A DNA stretch of 64,000 nt from Malacoraja senta. Lineage: Eukaryota. A program made the position numbers and the translations under genes. Location of the stretch: the NCBI GenBank assembly GCA_038087875.1, contig CM075990.1, positions 9,674,001 through 9,738,000 on the forward strand, read 5' to 3'. Shown one piece after another: positions 1 to 64,000 of this stretch (positions within the stretch are counted from its first letter, which is position 1; the number at the start of each line of letters is the position of its first letter). The notes under the pieces are model-generated. The model did no database searches. It worked only from the letters and a program-made list of their open reading frames with translations, and was not told the DNA's origin.

Positions 1-315
1 AATAATCTATCTATCTCTGCCTTAAAAATATCCATTGACTTGGCCTCCACAACCTTCTGTGGCAAAGAATTCCACAAATTCACCACCCTCTGACTAAAGA
101 AATTCAGTTCAATTTAGTTTATTGCCACGTGAAACGCTTTTTATTGCGTGCTAACCAGTCAGTGGAAAGACAATACATCAGTCCATTTACAGTGCTCAGA
201 GAAGGGAATCCTCCTCTTCTCTTTCCTAAAGCAACGTCCTTTAATTTTGAGGCTGTGACCTCTGGTCCTAGACTCTCCCACTAGTGGAAACATCCTCTCC
301 ACGTCCACTCTTATC
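1..315 (-). mobile_element. CR1 LINE 3' fragment interrupted (~106-205) by a Rex1-type 3' tail
   Basis: Minus-strand ERMFPLVGESRTRGHSLKIKG motif like the CR1 ORF2 C-terminus; the insert resembles the tail at 54440-54545. Confidence 0.75.
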
Positions 316-379
316 ACTATTCGCCCATTCCTTCTCTCCAGAGATGCCGCTGATTTATTCCAGCACGTTGTGTCTGTGC

Positions 380-760
380 CTCCATCGTTGTTGATGTTGT
401 TGTTGTTGCTGTGAGGTGACCGCCGCCTCTCTCTCCCTCCCTCACGACCGCCCGCGCCGTCCGTCCCAAAGATCTGTCCGCTCGCGAGAGGCGGGCGCCG
501 CGCTGCGGGCCAACGGCCGCCACGTCTCGCGATGCTTACCCCCGCCGGTCCTGGCCATCGCATTCGCACCGTCGCTGCGGGCGGACGAGCCGGCGGAGCG
601 CGTCCATCTTAACAGGTGAATACCTCAACGATCCGCTCGGTGACGGCGTGGTTCAGTATTGAGTAGCGTCAGGTGTCCGGAGACCCCGAGTGCCGCAGCG
701 CGGGGGGGGGGGGGGACAGGGACGGACTGTCAAAGGCTGCGATCTGTGGCGACGGCAGGT
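380..760 (+). promoter_or_regulatory. CpG island; probable USP54 promoter and non-coding first exon (candidate donor AACAG|GTGAAT after 615)
   Basis: Dense CpG/GC-rich patch in a CpG-depleted background with no TE hallmarks, upstream of the USP54 coding exons; consensus-like donor at 616. The link to USP54 is inferred. Confidence 0.6.
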
Positions 761-824
761 ATTGACCCTTGACCTGGCCGGAGGAGGCAGTGACCAAGTG
801 GGCAGCAACACCTCCCACCCTCAG

Positions 825-1690
825 CTACTCCTCCCTCAGCACCTTCCATCCGCCCCCCATCTTGCACCCACCCTACCCGTACAAACTCTGCTATCCCACC
901 CTCTCAATTCCCCTCGTATCCCATCAAATTCCCCCAAAACCTTATTCCCCAAATCTCGCCATCTCCCTAACTCAGCCATCCTTCCCAACTGCTTCCCACC
1001 TTTCCCATTCCCCTTCCCACTTACTGCCCAATGTTTCTCCCTCCACCTCTCATTCCCTTGTACCAGTTTCCCCCTTCTCCTCCTCTGTTCTTTCCATGCC
1101 ATCCACCCACTGCCCCAGCCGCATCTGTTCCTCACTTGGTCAGTATCCAACCTTTCTCTCCCCCCCCCCCCCCCATCTTCACTCCATTCCACTCCCCTCT
1201 CCATGCCCCCACTTCTTTACCCACGAACTGTATAGGTCCTCTGCTGCACTTGCAACCCCAACCCATTCCTCCCCAGCCCCTGCTGGCTCTTTGACCCCTT
1301 CCGCACCCCGCCCTCGTCTGCCGAACCGACCCCTTCGTCCCCCTCCCTCTTGCCCGACCAACCCATTCAACATCCCCGCCCGTCCAACTGATCCTTTCAT
1401 CTGTCCCCCGATTGACTGACCCATTTCTTCCCCGCTGTTCCCTGACCCCTTTCTTCCCCGCCTGCCCTCTGAACTCTCCCCCCTCCTCGCTGGCCCCCTG
1501 ACCCCTTCCTGCCCAAGCCTGCCTCGATCATTTTCTCTCCCACCCCCTGGACCCCGACCGCTTCCTCCTCTCACACGTCACCTGCATCCCATGCCCGCTT
1601 GACCCCTCCCAACCACGCATACCTGGCTCCCCTGACTGCTCGACCCTCCCTGCCATCCTCTGCCCAGCTTGATCCACGCCCCCATCCTTA
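825..1690. repeat. C/T-rich low-complexity tract
   Basis: Strong pyrimidine skew; the overlapping Pro- or Gly-rich ORFs are compositional artefacts. Confidence 0.8.
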
Positions 1691-1699
1691 AACAGGTAT

Positions 1700-1810
1700 A
1701 TTGATAGAACAGATTTAAAGGTATATGGGTAAAATGCAGCATATGGGATAGTGTGGATGGGTATCAGACAGCATGGACAAATTGAGTCGAACTGCCTGTT
1801 TCTACTCCAT
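1700..1810 (+). mobile_element. Degraded CR1 3' tail
   Basis: Similar to the tail at 3620-3750. Confidence 0.5.
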
Positions 1811-2638
1811 CCAGCCCATTCCTCCCCAAGCTCCACCTCTTCATATTCGTATTGTGTGATTCGCAGAAAGTATTACATTGTTTTGACAGTTTTTCTTCTT
1901 TAGTACTTGAATGTTCATGTTTAATTTGGTCCATACTAAAGGAAGACACAAACAAAAGTAATAAGCTGATCATGAAGTTATGAGGAGGGGAGGATGCACA
2001 AACAAATGATATTTAAAAAGGGACTAACTTTTTATTGTTGTACAAATGATTGGAGACCTGCTGCTAATGTTTAAGTGGTTTTCTAGGCTTCTCTGAGACA
2101 ATCTTAATGCTTTAATTTATGGTGCTGACCTTCAACAGTACAGCATTTCCAAGCTGCATCTCCCCAGATGAAGATTTTAATTGTAGATATTGGGCTGAAT
2201 GTGACATGAGGCTTTCACCAAATATCAAAAGTGGTGTTGAAGAGTTCGCAGAGAGTATTGGCTTTATTTTTTACTGTTTGAAATTGAATGCCATATCGTT
2301 TGCAATTAATGTAATCTCTTGGATACCAGTGGTAATCTAGACTTTTTTTTAACCCTGTTGACCTGCCTTTAATTTTCTCTCTGATTCCAAAATTTCAGTC
2401 CCTTAAATCCTAACCACAATTAATTTGTGTTTGGAATTATTTCGAGTGCTTCCTCCTTTGCCTCTCTTCTCTCATTCCAAACTCTTGTATTTCATTCTTT
2501 CTATTCTGCTCATGTACTTTTGTGCTGTAGCCCTGAACGTAACCACCTTTAAATGGAAACCAATTCAGTACCCAACCCCCTACCTTACTGTAAAATACTT
2601 AAGTTCTCCTTTGATTCACTCACACAAGCAATCAGTTC

Positions 2639-2804
2639 TGGGACAGGCAGCATCTCTGGAGAGAAGGAATGGGTGACGTTTCGGGTCGAGACCCTTATTT
2701 AGACCCATTCCTTCTCTCCAGAGATGCTGCCTGTCCTGCTGAGTTACTCCAGCATTTTGTGTCTATCTTTGATTTAAACCAGCATCTGCAGTTCTTTACT
2801 ACAC
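2639..2804. mobile_element. Short palindromic PLE-derived element
   Basis: Inverted arms of the PLE terminal repeat; flanking direct repeat atcagttc at 2631-2638 and 2805-2812. Confidence 0.75.
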
Positions 2805-3214
2805 ATCAGTTCCTACCTATGCCTTGCCTTACATCGTTTGGGATATACGAAGCAAGTTTGGTTCAAGACTGGCTCAAATACTAGACTGACTGGAGTATTT
2901 AATTGTACTCTTTTCCATCATTTCATCTTCACATGGTCTATCTCTGACTCTTCCATTCTTAAACCTTCATCTCAATTTCTGGGGAGAGGTTATTACTAAT
3001 TATTGTTAGTCAATTGACTCCACAGCTTGACTGTTTTGATGACTCTACTCCATAAGTTGTTTTCCTATCTTTTTCACGTTTGTTTTTGGAATTCACTCTT
3101 CCACCAGACCTTCCAAAATGCATTTCTTGTCTTCATCGAAGGACTCCACCCCATTGCGCTTGATGAGGTTTCCAAAAATCTATGAAATGTCTGTTCCATT
3201 TCACGTATTTGACT

Positions 3215-3750
3215 GATGAAGATAAGGCAATGAATGTTGTATACATGGATTTTAGTATGGCTTTTGATAAAGTCCCTCATGGTAGGCTGATCCAGATGAT
3301 TAAGATGCACGGGATTCATGTTGACTTAGTCATATAGATTCAGAACTGGCATATTCATAAAAGTCAGAGGGTTGTGGTGATAGAAAATATCGTACCTCTA
3401 TTTAAGAAGGGCTGCAAGGAAAAGCCTGGGAACTATAGGCCAGTGAGCATAACATCTGTGGTCGGAAAGTTACTGGATAATATTCTGAGGGATAAATATA
3501 TATGTGTTTAGATAGACAAGGGCTGATTAAGGATTGTGAGCACGGTTTTGTACGTGGGAGATCGTGTCTCTCAAATCTGATGGAGTCTTTTTAAGATGAC
3601 CAAAAGGGCCGATGAGGGTGCGTACATGGACAGGATAGGTTTGGAAGGATATGGGCCAAATGCAGGCAGGTGTGACTAGTGTAGATGGTTGGTCGGCATG
3701 GCAAGTTGTGTTGAAGGGCCTGTTTCCAAACTGCATGACTCGATAACTAA
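3215..3750 (+). mobile_element. Degraded CR1 RT fragments plus 3' tail
   Basis: VYMDFSMAFDKVPH-like and VPLFKKGCKEKPGNYRPVS motifs, then a CR1 tail. Confidence 0.8.
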
Positions 3751-4084
3751 TTACTTTGCATGAACCGTGTTTTGTATATTGCCAGCAAGAAATCTGCTAT
3801 CCCTGAGGATGTGAGCAGGTGGTAATCTGGTTTTAAAGTCAAACCTGAAAACAAAACAGCAAGGTTGTAAACTTGCACCATGACACCAACAGGCAGAGTA
3901 TGTATAATTAAAAATTGATGCATTTTGGCTCTTTGGTGAGCTGATATAATTTACCAGAAAATAATGAAATTTTATAAAGGGGTGCCGTCAATGGCTACTT
4001 CATCAACTTAAACATTTCAAACAGTTTTAAATATGTTTTTGGAATGTGGACACTATTACATATAACTAATATGTGATATGTGAA

Positions 4085-5534
4085 GGTACACAAAAATGCT
4101 GGAGAAACTCAGCGGGTGCAGCAGCATCTATGGAGCGAAGGAAATAGGCAACGTTTCGGGCTGAAACCCTTCTTCAGACTGATAGGGGGTGGGGAGAAGA
4201 AAGGAAAAGAGGAAAAAGGCGGAGGAGGAGCCTGAGGGCTGGGGGAGGGGAGGAGACAACCAGAGGGCTGATGAAGGGGAGGGGACAGCAAGGGCTAGCA
4301 GAATTGGGAGAATTCAATGTTCAAGCCCCCAGGATGTAGACTGCCCAAGCGGAATATGAGGTGCATTTCCTCCAATTTACGGTGTTGCTCGCTGTGGCCA
4401 TGGAGGAGACCCAGGACAGAGAGGTCAGATATGGAATGGGAGGGGGAGTTGAAGTGCTGAGCCACCGGGAGGTCAAGTTAGTTATTGCGGACCGACCGGA
4501 GGTCTTCGGCGAAACGATCGCCAAGCCTCCGCTTGGTCTCACCGATGTAGATCAGCTGGCATCTAGAGCAGCGGATGCAATAGATGAGATTGGAGGAGAT
4601 GCAGGTGAACCTCTGTTGCACCTGGAATGACTGCTTGGGTCCTTGAATGGAGTCGAGGGGGGAGGTGAAGGGACAAGTGTTGCATCTCTTGCGGTTGCAA
4701 GGGAAAGTACCAGGGGAGGGGGTGGTATGGGAGGGAAGGGAAGAATTGACAAGGGAGTTACGGAGGGAGCGGTCTTTGCGGAAGGCAGACATGGGGGGAG
4801 ATGGGAAGATGTGGCGAGTGGTGGGGTCACGTTGGAGGTGGCGAAACTGACGGAGGATCACTTGTTGTATGTGACGGCTGGTGGGGTGAAAGGTGAGGAC
4901 TAGGGGGACTCTGTCCTTGTTGTGAGTGGGGGGGATGGGGAGAGAGAGCAGTGTTGTGGGGTATGGCAGAGACCCTGGTGCTAGCCTCATCTATGGTGGA
5001 GGAGGGGAACCCCCGTTCCCTGAAGAATGAGGACATTTCAGATGCCCTGGTGTGGAACGCCTCATCCTGGGAGCAGATGCGGCGTAGACGGAGGAATTGG
5101 GAGTGGGGGATGGAGTCCTTACAGGAAGCAGGGTGGGAAGAAGTGTAGTCCAGATAGCCATGGGAGTCGGTGGGTTTGTAGTGGATGTCGGTAAGGAGTC
5201 TATCACCTTCGATGGAGATAGTGAGGTCAAGGAATGGTAGGGAAGTGTCGGAAATGGTCCAGGTATATTTGAGTGCCGGATGGAAGTTGGTGGTGAAGCG
5301 GATGAAGTCAGTCAGTTGTGTGTGGGTGCAGGATGTGGCACCAAAACAATCATCGATGTAGCGGAGGTAGAGGTCGGGGTTGGGGCCCTGGTACGCATTG
5401 AACAAGGATTGTTCTACGTACCCGACAAAGAGGCAGGCGTAGCTGGGGCCCATGCCTGTGCCCATAGCTACGCCTTGTATTTGGAGGAAATGGGAGGAGT
5501 CAAATGAAAAGTTATTAAGTGTAAGGACCAGCAC
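4085..5534 (-). mobile_element. 5'-truncated Penelope-like element (Neptune-like): RT, Cys-rich linker and GIY-YIG endonuclease, frameshifted
   Basis: QGVAMG and LRYIDD RT motifs (4827-5534); PCNRKRCNTC and IYCIRCSRCQLIYIGET (4478-4990); 14-15 bp TSD atgtgatatgtgaa(g) at 4071-4085 and 5535-5549; hammerhead-like core at ~4149-4178. Confidence 0.92.
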
Positions 5535-5649
5535 ATGTGATATGTGAAGATGGCAGTGAATGTAACTGTAAATGTTAATTGAGCAAAATTGAAAGGCTCA
5601 AGACAGCCATATTAGGTTGGCAATAAACATGAAGTTGACCAGAGAGTAT

Positions 5650-5780
5650 TAGAAACAAGGAACTGCAGATGTTGGTTTATAAAAAAAAAGACACAAAGAC
5701 AAAAATACCTGAAAAGTCACCTATTCATGTTCTCCAGAGATGCTATCTGACCTGCTGAGTTACTCCAGCACTTTGTGTCC
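5650..5780. mobile_element. Short PLE-derived element with inverted arms
   Basis: gaactgcagatg... and ...ccagagatgct...gagttactccagca motifs shared with the family. Confidence 0.65.
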
Positions 5781-7799
5781 CAAGAGTTTATGCTCTCTGC
5801 CTTAAACTTACAAAGCGTTACATCAAAGAGTTGACTGTAACGAGTTGTTCTGCTGTAATAGTTTTCTGGTTCAACTGGTTTGAAATCAGTTTCAATGTAA
5901 ATATTATTTATTTGAGTATCATAATTCCTGCATTTGAACCACACCTCCCATTAAAGAAAATTTTGTTTGTCTGGAAAGTACTGAATTTCCTGAAATATGA
6001 CATGAAATGGAGTTATTGAAATTCAAATAATTTTTATTCATTAGTGAAACTGCATTTAACTTAAACCTGGACAATTTCTATGGTATTATTTGATGCATTG
6101 GTGCTTATCAATGTAAACAAAAGCATGTTGCCATTTGTCAGTCATTGTCCACAAATAATCCATCTTTGTTCTTCTATGTGATGGAGGTCACAGATTTATG
6201 AGAGGCATTTGATGGAATGTTGGCAAGTTGTTACAATACACTTCTTATTCAAGGTACACATTAGCAATGGTGTAGTGAACATTTAGGATAGAAGGTTTGT
6301 TGCCAATCAATGGGATTGCTCGGACTTGGATGGGTGTGAACGTGTTATTGGTTGAGGGATATGCAAAATACTGCTAATGGGGCAAATGTGCAACATGCAC
6401 AGAAAATGCAGAAAACAGTAAGTCAGGCAGGATCTGTTGAGAAGAGCAAAAACATTAATTAGTATTGACAGACGTCAGCACTATCTGTCCATTCTGACTG
6501 ACTGGTCTATTCAGTATTTCAAACAATTTTAGTCTGCAGATGAATCTATGCTCAGTGATACAAACAGTGAGTTTCAAAAGTAAACACACCTCATAGAATA
6601 TTGAATTCAATATAAGCTAGAGGAAATTTGCAATCTATAAATGCTATTCTGATCAGTCCAGAAACTCTGAAGCTGTGTCTACTTCTGGTTACGAAGAAAC
6701 AAGACAGACAGAAAATGTAGTGCAGAGATGAACCAGAAGGCTGATAGGGGAGTATAAACAACAGCTTGTATTTATATGGTACCTTTCGCATTACAAAACA
6801 TCTCAAGGTACTTCACAGGAATGTAATAGAACAAACAAAGACACTGAGCCAAACAAAAAGAAAAGAAAAGTTTTGACAAGGGGTATGAAAGGAAGTGATG
6901 CAGAAAGATTAATGGAAAGAATTCGAAAACTAAGAGTCCAGACAACTGGGGAAACGATAACTGTGAAGAGGAAAGGGGATGAATAAAAGTCAGAGGAAAT
7001 CATGTATTTTGTTCTTTAGAACTACAGGAAGCCAAAGATAAGAGGGCTGAAATCATGGAGATATTTTAACATGAAGAAGGGTTTTATTTAGAATTCGGGC
7101 ATTGATTGGCAAGAAAACTACTTGTGTGTTCTTGTTTATTGAATTAGATTGAAATTGATATGCTATTCACTTGCCATTCAGGCAAAAACTGAAATAGTTC
7201 TGACAAACTGAAAGGGCTTGAATTTCACAGGCTGGAAAAGAGAAATTAGCTTAAATTTAAGAAAATGCCGTGGAAATGGTTGATTTGAAGTGAAACATTG
7301 AGAATTGGTCCATGCTGTCTGATATTAGTTGCTTCATCTTGCCAACACATTTATAGAAATTTTAGAATTTGGCAATTGTAACCTGTCATTTTTGTGTATG
7401 TATGGATGTCATACATATCTATTGCATACCACATAGAGGATGTAGATAATTGTTTTCTAATTTTCCATGTTCGATTCTGAAAATTTCCCTTCTGATGCAT
7501 ATTTCAAGACAACAGACAGCTCTGTGAAGAGTGATTGTCGAGTTTTGTATTTGATTGTTAATTGAAAAAGATTAGAGTTCCGTCATGGTGAATTCTCAAT
7601 AATTTATATAGTGGGTTCCTCACTAAAATTGGAGGCAAGTTAACTAAATCAACTCGCTGCCAATTTTCTGTTTACTCTCTCTGCTGGATCTCCTCATTGA
7701 GCTTCTCTCCTCTGGTACTTCAACTCGATAACATTTATTTATGTTGGCATTTGACGGACAATTTGAGTCATGTTGTGTGGCAACTGCGCTAACTGCAGC

Positions 7800-7940
7800 G
7801 TGTTGGTGCAGCCGTAGTGCTGTTACCACACATCGCCAGTGACTTGGGTCCGATTCTGACCTTGGATCAACTTGGAGTTTGCACCTGTTTCCTGGGAGCT
7901 CTGGGTTCCTCTGACAAGTTAATGGGGTACAGTAAATTAT
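7800..7940 (+). mobile_element. Degraded tRNA-derived SINE (HE1/V-SINE-like)
   Basis: A/B-box-like head and ggagtttgca core similar to 38570-38838. Confidence 0.5.
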
Positions 7941-9965
7941 CTCTAGTTAGCTGAATAGGAGCAACATTTTCACAAGTATCATGCTTATGTCATCTTAATT
8001 TGCTCAAGATTGTTCTGTTACATAATATAGAAAACATGTAGAATATTTTACTATAAAGCCAAAATAATTGAAGTGGCAACCAATGAAGAACTATTTCACT
8101 ATTTTAACATTATTAAATCAAAACTATTTGAAATACTAGTAAGAATTTAGTTTATGCATGTATCTTCTCAACCAACTATTAGGTACATGAATATATTTTT
8201 CCCCATCTAAAGCCTGTGTTAGCACATGGCATATGGCCAGCTCAATCTTCACAGTCAGTTGTTTATGTTTGTGAAACACAATAAATCAATAATAACTCAT
8301 GCTGAAAAAGTAGTGCAATTCTGTTATTGGAGAATGGAATCCAGCATAACTTATTTAAATATTTATAAATAACTTAAAGGTAATTAATTGTAATTTCCTT
8401 TAAAAAAATCATGAATATGAAAGTGAGCGGTAATTTTTTTTGTGCAGTTTCAGGATATAATTTATTTAAAAGAAATTCTGCTTCGAACATTGATTTAGTT
8501 TGCATGATGACTAATCACAGAACCATTTCATGTGCCTTTTATTATGCATAGTCCATAAAAAATATATTTAAAACACCAAATGTTAAGGTTTATCCAGCTA
8601 AATTTAAATGTATGTTCACGTGCTGCTAAAAGTATTATTTGAAATGTTTTTATTGTTAGCCGCTTGGTAGATAATGCTTCAAATTTGAGATTGACTTGGC
8701 CAGTGCCCTTTTATATAGTGGTAGGGTCCAGTAAGAACTATTGAACAGTAACCATGCGATAGTCTGTGAACTAAAGGGTGTGTAGAGTCTGAAAAGAGTG
8801 TGTGGCTCTCTTTAACTTCTCTACACAACCATGGCCGTTAATCCACCATCATTAATGGCTGAAAGCCACTCACTTCTATTTTTGGTCAAATATGATATGA
8901 AGTTTAAAAAGTGGAGTTGTATCTTCCTTGACTTTTAGAACAGTCTGAGTGACATGTTTATGGCTTAAATGATGAATAGGGAAAGCAGCCCTGCTGCTTT
9001 GCTGGCATGAGTTATGGCCAAAAGTCATTCCTGCAGAATCCAAGCAAAGGATTTAATATGGCATGAATGGGAATGTTTAATTTTCTTTATGCATGCTTGA
9101 TTATTTGATCCCGTTTAAAATTGGTGAGATTTTGTCTCGAGTTGAATCAACCAGGCTTTTGGACAAAATTCAATGTGAATGCAGAGGAATGTTTGTAGGT
9201 TTCCCAGATAGAGTTTACTGAAGAACTGACCTTATTTTTCATATATCCAAAGCAGGAAAGTTACCATTTCAGGTTAATTATGTATCTCACCTTATAGATG
9301 TTGTAAGCATCTTCAGCATTTTCTTCTTTTATTTCAGAAATCCAGTATTTGCAATGTTTTTCTTTTTGCTTTCAGACTTCATGAACCTGACCTGATACAC
9401 TTGTATTTTCCTATTTGACCCAAAAGCTGAGCTTTAAATGCCCTCCATTTATATTTAATACCATGTGTTTCACACTGTGATCACTTTCACATTTGGCCAC
9501 TCCTAAGCTCATAATTAGCCTCCAATTCCTTACAGTGTCCTTAATATATATTTGTGAAATTTTGAGGGGAAATGGTTGAAGATGGAATGAAAGCTATGGA
9601 GAGTTTTCGTGCTTTAGAGCTGGGAGATATTCAAATTCTGCGGGGAGTATCACTTAGCATGGAAGCCAGGAAAATAAATTGGCGATCAGTAATTTGGTGG
9701 AAATGTGCTTCGGAGACCAAATGTTAGCTCTAATGTGTTGAACTGGTAGTGAATACGGGAGCAAAAATGGAAATAACAGTTCATGGCTAGAACACCTTTT
9801 GTGTAAAAATGAATCTTAAGAATTTCAGAAGCATTTGAAACAATGTTATCTGGTTGGTGAGGAAGAAATTCAACAACTTACTCCATTGTTATCGGTAAGT
9901 GGAGAAATATATAAAATAAATGTAATACATTTAAGAGTAGGAGACATGTATCCACCTCTGCAAAT

Positions 9966-10095
9966 AGTCTGAAGAAGGGTCCTGACCAAAATGTCACCTA
10001 TCCATGTTCTCCAGGGATGCTGCCTCGCCTGCTTAGTTACTCCAGCATTTTGTGTTTTTCCTTGGTAAACGGACATCTGCAGCTCCTTGGTTCTC
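9966..10095 (+). mobile_element. Short PLE-derived element with degenerate hammerhead core
   Basis: gtctgaagaagggtcctgacc... followed by the family 3' block. Confidence 0.7.
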
Positions 10096-10311
10096 CAAGT
10101 AGAATATAGTATAGAAAAGCAATCTCAAGATGTTTTGACTTTCTAGCATGATTTTGGAGTAGTTGGTAGAGCAGTGGGGGGAGTGGCCAAGCAGAAACAA
10201 GTTCCAGGAGAATTGAGGCAGATCTGGGGATGGAAGTCAAAGTTCTAGAAATGCCACAAAGTAAAATACAGAATGCAGTGGAAGTAAAACATCAAGGAGT
10301 AAGAGGAGAGA

Positions 10312-10455
10312 TGTAGAAACAATGAACTGCGGATGCTGGTTTATAGAAAAGGACACAAACTACTGGAGTAATTCAGCAGGTCAGGCTGCATCTCTGGAGA
10401 ACATGGATAGATGACCTAGTCTGAAGAAAGGTCCCAACCAAAACATCAACTATCC
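10312..10455. mobile_element. Short palindromic PLE-derived element
   Basis: Minus-strand arm then plus-strand gtctgaagaa arm; imperfect flanking repeat gagtaagag. Confidence 0.7.
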
Positions 10456-12794
10456 AAAGAGTAAGAGAAGGCTGCTGTGACTGAGTCTTTCAAAGATCTA
10501 CTCTTGCAGTTAAGTTCCACAGGAATTTCACACTGGAATTAATACATTTCTGCATCTTGCGGCTAAATGGCCAACTACAATCAACCACAGAATTATGGTC
10601 ACATCTCTACATTTTCTCGTCTGAAATTCTGTGCTCTGCTTTGTAAGTCCTATTACAAATCTTGAATATTAGTGAAGTTGTCTACTTAAGTTTAGAAAGA
10701 TATATTTTTATTAAACTACCTGTTTCAAACTTAAACCTGTTTGCAGAACTTACGTAGAACTGACTGAAGTACATGGTCATGCAAAGATTTTGAGATAATG
10801 TATTTTGGGAGTTTTACTTGTTTGTTGTCTTACAAGCAGGAAAAACAAATTGCAATCTTAAAACAAAGTGATGCTCGGTCAACAGTTTGAGGACCATTGC
10901 ACCGAGATCTCATGTTTAAAAAGCAAGTGAAAATGATAGGTACACGAGAAACCACGTTGGCAGCAGTTTTTGAGAATAACTGGAGTGCAAACAGAACTAA
11001 TTTAGCATGGAGACTGATGCACAGTTTGATGAAATCATTAAGTGCAAAAGACATGCTGAGATGTGCAGCCGGTTTAGATAAATGGTGTTTCGATAAGTAC
11101 CTTCCATAGTAGAAGAAGGTTCCCTTCAGTGAATGTTCTGTGCAATATCCCCAGAGGTGATTCAAAGGTAGTATGCGTTTATTGTAGCAAAGTTGTAATG
11201 CTCTAAATTCTGCGTATGTTGGTTATTTTTCAAGAAGTGATCATTCTTGGTGAGTAATGTAATGATTTGATTAAATATATAGGGCTGAAAAGACTGGACT
11301 AGATTTTATAGTAAATGCAACCCATGCAACAACAAAGGAAATTGAAATGAAAAATATTCTGATGAAAATAAATGCCTCTGTGTATTATTTCTTGTGTTGA
11401 CTTGGTAATGTTCTATGTTGGTGTTTTCCATGTAGTATGTGGTGGACATACTGGTCTTGCGATCGTTTCTAATGTTTTCTTTGCTGTTTGGTGGAATTAT
11501 TTGGTTTCAAATAATTGTCTTAGTTCCTCTCTTTGGAAAGAATATTGGAAGTGGTATGCACCACAAATTGATGCCTGGGTCAGCTTCTCTTATCAAAATT
11601 GTACTTAGGTATTTATGAATAATACAATGAAGATTTATTAAGGCAAATTGTAAAAACTTTGACATGAAATGGGTAGGGTTTAATTTAACATGGAGTAGTG
11701 TGAGATAATGCATTTTTTGAGCAGACAAGGAATACAAAAGTGAAGTGGAAATATTGCGACCTCATTCACCGAGTACTGTGTTAAAAATGTAGCCATCTTT
11801 TTGTGTATTTTGTAAATTAAAGACTAAATGTAGACGGAGCAACAAGTTCGTGATAATATTTTACAAGCCGATACCTAGATCAGAGAGTTCTGTTCACTTT
11901 TGGGAGTCCTGCTATGGAGGGGGCATTAAAGTGGAATTGATGAGGATGCCATCAAGGGTGATAAACTATGCTATTGCAAGATACTGAATACTGCAATTAT
12001 TTCTAGTTATAAAAGGATTTGATAGTTTTAAAATGATAACTTTTGATGGGGCGAGTTGGAAAAAACTACTCAGCGAGTTAGCGATGAAGAGTTAGCAATT
12101 TAAATTGCCGTTGAAGGAGAAAATATTTTTCATTGGTACCACACGGAGGAGGAAATTGGTGTTTTGAAGAGGAAGTTTATATATTGCTTTATGCAAGAGC
12201 AATTCCGCAAAAAATAAATTGGGATTATTGTTGCAGCATTAAAATCTGCAACAAATGATTTATTGGCATTTAGCTAATGCAGTAATATAACCTTCAGGAA
12301 TAATTTTCATTGAAAGACAAATGAAAACAGTACAAGGTTGCATTGATTCTGAACAAACGTTCACTTCTGTAAATGTAATTTGCTGTGGATTAGCATGTGA
12401 AGGAACCAAAGTAAAAAGATAATCTGGAATAATTTGAAACATATTTCTGTAAATTAATGAGAATTATGATTTGGTGCAAATTTGCTGCTGCAAGATTATG
12501 AATGTCAATTGGTCGGAAGATGGCATTCTTTGTAATTATGAAAGATAGCATCTATATGTAATCAGTTGGGTAAATTTGACCTGAGTTTTCCAATTTTACA
12601 TAGAAACATAGAAACATAGAAAATAGGTGCAGGAGTAGGCCATTCGGCCCTTCGAGCCTGCACCGCCATTCAATATGATCATGGCTGATCATCCAACTCA
12701 GTATCCTGTACCTGCTTTCTCTCCATACCCCCTGATCCCTTTAGCCACAAGGGCCACATCTAACTCCCTCTTAAATATAGCCAATGAACTGGCC

Positions 12795-15741
12795 TCAACT
12801 ACCTTCTGTGGCAGAGAATTCCAGAAATTCACCACTCTGTGTGAAAAATGTTTTCCTCATCTCGGTCCTAAAAGATTTTCCCCTTATCCTTAAACTGTGA
12901 CCCCTTGTTCTGGACTTCCCCAACATCGGGAACAATCTTCCTGCATCTAGCCTGTCCAACCCCTTTAGAATTTTGTACGTTTCTATAAGATCCCCCCTCA
13001 ATCTTCTAAATTCTAGCGAGTACAAACCGAGTCTATCCAGTCTTTCTTCATATGAAAGTCCTGACATCCCAGGAATCAGTCTGGTGATCCTTCTCTGTAC
13101 TCCCTCTATGTCAAGAATGTCTTTCCTCAGATTACGAGACCAAAACTGTACGCAATACTCCAGGTGTGGTCTCACCAAGACCCTGTACAACTGCAGTAGA
13201 ACCTCCCTGCTCCTATACTCAAATCCTTTTGCTATGAATGCTAACATACCATTCGCCTTCTTCACTGCCTGCTGCACCTGCATGCCTACTTTTAATGACT
13301 GGTGTACCATGACACCTAGGTCTCGTTGCATCTCCCCTTTTCCTAATCGGCCACCATTCAGATAATAGTCTACTTTCCTGTTTTTGCCACCAAAGTGGAT
13401 AACCTCACATTTATCCACATTATACTGCATCTGCCATGCATTTGCCCACTCACCCAGCCTATCAAAGTCACCTTGCAGCCTCCAAGCATCCTCCTCACAG
13501 CTAACACTGCCCCCCAGCTTCGTGTCATCCTCAAACTTGGAGATGTTGCATTCAATTCCCTCGTCCAAATCATTAATATATACCGTAAATAGCTGGGGTC
13601 CCAGCACTGAGCCTTGCGGTACCCCACTAGTCACTGCCTGCCATTGTGAAAAGGACCCGTTTACTCCTACTCTTTGCTTCCTGTCTGCCAGCCAGTTCTC
13701 TATCCACATCAATACTGAACCCCCAATACCGTGTGCTTTAAGTTTGTATACTAATCTCTTATGTGGGACCTTGTCAAAAGCCTTCTGAAAGTCCAGATAT
13801 AACACCAGTCCAGACTGGTTCTCCCTTATCCACTCTACTAGTTACATCCTCAAAAAATTCTATAAGATTCGTCAGACATGATTTACCTTTCATAAATCCA
13901 TGCTGACTTTGTCCAATGATTTCACCACTTTCCAAATGTGCTGCTATCCCATCTTTAATAACTGATTCTAGCAGTTTCCCCACTACCGACGTTAGACTAA
14001 CTGGTCTGTAATTCCCCGTTTTCTCTCTCCCTCCCTTTTTAAAAAGTGGGGTTACATTAGCTACCCTCCAATCCTCAGGAACTACACCAGAATCTAAAGA
14101 GTTTTGAAAAATTATCACTAATGCATCCACTATTTCGGTGGCTACTTCCTTAAGTACTCTGGGATGCAGCCTATCTGGCCCTGGGGATTTATCGGCCTTT
14201 AATCCATTCAATTTACCTAACACCACTTCCCGGCTAACCTGGATTTCACTCAGTTCCTCCATCTCATTTGACCCCCGGTCCCCTGCTATTTCCGGCAGAT
14301 TATTTATGTCTTCCTTAGTGAAGACAGAACCAAAGTAGTTATTCAATTGGTCTGCCATGTCCTTGTTCCCCATGATCAATTCACCTGTTTCTGACTGCAA
14401 GGGACCTACATTTGTTTTAACTAATCTTTTTCTCTTCACATATCTATAAAAGCTTTTGCAGTCAGTTTTTATGTTCCCTGCCAGTTTTCTTTCATAATCT
14501 ATTTTCCCTTTCCTAATTAAGCCCTTTGTCCTCCTCTGCTGGACTCTGATTTTCTCCCAGTCCTCTGGTAGGCTGCTTTTTCTGGCTAATTTGTACACTT
14601 CATCTTTTGTTTTGATACTATCCCTGATTTCCCTTGTTATCCACGGATGCACTACCTTCCCTGATTTATTTTTTTGCCAAACTGGGATGAACAATTGTTG
14701 TAGTTCATCCATGCAGTCTTTAAATGCCTTCCATTGCATATCTACCATCAACCCATTAAGAATCAATTGCCAGTCTATCTTCGCCAATTCACTTCTCATA
14801 TCCTCAAAGTTACCTTTCTTTAAGTTCAGGACCCTTGTTTCTGAATTAACAATGTCACTCTCCATCCTAATGAAGAACTCAACCATATTATGGTCATTCT
14901 TGCCCAAGGGGTCATGCACAACAAGACTGCTAACTAACCCTTCCTCATTACTCAATACCCAATCTAGAATAGCCTGCTCTCTCGTTGGTTCCTCTACATG
15001 TTGGTTTAGAAAACTATCCCGCATACATTCCAAGAAATCCTCTTCCTCAGCACCCTTGCCAATTTGATTCACCCAATCTATATGTAGATTGAAGTCACCC
15101 ATTATAACTGTTTTACCTTTGTTGCATGCATTTCTAATTTCCAGTTTGATGCCATCCCCAACTCCACTACTACTGTTAGGTGGCCTGTACACAACTCCCA
15201 CTAGCGTTTTCTGCCGCTTAGTGTTTCGCAGCTCTACCCATATCGATTCCACATCCTCCAAGCTAATGTCCTTCCTTTCTATTGCGTTAATCTGCTCTCT
15301 AACCAGCAACGCTAACCCACCTCCTTTCCCTTTCTGTCTATCCCTCCTGAATATTGAATATCCCTGGATGTTCAGCTTCCAGCCTTGGTTACCCTGGAGC
15401 CATGTCTCCGTGATCCCAACTATATCATATTCATTAATAGCTATCTGCACATTCAACTCATCCACCTTATTACGAATGCTCCTTGCATTGAGACACAAAG
15501 CCTTCAGGCTTGTTTTTACAACACTCTTACCCCTTATACAATTATGTTGAAAAGTGGCCCTTTTTGATTTTTGCCCTGGATTTGTCTGCCTGCCACTTTT
15601 ACTTTTCACCTTGCTACCTATTGCTTCTACCCTCATTTTACACCCCTCTGTCTCTACGCTCACACATTTAAGAAACCCTTTCCCTTTAACTCCATCCTCA
15701 ACTATCCCATTCGACACCCCACCCCCCTTATTCAGTTTAAA
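12795..15741 (-). pseudogene. CR1 ORF2 (APE endonuclease + RT), frameshifted near 13805 and near 12837
   Basis: ITETWL, VYRPP, GDFN, SPGPD, QHGF, LDFQKAFDKV, GVPQGSVLGP and FEDDTK motifs split across two frames. Confidence 0.92.
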
Positions 15742-16658
15742 ACCACCCGTGTAGCAGTGGCAAACCTGCCTGCCATAATGCTGGTCCCCCACCTGTTAAG
15801 ATGCAATCCATCCCTTTTGTACAGTTCCCTTTTACTCCAAAACAGATCCCAGTGATCTAAGAATCTAAATCCCTGCCCCGTGCACCAGTTCCTCAGCCAC
15901 ACATTCAGGTCCCGTATCTCCCTGTTCCTGCTCTCGCCAGCACGAGGAACTGGAAGCAAACCGGAGATAACAACCCTGGAGGTCCTGCTTTTCAGCATTT
16001 TTCCGAGCTCTCTAAAGTCACACTGCAGAATATTCATCCCCTTCTTTCCGACATCGTTTGTGCCGACATGCACTACCACTTCTGGCTGTTCACCTTCGCC
16101 CTTGAGGATTTTCTGCACTCTGTCCGTGACATCCTGGATCCTGGCACCAGGAAGGCAGCACACCATCCTCGAATCCCGTCTGTTGCCGCAGAAACCCCTG
16201 TCCGTACCTCTCACAATGGAGTCCCCCACAACAATGGCGTTGCCTGACTTTGGCCTTTTTGGTTTTGGCTCAACAGCCCTATTCGCATCGCAAGCCATTC
16301 TGCCGCTCAATGTTAAAACGTCTTCTGTCCCGACAGCTTCTAAGTGGGCGAACCTGTTCACAAGAGGTACAACACACGGGGACGTTTGCATTCCATGCTT
16401 CCCTCCCTTTCTCACTGTCTCCCACCTTCTCTCTTCCAGTACCTTAGGGGTAACAATATTACTGTAGGACTTGTCGAGGAGCGACTCCGTTTCTCGGACA
16501 AACCTGAGGTCATCCACTTGCTTCTCCAGTTCCCCAACACGGTCCTTCAGGAGCTGTACCTGGATGCACTTGTCACATTTGTAGCAGCCAGAGGCACCAG
16601 CAGTGTCCTTGACCTCCCACATACTGCAAGCATCACACTGAATCAGCTTGCCTGACAT
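15732..16658 (-). CDS. CR1 ORF1p: CxxC...CxxC zinc finger, coiled coil, SGNH/GDSL esterase (308 aa from the first ATG)
   Basis: CDAC and CDKC; GDSIVRG, HVGTND and RDGLHLN esterase motifs; intact frame. Confidence 0.9.
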   Translation of the reverse strand: MSGKLIQCDACSMWEVKDTAGASGCYKCDKCIQVQLLKDRVGELEKQVDDLRFVRETESLLDKSYSNIVTPKVLEERRWETVRKGGKHGMQTSPCVVPLVNRFAHLEAVGTEDVLTLSGRMACDANRAVEPKPKRPKSGNAIVVGDSIVRGTDRGFCGNRRDSRMVCCLPGARIQDVTDRVQKILKGEGEQPEVVVHVGTNDVGKKGMNILQCDFRELGKMLKSRTSRVVISGLLPVPRAGESRNREIRDLNVWLRNWCTGQGFRFLDHWDLFWSKRELYKRDGLHLNRWGTSIMAGRFATATRVVLN

Positions 16659-16824
16659 CTCCTTCTTTCGTCTCTCCCTCTGCAGTGTTTTGTGTAGCCT
16701 CCTCGCCGAAGACTCTCGAGCCAAAGACTCACACTTTTCTCACAGGGCCACTCCCTAAGAGCAGTCTTGCTTATATTGACTGATAAATTGCCTAATTTAC
16801 CAATTTACAATCCAAATTCCTCAG

Positions 16825-17240
16825 TTTTCAACTATTTTCCCCGCTTTGACTCACTTCTCTCCTCCCTCTTGGGCTAGAGCCAATCAGTGTTTTCACTTGC
16901 TAATCTTCTCCTGCTGTTGCTTCCAAGTCTACAGCAGCTCTGAGTAAAGTCTGCCTGTGCTTTGCCTCTCCTTTTCAACTGTTTTCCCCCCTCTGACTCA
17001 CTTCTCTCCTCCCTCTTGGGCTAGAGCCAATCAGTGTTTTCTCTTGCTAATCTTCTCCTGCTGTTGCTTCCAAATCTACAACAGCTCTGAGTAAAGTCTG
17101 CCTGTGCTTTGCCTCTCCTTTTCAACTGTTTTCACCCCTCTGACTCACTTCTCTCCTCCCTCTTGGGCTAGAGCCAATCAGTGTTTTCTCTTGCTAATCT
17201 TCTCCTGCTGTTGCTTCCAAATCTACAGCAGCTCTGAGTA
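16825..17240 (-). repeat. ~2.8 tandem 147-bp monomers in the CR1 5'UTR
   Basis: ttttcaact recurs at 16825, 16972 and 17119; units are near-identical. Confidence 0.92.
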
Positions 17241-17362
17241 TAATTTTGAAAAATAATCTGAAATAATTCACAGATTTTATTTCTTTTGCTGAGTCTCTGA
17301 TGCAATATTTCTAGCTATTTTAGAATCATATTTGGTAGGTTGGAATTTGATGAAAATTATAA

Positions 17363-17570
17363 TAGTTTAGTTTAGTTTATTATTGTCACGTGTACCGAGG
17401 TATAGCATAAAGCTTTTGTGGCATGTTATCCATTTGAAGTAAAAACTATATAATTACAATCAAGCCATCCGCAGTGTACAGATAAAGGATAAAGAGTACA
17501 AAATTTAGTGCAAGATAAAGTCTGATAAAGTCTGATTAAAGATAGTTCAAAGGTGTCTAATGAGGTAGGT
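17363..17570 (-). mobile_element. Rex1/Babar-type 3' tail
   Basis: agtttattattgtcacgtgtaccgagg is the reverse complement of the tail near 54510-54545. Confidence 0.7.
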
Positions 17571-17989
17571 GGGAATTTTAATGAAAGTTTCTGTAACTGA
17601 GATTTCCTTTTAAACTTAAAGGAATATTAAAGTATTTTGAAATCAATAATGAGCCACATTTTCTTCTTTGAGAATTATTTAATTGTGTGAATTGCTAAGT
17701 TGCATATGGGTGTTTCCAGTACAGAGGCAATTATAGTAAATAATTATTAAAAATCCAGGAATTCCTGCCCAACTGGTACTATAACCTTGCATAAGGGTTC
17801 TGTGTCAGTACAAAGAGGCATTTCACCACTGCTGAGACCAATTAAGAATAAACAATAAATGCAATAAACATTGATCTTCCTAGATCTCATCAAAGAACAT
17901 AACAAACGTTATGATGGAAGAAATCAGTACAGATTTGGAGAAAAGGGTTTCTAATTCCTAGATATCTAACCAAGCAATGTATCCTTCAA

Positions 17990-18150
17990 ATTTTGAGGAT
18001 GTTGACAGGACTTGAGAGCCTGTGCTGCAGAGAGAGGTTAGGCAGGCTAGGACTTTATTCCTTGGAGCGCAAGAGGATGAAGGGTGATCTTATAGAGGTG
18101 TACAAGATCACCCCTCAAAGGATGAGGGGAATAGATTGGGTAAGTGAACA
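17990..18150 (+). mobile_element. CR1 ORF2 C-terminal fragment
   Basis: RLGLYSLERKRMKGDLIEVYKI motif. Confidence 0.75.
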
Positions 18151-18154
18151 GATA

Positions 18155-18288
18155 CCCTTTAATAAAATCTGACAATGTGCACTTTAACCACATGTGATTT
18201 TTTTCTATTACAAATCTCAGATTGTGGAGTACAGAGGCAAATAAATAAATTATGGGTCTTTGTCCCAAACATTATGGAGGGCACTATA
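18155..18288. mobile_element. Tc1-like terminal inverted repeat remnant
   Basis: ggtctttgtcccaaacattatggagggcact followed by ata resembles a CAGTGCCCTCCATAATGTTTGGGAC-type Tc1 end plus TA. Confidence 0.6.
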
Positions 18289-18412
18289 CATGTCCAGATG
18301 TCTTTTACATTAACAAAAATGTGTATTTTTGAAGTAACTTGAAATGATATGATGATTACCAGTCATACATCCCAAAACTTTTTTTTCTCCTCTAAGCTAC
18401 TTTGAAATAATG

Positions 18413-18596
18413 TGTAGGAAAGAACTACAGATGCTGGTTTAAATCGAAGATAGACACAAAATGCTGGAGTAACTCAGAAGGAATGGGTGACGTTTTGGAG
18501 TTTGAGGTCTGAAGAAGGGTCTTGACCCGAAACGTCACCCATTCCTTCTCTCCAGAGATGCTGCTTGTCTCGCTGAGTTAATCCATCTTTTTATGC
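18413..18596. mobile_element. Palindromic PLE-derived element with the best hammerhead core (18509-18536)
   Basis: 16-bp TSD ctactttgaaataatg at 18397-18412 and 18597-18612; CTGAAGA-A-GGGTC-TT-GACCC-GAAAC-GTC. Confidence 0.85.
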
Positions 18597-18904
18597 CTAC
18601 TTTGAAATAATGATCTTTTAGGTTGCAGGAAGTTTTTTTACACCGGTTTATGCCATATTGGGTGCGTACCATTCGGTCGGTGCCTGCTGCTGCACTGCTG
18701 TGAAGGCGAGATGTGAATGGGATCATTAAAAAGAAAAGCTGGGTCTGTTTATAGAATTGTATAACAGTTTCTAGCTGAAATCTAGCAAAACTGATGTTTT
18801 TACTGATTAATTTATCAAAGTGTAGTATCACCATCTGTTAAAGTAGCTAATTGAAATGCAATTTTTCAATCTGTTTGAGAAGCACAATATTAACTAATAC
18901 AGAA

Positions 18905-19116
18905 AGTTTAGTTTAGTTCAGAGATACAGTGTGGAAAGAGGCCCTTCGGCCCACCGGGTCCGCGCCAACCAGCGATCCCCGCACATTAACGCTACGCTAC
19001 ACACACTATGGACAATTTTTACACTTATAACAAGCCAATTAACCAATAAACCTGCACGTCTTTGGAGTGTGGAATGAAACCGAAGATCTCGGAGAAAATC
19101 CACGCGGTCACGGGAG
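18905..19116 (-). mobile_element. 5'-truncated HE1-type SINE
   Basis: (tttag)n tail, ggcccttcggccca CR1-like tail and V-SINE-like central region. Confidence 0.8.
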
Positions 19117-19119
19117 ATA

Positions 19120-19810
19120 CAATGAAAAGAAATGCGAGTATCTGGATACGACAATACCTTTTTTATCTGTGCAAAAAAAAAAACCTTCAGGTTTTCCTGT
19201 CATGGAAGGTGCACCGTCTGTACATACACTCACTAAATTAACCAAATCCAGTCCAACTTCACGACATTTATCTTGAAAGTTGTTGAAGAAATCTATTTCT
19301 TGTGTTCTACCCGTAAGAGTGCCCAAAGCGAGTAACTCTTTGTAGCAAAGAAAATTTTCTGTTATGGCCCGAATGAAGTATAAAACCTGCGCCGAGTCAG
19401 TAGTATCAGTTGATTCAAAGTTGATAATACTGAAGAATGGACAGCCAGCGGACTCTCCCCAACATTTTCCCTCTTGTCAACCAGCCTCAGGCGGTGGTGG
19501 CGCCAGTCAGGCAGGGAGGTTAACGTACATTCTAGAGTCGCATGAGAACTAAATTATGAGCATAACTGCTGTTAAAATAGTCCTCATGACTTACTAATGT
19601 TTTAATTGTGGCTGTCAGTCGGGGAGGATTATTTTGTTGAATCTTCTTTTACTCTTTGGTATTTTAAATACATTCATTTTAAGATTAAAATAAATATAAT
19701 GAAAGAACAAAAACATATTAATAAAAATAAAAGGATTTGTTCTACAAAATTTGGATTAATTCAAAAGGCCGCACTTAATGGCCTAGAAGGCCGCAGGTTC
19801 CCCACCCCTG
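19120..19810 (-). mobile_element. hAT (Charlie/Buster-like) transposon remnant
   Basis: LVSVCTDGAPSMTGK transposase motif (19108-19326); terminus CAGGGGTGGGGAACCTGCGGCC on the minus strand at 19810. Confidence 0.8.
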
Positions 19811-20337
19811 AGCTAGTGATAGGGGATGCTATAATCAGGAGAAAAGATAGTACCATCTGTTTAATCATTACCAAAGGGCTGATGCAGGAAAGAAGGGTAC
19901 TTTTTCCATGAAATCTTGATGTAAACATGTAAGAAGGAAAGCAAGAGAGGACAGCAAATTATAAATTAACCATATGGAGCAGCAGCCAAAAAAGATGCAT
20001 ATTAAATAAAGAAATTCAATTGAAAATGAATTAAATTATCTGAATAGCAATGATTAGTATCAGCAATAAAATAAGGGAGATGGAGAAAATGTATGATGAA
20101 CATACAGTTGGACAATGTGACAGTAGTAAAAAAAGAGATGGCCATAAGGAAATCAAAATAGAATCCATCTGGAGAGAAAATAAAACAAAGATTTGATTCT
20201 ATAGGTAGTGGAAGAGATGTGGAGGAAGACATTTGGACAAATTATAGAAAAAAAATAGAAGGTTAATAATTTCAACTCGCCCAACATTGATTAGACTGAA
20301 GAAATAGTTATTGGGAGTAAGGGAATGGAGATCTCAC

Positions 20338-20468
20338 GGGATCTCCATTCCCTTACGGAAGGGAATCGGCCCGATCTGAAGAAGGGTTTCGGCCCGAAAC
20401 GTTGCCTATTTCCTTCGCTCCATAGATGCTGCTGCACCCGCTGAGTTTCTCCAGCATTTTTGTGTACC
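20338..20468 (+). mobile_element. PLE 3' terminal repeat (hammerhead core 20376-20403) with complex 5' junction
   Basis: Near-identical to the 3' end of the 4085 PLE; 14-bp TSD aatggagatctcac at 20324-20337 and 20469-20482. Confidence 0.88.
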
Positions 20469-20972
20469 AATGGAGATCTCACATTATATAAAGGACAATT
20501 TCAAGCGTCAAGAGTGTTTAATTGTCATATGCACTGTGAATGGAACAATGAAATTCTTGCAACTATCTTCTGGAAATAGACACAGAAGCCTGAGAGTTTT
20601 TACCTTTAGGTTCAAGATTAGCTTCTTCCCATCAACCATCAAGTTATTGAACCATGCCGTACAATCCTAACCATAACACTACCACAGCATCGAACTACGA
20701 AGAGCTTTTAAGGGTTGAACAACGAAATTCGGCCTGCATTATTGTGGTCCTGTGACCCAATATAACTGATAATTTATTATATTATTATTCATTACATATT
20801 TTTACCTAGTCGTGTAAATATGACTTTGCATTTTGTTTTCTAAATAGAGCTGTGGAATTTTTCCAGGTTCTTGTTTTCAACTGAGCTATTTATAATGTCC
20901 AATTTGAAATTTTTGCTTTGAGCTCTTTTGATGCAACCGTAAATTGATAACATTCAATGGGAAGCAGTGATA

Positions 20973-21436
20973 ACGCCTCAAGTGCGCCTCAAGAGTGCGC
21001 CTCAAGTCACGGCACCCCTTTGCCACGCAAGCCCAAGAGCTGCTCTGCACAACACCGGCTGACGCTTCTAAGGCTGCCTGGGTCAAGATGAGATGGAGAG
21101 ACCAGTGGAAGTCAGCAGAACCATCTAGGCTACACCATTACATCGATGACCCCATGGACATCCCTGGCCAGGACCTGCCCCGAAAGCAGTGGACAACCCT
21201 CAACCGCTTGAGGACAGGCATCGGACGCTATGGAGTAGCGATGAAGAGGTGGGGCCTCGTGGACAGCGCCTCCTGCGAGTGTGGGGACCCAACACAGACA
21301 GTGGAGCACATAGTCACCAGTTGCCCCAAACACCGGCCACCGAATGGTGAACGAGGTCTGATTGACCTGGACGATGACACGTTAGCCTGGCTCGCCTCAA
21401 CGGAGCTGCAGGTCTAAAAGACACACGACAGAAGAA
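20973..21436 (+). mobile_element. 5'-truncated Vingi/Ingi-like non-LTR retrotransposon
   Basis: RLKSR, LNRLRTGIGR and CECG...H...CP C-terminal motifs; (gaa)n tail; 13-bp TSD ggaagcagtgata at 20960-20972 and 21437-21449. Confidence 0.8.
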
Positions 21437-21696
21437 GGAAGCAGTGATATGGATAAAGGAAAAGATCATTATTGTTTTTGTAATTATTAACATAATGATT
21501 GATAAAAATATCACATAAAATGTGGCTTTATGTTACCACTTTGTGATCAGTTTAGAGCTTTAAAATATGTTAATGTGTGTTCACATTGTTTTGTGTTTTC
21601 CAACTTGCATGCTTTGGATCAGTGATTTTTGAGAAAAAGTTTTTTACTTTGGATTAAGTCACTGTAAACATTTTCTCACTCTTAATTTTTTTGGTT

Positions 21697-21800
21697 TCTG
21701 TTAACATTTTTTGTCTTTGTTAACATTTTCAGTCTTTGTTAACATTTTCCAACTGTTGACATTTTTTGTCTCTGTTAACATTCTCATGGTCTGTTAATGC
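21697..21800. repeat. Degenerate ~20-bp minisatellite with TGTTAACA core
   Basis: About six units of tgttaacatt spaced roughly 18-21 bp apart. Confidence 0.7.
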
Positions 21801-22399
21801 TCTTGGGCTGTGTTTGGCATAAGTCAAATGTGGTGACAAATTAATCTTGAGTCACACTGTGAGTATATATAACACCTAACTAATTTTCTGCACCAGAGTC
21901 AACTTCCTTTTACCAGAAATACTACTTTGGTGATCTATTCATGCCAGATTGTTAAAATTTCGGTAAATTTGTTATGCTGTACTATGGAATCTTGATTTTG
22001 AGAATTATGATTAAATTGGCCAAATTCACAGAAGATGTTTAAGTGAGAGATCTTTTAACATGTTTATTCAAACACATTAAAAACCTACAAGGTTGTCTAT
22101 GTAATTTATTTCTGGAATGTGCTGTCTTTATCCATTTTATCTCTGGCTATTGGTGGATTACTTCCATATTATGAAAATGATGGGCTGAGCAACTTCTCAA
22201 TTTTATTTGAGCGATTAATATTTTTGGTATGAAATTTAGTTAGTTTAGTCCTTTTGGATCAGAGAAAATAAATTATTTAAAATAGTTTGTGATCCATCTT
22301 CTGCAGTATTTAAACTTAATTGACATTCAGAAGCAAATGACAGAAAGATTAAGTCTTCTATTGTATCTGATTTATTTTCTTTCTAAGTTGTAAGTGTCA

Positions 22400-23300
22400 G
22401 GACGACAGCTCAGCATCACCATAATACTGAATAAGCTCTTCTCTTAAACTCCTAGACTTTGCCTTGGTCTTCCATCTGGCTTCTGGACTTCTTCAGAGGC
22501 AGGCCTCGGTTGGTTAGCATTGGCCATCACATTTCCTCCAGCCTATCCCGCAACATTGGTGCAACTCGGGGTTGTGTGTTCAGTCCCTTGCTCTAATCTC
22601 TCTACCCGTGATTGTGTGGCCAAGTACAATATCAACTCGATCTTCAAGTTTGCCAAATATACCGCTGTTATGGATGACGAAGACTTTGAAGATGGAATAC
22701 AGGAAAGAAATTGGGAGCCTTGTCATGGTGTCAGACAATAACTTAGCTCTTAAGATTAACAAGATGAAAGAGTTAATTGTTGGCTTAAGGAAACGGGGGT
22801 GAACGCTTGGACAAACAGACCCTGTCTTTATCAATGGAGGTACTGCAGAAATGGTCAACAGCTTCAAGTTCCTAACCTGGTCCTTTCACACTAATGTAGT
22901 GATCAAGAGGCGCATGTTATTTATTTTCATAGGCATCTGATAAGATTTGGCTTGAACATGAGAAGTCTCCAACTTCTGCAGAAAGCGATATAGAAAGTAT
23001 TCTGAAAGGAAAGAGCTCAACCTTGTATGGCAACTGCTCTGCTTTTGACCACCACAACCGACAGAGATTGATGAGCAGAGCCCAGTCCATCACAGGCTCA
23101 TCATTTCATTTCTTCCAGACTATCTTTACATTGCATTGGACCAGAAAGATGGAAGTCAAGGATGCCTGTTACCTTGGCTTATTTAGTTTTCCCTTTTCTA
23201 CCTCTGGGAGAAGATACAAAAGTTTGAAAGCTTGGACAAACAGACCTAAGAACAGCTTCTCCCAACCACGGTCGGTCTATTGAACCAACCTCTTCTATTA
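22400..23300 (+). mobile_element. Degraded Rex1/Babar LINE
   Basis: DCVAK...SIFKFA, NNLALKINKMKELIV and SGRRYKSLK motifs with many frameshifts. Confidence 0.8.
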
Positions 23301-24241
23301 TACCTACTTCATAGAGGTGTTGCAATGTAATTCTAACTCATTTGGTTATTCTGTCATTGCGACAGCAAGTTGTTGAGCACTTTATTTTTTGCACTACTTT
23401 GCATTGCACTATAATCTTTGCACCACATTCCAGTTTAACACTGAGTTGGTATTCTGAAATGATATCAAAACTATCATGACGGGATCTGAACTAGTGTTAA
23501 TATTTACCAGGTCTCTTAATTAAACAGTCTATTAATTTAAATACTACTTTGTTTCAGCACCTAGTTGTACTTTTAGTACAGGTTTGTTTTCCCAAATATT
23601 TTTAGATTAATTTCAGGTGCCAAAGTGGAGATCCCTGTGAAACATCAGCTAATGAATACAATTATCTCTCCCCTACCCCTAAAATATCTACAAAATATCT
23701 ATTACTTTTGGAAAATATCCATAGTGGAGAAACAAACTTATTGTTGTACAGTTGAAATGAACGGTTACCCCTAATCCTGATGCAGCGATGAACACGAATA
23801 ATCCATATTAGGAGACCATTAAATATTTTCTGTTGACCTGAAATTTCCTTTCATGTTGTTCAATACAGCTACCTTTAATATAGCCAACTGTTACAATGCT
23901 TATTTTACAGAATTAATTTGTATTGCATAATTTGATGATCAATTATGTTTAGGTGTTTTATATAAATCAAATATAAATGGAGATGCGGTAAAGGATGTGT
24001 GTTGAATAAGATTTGATGCTCCACTGGTGTTCAATGAATTATATAACATTATCATATTATTTTATTTCTCCCATGCCGTCAAACACATCAAGGCCTCTTA
24101 CAATCAATAGTACTTTTGTGAATTGTAGAGAATTGAAGCTGATGAAATGCATCTGCACAGTAATGAGAAAATGCCCATATTTTTAAGTAAATTGCATTAT
24201 AGCACCTCAAAATGCCTCAATTTAGTGTGGCTATTGGTAGG

Positions 24242-25120
24242 TAATAATAATAATAATAATAATAATCATTTTATTTACTGGCGCCTTTCTAAAACCCAAG
24301 GACACCTTACAATGCATAGAATCACAACAAAACAAAAACCACATAATCGGAATAAATTAAATAAGAAAACACCACAGTACACAAATCAAGGACAGAATTC
24401 AATTTCAAAAGCACCAAAAGAAAATAAGAAACACAAGTTTGAGGAGAGAGCAGCGGCGACCAATTCGCGCCAGCGTCCACTCTCCCCTCCGACCGCCATC
24501 TTGTACACGGACTGACAGGCACAGGCACAGGCACAGCACACAAAATCATCCCCCCACAATGACCACCACTGTGGGGGAAGGCACAATGTCCAGTCCCCAA
24601 CCCAGTTCTCCCAGAGTCAGGCCCATCGAGGCCGCCACAGTTGCCTCTACGGAGGCCCGATGTTCCTGGCCGTCGGGAGAGTCCTCGGAGCGGGTGGAAC
24701 GGCCGGTTTCCCAGCGGAGTCGATGGCACCTGAAGCCGACAGGGCCGCGCTGATTTGGAGCCACGAGGCTCCCGATGTTGGAGTCGGCGCCGCCACCCGC
24801 AGCTGGTCGCCCCGCAGCCCCGCAGCCCGGAGGTGTTGAAGTCGGCGGTCCAGCTCACCGGAGCTCCAGCGCGTCGATCCAGCGCGGCGACCCAGGCAAG
24901 GCATCGCCCGCTCCGCTCCCCGATAGCGCTCCAGCGCTGTGCCGCCACCGAAGCTGAAGGTGCTGGGCGGTCCCCGTCAGGAAACTGTGCTCCATGCCCG
25001 CTGGTAGGCCACGAGGACGGGTCGACGAGGCAGCCTGGAGAAAAAGCTGCCTCACCGACCAGGTAGGGACCTAGAAATAGTTTCCCCCTTACCCCCCCAC
25101 ATTAAAAGTCAAAATACCCC
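24242..25120 (-). mobile_element. CpG-rich non-coding composite retroelement with L2-type tail
   Basis: (att)n tail preceded by gtgtccttgggttttagaaaggcgc on the minus strand; body shares motifs with 30651-31395 and 40382-41230. Confidence 0.65.
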
Positions 25121-26789
25121 AAACAAACAAAGTTTGCTTTGTAAAATCATCAATGTTGAGTACTTTTTAAATATATTTTCCCTTTGGGTTATGAATACTG
25201 TCAGAATAGTCTTGTGCAATAAACTTATTTTTGCATGAATCAAATTCTTGAAAAGAATTAAAACGGCAATTCATAACGGGTCTCATCATCTTTCCCTAGA
25301 TTCTTAACAATTTTATGCTGCGTATTTTGCTGTGATTGATTTGTTGTCTTTGAATAACTTCTACCTGAATATCCTTTAATGGCTGCTGTGTAATTTCTTT
25401 GAGAGGTGTGGATTGATGGGTGTCAGGGACAAGTGCCTCCACTAATCATATGCTTAGGCTTTGTATGTTTGTTTCTGTGGCAACTGTGTGTGTTGTGCAG
25501 AAACTTAGTCATTTGGTATAAAGTTATGGCCAGTATATTCCATTGGGCAATACAATGATCCAGCCTGTCCAATGTTAGATTTTTATATACTAGAACATGC
25601 ACTGTAAATATTTGGCTTATTAAATATAAAGCACACATAAACTGAAGCTAAGAAGAACATTTGTATTGACTCAGGAAAAATTATTTCCCACTCTGATTTG
25701 CATTATTCTGCTTGGTAAAAATGTATTTAAACTATTGCCTTTTGTCATATTTGATTAATATAACAATGTACCAAGCAAAATTAAACATTATTGTCCTGTG
25801 TCTCCCTGTTCTAACACCCCTCACAGCCATCACCTTGTAGCCTCCCACCTATTGCAAACATTCCCCTTTGTATTTGTCTTATGTTCCTGCCTTTCTCATC
25901 AAATGATAACAAAAAATCCTCCATTTCCAATGAAAGGTCATTGATCTGAAGTATTAAGGCAGAGTTCTCTCACCCTGATCTGCTGTCTTATTATATTTCA
26001 AGCTCTATTTGTTTTTATTTTAAATATCATGGGGCTGAATAACTGTGGACTTAATTACCTTGTTTCTATTCTCCATTTCTATACGGATGCAATGCTGGTG
26101 CCTTATCTCATTTATTCACCAATTTCACCTTAAAAAAAGCACAATCAAATAAAATATCTAATATATAATGGTTGATAAAATTGAAAAGATGATTCAGTGA
26201 CGTGAAAATGGGCTTTTTTTGCAAGCCATTTTAATTTTTGGAAAATATTAATATTTACCAGATTTAACTCATTTAAAATCTGACATTATTATATCATGTC
26301 TTGTTCCATTTGGTTTTTGACTGCTAATGAGATGGGTAAAAATCTAAGGCTGGTGACAGATAATCACTCATCAAGGATTTGTCCAGAGAGCTTATTTTTA
26401 TTGTTCGACATATTAAGCTTATTCACCAAAATCATCAGTTAATTGTACTTTACAGTAATGTTATTGCAGCACCTGCTAAGGCTTTAAATGACAGTCAATC
26501 CACAGGGAGAAAACAAAGGTTACGTTCAAAATCCTTCACAATTTTGGTTAGTGAAGATACAATTGAACTATAAGATTATAATTTCAGCTCATGATTGCTG
26601 GTAAGATTGGATAGATGGGGCTCCTTGTTAAGATTCTGGGCAAAGAAATGCAAATCGGCTAAGATTTCTGGGTGTTGCAGCTGGTTTGGTGAATGCTGAG
26701 TAAAGCTGTTTTGTAAAAATTAAGTGTTGACAATATATTTCATTATAATGGCCTTTGGACAATTAAATATCTTGAGGTTCACAATTGTC

Positions 26790-27390
26790 AACTTGGGTCT
26801 AGTCGAGTTTATTGTCATGCACAAACAAGTATGATGAGAGACGGGTACAATATAAAATCTTGCAGCATTACAGGCATGTAGACTCAGACAAGCACACAAA
26901 AACAAATTATACATAAATTATACATTACGCATACAATTTCTAAAAAATAAAGAAGACTATGCAAATAAAAAACAAGACATCAATGCAAAACTGTAATTAG
27001 AAAAAAATGTCTGCAGTAGTCAAGAGGTGGATCATAGTGCTTGATTGTAGAGATAGGATTAGGTCTGTTTAGATTGGTTAAGAACCTGATAGTTGTAGAA
27101 AGTTAGCTGCTTGTGAACCATGGTGGTGTCCTTCCTGCCCAGTGATAACAGTGAGTATAAGGTTTGATCTGAACGGTGGGAATCCTTGATGAAGGATGCC
27201 ACTTTCTTCAGACAGTGTCTCATATCAATGCTTTCAATGAAAGGGAGGGCTATGTCCATGATGAATTGGGCTGAGTCCACCACTCTCTGCAGCCATCAGT
27301 GTCCCTTTGCATTGGAATTGTCATATCAGGCCATGTTGCAATCAGCTAGGAACTTTCCGCAATACCTCTGCAGAAATTTGCAAGAGTACA
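26790..27390 (-). mobile_element. Degraded Rex1/Babar 3' fragment
   Basis: AQFIM...CLKKVASFIKDSH motif and tttattgtca tail. Confidence 0.7.
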
Positions 27391-30300
27391 GGTACTTATG
27401 TAAACTTGCACTTGCGTAAACAATTTGCAACAAGTGTTTCAGTTACCTGAATGACGAGTGTTATCGCAACGGGAGGATGGTGAGGGCTTCCCGCAATCTT
27501 CAAAGATATAAATACATCGCTCGGGCTTGCTGCTCTTCCAGTTTCGGCCTCTACCAGTGCCACACAGGGACGCGGAACTAGAACGAGGGCCGTTTTCCCG
27601 GCCGAGTCACCGATATTTTCCACAAGGTGCATCCGCAAGCCTTTTTTCACCAGTTGCTGCACCATCCAGTTGACACAGCTGTTGTTGCGGCTCACATTGT
27701 AACCCCTGGTTACTACAGTCCTCAATGCCCCACTTGAAATAATAATATGGAAGAAATCTATCTTACCAGTTAAACATAAATTGTGAAATGATTTTGTGTA
27801 ATACATTGTACAAAAAGATCAACTGGGGTACCTGAATTACCTTTGAATCGAGGGTAAGGAGAATCACACCGTCAATGTTTGTACTGCTAATTCTCATCCA
27901 GTTATCTCACCCGGAAGAAAATAATGACCTTGGCTTTCCATAAGTACTCTGTTGTGTCTGCATTTAGTAAATTAAGTTCTTAGTGCACTGCAATTAGATT
28001 TCAAGCTGGGACATGGAGATGGAGCAATTGCTGGTGTTCCTGCATTTACTTGTAGATGACAGCAAATTGATCTCACAACAACATATGGAAATTTGCCCAG
28101 CCAGTTTGGGCAAAGCAGAATTCAAAAGCACAAGGTTACTGGAAATTTACTTCCTTGAGACACATTTATGAAGCACAATGCAAGTATACAATGTCACAAC
28201 AAACAAAGCGCAGCTTACATTGGTACAGTATCTTTACTGTGCATAGAAAACTACAGTAATCTATGACTTGGTTTAAAAACAGCACTTGGATGTCTTGTTA
28301 AAAAATAAAATGTTGTTATTTTATGGGTAAGAACTGTTAACATTACTTAGATAACAAAGCACCAACAATAGATATTAAAATCAGTAATTTTCTTTCGTAT
28401 TTGTTGGAAAAATATGGAGCAGAACAATGGAGTAATACATTATTGTTCATGTATTGCTCTGGGATGTTTCCTCTAGACATTCGCATGGGATCAGGGATAA
28501 CTTGCTTCCATTCTGGCATTGAGAGTTCTGAGGTATGAATGAGACCAATGTAGGAATTGTTGACTCTTCTAAAGATTGGGCAAAAGATGGCTGATAGGAC
28601 GGGCAAGTACCTGGGTTTGTGTGATGGTGTGCAGTCTCTACGATCTGCACAGGACTTCTGTGTGTTCCTGATGCATGCTCTTGAGATTCTATAAACCATC
28701 TCGAGTGTCCCTTTTCCATTTAAAGCAGTCATGATTCAGAAGTTTCCAGGAACCAATGGAGATGTTGCATGCCTTCAAAGAATACTTGATAACTCTCTTA
28801 AATCTTTTTCTCTATCCTCCTAGTAATTTGCTCATGATAGAACTATCTGTTTCAAAAGTCTGGTGTGTAGTATGCAAATTACATGGCCATCTCAACCTTG
28901 CTGACTGAAAGAAACAAGGGCCAAAATGATTAGAATGTTGGTTTGAAAGAGGACACTGAGGTTGGTTTATTTGCCCTTCCAGCAAATTTGGAGGATTATG
29001 TGAAGATAACAATGGTGGTATTTTTTTAGTGCCTTCTGCATGTTGTTCGGGTCTCACCAGCAGATAAGAGAGCAGTGAATATAGTTGCCCCCTCGGCCAC
29101 GAGTTTTATGCCAAGTCGCAACAACAGCTGGTGATCAAATGCCCTTTTCCTCAATTGACGAGAGACTCTGCTGAATCATTGAATGCTCTGGTGAATTGCA
29201 TCATTGATCTTTGGGTATAGTGTATACCTAAATGGCTGGAACAGATTGTGTTTTGCAAAGAAGCTGTATACTAGAATGTGTAAAGAATGTTATTTTTTAC
29301 ATGTTTGTATCTAAGTAAGGATTTTTTGCAGATGTTACAACCTCCATTCAGAAAAGAAGACAGAGAGGGGGAAAAGTATTAATATAACCATAGATAAATG
29401 GGAGTGTTTGAAAAAAAACCATTTTCATATATGCTATCTCTTAGGACATTCTGTATGATAGATTATATGAAAGATAATTATTGTTTCAATGTAAATGACT
29501 GCACAAAACTATCCTACAATTATCAGTTGATTCTGATGATGTTTGAGGGAGAGATGTGGTTGAGATAGTAATCCCACACAAGTTATCTATTACTGATTAT
29601 GTCTGACTGTTTTAAAAAGTTGTTCTTTCATCTTGAAGCAGACATATGGCTTGGATGCTGCTAAGAATTTTGTGCATTATTAAGCTTGAATATGTATGTT
29701 TGCAATAGCACTTCAAACCGAAATTGGTAGTATAATTCAAGTTTAAGATATGAAATCTCAATATAACTTACTAATGAGAACTAGGTGATTTCATCTTAGC
29801 ATTTGGTGCATCCTTAACAGAAATTTTGGATTTCTTTTAGTGTTTGTTTCCAGCTTTGGGCTTTTCCTGTTTGTGAAAAATAATGAGAATTGTTTTACAA
29901 GTATTAACATTTTAATCAACCTTCAGGCAACAACATGGAGGGAAAACAGCAGAGCTACACTTTGTTTAAGTGGTACATTATGAGTAAAATCTTGTTTACT
30001 AACTGCACCCTTTTTGGTACCATGTCTATATGTACCCACAGTATTAAAATTCATCTAAGCATTCCATTGCATGACCTGTGAGACTCTGTTATGTTACTGT
30101 ATTTGATGACTACATGTTCTAGAGTCCTACTGCAGAAGATACTGGTGGTTTGGGGGGGGAAATGACATACCACTTGGCCTACTGTAAACTGGAGAGCACA
30201 ATTTTTGACTTCATTAATTATTAATAATTTATAACCTTTTTCAGAGTGTCATTGCAGCGGTCTATAGTTCATACTTCAGCAATTTGCTGCTCAGATCTCA

Positions 30301-30650
30301 AAAAACGTTGGTTTGCTGCTGTGTGCAATTTCACTGCAACTGTGCAGGATATTGGATTTTGAAATAGTTAAGCTGGAGAAAAAATTGCATTTTCTTTTTA
30401 TGTTTCCAGCTCTTGACTGACATTTTCAATATTTTTTTTAAAACATTTTTTAGGCTGAGGAATAAGTAATTGTGTGACGGAAGCACAACTCTATTTGAAT
30501 TATTTAAATGATCACCGGCTGTGTAAGCTTGTGATCATTTAAATTGTTAAATATACTGGCAGTCTAGTGATTCGAAGTGATTATGTTAATGAATCACAGA
30601 CCTTTATGTTCATCTTCATTACAAAGAAAGTGCTATATCTGTTTTATAGA

Positions 30651-31395
30651 AAGTCTAAGTCAAAGTCAATTTTATTCGTCACATGCACCCGAAGGTGCAG
30701 TGAAATGAATTTGCCAGCAGTGATACACTTAAAAAGTACACACAATACACAATAGAATTTAACACAAACATCCACCACTGCATTCTTCACTGTGGTGGAA
30801 GGCAACAAAGTTCAGTCAGTCCTCCTCCTTTGTTCATCTGTGGTCGGGGCCGTGAACCCTCCGTGGTCGCCGCACACTTGGAGTGCCCGAATCGGCACTT
30901 TCCTACCAAAGACCGTGGCTTCAGGATGTTATATGCCGCAGGCCGGCGGTCGGAGCTCTTCTCTGGTGATCCCCGGCAAGGGATCCCAGACTCCGGAAGG
31001 TTAGTCCACGCCGCGCCCGGGGCTACAAGCTCCGCAGACCACAGCCCCATGATGTCAAAGTCACCAGGCCAGCGATCGGAGCACTGCTTTCTGGCGACCC
31101 CTGGCCAGGGTTCGCCCGCTCCGCGATGGAAAAGTCCACGCTGCGCCAGCTGCTGATCTCCGAGCCCGACTCCGGGAAAGGCCTCTCCAATCCAAGCTGT
31201 TAGGCCGCGAGGGAGGCGACATGGAAAAAGTCGCCTCTCCGTTGAGGAGGCGACCGAAAGCGGTCCCCCCCCCCCCACTACTCCCCACACAAGACGCACC
31301 AAGAGACACCTAAACTAACATTTAGATGCACCAAAAAAAAAGTCAAATTAACGAACACACTGCTGGCAGGGCAGCCGACACGCAGCGCCCCCACC
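30651..31395 (-). mobile_element. CpG-rich non-coding retroelement with Rex1-type tail
   Basis: (aagtc)n microsatellite and ttttattcgtcacatgcacc...cagtgaaat tail; GC-rich body. Confidence 0.7.
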
Positions 31396-31429
31396 AACCT
31401 AACAATGTTAGATTCCAAGAGCAATACTG

Positions 31430-31850
31430 CTTTGGACATAACAGTATGTGTTGGCCTTGGAGGTCATACAGCACTGATTTATGAGAATAATCCTGGGCCT
31501 TAACGGTTCACTTATGAATGAAGGTGACTAATACGGCTTGTATTCTCATGAATTTAGAATGTTGAGAGGTGATCTAATACAGCTTTTTCATATAATGAAA
31601 GGATTTATTAGAATGGACATTGGTAAGTGTTTCCTCTTGTGGGGAGAAGCCAGAACAAGGAAACAAAGCCTTAACATTGAATCTGTTATTCTGAGGATGA
31701 GATTAGGAAGTTTGATTTCAGCAAGAGGTAGTACAAATTTGGAAATTCCCCACCTCCCCCTTGTATTAATTGGAACTTTCAAGAATGAAACTGCAAACTT
31801 TGTTAGGCAACTTCATCTTAGAATTTGGAGTCAAGCCAGGTAAATGAAGA
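31430..31850 (+). mobile_element. Degraded CR1 3' fragment
   Basis: YSHEFRMLRGDLIQLF motif. Confidence 0.7.
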
Positions 31851-31864
31851 TAGCTAGGAGGGAA

Positions 31865-31968
31865 AGAACAGAAAGTGTTGGAGTAACTCAGCGGGTCAAT
31901 CAGCGCCTCTGGAGAATATGGATAGGTGAATAGGTGACGCTTTGGGTCGGGAAGCTTCTTCAGACTGG
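31865..31968 (-). mobile_element. Short PLE-derived element
   Basis: ggagtaactcagcgggtc...cttcttcagact family motifs. Confidence 0.7.
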
Positions 31969-32371
31969 GAGGGAAATTTGGAAATGATAAAACTCAATTT
32001 GTACAATTTATTTAGATGTACCATACCTCTTGAGGCTGGAGCTAGAGGTTCATAGAGTGGGGGAATTGTTCCCTTATTTTCTTCCTGGTAATTGTTTTCA
32101 ATTCTGTCCAGAATAATTTCAGAGCAAGAGTTAGATTGACAAGTCAGTTGTGAGAAACTGGAGTGAAGAGAACAAACAATGTGATGTTGTCTATGGATTG
32201 CATATGTAACTCAAGCATATCTATCCTTGATCTGGAAAACAAAGGGCTACACTTTTTTAGTATAGCTGCAAAGATGGATAAAACATAAACAAATGGATTG
32301 TGTTCGAATCATTGAAATTAGGGAGCAGATTGAGTGATCTTGTAACTCAATAAGACTGAATAAAGTGTTGT

Positions 32372-32660
32372 TTTTAGTTTAGAGATACAATGCGGAAGCA
32401 GGCCCTTCAGCCCATTGAGTCCGTTCTACCAGCGACTACCCCATACACAAACACGATCCTACACTAAGGACAATTTACAATTTTTACTGAAGCCAATTAA
32501 CTAACAAACCTGTATGTCTTTGGAATGTGGGAGGAAACTGGAGCAATCGGAGAAAACCTATGCAGTCAGGGAAGAAGTACAAACAGCACACATAGTTAGG
32601 ATCGAACCTGGGTCTCTGACGCTGTCAGACAGCAACTCTACTGCTGCACTACCATGCCGC
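32372..32660 (-). mobile_element. Near full-length HE1-type tRNA-derived SINE
   Basis: B box GGTTCGATCC on the minus strand, A-box-like head, V-SINE-like core, CR1-like tail with (tttag)n. Confidence 0.85.
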
Positions 32661-33035
32661 TGTTCTAATCTGATTTGTGATAATCCAAAAAAAAGAATCC
32701 TGTTTAATTAGTTTTAACTCTGCTTTAGTTACTGTGTCCCGAGTGAAATATTGTGTGTTTATTTAACTTGAAAGGGGTAATTAAGATTTGTATTATCAGC
32801 CTAACTTTAAAAAGGTAAGATGGTTCCTGATTTTCAAATATGGTAGTTACAATATTACTTCAATTCCTTCAAATCATTAGATAACTTCCATACGATAATG
32901 ATTGATTGTATCAAGAGCAGCTTTGATAGTGTTAGCTGTCAAATAGTTTGTTGTAGATTGGGAAATGTGTGTGGGAGAAGTCATTGAGCTAACAATGTAA
33001 GGAAACTGAACAGTCGTTACAATGATGCAGTTGGT

Positions 33036-33223
33036 CTTCTTCTTTTCGTGTCCATCTTGTTACAAATGTTGGCCTCGCTGTCATCGTCCATCCTGAAAAG
33101 GACGCAAGCTTCCGGCGACAATCAGTGGAAGCCATCACTTGTCGCAATAGATGGTGGTAGCAGAATTAGCTCAGGATACTTCCAGTTTCCAGCCCCATGA
33201 CGTGGACGCTTCTGCTATGGCGC
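33036..33223 (-). mobile_element. Short retroposed element with Vingi-like tail
   Basis: 12-bp TSD gatgcagttggt at 33024-33035 and 33224-33235; 3' end acacgaaaagaagaag resembles acacgacagaagaag at 21423-21437. Confidence 0.7.
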
Positions 33224-33432
33224 GATGCAGTTGGTGCATTATGGACATTAATGACTATTGAGTTTTCTTGATCTGTCAAGTTCTGATTTTTATTGTCAAT
33301 TTACAGGGTCATTATTGATCACAAAAATGTTTGCATTGACATTTTCTTTTGTATTTGTGCTGCCTTGATTTTTAAGTGTACCCTTTTTTCTGCAAAATTC
33401 ATTTGGTGCTGCAAAGGTATCTAGCATTGCAA

Positions 33433-33570
33433 CTATGGAATGGAATTCTTTATTGTCACATGTGGGCAAGGCACAGTGAAATTCTTTGCTTGCATACCCA
33501 ATGTATACAAATAGCGGCCACATACGGCGCTGACAAAGTTACAAAGCACGCTGGCTCCTCCTTTTGTTCT
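33433..33570 (-). mobile_element. Rex1-type 3' tail fragment
   Basis: (atgga)n plus tttattgtcacatgtg...cagtgaaattc. Confidence 0.6.
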
Positions 33571-33986
33571 CAACTAACAAGCACTCATAGGTTTATTATT
33601 CATAGTGTAACTGGTATGGTTAAATATTAAGTAATGACCTCATCATGGTGTGATTTGTTATCTGTTGTCTAGTGTATGAGTCATTCATTTTTAAAGGTTT
33701 AATTGTTTATCGTGGAGGCTGACGTCCTTGAAGGAAGTGCGACCAATACATTGTTTTTCATTTCATTGGATAAATGAAGTACTATTGTTCCTGTAAAAAA
33801 AATTCTGTGGTTTCTCGGTTTTCCTTGTATTTTTAATTGACGTGGCATACTTCACCATTAGGGAATGTATAAGGTATGACAAACCAGTTGTCTCATATTT
33901 GTGCAATCTGCTGAAGTTAAAGTAAATCTCATTTAACCAGTAAGCTCTGGAACAATCTAATTGTTTTTTTTCTCCTTTGTTTTCAG

Positions 33987-34821
33987 ATTTTTGTCCTATA
34001 AACTGCAGCTGATCTGAACAATTTAGCAGAAGAACGGACCACTGGGTAAGAGAGAGACTGGTCAGAGAGTACAGACATAGCCCACGTAAGCTTCAAATAC
34101 TTGATTAATGATCCAGAAAAGGATTAAGTAACTTTTGAGCTTCTGGCTGCTGCTTTAAAGCAGTGAATTCATAGCCATCGTATCAAGGAAGCTTAATCAA
34201 AGGCAGAACGCTGAACAAATAAGGAATACATGATGCAACAGTTAATGAAGTGCTCTGGCTGAACCTGACGTGTTTGCATCTTTCAGAGATCGCCGTGCTG
34301 TTTCACAGTATTTGAATAACTCTGTGCTGAACTCGGAAGTTCGGTATACTTCTATTGGGCTTTCAGTTATTGCTAAGTGATGGGAATCTTCATTTCTAGA
34401 TTGTGAGTTAAAAATTACAGCTTGTGGTACTGTGAAAGCTGGGTCACTTTTCTGTGAGTCTAAAACACTGGAGCTGGATTAATGACTCAAATTAATTGCT
34501 TGTGGAATTATACAAACAATTTGGACAGCTTCAATGTGGGACTAATTTATCATGAGGCACTGTTTTAAAACTTATGTTGGAGCAAAAGGAAGAAATGTTT
34601 GATATTGGTTTTTGTCTACAGTACTGTAATGGAATTTCGAGGAATGGGTGCTCAAGGTCTACCCCCTACTATGATGTTTAATGCACGTTCGTGGGACAAC
34701 TTGAGTGATGTTAAATTTATACTTTGTAATCTGATGTGAGATGATCTGCCCCTTCGGTTAACAAAAACAGCAATTTTGCTGTAAAACACTAAGTATTAAA
34801 GTGTGAAAGTATTCAGCTAAG
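33987..34821 (+). other. USP54: Probable 5'UTR part of the first USP54 coding exon
   Basis: Strong polypyrimidine acceptor (ttttttttctcctttgttttcag|) ends at 33986; unique sequence runs to the ATG at 34822. Confidence 0.5.
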
Positions 34822-34965
34822 ATGTCCTGGAGGAAGAATTATTTCACACCGAACAATAATCTGCAGGGGATGTTTATGCCCCGGAGCACAACTTCTATCG
34901 CGGCAAGTAAGGGACTAATGAATGAACCTGGGCAGAACAGCTGCTTTCTCAACAGTGCATTACAA
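34822..34965 (+). CDS. USP54: Ubiquitin-specific peptidase 54, first coding exon (48 codons, Cys box [18 protein letters not shown])
   Basis: MSWRKNYF...[34 protein letters not shown] matches the recalled vertebrate USP54 N-terminus (USP53 starts differently); phase-0 donor caa|gtaagt. Confidence 0.95.
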
Positions 34966-36029
34966 GTAAGTAGCTCTTCATGTCAATGTCAATATCTGAT
35001 ATTGCTCGATAGATACAATTTGAGAATTAGCTTTTTGGTTTAAATCTTAACAAATTGATGTGCCAACAATTTTTTTTAATCACCTTTGTAACGTTAGAAG
35101 CTAAAGGATAGCTCATCAAGCACTTCACTATTTTGCCATTATTCTAATATATTGTTTTACTTCATTAATTAGAATATTTGTTCAGAGTCTTTGAGAAAGT
35201 TCTAATAGGAAAAAAATGCCAATTACTACTCAGGCGTTACAATTCAAACTGCAGTTGTAAACTGCAGTCTTTACCTGTTAAATATTCTGGTTTAAGTTTT
35301 TGATTTGGATCATACTTTTAATTGAAATTAGCTTATCTAATGTTTACAAATGATACAGTATTCCTAGCAGCCTCAGTTTTGCTAGATTGAATGAGGGCAA
35401 TTATTACTATGTTGTGACGACTTTTGATTTTTATGCGATCTCTAAACTTTTCTTCAAGTGGGTATGTCATGAACATGTTACTTCCTCGCAATCTGATTGA
35501 AACAAGGTACGCTCCAATTACAGGTGTTCTGGAGAGTGTATGTGCATGGGTGAAACACTTGGGCACATGTATTGCAAGTAGTGCACTCGTGTAACACCAG
35601 ACTTGTGAATCTTCCATACCAATTTAATAAAATTGGTGATGGTCAGATTGTTATTCTTCAAGAGTACAGATCAGTTAATGTAACATGCAAGATGAAAGAA
35701 TTTGTATTTTACATGATGAGGTTCTAAATCTCCCTGGCCTACTTTCCATTTTAATGTTTCTGATTCAACTATTCAGCCACTGGAGTACACACAGTAGCAT
35801 ACTGGTCATGTTTTAGGACTAGTAATCATAGGCATGAACCAGTCATTCAGAGGTCTGGAGTAATGATTTTGGGACATGTCTTCCAAACCCCTTCATGATT
35901 GCTGGGTGATTTTAACTCAAAAAATGTTTTTGTGAAGAATGACTTTTGTTGATTGAAAACCCACCTAATTCACTATTGAATCAGGTTACTCTTGCATCTT
36001 TCTTCTTTTACTCTCAAACCAATAACATC

Positions 36030-37150
36030 TAGTTTTTGATTCCCCAACCATGGGACAAAAACTGTGTGTATTCACCCTGTATATGTCCATCTATACAAAC
36101 ACCCCACAGTCTCCTACGCTCCAAGAAATAAAGGTCTAGCCTGCCCAACCTTTCCCTAAGATTCAGTCCCTCGGGTTCTGGCAACATCCTCGTTTATCTT
36201 TTCTACACTCTGTTCATCTCAATGGCATCTGTCCTATGGTGGCAGGGTGGCCAAAACTAAACATAATTCTCCAAGTGCGGCCTTATCAAAATCTTGTATA
36301 ACTATAGCATAATGTTCCAACTTATATACTCAATGTTCTTACTAATGAAGGCCAGTTGTCAAAAGCCTTCTTCACCGCTCGGTCGACTGTGTCACTACTA
36401 GCTGGAAACTATGCACATGCTCCTCGGTCTCATCGTTCTACAACACTCCCCAAGGCCCTACTATTCACTGTGAAAGTTCTACCCTGGTTTGACTTACCAT
36501 AATACAACAGCTTGATGAATTAAATGCAGTTTCCCAATCCTTGGGCCTCTTCCCCAGCTGATTGTGCGTTCACCCTCTCTAATCCCCTCATGATTTTATA
36601 AACCTGGATAAAATCACTCCTTAGCTCCCTGAACTCCAAGGAATAAAGTCCTCACCTGCCCAACCTCACCCTATAGCTCAGGTTCTCGGATCCTGACAAC
36701 ACCTTTGTAAATCTTCTGTGCACTCTTTCCAGCTTAATGACATCTTTCCTGCAATAGGGTGACCAAAACTGAACACAGTACTCCAAGTATGGCTTCACCT
36801 CCATCTTTTAAAACTGTAACATAACATACCAACTCCTATACTTGATACCATGACTGATGAAGGCCAGTGTACCAAAATCCTTATTAACCACCCTATCTAC
36901 TTGCAATGCCACCTTCAGGGAACCATGTACTAGATTCCTCAACACTCCCCCAGGACCCTACCATTTACTGTGAAGGTCCCTGTTTGGACTTCCCAAAATG
37001 CAACCCTTCACACTTACCTGCATTGAACTCCATTAGCCATTCTTCAGCCCACTTGCCCGCCTGATCAAGATCCCATTCTAATTCGTGATACCACCAATTT
37101 TAGTGTCACATGCAAACTTACAAATCATGTCTTGTACATTCTCATCTAAG
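36030..37150 (-). mobile_element. Two adjacent degraded CR1 fragments
   Basis: The same ORF2 segment (accaaaact...ctccaagt; gaaggccagt) appears at ~36250-36355 and again at ~36760-36870. Confidence 0.75.
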
Positions 37151-37530
37151 TGATAGATGCATTTTGTGAAAGAAGAAGTCCAGGCAACAGAAGATGTGCT
37201 TTTGTGCTGTTTTCCTGAAGTATCCAAGTATCCTCCCCTTTCTTAACTGGAATACTGTATAAGATCATTCATATTTACGAAGACCAGATGCAACCCTTGT
37301 GCAAATATTAGCATAGATTTAACTGGCAGTGCAAACAGTCATCTTACATTTTGGCAAATCAATTGAGAATTCAGAGAAAGTAGTTCTGATGAAAGCAAGC
37401 AGACACCTCAAGCTATGCATTTGTTTTTAATTGAAACATGTTTTTGTTTTACAATATTTTACATTAATGAGAATAATATTTAAAATGTCATTGAATAACT
37501 TAAGTTATCTCCATAAATCCTCCTTCATAG

Positions 37531-37623
37531 GTTCTTTGGCATCTTGATATTTTTCGAAGGAGTTTCAGGCAGTTAACCACTCACAAATGTATGGGAGATT
37601 CCTGCATCTTCTGTGCTCTCAAG
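37531..37623 (+). CDS. USP54: USP54 second coding exon ([31 protein letters not shown])
   Basis: tccttcatag| acceptor, |gtagga donor, 93 nt, phase 0/0; continues the USP54 catalytic domain. Confidence 0.95.
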
Positions 37624-38014
37624 GTAGGAGCTTTGCACAGTGCTGATCTATTGTAATTATTTTTTCAGTGGTCTCAGGTTGAAGTTTTTTATTGGTGTTT
37701 ATTTTGTTTAGTAATCATGATTTATTAAATTATGCTGCATAGTTAGGAAATTCTTCCTTATCATCTCGACCTGGTCTTTGGAGTAGTTAGCAGAGGATGC
37801 CTCAGTGAATATCGGGCATTACCAGTTATCAAAACTGTCGCTTTGTCCTCTTTGGTCTAGAGACTAAATCGGTCTCCGCTAAGTGATTGAAAGCCAGCCA
37901 ATATTTAGCCAGCCAATAGAAAAAGATTGGATATTACTGTGCATGGCTAATAGTTTTTCTTTCAAAAAATATTTCAGAATGATGCCCACCGATCTAACTT
38001 GTCCTTGATTATAA

Positions 38015-38515
38015 TTTGTAAGAAGAAACTGCAGATGCTGATTTAAATCGAAGATAGACACAAAAAGCTGCAGTAACTCAATGGGACAGGCAACATCTCT
38101 GGAGAGAAGGAATGGGTGGTGTTTCGGGTCGAGACACTTCTTCAGACTGGTTAGGGATAAGGGAAATGAGAGATATTGACGGTGATGTGGATGAGAAGCT
38201 AATGCGACTGAGTTGGGGTAGGGAGAAAGAGAGAGAAGGAATGCAGGTGCTACCTGAAGTGAGATAAATCAATAAATCAATGTAAGCTGCCCAAGCAAAA
38301 TATGAGATGCTGTTCCTCCAATTTGCGTTTAGCCTCAGGTTGGTTCATGATCCCCCCGGTCTGCGTTTGATCTCGCCGATGTATAAGAGTCCACATCTTG
38401 AACAAAGGATACAGTAGATGAGGTTGGAGGAGGTGCGTGAACCTCTGCCTAACCTGAAAGGACTGTTGGGGTCCCTGGACAGAGTCGAGGGTGGAGGTAT
38501 AGCGACAGGTGTTAC
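38015..38515 (-). mobile_element. Degraded PLE 3' fragment (GIY-YIG + terminal repeat)
   Basis: SSNLIYCILCSRCGLLYIGE motif; family terminal block at 38015-38150. Confidence 0.8.
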
Positions 38516-38569
38516 AATTTCATTGCTTACCTGATTAGATTGATCGAGGTTGTTGTAAAAAAAGAAAGT

Positions 38570-38838
38570 CTGGCACCAGAGGCCTGGGTTTGATCCTGAC
38601 TTCGGGTGCTGCCTGTGTGAAGTTTGCATGTGGATTTCCTCCGTGCTCCAGTTTTCTTCCACATTCCAAAGATGTCTGGGTTTGTAGTTAATTTGCCTCT
38701 GTAAATTGCCCTTAGTGTGTAGGGAGTGGGAAAGTTGCACAATATAGCAGTACATGTGAACAGGTAATTGATGGTCAGCATGAACTTGATGGGCTGAAGA
38801 TCCTATTTCAATGCTGTATCTATAAACTCTAAACTAAA
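38570..38838 (+). mobile_element. HE1-type SINE
   Basis: gggtttgatcc B box, V-SINE-like core, taaactaaa tail. Confidence 0.8.
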
Positions 38839-39309
38839 ATATGCTATGGATCTCTTGCCAAAACTAATTCTGTCAAAATTTGTGTTAAAATGAAAGAAAT
38901 ACTGTAGTGCATCACAACTTTATTCATTGGGCAGTGACAACTTTTAAGGTATGATTTGATTTGATGTGCAGTGATTTTGCTGTTTAACGATAAATGTTGT
39001 AAGCTACAAATGCTTTGACTGAATTAAATCTATTATAATAAGTTTGTTCTGGTCTGCCTACATTCTCGCTTGTTATGGAGTATTAAAAATGTTGCTTTTT
39101 TAATCTATTTTCTTTAATGAAAGATGGTGCATTTATTATTTTCACATAGTTTTAGTACTTTTTGGGAGAAAAAAGCCTCTCTGCTAATTAATCATGTGGC
39201 TATAAAATGGGATTATTGTTTGGATTTTTCATGAAGATCTGAGTGATGCATAACACACAGACATTTGTCCTCTTACCACATTGTATACCCTAGTTCTTTC
39301 ACAAGCTGA

Positions 39310-39555
39310 AGGGCCTGTCCCACTTGGCGATTTTATCGGCAACTGCTGGCATCATTGACTGACATATCAGGTCACCGAAAAATTTGTGGCGTATCGGCGG
39401 CGGTAACGTGGCGCGATGACGTATTGACACGTGGTGTTTTTCTAGTGTCGCAACTTTTTTTTGTCGCTGCTGGATTTTGAAATGTTCAAAATCTTTTGGC
39501 GACACTCGTATGACGCCGGCAGTCGCCGAAAAAATCGCCAAGTGGGATAGGCCCT
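39310..39555. mobile_element. PIF/Harbinger-type MITE
   Basis: TIRs agggcctgtcccacttggcgatttt / aaaatcgccaagtgggataggccct; 3-bp TSD TGA at 39307-39309 and 39556-39558. Confidence 0.88.
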
Positions 39556-40139
39556 TGAGAGACCTCCAAATACTGGTGTACCACTGTGACCTGATTACTT
39601 TTGCTACCTACTTACATACTGAAAGATGCCTCCCTTGGGGCCAGAGCCGGTGCCTTTATTGTTTTGTATATATTTTAATAATTTTGTCATGGTCCACAGG
39701 GTAGCATTTCCAAATTTCCAGGTGGAAAATTGCTTGGAATTGTTGAGGAAGAGAGCAATAGGTTGCTGTAGGATATTGAGAGATGTCAGAAATTTGATAC
39801 AATGCAGTAAAGTGATGCTCTTCGGAGAATCAGTAAAGACACATTATAGATTGATTGTTACTGCCTCCATGAATGAACAATTGGAAGATCTGAGTTTGAT
39901 GCATAACGCACAGACATTTCTTGTCTTATTTCTTGCATGTTGATGGTATCTACAAATCCTCAGATTAAACTCTGGTTGAGTTGATTTGTAAATGTTTGAG
40001 GAAATTAGGGCAATTCTGATTTGAACAATCACTGAGCTTTTGATCTATGTTCGTGCAACTATATATTTTTAAAACAAAATTAAAATTCCTTGCAGTGAAA
40101 GCTATAATTTTCTAACCTTCAAAATATTTTGATATTAGT

Positions 40140-40330
40140 TTCCATGGCTCTGGATCAGGAGAGGAGGTCCATGGGGAGGAGCTAATGCCACATGAACACA
40201 AATCGTGGTCTGATCAACCACGGCTGGGTCGCCTGGGTGTGGGTGTCTGATGTTGAAAGACCCGAAACACCCAATGACCACAGGTTACATCACTGATGAT
40301 GTGTTCTGGAGCATCAATAGATGTATTTTT
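40140..40330 (+). mobile_element. HERO-like (RLE-type) non-LTR retrotransposon 3' end
   Basis: WLWIRRGGPW C-terminal motif followed by a 3'UTR recalled from HERO elements. Confidence 0.55.
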
Positions 40331-40381
40331 ATCAATCAAACTGAACGGATAATTCACTGGATGCCTGACCTGCCATTGGCG

Positions 40382-41230
40382 AGTGGTGGCGCCATCGAGT
40401 GTGGCAGCCTCGCCTGCAGCTGTTCGTCCTTTCATCCTTTACAACATTTTTAGTTCGTCAAAAGTTTTGTTTTCGAGGTCTTTTAGTCTTTTTATGTGGG
40501 GGGGGGAGGGGGAAACTGTTTTTCTCAGTCACAACCTGGTCAAGGATGCGTTTTTCCTCCGAGCCGCAACGTTGCCCCCTCCTTGCGGCCTACCATCTGG
40601 ATTGGCGCGGTCTTTCCTGCCGAAGTCCGGCCAGAGCTTCAGCTTCAGCAGAGGCGCAGCACTGAAGTACCATCGCGGAGCGGGTGATGCCTTACTAGAG
40701 TCGCCGTGTTGGAAGCTCCGGAGTGCTGGGACTGCCGACTCTAACACCGTGGAGCTGTGGTTTGCGGAGCTCCCAGCCACGTGCGGCGCTGACTTTAAAC
40801 ACCGCGAAGGCCTGGGATCTTTCGCCAAGGTCGCCAGTGTTGGAGCTCCGCCCAGCTCAGCCTGTGGACTTCGGGAGCCGCGGTCTCTAGTAGGAAGCGG
40901 CCGATTCGGAACTCCAAGCCGCTGAGAGTGTTCTTCCGACGCCGGAGCTCCATCATTCCTGCGAGAGGGCCTGAAACATCGGGCCGACATTTGCGGCGAC
41001 TGCGGAGGCCTCAATAAGCCCCGACCACGGGTGAACATAGAGGAAGTGGACTGAACTTTGCTGCCTTCCCTCACAGTGGGAAACTTTGATTCCGCTGTGG
41101 GGGGATATTTTTTTATGTTTAATGTTAAATTCTATAGTGTTGTGTTTATCTTATTTGTGTGCTGCATGGTAATTCAAATTTCACTGCACCAATTGGTGTA
41201 TGTGACAATAAATGTCCCTTGTCCTTTGTC
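40382..41230 (+). mobile_element. CpG-rich non-coding retroelement with Rex1-type tail
   Basis: ggtggcgcc start, GC-rich body, tttcactgcacc...gtgacaataaa plus (tgtcctt)n tail. Confidence 0.7.
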
Positions 41231-42560
41231 CATTCATATTCCAACATGAAAGTAATGGGTGCAAACATGCAACGATCAACTGTTAATTGGGTTTGTCGGC
41301 CCCACAAGATGTTTGTTTCATTCATATGGATGGAAGGTCACGTGACAGGTCCTCGCGTGCACTAACAATGTTTTCATTAAAGGTGTGGCTCCCTAAAACT
41401 ATTTTTAAAAAACCTCATAGGCAAGGCCTAACTTCGCAATTCCCTTTAATTACCGTGGAATGTAAGAAATACAAACAAATAAGCAAAACAAAAATTGATT
41501 TTTATGTATTTGGAAGTTGGAAGCTGACCTTCAAAAAATAGATTTGGGGATTTGAACATTTGTCCAATAATCAAAAGGTAGTCTCTTTCAATATATTAGT
41601 GTCTGTTGGTCATATATTGCTTCAGGCAATGCAACTTGATCTTTGCAGTGAAAATCACACAGAGAACGGTGGCAAAACGATTCCTACAAACAAGCAAAAC
41701 CAGTGGCAATGCTGGACAGAGAGTAAACATATATTTTTGGTTAGTAAACCTAGGTTTTTATATTTTCAGCATCAGGAATTGAGGCAGACTTCGGTACACC
41801 ATGTCTGTATATTTTATGAGAGTTTCTGTCAAATGCTTGATATCATTTCCTGGATTGAGATTGTTCTTTGCAGAATGTACAAACCAGTTGAACATCTACC
41901 TTATCATGAAGTCCAAATTGCATATTTTTTTTGAGCAACAGGTCAATGGAATTGCAAAAGCATCACTCGACTTATTGAATAGGCTGCCTTCCTTTCAGAT
42001 TTGTGTGGACAAAAGTGATTCTTACCACACATTACATTGGCACTGGCAATCACAATTCTAACAAGATTCACAGTGCTGAAACCATTCAATAACTTCTAAG
42101 AAATCCATAATAGCTAATGTTATTATATTAGCAGCACTTGCCTTTACTAATTTTCTCATTCCAGAATACATAAATAAATTTATGGTTGACGTGCTTCCAC
42201 ATATACACCAAATATAATTCATTAAAATGTCTGTTGATTCATTAAAAAGTTATGAGTATGGCAATGTGCTGGTGTCATCAACTCACTCCCCTTTGAAATG
42301 TGAGTCTAAAATTGATTTAACAATTTCTGTGAACACATTTTATAGCCTCTAAAATTACCCTTCAACATTTCGGCTTGCATATTATATTAAGTTTTTTGTA
42401 AGCAATATAAATTGCAATCTGTAATGCATGACATTTTCAGTCAATTGATATTATACCTGATCAACCAACCATAACATCAAAGGATATTATCAGGCAGCAG
42501 AATGCAGACAATGTGCTCAATGTTTTGATGTCCCTGCATGTGCTTTTAAGCTACAATAAT

Positions 42561-42695
42561 AGACATTATGTGCAGGAGTAGGTCATTCGGCCCTTCGAGC
42601 CAGCACCGCCATTCAATATGATCATGGCTGATCATCCACAATTAATACCCCGTTCCTGCCTTCTCCCATATCCCCTGACTCCGCTATCTTTATTG
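42561..42695 (-). mobile_element. CR1 3' tail-only insertion
   Basis: Matches 12628-12740; tacaataat direct repeat on both sides. Confidence 0.75.
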
Positions 42696-42724
42696 TACAA
42701 TAATGTGTACAAGTTCCCTTAAAA

Positions 42725-44320
42725 GGGCACAAAGTCAGCGGGTCAGGGAGCATCTCTGAAGAACGTGGAAAAATGATGTTTTGGGCCGATATCCTTCAGT
42801 TTGATTGTAGGGGGGAAGAAGAAAGCTGGAAAAGGGGAGAGGCAAGACAAAGCATTACAGTTAATAGGTTGACACAGGCGAGGGGGCAGATGGTTGAAAA
42901 AAGTTCAGAGATAAGAACAATAGGTGTGAGACAGGTTTGAAGTGTGGCGGACTGTTAAGCCTGGGGAAGGAAAGTAGTAAGTGTGGTTATGGATATGGAG
43001 AGGAGAAATAGATGGGCGTACAGGTGGGTCCCAGGGGAGGGAATGGGGAAAGTAGAAAAGAGGGGAGATGGGGAAGAACACAGGGGGAGGAGTTAGTTAG
43101 AGGTGACCTAAAACTGTAGAATTTAACGTTCATACCGTTTGGTTGTAATAAGAAGAAGCGGAATATCCAGTCAGAATATGAGGTGCTGTTCCTCCAGTTT
43201 GTGTGTGGCCTCACTCTGGCAATAGCGGACAGAAGGTCAGTGCGGGAATGGGAAGGAGAATTAAAATGGTTAACGACCAGGAGATCCAGTAGGCCTTGGT
43301 GGACCGAGTGCAAGTGTTCTGCAAAATGGTCGCCAATGTACAGGAGGCCACATCGGGAACACCGGATGCAGTAGATTAGGTTCACATGTACCTCTATCTC
43401 ATCTGGAAGAACTGCTGGGGTCCCTCGATGGAGGTGAAAGAGGAGATATGGGGACAGGTGTTACATCTCCTGTGGTTGCAGGGGAAAGTACCTGTGGAGG
43501 GGATATTTTAGGTGGGAAGGGATGAGTGAACCAAGGTGTTGACGAGAGAGCAGTTTCTGCGGAAGGCAGAGAGAGGTGGAGATGGGAAGATGTGACGGAA
43601 ATGTCGGTATATGATGTGTTGGATAGAAACATAGAAACATAGAAAATAGGTGCACGAGTAGGCCATTCGGCCCTTCGAGTCTGCCCCGCCATTCAATATG
43701 ATCATGGCTGATCATCCAACTCAGTATCCCGTACCTGCCTTCTCTCCATACCCCCTGATCCCCTTAGCCACAAGGGCCACATCTAACTCCCTCTTAAATA
43801 TAGCCAATGAACTGGCCTCAACTACCTTCTGTGGCAGAGAATTCCAGAGATTCACCACTCTCTGTGTGAAAAATGTTTTTCTCATCTCGGTCTTAAAATA
43901 CTTCCCCCTTATCCTTAAACTGTGACCCCTTGTTCTGGACTTCCCCAACATCGGGAACAATCTTCCTGCATCTAGCCTGTCCAACCCCTTAAGATGCAGA
44001 GGCTGGTGGGGTAAAAGATAAAGACACTCTATTCTTGTTCCGTCTGGGGGAAGGCAGAGCAAGAGCAGACCTACTGGACACAGGAGATGCGGGTGAGGGA
44101 TCCATCTATGACAGAAGGGGGAAAGCCAAGTTTATTAGAGAATGGGAACATCTTGGATTTCTGAGAACAGAAAGTCTCATCTTGGAGCAGATGTGGTGGA
44201 GACGTAGGAATTAAGAGTCGGGAATAGTGTCTTTGCAAGTGACAGGGTGGGAGGAAGTGTATACCAGATAACTGTGAGTCGACAAGTTTAAAGTAGACGT
44301 CAGAATGTCTACATAGATTT
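42725..44320 (-). mobile_element. Degraded PLE interrupted by a CR1 insertion
   Basis: NLIYCIRCSRCGLLYIG (42987-43385); collinear with the 4085 PLE on both sides of the insert. Confidence 0.82.
43624..43992 (-). mobile_element. 5'-truncated CR1 of the same family as the 12599 element
   Basis: Near-identical to 12601-12968. Confidence 0.92.
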
Positions 44321-44879
44321 CCCTTAACTTTCTTTGCAATGCCCCTTCGTTTCATCTGTTGTGGTCGGCTCAATCCATTTATTTGAATCAGTACCTATCT
44401 GTTCCTTTCTATATTCTGTATAGAGACAATCAGCTCTTTGTGGGTGATTTTCCTTCCAACTCGGTTCCTTGGCACAGTAACAATGCCAAATCTGATCCTC
44501 TTGTAGATTTGGCATGAGATTGAAAACACTTGCATAAACTATTTTCCTGTTACCTTGCACGTTTGTTACCTTAAATGATTATGAAGCTACAATCAAACAT
44601 GAGTGGTGTCATGGGTATGGTGTCCATGATTGAAACAAAGGAGGACCGCTGTAAGCTTGCTAGCCCACACATGGTCTTAGTAAACTTAGAACATGTCATG
44701 TTCAGCCAGAAGCCTCCCATCACTCAAGGACCTTTGTGTAAGGTTTTACATTCTTTATAATTGATGAGAAAAAAATCTTAGTGCAAAATTAACAATGCCA
44801 CTTTAAATATTACCACTTGTTTTGTCAACTATTAAATTATTCAATCAGACACACGCAACAACTAATATTCAACTAAGAA

Positions 44880-44978
44880 CTGTCTGAAGAAGGGTCCCAA
44901 CCCAAAACATCACCTGTCTATATTCTCCAGAGATGGTACCTGACCCGCTGAGTTGATCCAGTGCTTTGAGTCTTTTTC
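44880..44978 (+). mobile_element. Short PLE-derived element
   Basis: gtctgaagaagggtcccaaccc...gacccgctgagtt. Confidence 0.7.
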
Positions 44979-47900
44979 ACTAATAACATTAATCCTGATT
45001 CTCATTTCCATAATGCTGTTTGAATTCCTGATTCTCTCCAGCATTATATTTTGTTTTAATTTTTGTAAATGTACATCCTAGTTTCTTGCATATTGACTGG
45101 TTTGTGTACGACAAGAAAAACCTGGATTTTTGCATCAACAGTTACTGATAATTTTACGTTTAAATTTGAGGCTGAAAACGTATTAAGAATAATACTTTTA
45201 CAGTAGTAAAGAGTCCAAGATTTTGGTATGTCTTAACTAAATCTGCATTGGAGATGAGACAAATATAGCCATCATTTTGGTTACTTAGCACATTGCTATA
45301 ATTGAGTTATGAGCCAGTTACTCAGATATAGAGTGACTCAGATCTGCACTATTAAATTGAAAGTAATTAAATAATCTCGAAACTTGGAAAGACTTGAAAT
45401 AAGCACCCCAAGAGACCAGTCAAGCCTCACTGCCCATCGGGATTAATCCTTTATTTCAAGAAAGTAATTAAGTAGAATTAGCGATTGGTTTGAATTTGCT
45501 GATTAAATTTTTTTGCAGCTGATCAGACCACAAGATCTTAATGTTCTGAAGTAATTGCACTTCAGTAATGCAATGAAGGCTAAAGAAGTCAATGGAGCAC
45601 TGTGTAATTACATTTCAACACTGCATGTTTTATAAAGGTTATTGCAGAGAGCTTGACTTGTTGCTGAGAGAAGTAAAAAGGAAAGATGGAAAGTACAAAA
45701 CAGGCATTACTGACTTATGGTCCTGAGTATTACTGGAACGTTTAAAAATCTTTTTGATGGCTTTATTTCTCTATCTCGCTCTCTTTTTAAATAAATCTCA
45801 ATTTGCATTTCTTTGTATTGAAACCAAGCTTTCAGGTCACTTTTTAAAAGTTAGCGTCAGTGGCTCAAACTCCCTGTGATATATCTTGAAAATGTTTTTT
45901 GTGTGCACCCAAGAATAACTCAACAATTGTCCAAAACTATATTTAACTTTTTTTTTGTTTGCAGTTCGTGTTTATAATTCTTTGTTATTCCCACTGATCG
46001 TCACCATTTTGATCCAACTAAGGCAAATTTGCATATTTTCTTTCCAAGAAGGAACTGATAAAATAAAAGGATTTGTGTGCGTAACTTAATATTAGTACGT
46101 AAGAACAAAATGACTAAATCATATGTTAAGTTCACACTAGGAATTCAATTGGACAGACATTTTGAGTAATTGATTAGGAACCTCCGTTGCCCCAGAATAT
46201 TCAAGGCACCATAACTGAGGAAGACAATACTAGTCTAGGAGGCTGTACAATTTTATTAGGATGATGCTTACATTTAAAGGGTTAAATTATGAGGTAAAGT
46301 AGAATAACTATGTATTTAAGAATAACTATGTAAAGTAGAATAACTTGAATTTAAAGAATTTTGCTAAGGATTTTAAATCTATGAAATGATTTGGTAGAAG
46401 AAAATTAGGGACAAAATCTTAGCATGAGCTAGGTTATTCAAGAATGAAGTCAAGAACGAATTTCTCTATAAAGGTGGAGCAAAAGTGGAATTAAAGTCCA
46501 CACATAACTCCATCAGCCTTACCAAATAAAAGTCTAATTAATCTCTTTCAGAAGCCACGTACAATTTTTTTGTGTGCAAAATATTTGAAAGGCTGTGTGG
46601 ATCAAAAGTAGCCAATAGGATTGAAATTCAGACTTGTCTTCGTCCAGCTAAATGTTGGAAGTGCTTTATGTTTGTGTGATCTATATGGAAAAGCATTTTA
46701 AGTGGTGTGTTTTCTTACAAATTGTTGTCACTGGTGAGTGGATATCTTTTCACTTAGAAGCTTTTCTTAAATTTTGTGGATGGAATTAACGTTTATGTGA
46801 TTGCTTAAAGAGTGGGGAATGGGAGAAACAGCATTAATATTTCTCGATGGTGATATCGTATTATTTGTGACTGACAAAACCTTAAATGTGAGGTTGAAGT
46901 ATTTTGTGAGGTAAATAATAATTAATATTATAGATCTCTTTTCAATTTTACCAAAATGTAGTCATTAGAGCAGGAATAACATTACGTACGTAGTAAATTG
47001 TTTATTGTTAATCTTAACTATGTTGTATAATGAGCAGGATTCCAGTTAGTCATTTATAATTTGAAAGGGTATGGGAGTGGAGATCTTGGTATTGACGGAC
47101 ACGATGGCATCCTGCACCAATTAGTGCAAAATTGCCAATTATGATGCCTTGTATTATTCAGTGTAGGTACAGCAGAAATGAGTGCCATTTTTATCAATTG
47201 TATATAAACAACATTTAAGAGCCTCCTGAACTTTCTATTGATCACCTGAGATCAAATCAAAATCTATTGCTTGAAGGATGAAGTGTGGAACCCCATCGCT
47301 CACCAATCTATGGTCAAGTTCCTGTAAGGACACTCTTCATTAGGAACAAATGCAACAGATGGATAGAGCAGACCAATCTCTGGCTTCTAATGAGCTGGTC
47401 TCGGCAAGACCGTGCATTTTATTATCAGCTTTGCTTAAATGGTGTTACTTGCTTGAATTAAATGGTTCCCAGGGACTTTATTGAGGGCATAGTTGTTCAA
47501 CTATTGTAACAAGTGAACACACATCTCTCCCCATTTGAAGCTAACACACTCAAACAGAAGTTAGTAAAAAACATAATGACAGAAGTTTTGGCTATTTTGT
47601 TTTCCTTCCTTTCTTTAAATATATAAGACAATCATAAAGCGAAAGAAGCTGCATTTATTAATATCCCTGCATCATGTTTTTATGATGTTTCTCAATTTAA
47701 ATAAACATTTTTATAATCACTATTTATCATTGGCAAATGTGGCAGCCAGTTTGCACGCATGAAGGTATCGGGCACAGCAGATGTGGACAAAAAGAATAGT
47801 TATGTTGGTGATATGATAGTGTGCTGCCACTCTTGGAACTGTAATTCCAAAAGCAGTGGTTCTATCGGAAGACCAATGGAAAGCTGGACAATGTGCATCC

Positions 47901-48107
47901 TAAGCTGAACAGCAACATTGAATTACAAGACATTTTTTTACTTTGATTAAAACCTTAACATTTTGTAAGCGAGTTTAATATGTTGATAAATGTTGACTTT
48001 AAGTACTTTTAGAGTTATAAGGTCATACAGCATGGAAATTGGCTTTTGGCCCAACTTTCTCCTATCTACAACTACCTGCTCATATTTAGCCTATATCCCT
48101 CTAAAAC

Positions 48108-48488
48108 CCTCGATTCGCAATTACCAACCTGATCTCCTGGTGGCTCACCAACTCCCCCTTCCATTCCGAATCCTACCTTTCTGTCCTGGGCCTCCTCCAT
48201 GGCCAGAGTGAGGACCACGGTAAATTGGAGGAGCAGCAGCTCATATATCGCTTGGGCAGTTTGCACCCCAGCGGTATGAACATTGACTTCTCTAATTTCA
48301 GGTAGTCCCTACTTTCGCCTCCCCTTCTCAGCTCTCCCTCAGCCCACTGGCTCCACCTCTTCCTTTCCTCTTCCCGCCCACCCCCACCCTCACATCAGTC
48401 TGAAGAAGGGTTTCGACCCGAAACGTTGCCTATTTCCTTCGCTCCATAGATGCTGCCTCACCCGCTGAGTTTCTCCAGCATTTTTGTC
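48108..48488 (+). mobile_element. 5'-truncated PLE inserted in a CR1 tail; hammerhead core 48400-48427
   Basis: 12-bp TSD tccctctaaaac at 48096-48107 and 48489-48500; KLEEQQLIYRLGSLHPSGMN GIY-YIG C-terminus. Confidence 0.88.
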
Positions 48489-49059
48489 TCCCTCTAAAAC
48501 TTCATATCCCGTTTTTTTGATTAATCTTGCACTACATTGCATTTTCTTCAAATAAAATAAAAATATTGATCTACCCTACCATGGCTCACTGTGTAGTGCA
48601 GTTCATAGGAAGAAGCAATGCATAATTTTCCCATTTTCAAATACCTTTATAGGTCAAATAAACATACTTATGCAAAAGTGCTTAGCATGTATCTATCTAT
48701 ACATAACCAAAACTCTGATCTTGTGCTCTTCCGGTTTGCGCGGTTTTTCTATTTGCACAAAACTGGTACGTGATAGCGCTCCGATTTTTCGACTGCTTCC
48801 TCACCGTTCACCTGTGCTGCGAGTGCAACAAGTTTTGTTCCGATCTATGGTATATTGTAAAAGTTATTAAGGTTTAAAAATCGTAAAAACCACGCATGCC
48901 GAGATTGCTGTCGGTCACTGCTACGCAGATTGGTCTCCTCTCCTGTCAGTCGGAAAGGGGCGTCGCTGGGACAGCGATGGCCCTTCGTGGCACCATCGCC
49001 GCACTGATTGGCTGCGTCCGCTGTGGGGGCCTGGACTGGACCCCAGGCGGCGACCGAGC

Positions 49060-49335
49060 TGAGGGCTGGAGTCGTGCCCAAGCCCGGGGCCTGGTCAAGG
49101 TGTACCAACGCCTCGGGGGCTGCCTGGCCGCCGCCATCCTGGAGCACAGCGTCCGCTTCCTGCTCTGCGGGCAGCTCTGGCTCGGCCGCCCGCCACCCTC
49201 ACCTCGCCCCTGGCACAGCAAGCTCGGCTCCATCGAGGGCCAGGTCCTCGAGTGCTTCAGCCACCAACAGCCAGGGCCGGGCCGAGTACAAGAACCGGGC
49301 CGAGTTCCTGGCCCTGAAGCTGCTCTACGACCTGG
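49060..49335 (+). pseudogene. Frameshifted SAC3D1-like (SAC3/GANP domain) exon fragment
   Basis: YQRLGGCLAAAILEHSVRFLL...QVLECFS, then a second frame YKNRAEFLALKLLYDLG, ending at the donor G|GTAGGT; resembles recalled SAC3D1 motifs. Confidence 0.65.
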
Positions 49336-49554
49336 GTAGGTGCTGGGGCAGGGAATGGGAGTGAGGGGAGGAGGATGGAGTGGTAGAGGGAGATGGGGGG
49401 GGGGGCAGCGCTGAACCCCGCTGTCTACCTGCTGGCGAGGGACACCACAGGCTCGGGACGGGCAGTGGCTCCTGCCGTGGGCGCGGACACCGGGAGTGGC
49501 CCTAACGCACCGCAGCGTTACACGGAGAGAGGGAGCGCCGCAGCCCGGCCCACA

Positions 49555-49925
49555 GCACGGGGAGGGGGGGAGGGGGGAGAAGATGGAGGGAGGGGGTTGA
49601 GAGGGATGAGGGAAGGAGAGGGATGAAGGGGGAGAGAGGGATGAGGGCGGGAGGGGGAGAAAGGAATGGGGGAGGGAGGGGGGAGAGAGGGTGGGTGGGG
49701 GGAGAGAGGGTGGGTGGGGGGAGAGAGGAATGAGGGACGGAGTGGGAGAGAGGAATGAGGGAGGGAGGGGGAGAGGGAAGAGTGGGATGGGGAGAGGGAG
49801 GAAGGGGGGAAGAGAGGGAGGGAGTGGGGTAGCGAGGTGGTGAGTGCAGGGGATACAGAGGGGGGTGGAAGGGAGAGGGGGACAGGGAGGGGTGGATTTG
49901 ATGGGAGGGGGATAGGCGTGAGTGG
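49555..49925. repeat. G/A-rich low-complexity tract inside the Helitron
   Basis: Polypurine run on the + strand. Confidence 0.85.
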
Positions 49926-50039
49926 TGGAATATTGAGTTGGGGAATGGGTTGCGTTGGGGGAACCAGACCTCCCGTGTGACAGGGACCCAACGGGTCGCA
50001 CAGTCTAGTTCTTGAGTAAAAACTTAGTTCTCTCTTACA

Positions 50040-50690
50040 ATCGGCCCAACATGCCCTATTTACACTACTCCCACCTGCTTGCATTTGGCCAATATAGCTG
50101 TAAATCTATCCTATCCATATACCTATCCAATGTTTTTAAACGTTGTGATAGTACCTGCCTCAATTATCTCCTCCAGCAGCTCGTTGGTTAGTTGGTTCGA
50201 ACCCGAAACGCTACCCATTCCTTTTTTTCCAGAGATGCTGCCTGACCCGCTGAGTTACTCCAACATTTTATGTCAATCCACAATACTCTAAATGTGGCCA
50301 CATCAATATCTTGTACAACTGTAACATGACCTCCCAACTGCTATACTCAGTACTGATGAAGGTCAATGTGTATAGCATCTTGGCAATCCTATCTACCTGT
50401 GACGCCACTTTCAAGGAACTATTTACCAACATGCCTAGATCCCTCTACTCTACAACACTTGCCAGAACCCTGCCACTCACAGTGTAGGTCCTGCCCTGGT
50501 CAGACTTCCAAAAATGCAACACCTTGTACTTCTCTGTATTAAACTCCATCAACCATTCCTCAGCCCACCTGCCCAAATGATCACAATACTGCTGCAATTT
50601 TGGACAACCATCTTCACTATCTGCAATACCACCCACTTGAGTGTCACCTGCAAACTTACTAATCATGCCTTGTACATTTACATAAAGGTA
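50040..50690 (-). mobile_element. Degraded CR1 with a PLE-derived insert at ~50195-50270
   Basis: ISKFAGDT and WLMEFNTEKYKVLHF motifs. Confidence 0.78.
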
Positions 50691-51974
50691 TCTGATATAA
50701 CGTCTGTAAGATAGCCTATGCACGCCTTTTCAATATAATCGCACTTAAGTTTTGCATTTATGTTTTGCTATTCAAGCGCGTGACTCCACTTGGGCAAAAA
50801 ATGCAAAATGTTTATAAGTAATCTGTTAATTTCCATTCAATAATCTATATCATACAAATTGTATTGTCACTAACCATTCCAATGAAATAAAGAAAAAATA
50901 TTTTTACTGTCTTATTATTTTTCCACCTGTAGCTATATACAGTTTTACAATTTTGAATAGGAATTTGAGGGGGTAAAGCAAGTTCACTTCATTTATTCAA
51001 TATCAGTTTTCTGACAAACTAGTCTCTGGAATGTCCTTGACTGTATCTGGAAGCACAGTACTTTGTGTTCTTAATTTTGATGCTATGATAATAATTGTTA
51101 CTTAGCTTCATAAAGTTTATAGAACTATGCCAACAAAATCTTAACACCAGTTAGTAAGGTAAAATTCTCCTCGTTCAAGAAGGCCGTTTCATTTATATTT
51201 TGAAGTTCTGACTTATTTGAGTCAGGAACTTGACAACGTTTCAGAAATAGCTTGTGTTCATTTGCCATTGAACATTTTGTTTCAATTCACGACTCGTTCA
51301 GGAAAATGTTCTGTAGTCTTGTGTTATTTGTATTAAATTTGTATTGCAAGATATTTAATTTATATGTGAATGTTTGTTGGTAGGAGGGACAAAACGGTTG
51401 TTTTGTTATTAGTATTTTCCTGTAAATTAATGAAGATGGTAAGCTGGAACAAATGTTCGAATTGGTGAATGCCATAGATGGCACCAGTATTGAACTCAAA
51501 AGTTGGCGTAAAATAGGGACGTACAACACGAAAGCAGGTCCTGCGTCCCACTCCTCAGTGCCGAGCAGGTTTTGTAACTGAGCTGTATGTGCCAATGATA
51601 TCTGAATAACCAATACAGTAGGTAGAAATTCAATTAATCGTAATTATTTGATTTTTAATTTTTCAGTGGCTTTCAACAATCCATATTTTCAAAAGTGTCA
51701 TGATTTCTTTGAGCTGCAAATGTGAAGTGCAGCTTAAATCTTATTTCTGTAAGCATTTGCTGTGAAAAGATATTTTTGTGCTACAATATCTTCTGAAACT
51801 CTCGGCTTTACGATGTTCTCCTATCATTTTTCTTTCTTTTCTGTTGAGAAATACTACCAGGCAAATTAAGTGTATTTTACATGATGTGAGTGAATGTTAA
51901 TGGTTGGATTCAAAGCTGTTCTCTAGTCAGTACTTGAATCTCAATTGTTTTGAAATGCAATCCGATAAAACCGG

Positions 51975-52125
51975 AAAGACACAAAGTGCTGGAGTAACTC
52001 AGCGGGTCAGGCAGCATCTCTGGAGAACATGGGGAGACAAATTTTCAGGTGGGGATGTGCCTGACTCACTAAGTTAATCCAGCACTTTGTATCTTTCTTC
52101 ATAAACCAGCATCTGGAGTTTCTTG
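51975..52125. mobile_element. Palindromic PLE-derived element
   Basis: acaaagtgctggagtaactcag arm and inverted ccagcactttgt arm. Confidence 0.7.
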
Positions 52126-52971
52126 TCTCTCCATATTCAGCTTGACTAGGCTTTCCTGACTCATTGTTCTGTGTGCCAACTTTATGGGAGTAGCACCAGG
52201 AATTATCACATAACTAATGGCAGTTTCAAGGCCTGGCCAATTTTTTTCATTAAAATGTGAAGAATTATAACCATGAACAGAATGAGTTGATATCCTTTGA
52301 GTCACCTGATTAATTCTATTGATTTTGGCAACAAATACTTGCACATAGGTGTGGCACACACAAAGTAAGCACCATAGAATTGCGCAAATAATTGAGGCTT
52401 TGCTCAATTATAGAAGGTCATGATCAACATTGCGAAACCTCAACCCATGCTCTTTAAGTTTGCGTCACCTGATGCTCACAAATAAATGACATAATTTCAA
52501 CCACTAATTTGTGTATCAGCCATTGTTTTGCTGTGATATTTAACAGGGACCTTTGCCAGTTGATCTGAATCGTAGCTTCCGGTTAAAGATATGAAATCCG
52601 GTCTTGTAATCTGTTCTGTTTAGTTGTTTCAGGTTTTAAAACTGGTGCTAGCCGTTTGGATCAAAGTTTCCGTTTAAGCATGATCAGAATGTGCAAAATA
52701 TAGATGTAATTTTGCTTCAGATTTCAATAGGAGAAATTAGACCGCAAATAAAAACAAGTAGCAGTGACTCTGAAGACAGATGCAAGGGTATGATTGAGCT
52801 GGAGAGAGGGCAGAGGAGACTCACCAGGGTCAAAAACAGCATTTTCTGCTGAAAATGCTTGATAAACTCAGCAGGTCAAGCCAGTACTTGGCCCATAGCC
52901 TCCTGTGCCTTGGTGAATCAAGTACTCGTCTAAAGAAATAATTTAAATACATTATTTATGAGATTAAATCC

Positions 52972-54545
52972 AGTTTACCCAGCGGCCTTGACCCACTGCA
53001 GTTCGCCTATCGCCACAACATGTCCACGGACGATGCCACCGCACTAGCCTTATACTCATCCCTGGAACACTTGGATGAGAGAGACACTTACAGTACGTCA
53101 GACTCCTATTCATAGACTACAGCTCTACCTTGAACACCATTATACCATCCAAACTTATCACCAAATTTGCGGGACTTGGTGTCAGCACTCATTTCTGCAA
53201 CTGGATCCTCGGCGTCCTGACCAACAGACCCCAATCAGTGAGGTTAGGGGATAAATCCCCCTCTACGATAATCCTCAACACCGTTGCTCCGCAAGGTTGC
53301 GTTCTCAGCCTCCTCTTTACTCCTTGTACACCCACAACTGTACAGCCATGTACAAATCTAATTCAATTTTCAAATTCGCAGAAGACACCACCATTGTGGG
53401 CCGAATATCAAATAAAGATGAGGTAGAATACAGGAAGGAGATCGAGAACCTCGTGTCCTGGTGCCGAGACAACAACCTTTCTCTCAATGTCAGCAAAACA
53501 AAGGAGATGATGATCGACCGCCCCGACGCAGGAGTTTCGATCGCCCCAAGCGGGAGCTTCCACCGCCAGCTGCGGGAGCTTTGAGCTCCCCGACGGATGG
53601 TTCGACTGCCCCACCGTGGGAGAAATAAAGAGGAAGAAGATTGAACTGTTTTGCCTTTCATCATAGTGAGGAATCCACTGTGATGGATGTTTATGTTAAC
53701 TTTTATGTATGTGTGTCTTGTTGCTTTTTTTTGTATGGCTGTATGGTAATTCGCATATCACTGTACATTAATTGGTACATGTGACAATAAAAGACCTTTG
53801 AAACCTTTGAAACCTTTTGACTTCAGGAACCCCAGTTTGCATTGACAGCGCCTAAGTAGAGATGGTTGAAAACTTCAAATTCCCAGGAGTCCATATCACC
53901 AACAACTTCTCCTGGACCACCCGTATTAAAGCAACCACCAAGAAAGCATACCAATGCCTCTACTTCCTTCAAAGGCTTAGGAAGTTCAGCATGTCCTCTA
54001 CAACTCTCACCAACTTCTACAGGTGCACCATAGAAAACATTTTATCAGGATCAGCTTGGTTTCAGAACAGCCCCATCCAAAACTGCAAGAATTTGCAGTG
54101 AATTGTGGATGCAGCCTCGACCATCACACAAGCCAACCACCTTTCCTTTGACTCCATTTATACCTCACGCTGCCTCAGCAAGGCCAGCAGTATAATCAAG
54201 GAGGAGTTGCACCCTGGCCACTCCCTCTTCTACCCTCTCCCATCAGGCAAAATATATAGGTGTGAAAGTGCACATCTCCAGATTCAGGGATGGTTTCTTC
54301 CCAGTTATTATCTGGCAACTGAATCATCCTATCACAACCAGAAAGCAGTCCTGAACTACTATCTACCTCATTGCTGACCCTCGGACTTTACCTTGCACTA
54401 AATATTATTCCCTTATCATGTATCTATCTATACATTGTAAATGGCTCGATTGTAATCATGTATTGTCTTTCCACTGACTAGATAGCAAGCAACAAAACCT
54501 TTTCAATGTACCCCGGTACACGTGACAATAAACTAAACTAAACTA
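52972..54545 (+). mobile_element. Rex1/Babar LINE, degraded, with nested insert at ~53512-53818
   Basis: [26 protein letters not shown] and NVSKTKEM motifs; (aaact)n tail. Confidence 0.88.
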
Positions 54546-55027
54546 GATTATCTTCACAGCTTTGCAGATGAAATCTGCTGGTACTGGCTTCGCTCGGTTG
54601 AAAATTTGTGCAGCATAAACTTTTCCACATTGTAATGAAAATAAGTATATCAAACATATTCTAAGGAACAGATATCTTCTTTGTATTGCATCAGAGTTGC
54701 TGCTGTTTCTACATGTTGAAAGCTCTGAAGTGGCATTTGAAGCAATGATCATTTAATCGGGTGTTACCTGCAGAGCCACAGCCGGTTATGATAATTGACC
54801 TAAATTAAGCATAATTGAAAATGACGGGGCCTTTAAGCTTTGTTCATGGTAATCAGTGGAAGTAATTTGATTGTTGGATGGTAACTTAGGGAGGTGAGAT
54901 TTTTCTATTGAAAAACATGAACATCTTCCAATGTCCAGCAAAATCTTGAACTGATCTGCAATACGAGAAAATTAGAGTTCAAAGTTAATAGCCAAGTATG
55001 TACTGCATGCAATATTACCAGAATATT

Positions 55028-55267
55028 GTGTAGGAAGGAACTGCAGATGCTGGTTTAAACTGAAGATAGACACAAAAAGCTGAGGTTATTCAGCGGGTCA
55101 GACAGCATCTCTGGAGAAAAGGAGTAGGTGACGTTTCAGGTCGAGACCATTCTTCTTCAGATAATTCTGGTAATTCTTCAGAAGAAGGGTCTGGACCCGA
55201 AACATAATCTATTCCTTTTCTTCAGAGATGCTGTCTGACCTGCTGAGTTACTCCAGCTTTTTCTGTC
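55028..55267. mobile_element. Palindromic PLE-derived element
   Basis: Two inverted arms; 15-bp TSD tattaccagaatatt at 55013-55027 and 55268-55282. Confidence 0.88.
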
Positions 55268-55947
55268 TATTACCAGAATATTACTGGGGCTAAAAGCGTT
55301 AAATTCTGTGGACAGATTCTATGGACTAGTTTTATGTACAAATGAATGTAGATCTAATTGAGGAATGTAAGATGATTAAAGGATTTGATAGAGTGGGCAG
55401 ATGGATCAGTGACATGGATTAGTGTTGAGGGCTAGTGGGTTTTTCTCTGCTGTTGGTTCTCTCGCCATTCTCTCACCATTTCTTAGTGGGTTGTTGGACT
55501 GAAGGTAGTTATAATTAAAGAGACATGAAGCTATAACAGGATGTAAACACTGGGATGAAACTTCTGAAGTTGAATTTTGGATAAATCAATGCAAGTCAGC
55601 AAGCATATTGCAGATTCTAAGGACTTAAGATGGACTTTAGCTGAAGGTTAAAAGAGCCAACAGAAAATTGGAATGACTGGGTCTGGTGATGGACAAGGGT
55701 GTATATGAAGGTTTTTCATTGAAAGTGGATAGTGGGAGTAAGGAAGATAATGGAGTATTATACTTCCAGTTTGCTTTGATTCATTCTGAAATGTTGGAGG
55801 GGCAGGCTGTAGAATTGTTGATATTCATTTTTCCTTATGAAATAGAAGAGACAATGATTTTGGACAAATAACAAAGATTACAAAACTTATGTTCCACCAA
55901 AATTGTTTTAAGTATTTGAATTCATTCTTTTGAAATGACTATGAACC

Positions 55948-57220
55948 TATCGACAAAAACCTGGACCCACTGCAGTTCGCTTACCGTCACAACAGATCAA
56001 CGGTGGATGCGATCTCGCTGGCCCTCCACTCCGCTCTGGACCACTTGGACAACAAAAACTCATATGTCAGGCTGTTATTCATCGATTACAGCTCGCATTT
56101 AATACAATCATCCCCTCCAAGCTGGTTACCAAACTCGCAGAACTGAGTCTCTGCACATCCCTCTGCAATTGGATCCTCGACTTCCTCATTCACAGACCAC
56201 AGTCTGTTCGTATTGGTGGAAATGTGTCAGCCTCGATAACAATCAGCACGGGAGCACCTCAAGGCTGCGTGCTCAGCCCCCTGCTGTACTCACTCTATAC
56301 TCATGATTGCGTAGCCGGACATAGTGCGAACTCCATCATCAAGTTCGCTGACGACACCACTGTCGTGGGACGTATCACTGATGGGGATGAGTCAGAGTAT
56401 AGAAGAGAGATCGAGCAACTGTCCATATGGTGCCAGCACAATAACCTGGCCCTCAACACCAGCAAAACCAAGGAACTGATTGTGGACTTTGGAAGGAGTA
56501 GGATGGGGACCCACAGTCCCGTTTATATCAACGGGTCGATGGTTGAAAGGGTCAAGAGCTTCAAATTCCTGGGCGTGCACATCTCTGAAGATCTTTCCTG
56601 GTCCGAGAACACTGATGCCATTATTAAGAAAGCACATCAGCGCCTCTACTTCCTGAGATGATTACGGAGAGTCAGTTTGTCAAGGAGGACTCTCTCTAAC
56701 TTCTACAGGTGCACAGTAGAGAGCATGCTGACTGGTTGCATCGTGGCTTGGTTCGGCAACTTGAGCGCCCTGGAGAGGAAAAGACTACAAAAAGTAGTAA
56801 ACACTGCCCAGTCCATCATCGGCTCTGACCTCCCTTCCATCGAGGGGATCTATCACAGTCGCTGCCTCAAAAAGGCTGGCAGTATCATCAAGGACCCACA
56901 CCATCCTGGCCACACACTCATCTCCCTACTACCTTCAGGTAGAAGGTACAGGAGCCTGAAGACTGTAACGACCAGGTTCAGGAATAGCTACTTCCCCACA
57001 GCCATCAGGCTATTAAACCTGGCTCGGACAAAACACTGAACTTTATTAGCCAATTAACTGTTATTTGCACTTTACCAGTATATTGATTCATGTGTGTATA
57101 TATTTATAGAATGCCTTGTAGTCAATGCCTACTATGTTCTGTTGTGCTGAAGCAAAGCAAGAATTTCATTGTCCTATCAGGGACACATGACAATAAACTC
57201 ACTTGACTTGACTTGACTTG
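55948..57220 (+). mobile_element. Young 5'-truncated Rex1/Babar LINE
   Basis: [19 protein letters not shown] and [10 protein letters not shown] motifs; in-frame stop at 56659; (acttg)n tail. Confidence 0.93.
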
Positions 57221-57584
57221 AAGCTGCCAGCTTTTCATTAAAATATTTTTTAAGGGAAGCACTCCTACCATTCATATTATGGGTGGGTCAATAAGTGACT
57301 CGGGTCCTGCAGAAACTTGGTTGACTCTTTGCTGCATTCTGAAATAATTCAACAGTATATTTGGTTGTATCAGATTAACTCGGAATGGATAATCTATACC
57401 CGCCTCAATAATGTTGCCCATACTCTACTGCTTTTGCAGAGCCAACATAAAAATGTGAAACATTGGCCACAGTGGTCAAAGAAGGTCATATCATTAGTTC
57501 TTCTAGGATTGTTCTTAACAAAATAAAATACATTTAATTTCATAAATATTTCCGATCGTACTGGTCAGAGATGGAAAAAAAAAG

Positions 57585-58312
57585 AATACTTTGATCTTGG
57601 GTTTGTGTGTGTGTTTATAATCACATCTGCTCTAACGGTAAAATCTTTACATATTCCTGTAGAGTTATATCCCATGGATTCAGAAATCGGCTTAGCTGAA
57701 AATGTTGTGCTTTATTTCTTGAGTTATTAATAAAAATGTTGCCTCTTTCACCTGCCCCCCACCGGGCCTCTCTTCCACCCCCCTCCTCTTCCCCCACCTC
57801 TGCTCCCTCCTCCCCCCCTCCCTCCTCCCCCCTCCTGCTCTCTCTGCCCCCTCCTCTCTCTGTCCCCTCCTCTCTCTGCCCCCTCCTCTCTCTGCCCCTC
57901 CTCTCTCTGCCCCCTCCTCTCTCCCCTCCTCTCTCTCTCCCTTCCTCTCTCTCCCCCCTCCTCTCTCCCCTTCCTCTCTTCCCCCTCCTCTCTCCCCCCT
58001 CCTCTCTCCCCCCCTCTCTCTACCCCCTCCTCTCTCTCCCCCCCCCCTCTCTCTCTCTCCCCTCCTCTCTCTCCCCCTCTCCTCTCTCTCCCCCCCTCCT
58101 CTCTCTCCCCCCTCCTCTCTCTCCCCCCTCCTCTCTCTCCCCCCTCCCCCTCTCTTCCTCCCCTACTCTCTCCCTCCCTCCTCTCCTCTCCCCCCCCCCC
58201 CCGCCTCTCCCTCCACAGCCTTTCTCTTCCTCCCCCCGGCATCCCTCTTCCCTCCCCCCCCCCCCCCCCGCACGTTGAGGGGACGGGACACAACGGGTTC
58301 CTCTTGGTCTAG
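57585..58312 (+). mobile_element. Second non-autonomous Helitron-like element with long C/T tract (57750-58270)
   Basis: 3' end gggacacaacgggttcc...CTAG|T is homologous to the 50008 end; ctttgatcttg echoes ctctgatcttg near the 5' end of the first copy. Confidence 0.6.
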
Positions 58313-58634
58313 TGTTTTTCTAAATGTTGCCTAATTTCCCAGTATTTAAGACTGGAATCTGCAGCAGTATTGTGAGAGAGGAGTAGGTAACCATCCAGAG
58401 CAAGAGGTGTGGTTTTGGTGGGAGAGAGGGTTACTTTACAAATAGTTAACGTGTTCAGAGTGTGAATCTTTGGAATTCTTTACCACCGACTACAATGGGT
58501 ACGCAACCATTAAGGCTATTCATGACTGACTTAACAGATCATTATTCACCAAAGAAAAACTGGACACGGTTAAGGATCACTTCTTGTTTTTGACTAATCT
58601 CAAGGTTGTATGCTCAAAGTCAGTCATAAATTAT

Positions 58635-58790
58635 AGGAGTGGAATTAAGTCTACTCCGCCATTCAATCATTGGCCCATCAAGTCTACTCCGCCATTCAAT
58701 CATGGCTAATTTTTCTCTCCCTCCTAATCCCATTTTCCTGCCTTCTCCCCATAATCTCTGACACCTGTTCCTGCTCCTGCTCCTATTTTT
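58635..58790 (-). mobile_element. CR1-type 3' tail remnant with internal duplication
   Basis: aagtctactccgccattcaatcat occurs twice. Confidence 0.6.
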
Positions 58791-59001
58791 CTGTTTTTCA
58801 ATGGGATGAATGTGTGAACAAAATCATTGAAGATGGTGATAATGTTAAAATAAAACAGAAAATGTAAGAAACACTCAACAGGTTATCCAATCTCAAATTA
58901 GTGTTATTTTCAAGACAGACCAGTGCACAGTGTAAAATTATTTTTTCTATGTGCCAAAAAAAATGTGACGGTGGAAATCATAGACTGTTTCATTTCTTTA
59001 G

Positions 59002-59136
59002 GGAATCTTCACTCAGTTTCAATACAGCAAAGAAAAGGTACTGCCATCTGATGCCTTGAGGAGTGCTCTTGCCAAAACCTTTCAAGATGAACAACGCTTT
59101 CAGATGGGGATCATGGATGATGCTGCAGAATGTTTT
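59002..59136 (+). CDS. USP54: USP54 third coding exon ([45 protein letters not shown])
   Basis: catttctttag| acceptor, |gtgagt donor, 135 nt, phase 0/0; the gene continues beyond the window. Confidence 0.95.
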
Positions 59137-59663
59137 GTGAGTTAAATGACAACCACTTGGTTCACTTGACTGTTTGATAATGCTTTTTGAAAAAAGGTAC
59201 TAATTGATTTTGGAAGTATATATGCAGTGGGGGGAAATCCAGATTATTGCATTGGGATGACCTTGAGGCTGCAGATCCCCAGAACAACCTAACTCCGAAA
59301 AGGGTCAGCCTGAAATGTCATCAGGAATAACAGGGGATGCCAGATATTGTACTTAAAGTAATCTAGTGGAGCTATCATTCGAAAGGCTTGAGAGCCATTT
59401 CAAAATCTTGCTCCTTTCCTTGGTCCATTAATTTCTTCAGCACATTTGATTGTCATACTTGTTTTAGATCAAAGCACTTAATGGAGTAAAGTCACTGTGT
59501 GTAACTTGGATGGATGGCTGACCATACTATTCACATAATACTTGTGAGTTTTAGTTGAAAGAACATAGTTTTTTAACCAGTTCACTGGTTCGTTTAAAAT
59601 TTATTTTTTTCCTCTTGCAGAACCAATTCTGCATTAAAACTATGTATGGTATTAGAAACTTCT

Positions 59664-62600
59664 AATTTAACCCACAAATTTAACCCACAAATTTTGAACG
59701 AAAGATCATGCCAGGAATATCTTATTAAACAGCCAGGAATATCTTATTAAACAGATTCAAATATTTTTTGAGGTAAATGACAACCCTGACACACCTACTT
59801 CTCTTATGTGGGAAACGTTTAAAAGCGTTTGTTCGAGGTGCATTAATTTCTGCCCAAGTATTTTATAATAAAGAGAACAGGATTAAACAACAAACATTGG
59901 AAAGGGAAATCAAGCAACTAGATATAGAAAATGCGAGAATGCCATCTATATTAAAACATAATAAAATTGCTGTGTTGAAATATAAATTAAACAAAATGTA
60001 TTCAGAACAAGTAATAAAACTTTATCAAAAAACCAAACAATTACATTTCGAGTTTGGAGACAAACCACAAAAACTATTAGCACGTCAGTTACGAAAAATA
60101 ATTCATAAAATTAGAACAGAGACAGGAGAATTATCAAAAATGCCCAAGGATATAAACGAGAGATTTCTCCAATACTATCATAATCTTTATTCAACTAAAA
60201 CTGTAGTACAACCAGAAGGAATAGCAGATTTTTTACTAAAATGTAATTTAAAAGGTTTAGACTCAAACGATAGAGAATTATTAGAAGGGGAGATTACGAT
60301 AAAGGATATTGAAGAGTCTATTGGCTCTTTAAAAAATGGTAAAGCAGTAGGACCAGATGGTTTAGGCTCTGAATTCTATAAAATATTTTATTACTTGCTC
60401 TCCCCACGTTTACAAAGGCTGTATGAGCATATCTATACTCAACAGAAACTTCCAGATACTTTAAATGAATCTATAATAACACTTATTCCTAAAGTTGATA
60501 AAGATCCGGAAGATCCGGGATCATATAGAGCAATTGCACTTTTAAATACAGATCAGAAAATATTAACTAAAATACTAGCGCATAGATTAAGTACAGTGAT
60601 GAATAAATTAATACACCCTGACCAAACAGGCTTTATTCAGAAACGGTACTCATATTATAATCTAAGAAGATTATTTAATATTATATATTCTAAGAGAATT
60701 ATTAATGAAGATCTAGCAATAATCTCACTTGACGCTGAAAAAGCTTTTGATCAGGTTGAATGGTCCTATTTATTTTCGGTGATGGAAAATATGCAACTAG
60801 GGGAGAAATTCTGCACATGGATAAAACTGTTATATACAAACCCTACGGCTAGAATATTAACAAACCAAAGGTTGTCATCTAAATTCAGCCTATCTAGAGG
60901 TTGTAGACAAGGATGCCCGTTATCTCCATTATTATTTGCGCATGCTATTGAGCCACTCGCAGAAAGAGTTAGGGGTCATCCGGAAATACATGGGTATAAC
61001 ACAAAGGATACAGTGAATAAAATTTCTCTATACGCAGATGATGTACTAATTTACATTACTAAACCAGAAATTAGTATTCCAAACTTATTAAAGTTAATAA
61101 CCCAATTTGGTTCACTCTCAGGATACAGAATAAATTGGAATAAAAGTGAAATTATGCCAATAAGGGAACACAACAAACAGATAATACAACAATTTCCATT
61201 TAAAATAGTAAACGAAAAATTCAAATACCTAGGCATTTACGTAACTAAGATATATACATCATTATTTAAAGCAAATTTCCCCCCATTACTGAACAAACTA
61301 CATAAGAATATTCAATATTGGAAAACACTTCCTATCTCAATGGTTGGCAAAATTAATGCCATAAAAATGATTTTTTTACCGCAAATATACCCTTTTCAGA
61401 CAATTCCGATATATTTGTCAAAAAACTTTAAAAAAAAATTGGATTCCATTGTTAATGATTTTATCTGGGATTATAAGAATCATAGGATAAACAAAAGACA
61501 TTTGTGTAAATCAAAAATAAATGGAGGCTTGGTTTTACCAAACTTTCTGTTTTATTTTTGGGCAGTTAATATTAAAAATATGAATTTCTGGTTGGAAGAA
61601 ATAGATCAACAACCAGATTGGTTAAAAATGGAAAAGGAAGATTGTTTACCTTTTGATATCGGCTCGATATTATTTGCTACGTCTAAATTAAACAAAAAAA
61701 ATTATATGGAAAACCCTTTAATATTTAGTGCTATACAAATTTGGAAACAATTAAAAAAGACATTAAAATTAGATAACTTATCACTTTTTCTTCCAATTGT
61801 GAATAACCCTTTGTTTAAGCCCTCATGGTTGGACAGGGGTTTTACACAATGGAAGAATTATGGAATTAAAAATATGGGACAACTTTACAAGGAAGGCACT
61901 TTTCTTACATTTCAGGAGTTGCAACAGACTTATGGACTTCGAGGAAATGATTTTTTCAGATATCTTCAACTCAGAGATTATGTAAAATCGAATACTCAAA
62001 ATTTTTGAATTAGAAATTCAGAAATTCTTGATGAATGTTGGAATAAACATCCTAATACAGAAAAATTAATATCTTATATATATAATATTTTATTAGACAG
62101 TGACATTCCATCGACGGACTTACACAGACAAACATGGGAAAAAGAATTAAATCAAATAATAACGAAAGATACTTGGGAAGAAAGTTTACAACACATACAT
62201 CAATGTTCATTAAATGCCAGACATTCTTTAATACAATTTAAAGTAATACATAGGTTACATTATTCAAAAACAAAATTACATAAAATCTTTCAACATATCT
62301 CACCTATATGTGATATATGTCAACATTTAGAAGCTAACTTATCTCATATGTTTGCAAACTGTATAAAAATTAAAAAATTCTGGGTAAATATTTTCAGTAT
62401 AATATCTAAAGTGACCAGCACACAATTGGACCCGGATCCAAAATTAATAATACTCGGAACATTAGAATTAAATCAAACATTTACAACAACACAAAGAAAC
62501 TTTATTGATTATAGTATAATAACGGGACAAAAATTAATTCTAAAATTTTGGAAAGGCCCTATAACCCCCACAATCAAAATGTGGATTATAGAAATGACGG

Positions 62601-63533
62601 AGACCTTAAACGTGGAAAGAATCAGATTTTCCCTGTTGGACAAACAGGAATTATTTGTTGGAAGGTACACAAAAATGCTGGAGAAACTCAGCGGGTGCAG
62701 CAGCATCTATGGAGCGAAGGAAATAGGTAACGTTTCGGGCCGAAACCCTTCTTCAGACTGATAGGGGGTGGGGAGAAGAAAGGAAAAAAGGAAAAGGAGG
62801 AGGAGGAGCCCGAGGGTGGGGGGAGGGGAGGAGACAACCAGATGGCTGATGAAGGGGAGGGGACAGCCAGGGCTAGCAGAATTGGGAGAATTCAACGTTC
62901 AGGCCACCAGGGTGTAGACTGCCCAAGCGGAATATGAGGTGCATTTCCTCCAATTTACGGTGTTGCTCGCTGTGGCCATGGAGGAGACCCAGGACAGAGA
63001 GGTCAGATACGGAATGGGAGGGGGAGTTGAAGTGCTGAGCCACCGGGAGTTCAGGTTGGTTATTGCGGACCGACCAGAGGTGTTCGGCGAAACGATCGCC
63101 AAGCCTCCGCTTGGTCTCACCGATGTTGGAACATGGTCTCCCTTTATTGATTATTTAAAGGGTCAGAATGGTTCAGCACAGGAACCTGACTAACACTCGG
63201 GCTAAAGAATGGATGAAATGTTATACTCTGAAATGTACGAATATATCTCGAACAAAGTTTTTTATCTTAATACATTTTTCTATTCTTCTTTAACTATCTT
63301 TTTCTTTTCTGTTTTCTTTTATTATTATTATTTTTTTTTTTTTCCTTTCTCTTTTCTTTCTTTACTTCATCTATCTTTTTAGTTCTATCTAGTTTAAAAA
63401 AAACAAAAAAAGGCAAAAGGTATTGGAGACAATGTAATAATAATTGACAATATTATCAATTTAAAAATGTAAGACTGGTAATGATGATAATATGTTGTGT
63501 ACTTATCTCCAATAAAAAATATTTTTAAAAAAA
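59664..63533 (+). mobile_element. 5'-truncated fish-type L1 LINE (ORF2 RT, premature stop at 62008, Cys-rich C-terminus, A-rich tail)
   Basis: GPDG, HPDQTGF, LDAEKAFD, RQGCPLSP, LYADD and WSPF motifs; AATAAA plus A-tail; imperfect TSD agaa(a/g)cttct at 59654-59663 and 63534-63543. Confidence 0.93.
62664..63123 (-). mobile_element. 5'-truncated PLE nested in the L1 ORF2 C-terminus
   Basis: Near-identical to 4085-4545; 8-bp TSD tgttggaa at 62656-62663 and 63124-63131. Confidence 0.92.
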
Positions 63534-64000
63534 AGAAGCTTCTTTCTTTGTTTATGTAATAGAGTGTGATGGGGGGTTGTTTATTCTGTTATTCTGAACT
63601 GAATATTTGATATTCAATGCAGGTATCCATTTATCAGATTTTGCAAATATTTGTGCTTTGTACTTTGTTAAGTAATTGTGAGCAGTAATCTTGCTTTATG
63701 ACAGAATGGATACAGCATTGTCATTTGGCTCGTTGAGGCTATACAATCCCAGTACAAATGCAATCCAGCTAGTCTAACATTAATCCGACATTACTGAGAA
63801 CATTGAATCACCTAAAGAGACTAGTAGATGTACACTAAATGTGTAACATAGAATGTTGCAATCGCATACTTAACATCGCCACATATTATAAATCAATATT
63901 TGCAGTTATGCACCTCAGAATTCACAACTGGTATAATGTAGTAAAATGGGTAGAATTTTTTTACATGAATCTTACTCAACATCATTGTGAAACCTTCTGC

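Follow-up and report, generated by a model that had tools for sequence, protein, structure and literature searches.

How ORF2 is translated from the bicistronic RNA of a LINE is a long-standing open question (PMC3708506; PMC5009743), and it is posed by a CR1-type LINE copy in the 64 000-nucleotide stretch of Malacoraja senta DNA analysed here (the window). The copy is near full length (about 4.6 kb, 12598..17240, on the minus strand, as are all its features given below) and inactivated, with a possible AAAATT target duplication on both sides. Its 5' UTR (16825..17240) consists of 2.8 tandem copies of a 147-bp unit with a 97% match. ORF1, in the reading frame 16739-15732, encodes 308 aa (15732..16658) from an ATG at 16658, the Met at which the matches to homologues also begin, and its C-terminus reads RVVLN. 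It comprises a Cys-pair motif, a coiled coil and an SGNH esterase (PF13472) that matches 4C1B with an E value of 8e-43, and its predicted structure includes a long helix at 56-96. The 5' part of ORF2 (13774..15741) holds a linker of 84 codons up to the first conserved endonuclease Asn, followed by the APE endonuclease (PF03372/PF14529) and the start of the reverse transcriptase (RT, PF00078), with the remainder of the RT in a different frame (12795..13841). This break, which an earlier sequence-only reading of the locus did not mention, means that the window copy is dead. The 3' tail (12598..12700) is made up of a predicted hairpin and 3.8 copies of an 8-bp unit (12598-12626) in place of poly(A). 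Such short tandem-repeat tails are typical of CR1. CR1 subgroup 7, type IVB, is alike in the Cys-pair motif, coiled coil and SGNH esterase of ORF1, the APE and RT of ORF2, the octamer 3' tail and its vertebrate homologues (PMC4120745). By its anatomy and homologues, the window element is assigned as an esterase-type CR1 LINE.

The sequence-only reading had proposed that ORF2 may be made as an ORF1-ORF2 fusion by -1 frameshifting, on the grounds that ORF1 ends GTT TTA AAC TGA and that the -1 frame, TTT AAA CTG AAT AAG, is the open ORF2 frame. Re-reading of the minus strand bore out both points. The slippery heptamer U_UUA_AAC (TTTAAAC, 15735..15741) covers the last two ORF1 codons in phase, with the stop TGA directly 3' of it (15732..15734), and the ORF2 frame, free of stops between 15795 and 13774, places a codon start at 15741, which is -1 with respect to ORF1, and continues into the endonuclease and RT as identified with Pfam. 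The 7-nt spacer (15734-15728), the G6-T-G4 tract behind it (15717..15727), the further GGG (15708-15706) and GGG-AAA-GGG (15684-15676), the GTG at 15792 and the in-frame ATG at 15636 were likewise found where that reading had placed them. Between the ORF1 stop and this ATG there are also three out-of-frame ATGs (15710, 15695 and 15667; 15665..15710), missing from that reading, and the one at 15695 is flanked by an A (-3) and a G (+4). TTTAAAC by itself is frequent: the window contains 22 copies, counting both strands. Under ORF1 codon usage, the probability of finding a canonical X_XXY_YYZ at any one codon position is about 0.002, and the three ORF segments of the element, 1,359 codons in all, contain four in-phase canonical heptamers, the junction site included. 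No indel of at least 3% was found in 15400-16000 across the contigs of three runs. Among the variants listed (40 of 83), none fell in the heptamer, the stop or the in-frame ATG at 15636; position 15742, one base outside the heptamer, was variable.

Comparison of junctions across CR1 relatives, proposed with the original reading, showed that the heptamer and its phase are kept across lineages, that the -1 frame is open and that the AUG is not conserved. Esterase-ORF1 homologues ended in Leu-Asn-stop in 102 of 195 tails, and in 63 of the 70 close ones (at least 45% core identity), the species including sharks, rays, coelacanth, a teleost, frogs, turtles and squamates. No terminal Asn was present in 74 of the 195 tails, so not every esterase ORF1 has the slip site. 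Tails ending in Leu-Asn ranged from 22 to 39 aa in length, counted from the catalytic DxxH, and Leu-Asn therefore tracks the stop and not the fold. The residue right before Leu-Asn was E, K, Q, M or W, none of which has a codon ending in T, in a single tail (1/102), as compared with 44/102 and 39/102 at the next two places upstream. The same test gave 0/51 versus 24/51 for 80% clusters (Fisher p 3e-9) and 0/27 versus 10/27 for 70% clusters (p 7e-4). These clusters lack phylogenetic independence, and both the query and alignment A1 have Leu-Asn at their own ends. In distant homologues ending in Gly-Asn, Gln preceded the pair in 9/10 cases, against 0/51 before Leu-Asn, and these Gln-Gly-Asn endings fit G_GGA_AAC; in 26 tails with Lys-Asn at a comparable place, the pair always followed a residue whose codon can end in A, which fits A_AAA_AAC. 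Both of these groups are known here from proteins alone. PMC5009743 counts U_UUA_AAC, G_GGA_AAC and A_AAA_AAC among the heptamers on which mammalian ribosomes shift most readily.

The -1 frame was visible in nine lineages, eight of which read FKL and one, a frog family, VKL, implying G_UUA_AAC with an imperfect first position. It is open from the heptamer into ORF2 in the window copy, in a metagenomic relative (L001), in P0416, P0457/59/61, P0132, P0041 and P0114, and in the P0141 group; the window and L001 junctions were seen as full DNA and all others were deduced from proteins. To judge from the third-base constraint and the switches of heptamer type, the heptamer is conserved beyond the need of the protein. 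Six of the nine lineages have, in some copies at least, a Met in the linker; its position is scattered (18, 22, 24, 25, 35 and 43 codons) or it is absent, and two intact ORF2 frames, of 974 and 998 aa, have no Met from the slip codon to the endonuclease.

Metagenome contigs yielded 16 loci, one of which, L001, is a close CR1 relative. At 35% ORF1 identity it has the identical heptamer, then the stop TAG and an open -1 frame, and its first in-frame ORF2 ATG sits inside the endonuclease. The other 12 of the 13 loci read at the ORF end (L001-L013) showed no heptamer or ORF2 match. Genome contigs gave four distant SGNH loci, and viral contigs (three scans), plasmids and phages gave no DNA of relatives. 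Searches of longer fused proteins (603-2000 aa) returned three weak, unrelated matches, which is weak evidence either way, and the Gly-Asn group yielded no fused protein of GKL type. A predicted start at or inside the endonuclease was seen in 12/120 ORF2-like proteins, a figure not used as a count because the callers take GTG and TTG and most of these proteins have no linked ORF1. Junction DNA had no matches in the supplements of PMC4120745 and four in those of PMC4316615, all of them 3' ORF2 alignments; the supplements of PMC6523648 are tables only.

These results suggest that ORF2 of esterase-type CR1 LINEs is probably made by -1 ribosomal frameshifting, as an ORF1-ORF2 fusion. On arrival at U_UUA_AAC, ribosomes on ORF1 would have tRNA-Leu and tRNA-Asn paired with the final two codons, and most would stop at the adjoining stop codon, releasing ORF1p (308 aa). 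A minority, we infer, would shift by one base in the 5' direction, pair anew with UUU AAA and read on through the linker, endonuclease and RT. The product, a fusion protein of some 1,290 aa, would be made at a low and presumably fixed ratio. Since the slip site seems to be common to relatives ranging from sharks to reptiles, the copying enzyme probably arises from a -1 slip and not from a fresh start.

The sequence-only reading had also named a G-quadruplex as the stimulator, and here it fared less well: the frameshift fusion stood on the tests that could be run, and the quadruplex was poorly supported. That the frameshift is real and driven by an RNA G-quadruplex of the G-tracts, a sub-case of the frameshift explanation, is in our view quite unlikely. 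The highest G4Hunter score of the element (2.0) starts 4 nt past the heptamer, the spacer is 7 nt, a sister subfamily has a long G-run at the site (loose end at 15734, agreement 0.57), and synthetic quadruplexes raise -1 shifts up to 7% (PMC3919603). However, ViennaRNA minimum-free-energy folding with quadruplexes allowed predicted none in the window copy or in L001, which scored 1.16 with G4Hunter, has a single G6 run and does not share the distal GGG tracts (15676..15708) proposed as quadruplex partners. Four conserved G3 tracts with short loops at 5-9 nt were not found; a three-tier quadruplex here would take loops of about 1, 8 and 21 nt, totalling about 30 nt, whereas activity was already lower at total loops of 6-10 nt, and fewer tiers also lowered it (PMC3919603). 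No local stem-loop or pseudoknot was supported either (fold z -1.55, with almost no C downstream of the heptamer), and an Rfam search of the junction gave no match; neither a classical pseudoknot nor a three-tier quadruplex was evident. A long-range duplex between the G-tract and the 3' tail was considered separately and rejected: at -18.8 kcal/mol it was weaker than the best site in 20/20 shuffled elements, and its partner is already paired within the tail hairpin. The part of the G6-T-G4 tract that is shared with relatives is its core, a G-run (15724-15722) lying +11 to +13 nt from the heptamer; in 8/9 lineages the seventh codon of the -1 frame encodes Gly, which points to a fixed G-run there. 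The likeliest stimulators of the proposed slip, weakly indicated, would be a pause at the adjacent stop and this short G-run 10 nt downstream.

Separate synthesis of ORF2 by reinitiation after the ORF1 stop, at a linker AUG or independently of AUG, with Leu-Asn-stop conserved as a C-terminal protein motif, appears improbable. The in-frame ATG of the window copy (15634..15636) lies upstream of the endonuclease, 35 codons past the slip codon, has A at -3 and is matched by a Met in the related family P0127; AUG-independent ORF2 initiation has been proposed for mammalian L1 (PMC5009743), and L334 and N335 are invariant in alignment A1. However, this ATG is 95 nt past the ORF1 stop, behind the three out-of-frame ATGs, and the linker Met is elsewhere scattered or missing. 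The Leu-Asn pair lies at the end of the last predicted helix, with a pLDDT of about 65, and the match to the solved ZfL2-1 esterase already ends at profile position 311 of 315. Reinitiation would also leave unexplained the third-base constraint, the Gln-Gly-Asn and Lys-Asn switches and the FKL in the -1 frame.

A start of ORF2 inside the 3' end of ORF1, by backward reinitiation or internal initiation in the overlapping -1 frame, would make Leu-Asn-stop and FKL a case of dual coding, and we regard it as highly improbable. In two families (P0416 and P0457), gene callers do put the ORF2 start ahead of the slip codon, by 25 and 30 codons, but the upstream codon in L001 is GTG and not ATG, which makes a prokaryotic gene-caller choice the likely source of this start, and the -1 frame of the window copy opens only 18 codons upstream, with no Met there. 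Slippage of RNA polymerase on the T4A3 run, adding a base in some transcripts and fusing the frames without a ribosomal slip, is barely credible: in-frame fused genomic copies with indels at or just upstream of the site exist (P0041, P0077, P0114, P0132 and P0281), but they are single dead insertions, the three runs gave no indel at or above the 3% level, the homopolymer runs are short, and the conserved pattern is X_XXY_YYZ in codon phase.

The proposed -1 frameshift at the CR1 junction has counterparts in known systems. The heptamer is identical to that of coronaviruses, and, as in retroviral gag-pol and other viral or LTR-element frameshifting, it lies in phase where the upstream ORF ends, with the polymerase in the -1 frame and a 0-frame stop nearby; a close stop increases SARS-CoV-2 frameshift efficiency (PMC8168617). 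In contrast to those systems, the host is a non-LTR element, the heptamer runs straight into the stop, neither a pseudoknot nor a stable hairpin was detected, and there is no protease to split the fusion. Among APE-type non-LTR elements, Dictyostelium TRE5-A and TRE3-A are described as needing a -1 frameshift for ORF2 (PMC5911963), although they are amoebal and tRNA-gene targeted and have an unrelated ORF1. SART1, with its UAAUG termination-reinitiation (PMC3708506), and mammalian L1 (PMC5009743) share with CR1 a bicistronic RNA and low ORF2 output, but the CR1 junction has no overlapping or adjoining stop and AUG, the first in-frame ATG being 95 nt downstream in the window and 119 nt in L001, and its ORF2 would be fused to ORF1. 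PRRSV nsp2 frameshifting, with nsp1beta/PCBP and a C-rich motif, likewise relies on a short motif without structure, placed 10 nt from the slip site and effective at spacers of 9-11 nt (PMC4937337); the CR1 motif is G-rich, and the resemblance is one of spacing only. A literature search covering sources other than the original CR1 papers returned no report of a frameshift link between ORF1 and ORF2 for CR1, and the word 'frameshift' occurs 0 times in the main texts of PMC4120745, PMC3905857 and PMC8665684.

CR1 is the most abundant repeat in the chicken genome (PMC11835228), and it is widespread in other vertebrates as well. In a broader form, which we consider unlikely as a whole, the CR1 fusion would be general across jawed vertebrates and more distant animals, with the heptamer swapping among U_UUA_AAC, G_GGA_AAC and A_AAA_AAC; the structure-free signal, an abutting stop and a G-run at a 10-nt spacer, would be read by a protein, either a host G-tract binder or ORF1p with feedback on the ORF1:ORF2 ratio, and the fusion would recruit the RT into the ORF1p particle via the coiled coil. 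As part of that broader and doubtful reading, such a gag-pol-like fusion would be unreported for vertebrate LINEs. If the frameshift itself is true and conserved, CR1 would get ORF2 made as retroviruses and coronaviruses make their polymerase, and ORF1, with its coiled coil and esterase, would form the N-terminal portion of the functional CR1 RT. Annotations that begin ORF2 at the first Met would then be in error, and for some families they would truncate the endonuclease. The CR1 junction may be a natural frameshift signal without RNA structure.

The CR1 element, with its 147-bp 5′ repeats and 8-bp repeat tail, lies on the minus strand at 12598–17240. Its 5′ UTR (16825–17240, minus strand) is built from tandem 147-bp monomers that each show a CCAAT-like motif on the other strand, an arrangement reminiscent of monomeric LINE promoters, and its 3′ tail (12598–12700, minus strand) folds into a nested hairpin, a likely RT recognition site, followed by the 8-bp repeats. 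ORF1 (308 aa from the ATG at 16658, minus strand; top named match a Leucoraja protein, 90 %, which makes a skate or relative the probable host) carries a Cys-pair motif, a long helix and an SGNH esterase. The ORF2 frame changes near 13800, and this copy is therefore dead. The anatomy matches CR1 subgroup 7, ORF1 type IVB, in the available part of PMC4120745, an assignment based on anatomy rather than on an RT tree.

The ORF1 frame (16739–15732, minus strand) terminates in GTT TTA AAC TGA, placing the slippery heptamer U_UUA_AAC at 15741–15735 with the stop directly adjoining. The ORF2 frame, open from 15795 to 13774 with a codon at 15741, is one base behind ORF1, and the −1 frame reads FKLNKGGG..., continuing into the APE endonuclease and RT. 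An earlier sequence-only reading had suggested a −1 frameshift, with a G-quadruplex as possible stimulator; its in-phase heptamer, the G-tracts and their 7-nt spacer, the GTG at 15792 and the in-frame ATG at 15636 were all borne out. By itself TTTAAAC is frequent, with 22 copies in the window, and the chance of a canonical heptamer at any given codon is ~0.002. In bird CR1 ORF2 alignments (PMC4316615 supplement) this 7-mer also turns up close to the 3′ end, unrelated to the junction, which is a caution for motif-only searches.

Homologues of ORF1 were collected from the best 120 of 134 plus the best 150 of 10,336 matches (258 distinct proteins including the query), and leaving out 63 proteins without a recognisable catalytic DxxH block gave 195 tails. 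LN formed the C-terminal end in 102 of these, while 74 had no terminal Asn; at a core identity of at least 45 %, 63/70 tails ended in LN, most of the seven exceptions being truncated or frameshifted copies. Tail length ranged from 22 to 39 aa with LN constantly at the stop, and named LN-ending proteins came from sharks, rays, coelacanth, teleost, frogs, turtles, lizards and snake, in addition to a sturgeon-named family. The predicted model has LN at the end of its final helix (pLDDT ~65) and the match to the solved ZfL2-1 esterase reaches only profile position 311 of 315, suggesting that the fold does not need LN. Since the heptamer requires a T-ending codon before Leu, E, K, Q, M and W are excluded there; they were found in 1/102 tails as compared with 44/102 and 39/102 at the two preceding positions, counts to be read in view of the LN ending of the queries and of the residue preferences of helix ends. 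After clustering, the values were 0/51 versus 24/51 at 80 % identity (Fisher p 3e-9) and 0/27 versus 10/27 at 70 % (p 7e-4), the clusters being related. Twelve different residues filled this position, which is therefore not a conserved residue. Among distant homologues ending in GN, 9/10 had QGN, which fits G_GGA_AAC, and KN at a comparable place in 26 tails (one from the crab Scylla), preceded by residues that an A-ending codon can encode, fits A_AAA_AAC, both as judged from proteins. In one distant group (P0088–P0119, P0333–P0382) ORF1 runs ~5–13 residues beyond the conserved Lys-Asn, and any slip site in that group would be set apart from the stop. Several CR1 proteins bear misleading source names from contamination or gene-model fusion (P0018, P0136, P0033, P0132: Pseudomonas aeruginosa hydrolase, Carnobacterium protein, ribosomal S24 isoform, hydroxyacid oxidase isoform).

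Independent junction DNA came from a metagenome contig, L001 (35 % ORF1 identity), which reads CAT TTA AAC TAG with an open −1 frame and to whose family P0416 (974 aa) belongs. Junction-crossing proteins represented seven further lineages: P0457/59/61 (998 aa), P0132, P0041, P0077, P0114, P0281 (painted turtle) and a Ranitomeya group. The −1 frame reads FKL in 8/9 lineages, which together with LN and the stop spells the heptamer, and VKL in the frog group, implying a putative G_UUA_AAC; the fourth residue is, in these sequences, always from a codon starting with A or G, as the 0-frame stop requires. No Met was present from the slip codon to the endonuclease in the P0457 family (3/3 rows; first Met 166 codons on) or in 4/5 rows of the L001 family, the first in-frame ATG of L001 being eight codons past the first conserved endonuclease Asn. 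Frog rows had Met solely at the first endonuclease strand in 3/5, and elsewhere Met stood at 18, 22, 24, 25, 35 or 43 codons. Heptamer and phase, read mostly at the protein level, were kept; the linker Met was scattered in position or absent.

Production of ORF2 by downstream reinitiation, left possible by the sequence-only reading, is improbable. The in-frame ATG is real and shared with P0127, a related family with a linker Met, so that reinitiation may still serve as a minor or alternative path. In this copy the ATG lies 95 nt past the stop, and three out-of-frame ATGs, of which one has a strong context, come before it. The SART1-type stop-start overlap (PMC3708506) is absent at the junction, and L1-type AUG-independent initiation (PMC5009743), which the sequence alone would allow, predicts no heptamer. 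A start upstream of the slip codon is very unlikely: gene callers begin ORF2 25–30 codons upstream in two families, but L001 has GTG at that place and the window's −1 frame has no upstream Met. Polymerase slippage fusing the frames is more remote still.

Among close copies, in contigs of three runs (n=12,879, 16,707 and 6,520) covering 15400–16000, no indel of at least 3 % was found, and none of the 40 variant rows listed, out of 83, fell in 15732–15741 or in the ATG at 15636. Position 15742, just outside the heptamer, was variable (Val to Ala, ~39 % of depth in one run), and at 15734 a loose end, seen in 34 contigs with an agreement of 0.57, revealed a sister subfamily that has TAG as its stop, a different spacer and a long G-run.

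The 91 nt downstream of the heptamer fold weakly (z −1.55), and Rfam gave nothing relevant at the junction. The window's top G4Hunter score (2.0) begins 4 nt past the heptamer, L001 has one G6 run (1.16), and quadruplex-driven shifting peaks at 7 %, lower with loops totalling 6–10 nt (available part of PMC3919603). With none predicted by ViennaRNA with quadruplexes allowed and loops that would total ~30 nt, the proposed quadruplex stimulator is doubtful. In 8/9 lineages, which are related, the seventh codon of the −1 frame encodes Gly (nominal p 4e-7 against a background of 12 %), after residues with codons able to end in G, which points to a G-run after a 10-nt spacer. The protein-stimulated PRRSV signal has equal spacing, an analogy only (PMC4937337, in part), and a nearby 0-frame stop increases SARS-CoV-2 frameshifting (PMC8168617, in part). 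Pairing of the G-tract with the distant 3′ tail did not pass a shuffle control.

Elsewhere in the window, this CR1 family or close ones are represented by 3′-end fragments at 43623–43994 (96 %), 42559–42678 (88 %) and 9–92 (82 %), matching 12600–12969, and further RT fragments at 3218–3597, 36089–37191, 50280–50699 and 31448–31705. A second LINE-like, AT-rich frame (59777–62761, plus strand; 743 aa, RT domain, Pfam E 2e-39) looks L1/Tx1-like and, past its stop, goes on for 250 aa whose end is rich in Cys and His. An RT fragment at 55945–56880 (plus strand), ending in an ALKBH8_N (PF09004) match, belongs to a different LINE lineage. A 467-bp repeat pair (4082–4548 and 62661–63126) shares 96 % identity, and many 85–200 bp interspersed repeats include palindromic ones (2641–2736, 55066–55270).

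Viruses and LTR elements routinely use programmed −1 frameshifting. As for non-LTR elements, a −1 shift is described as necessary for Dictyostelium TRE5-A and TRE3-A (PMC5911963, figure legend) and HeT-A gag needs a frameshift (Atkins review, in part). No CR1 frameshift proposal was found in the literature covered, including the available parts of PMC11835228, PMC6609765, PMC4255032 and PMC3708506, a scope that ends short of the founding CR1 papers, Repbase notes and most subscription papers; the Atkins review has no 'CR1' in its first 300,000 characters (of 449,034), and 'frameshift' is absent from PMC3905857, PMC8665684 and PMC4120745. An earlier printed suggestion is quite possible. Taken together, our results show a conserved, real signal that in esterase-type CR1 LINEs most likely serves a −1 frameshift linking ORF1 with ORF2. 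Most ribosomes would terminate at the ORF1 stop, releasing ORF1p, while some would slip −1 on U_UUA_AAC to give an ORF1-ORF2 fusion of ~1,290 aa with the predicted junction ...RVVLN-LNKGGG....

What the first reader, a model, noticed from the sequence alone, without database searches (positions are those of the whole stretch)
48692..50008. Helitron-like element carrying a captured SAC3D1-like exon
Seen: A|TC start, a subterminal hairpin, CTAG|T end and no TSD, enclosing a GC-rich stretch that translates across a frameshift as QRLGGCLAAAILEHSVRFLL...QVLECFS...YKNRAEFLALKLLYDLG, directly followed by a GT donor and GC-rich intron-like DNA. Known: these termini define Helitrons, and Helitron gene capture is well described in plants and bats. 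Inference: the peptide matches recalled SAC3D1 motifs (LE.TVRFL, QEC.S, EF.AL.LLYNLG), so this may be DNA-level capture of a host exon plus intron in a cartilaginous fish.
Basis: partly seen in the sequence, partly recalled or inferred. Interest (0 to 1): 0.78.

Follow-up and report, generated by a model that had tools for sequence, protein, structure and literature searches.

The report
Skate Helitron copying a SAC3D1 exon
This 1.3-kb stretch has the ends of a rolling-circle transposon (Helitron) and carries a broken piece of the skate housekeeping gene SAC3D1 up to its splice site, likely picked up as DNA and copied many times across skate genomes as probably inert cargo, a kind of gene-fragment capture already known from bats and frogs.

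Summary
Observation confirmed, interpretation supported. 48692-50008 has canonical Helitron (HLE1) ends: A|TC, a small hairpin ending 11 nt before CTAG|T, no target-site duplication. 49026-49335 is a decayed piece of skate SAC3D1: 43 of 53 residues identical in the main block, E 2e-18, with two frameshifting deletions. It stops at the parent's exon end. A spliced SAC3D1 contig leaves the window there and reads on into the next exon, and shark gene models break at the same L|G, so capture was likely at DNA level. The cargo is a family, not a one-off: in three organisms' DNA runs it has summed depth in the thousands against about 21 for the unique flank in one of them, and it shares an internal deletion. 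Changes are mostly amino-acid-altering (15 of 17 codons listed) and CpG-type. Not shown: the parent intron beyond about 8 nt, an empty site, a RepHel partner, any function. The same capture is published for bats (HelibatN3-NUBPL) and Xenopus; my searches found no report for cartilaginous fish, though other windows of this scan noted it. New member of a known kind.

The parts
48692..48950 (+). Helitron left end (5' TC after A) and AT-richer left terminal sequence
   Evidence: family depth 62,000-120,000 over 48671-48898 in X3 against about 21 in the flank
48950..49024 (+). GC-rich internal segment shared with other family members that continue with different DNA after 49024; holds an ATG at 48977 and a CCAAT-box-like 10-mer at 49004-49013 (minus strand); origin unknown, possibly a captured promoter
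   Evidence: 49 X3 contigs leave the stretch behind 49024; CpG o/e 1.06; motif (pattern chosen after the fact)
49026..49335 (+). Captured 3' part of the SAC3D1 coding exon that ends at ...L|G (probably the first coding exon), with a deletion of about 14-16 codons plus frameshift near 49092-49097 and an 11-nt deletion at 49262-49266
   Evidence: 11 extra letters in the parent-like contig X24 record 13; 27 X3 contigs extend upstream of 49026 with SAC3D1-type sequence
49336..49400 (+). SAC3D1 splice donor (GTAGGT, 49336-49341) and probable start of the parental intron
   Evidence: spliced contig leaves at 49337; shark partial models break at L|G and one reads through as G-R-C like the window; DNA beyond about 8 nt not compared with a parent
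49403..49560 (+). GC-rich multi-copy segment of unknown origin (more intron or a second captured piece)
   Evidence: X3 depth 109-1,423; no Pfam hit in 3 frames tested
49560..49900 (+). G-rich purine low-complexity tract
   Evidence: X1 record 7 matches 49699-49897 with 0 differences
49985..50008 (+). Helitron right end: 5-bp hairpin ending 11 nt before the end, then CTAG, followed by T50009
   Evidence: family depth

Best explanation
This is one decayed copy of a non-autonomous element with canonical Helitron ends in a skate genome, carrying the 3' part of a SAC3D1 coding exon and its splice donor, which an ancestral Helitron likely captured as genomic DNA and which was then likely amplified as inert cargo. 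Shown: termini, SAC3D1 identity, end of homology at the parent's exon end, many diverged copies in three organisms, broken reading frame. Inferred: capture by RepHel read-through past a right end (the Helraiser model) or by repair filling during transposition; mobilisation in trans by an autonomous Helitron not seen here; capture within the skate lineage, because the piece includes part of a repeat insert found only in the three skate SAC3D1 genes of the alignment; stepwise remodelling, because longer-exon copies, a new junction at 49024|49026 and shared internal deletions define subfamilies; later decay of this copy by methylation-type mutation.
For: Termini fit HLE1 as defined in PMC11417382 and PMC4778049. 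SAC3D1: searches (2 hits, both skate SAC3D1, E 2e-18; best 2 of 3 hits among 1.84 billion representatives), frameshift-aware alignment 74 of 101 identical to P0001 residues 165-284, ending at nt 49337. Exon end: X24 record 13 (999 nt) aligns 49089-49337, has the 11 nt the window lacks, and runs on into sequence translating as the next SAC3D1 residues. Bamboo-shark partial models P0033 and P0030 end and start at L|G on separate contigs, and P0034 reads through as G-R-C then stops. Family: 1,738 X3 contigs lie on 48990-49560; contigs about 85% alike bridge the left end and the cargo (X1 record 2, X3 record 18; X24 record 9); the 49073/4-to-49267 deletion is in X1, X3 and X8. Decay: of 33 listed sites where the X3 majority differs from the window, 22 are transitions toward T/A and 14 sit at CpG; 15 of 17 affected codons change the residue; functional skate orthologues are 51 of 53 identical to each other against 42-43 of 53 for the window.
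Against: No contig spans the whole element, so the linkage of cargo to the right end in other copies is pieced together. The G-R-C match covers only 8 nt, and the X3 majority at 49342 gives G-R-S. No empty site was seen, and no RepHel-coding partner was found or sought genome-wide (no genome held). Summed contig depth is not a copy number (tool caveat). The substitution counts come from 33 of the 40 rows shown out of 96, and some majority letters are subfamily changes rather than parental states (for example 49142).
Confidence: 0.88

Rival explanations
1. RNA-mediated origin: a SAC3D1 retrocopy, or a reverse-transcribed unspliced RNA, landed inside a Helitron and was amplified with it.
For: Nested retrogenes are described in bat Helitrons (PMC4224331 passages). 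The mRNA and the window share the two bases after the exon end, so the junction is ambiguous by 2 nt.
Against: Homology stops at the exon end with a donor and no exon-2 sequence follows. The donor matches the shark read-through model. No poly(A) or TSD is visible inside the element. An unspliced precursor cannot be strictly excluded.
Confidence: 0.04
2. Coincidental mosaic: a multi-copy SAC3D1-derived repeat moved by other means and here happens to lie between two Helitron fragments.
For: Depth is very uneven along the element (termini 1e5, cargo 1e3, some bins near 1e2), and no contig spans it all.
Against: Diverged contigs in several runs bridge the left end into the cargo and the cargo into the downstream segment (records 2, 18, 23; records 9, 23). 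The two ends are correctly oriented at an A|T site. Uneven depth is expected from deletion subfamilies, which are seen as shared joints.
Confidence: 0.05
3. Functional portable first exon: the CpG-rich segment with a CCAAT-like box, the ATG at 48977 and the SAC3D1 donor act as promoter plus exon trap, as HelibatN3 does, and this copy or its kin start chimeric transcripts.
For: The ATG at 48977 is in a good context and open to the donor. The CCAAT-like 10-mer lies at 49004-49013. The exon end and donor are the most amplified part of the cargo (X3 depth about 55,000 at 49330-49369). Element copies occur in X24, a run that also holds a spliced contig. Logan protein P0009 joins an element-type 5' part to genuine SAC3D1 downstream sequence. 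Precedent: PMC4778049.
Against: Long open frames are common in 70% GC DNA (two other + frames here are open for 84 and 118 codons). The donor score is ordinary (241 of 6,692 GT sites score as high with a recalled matrix). No host exon was found nearby (150 of 403 candidate frames scanned, none reached a Pfam cut-off). No contig in the loose ends shown splices from this donor to a non-SAC3D1 exon. P0009 may be an assembly chimera.
Confidence: 0.1

Closest known systems
HelibatN3 of vespertilionid bats (NUBPL capture; PMC4224331 and PMC4778049, passages read)
   Same: Non-autonomous canonical Helitron with TC/CTAG ends and a hairpin 11 nt from the end; carries the 5' region of a housekeeping gene with its splice donor and intron start; amplified to high copy number.
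   Different: Here the lineage is skates and the gene SAC3D1. This copy has only the 3' part of the coding exon, frameshifted. The upstream GC-rich segment is not SAC3D1's own adjoining sequence, and promoter or exon-trap activity is untested, whereas it was shown for HelibatN3.
Heli1Xen1 non-autonomous copies in Xenopus laevis (PMC12001565, passages read)
   Same: HLE1 elements with captured coding fragments, biased to the 5' end of genes (17 of 19).
   Different: There 19 fragments lie in only 64 insertions, up to 17 copies each; the skate SAC3D1 piece appears far more amplified (rough depth ratios of tens to thousands).
Vertebrate SAC3D1 (Pfam PF03399 SAC3_GANP; PCID2 partner per the abstract of 10.64898/2026.04.13.716336)
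   Same: Source of the cargo; 80% identity over the main block.
   Different: Only about 100 of about 445 codons, out of frame twice, lacking the start and the whole downstream exon: not a functional SAC3D1.

Membership tests
Canonical Helitron (HLE1), non-autonomous | 5' end TC | tested here: met
   48692-48693; family pieces begin at 48690-48696
Canonical Helitron (HLE1), non-autonomous | 3' end CTRR with a short hairpin just upstream | tested here: met
   CTAG 50005-50008, stem 49985-49997; stem weak on its own
Canonical Helitron (HLE1), non-autonomous | Insertion between A and T without target-site duplication | tested here: met
   A48691 and T50009, TSD length 0 in 6 of 6 boundary choices; empty site not seen
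Canonical Helitron (HLE1), non-autonomous | Termini recur as an interspersed family with unrelated flanks | tested here: met
   depth step from about 21 to 120,000 at the left end in X3; 11 X20 contigs with long heterogeneous loose ends (agreement 0.47) before 48690; the right junction is shown by depth only
Canonical Helitron (HLE1), non-autonomous | An autonomous RepHel element sharing the termini | not testable with these tools
   no genome held; no RepHel frame inside the element
Canonical Helitron (HLE1), non-autonomous | Empty A|T site in a relative or paralogue | tested here: inconclusive
   no 48691-to-50009 joint among 15 joints shown of 376; organism B has the insertion at the same place
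HLE2 (Helentron/Helitron2) | Short terminal inverted repeats and T|T insertion | tested here: not met
   ends are A|TC and CTAG|T (definition in PMC11417382); no dedicated TIR search run
DNA-level gene-fragment capture | Cargo homologous to a conserved host gene | tested here: met
DNA-level gene-fragment capture | Exon end followed by intron sequence rather than the next exon | tested here: met
   spliced contig diverges at 49337; shark models break at L|G
DNA-level gene-fragment capture | Downstream DNA matches the parental intron over its length | tested here: inconclusive
   only about 8 nt comparable, via P0034's read-through; parental DNA not available
Processed pseudogene | Exon-exon junction, poly(A), TSD | tested here: not met
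   no exon-2 match anywhere in the window; none of these features at the cargo ends

The most novel reading that the evidence does not exclude
The skate family works as a mass-produced portable first exon: a captured CCAAT/CpG promoter segment fused to a SAC3D1 exon end and donor, retained at hundreds to thousands of sites, that starts chimeric transcripts spliced into host genes and can even join SAC3D1's own downstream exon (P0009), so that Helitrons rewired skate transcriptomes independently of bats.
Probability: 0.12. Interest if true: 0.65.

Novelty: new member of a known kind. Interest (0 to 1): 0.36.

Why it matters
It extends large-scale Helitron capture of gene starts from bats and frogs to cartilaginous fish, where three skate genome papers I searched do not use the word Helitron in their main text (supplements not read). 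The old, slowly decaying copies with shared deletions are good material for ordering capture steps and for dating the family across skates. Practically, many SAC3D1-like fragments can mislead gene annotation and assembly (P0009 may be such a chimera). It would matter more if some copies supply promoters or splice donors to host genes.

Tried and rejected
Own genome: none held. Pfam on the raw cargo frames: 0 of 5 hit; the fragment is too short and diverged, and the parent hits at 4.7e-69. Search for short element-derived proteins of 66-212 aa: none. Exact-pattern scans for further copies: 0 matches in metagenome contigs, prokaryote genomes and viral contigs, as expected for skate DNA. Rfam on 48000-51000: 0. 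Host gene: 150 of 403 candidate frames scanned, 4 weak hits all below curated cut-offs, none accepted. P0045, third hit (E 3.9e-4), is a BNR-repeat protein and was rejected as chance. The 24-nt match of the left junction to 54412-54435 lies in another repeat context and was treated as a chance TCTA/AT-rich match. An NPxxY-like reading at 49410-49436 was rejected because family-majority letters break it. No RNA holder was listed. X21 gave 0 contigs, which proves nothing. The second Helitron-like end at 58285-58312 has no left end alignable with this one. Earlier notes by place and by sequence: nothing. Literature searches for a skate or chondrichthyan Helitron, or Helitron with SAC3D1 or ALG13, showed no such paper among the rows listed (only the top 20 rows were seen where more matched; subscription papers, Dfam and Repbase not covered).

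Full report
What is there. The sequence shows A|TC at 48691/48692, a stem GACCC-3 nt-GGGTC at 49985-49997 and CTAG|T at 50005-50009. No target-site duplication was found for 6 of 6 boundary choices. These are the HLE1 hallmarks given in PMC11417382 (passages), and the hairpin ends 11 nt before the terminus, as in Helraiser (PMC4778049, passages). The hairpin is not unusual by folding energy (z -0.99 and -0.61). It is, however, the only 1 of 63 CTAGT sites in the window with such a stem, against 0.14 expected in local shuffles (14 of 100 shuffles gave one; rule set after seeing the site).

The ends are a family. No genome was held, so I laid public sequencing contigs on the stretch. Twenty of 24 listed runs, under 9 organism codes, hold part of it; I laid 7 different runs. 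In DNA run X3 the unique left flank has depth 21-24, the bin holding the left end 120,282 and the bin before the right end 203,839; X1 and X8 show the same step. Eleven X20 contigs have long, mutually unlike sequence before 48690 (agreement 0.47). One 3,026-nt X3 contig runs from the flank into the element (48500-48742, 13 differences, 2 gaps), so the insertion is shared with an organism about 5% diverged. No empty-site joint was among the 15 joints shown of 376.

The cargo is SAC3D1. The frame 48974-49336 found 2 proteins among 1,212 candidates, both skate SAC3D1 (80% identity, E 2-3e-18). An exhaustive search gave skate and ray SAC3D1 as the best 2 of 3 hits, the third being a chance BNR-repeat protein. 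A frameshift-aware alignment covers residues 165-284 of Rhinoraja SAC3D1 on 49038-49337 with 74 of 101 identities and two frameshifts. The main block is 42-43 of 53 identical to skates, 30-35 identical to other rays and 18-20 to sharks and a caecilian. The 5' part matches a repeat insert present only in the three skate genes among the 16 named proteins aligned, which points to capture inside the skate lineage (inference). SAC3D1 is conserved from sharks to frogs, so the direction is gene to element.

The GT is the parent's exon end. In run X24 a 999-nt contig aligns at 49089-49337, holds 11 bases that the window lacks at 49262-49263, and continues with sequence that translates as the next SAC3D1 residues; it is a spliced parent transcript by inference. 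Independently, two bamboo-shark partial models on separate contigs end at ...L and begin at G... (P0033, P0030), and a third reads through as G-R-C and stops (P0034). The window also reads G-R-C there, though the X3 majority has a different base at 49342. So the element holds exon end plus donor, not an exon-exon junction, and no exon-2 match exists in the window. Whether 49344-49560 is parental intron could not be compared.

The cargo is amplified and remodelled. 1,738 X3 contigs lie on 48990-49560, only 148 of them 99% or more alike. Summed depth is 714-5,203 over 48990-49269 and about 55,000 at the exon end and donor, against about 21 for the flank. The tool warns this is no copy number; I read it only as tens to thousands of copies. 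Diverged contigs bridge the left end into the cargo (X1 record 2, X3 record 18; X24 record 9, 48992-49377 with 58 differences) and the donor into the downstream segment (X3 record 23). At 49024|49026, 49 X3 contigs leave with other sequence and 27 enter with SAC3D1-type upstream sequence. That marks a junction between a family segment and the exon, and shows that other copies hold more of the exon. A deletion from 49073/4 to 49267 occurs in X1, X3 and X8, so amplification likely predates the split of these three organisms. No contig spans the whole element.

Decay. From the 40 rows shown of 96, I kept the 33 with an X3 majority differing from the window and dropped 7. Of these, 22 are transitions toward T or A, 14 at CpG, and 15 of 17 affected codons change the residue. 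Functional skate orthologues differ at 2 of 53 residues where the window differs at 10-11. Some majority letters are subfamily changes rather than parental states (49142), so this is a rough count, but nothing suggests coding constraint.

How it most likely works. An autonomous Helitron, not seen here, acted near the 5' CpG-rich part of SAC3D1 in an early skate and took up exon and intron DNA. The likely routes are read-through past a missed right end, as shown for Helraiser, or repair filling; the data cannot separate these. The non-autonomous product was copied in trans, gave deletion subfamilies and exchanged internal segments. This copy inserted at an A|T site, became fixed and decayed. 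Confidence 0.88.

Loose threads. The segment before the exon has CpG o/e 1.06, a CCAAT-like 10-mer (1 of 4 matches in the window, the other 3 in one tandem repeat; 0.31 expected; motif recalled and chosen after the fact) and an ATG open to the donor. It could be a captured promoter. Earlier AI notes of this scan report a sister family carrying ALG13's first exon; I did not test that. Logan protein P0009 begins with the element-type deletion and the family-majority residue at 49142, then continues as true SAC3D1 through the next exon. An assembly chimera across a shared stretch is the simplest reading; a real recombinant or chimeric transcript is not excluded. No host exon was identified near the element (150 of 403 frames scanned).

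Comparison and novelty. It works like HelibatN3, which amplified the NUBPL promoter, first exon and intron start to about a thousand copies (PMC4224331, passages) and can act as an exon trap. It also resembles the Heli1Xen1 captures in Xenopus (PMC12001565, passages). It meets the structural tests for a non-autonomous HLE1; RepHel partner and empty site are open. Searches (listings only, top 20 where more matched) and term look-ups in three skate genome papers (PMC10115646, PMC12361510, PMC9605692; main text, 0 occurrences of Helitron; supplements not read) found no report for cartilaginous fish; repeat databases were not available. Of the 8 earlier notes shown out of 24, 3 describe SAC3D1-carrying skate Helitrons and a fourth mentions them; these are not independent support. 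Verdict: real, well supported, a new member of a known kind; interest 0.36.

Noticed in passing
window 58285-58312 (+), body about 57620-58280: A second Helitron-like right end (degenerate stem of the same type, then CTAG|T) preceded by a C/T-rich tract; its left end was not identified and does not align with the first element's.
   Followed up: partly
P0009 (Logan protein): Element-type 5' part joined to genuine SAC3D1 including the downstream exon: assembly chimera or a real recombinant transcript.
   Followed up: partly
P0001, P0002, P0006 (skate SAC3D1), alignment A2 columns about 160-290: Skate SAC3D1 has a roughly 100-residue Ala/Glu/Pro/Gly repeat insert, absent from the other rays, sharks and amphibians aligned; Rhinoraja has two SAC3D1-like entries, one on a 6.6-kb contig.
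   Followed up: no
window 380-760: CpG island (GC 0.67, o/e 1.15) with a candidate short first coding exon on the minus strand (ATG near 607, strong donor near 535) of an unidentified gene leaving the window to the left.
   Followed up: no
window 16825-17240: 147-bp tandem repeat (2.8 copies, 97% alike) at the 5' end of a long LINE-like element on the minus strand (12600-16800); each unit holds a CCAAT-box-like 10-mer.
   Followed up: no
window 12795-15795 (-), 59777-62761 (-), 4478-5597 (-), 55945-57039 (-): Long reverse-transcriptase-like frames of LINE- and Penelope-type retroelements (assigned from recall of the motifs, not searched).
   Followed up: no
window 39306-39559: A 50-bp inverted repeat pair (88% alike) about 250 bp apart, MITE-like.
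   Followed up: no
window 49310-49377: The exon end plus donor is about ten times deeper than the rest of the cargo in X1, X3 and X8, so a large subfamily seems to have kept only this part; unexplained.
   Followed up: partly
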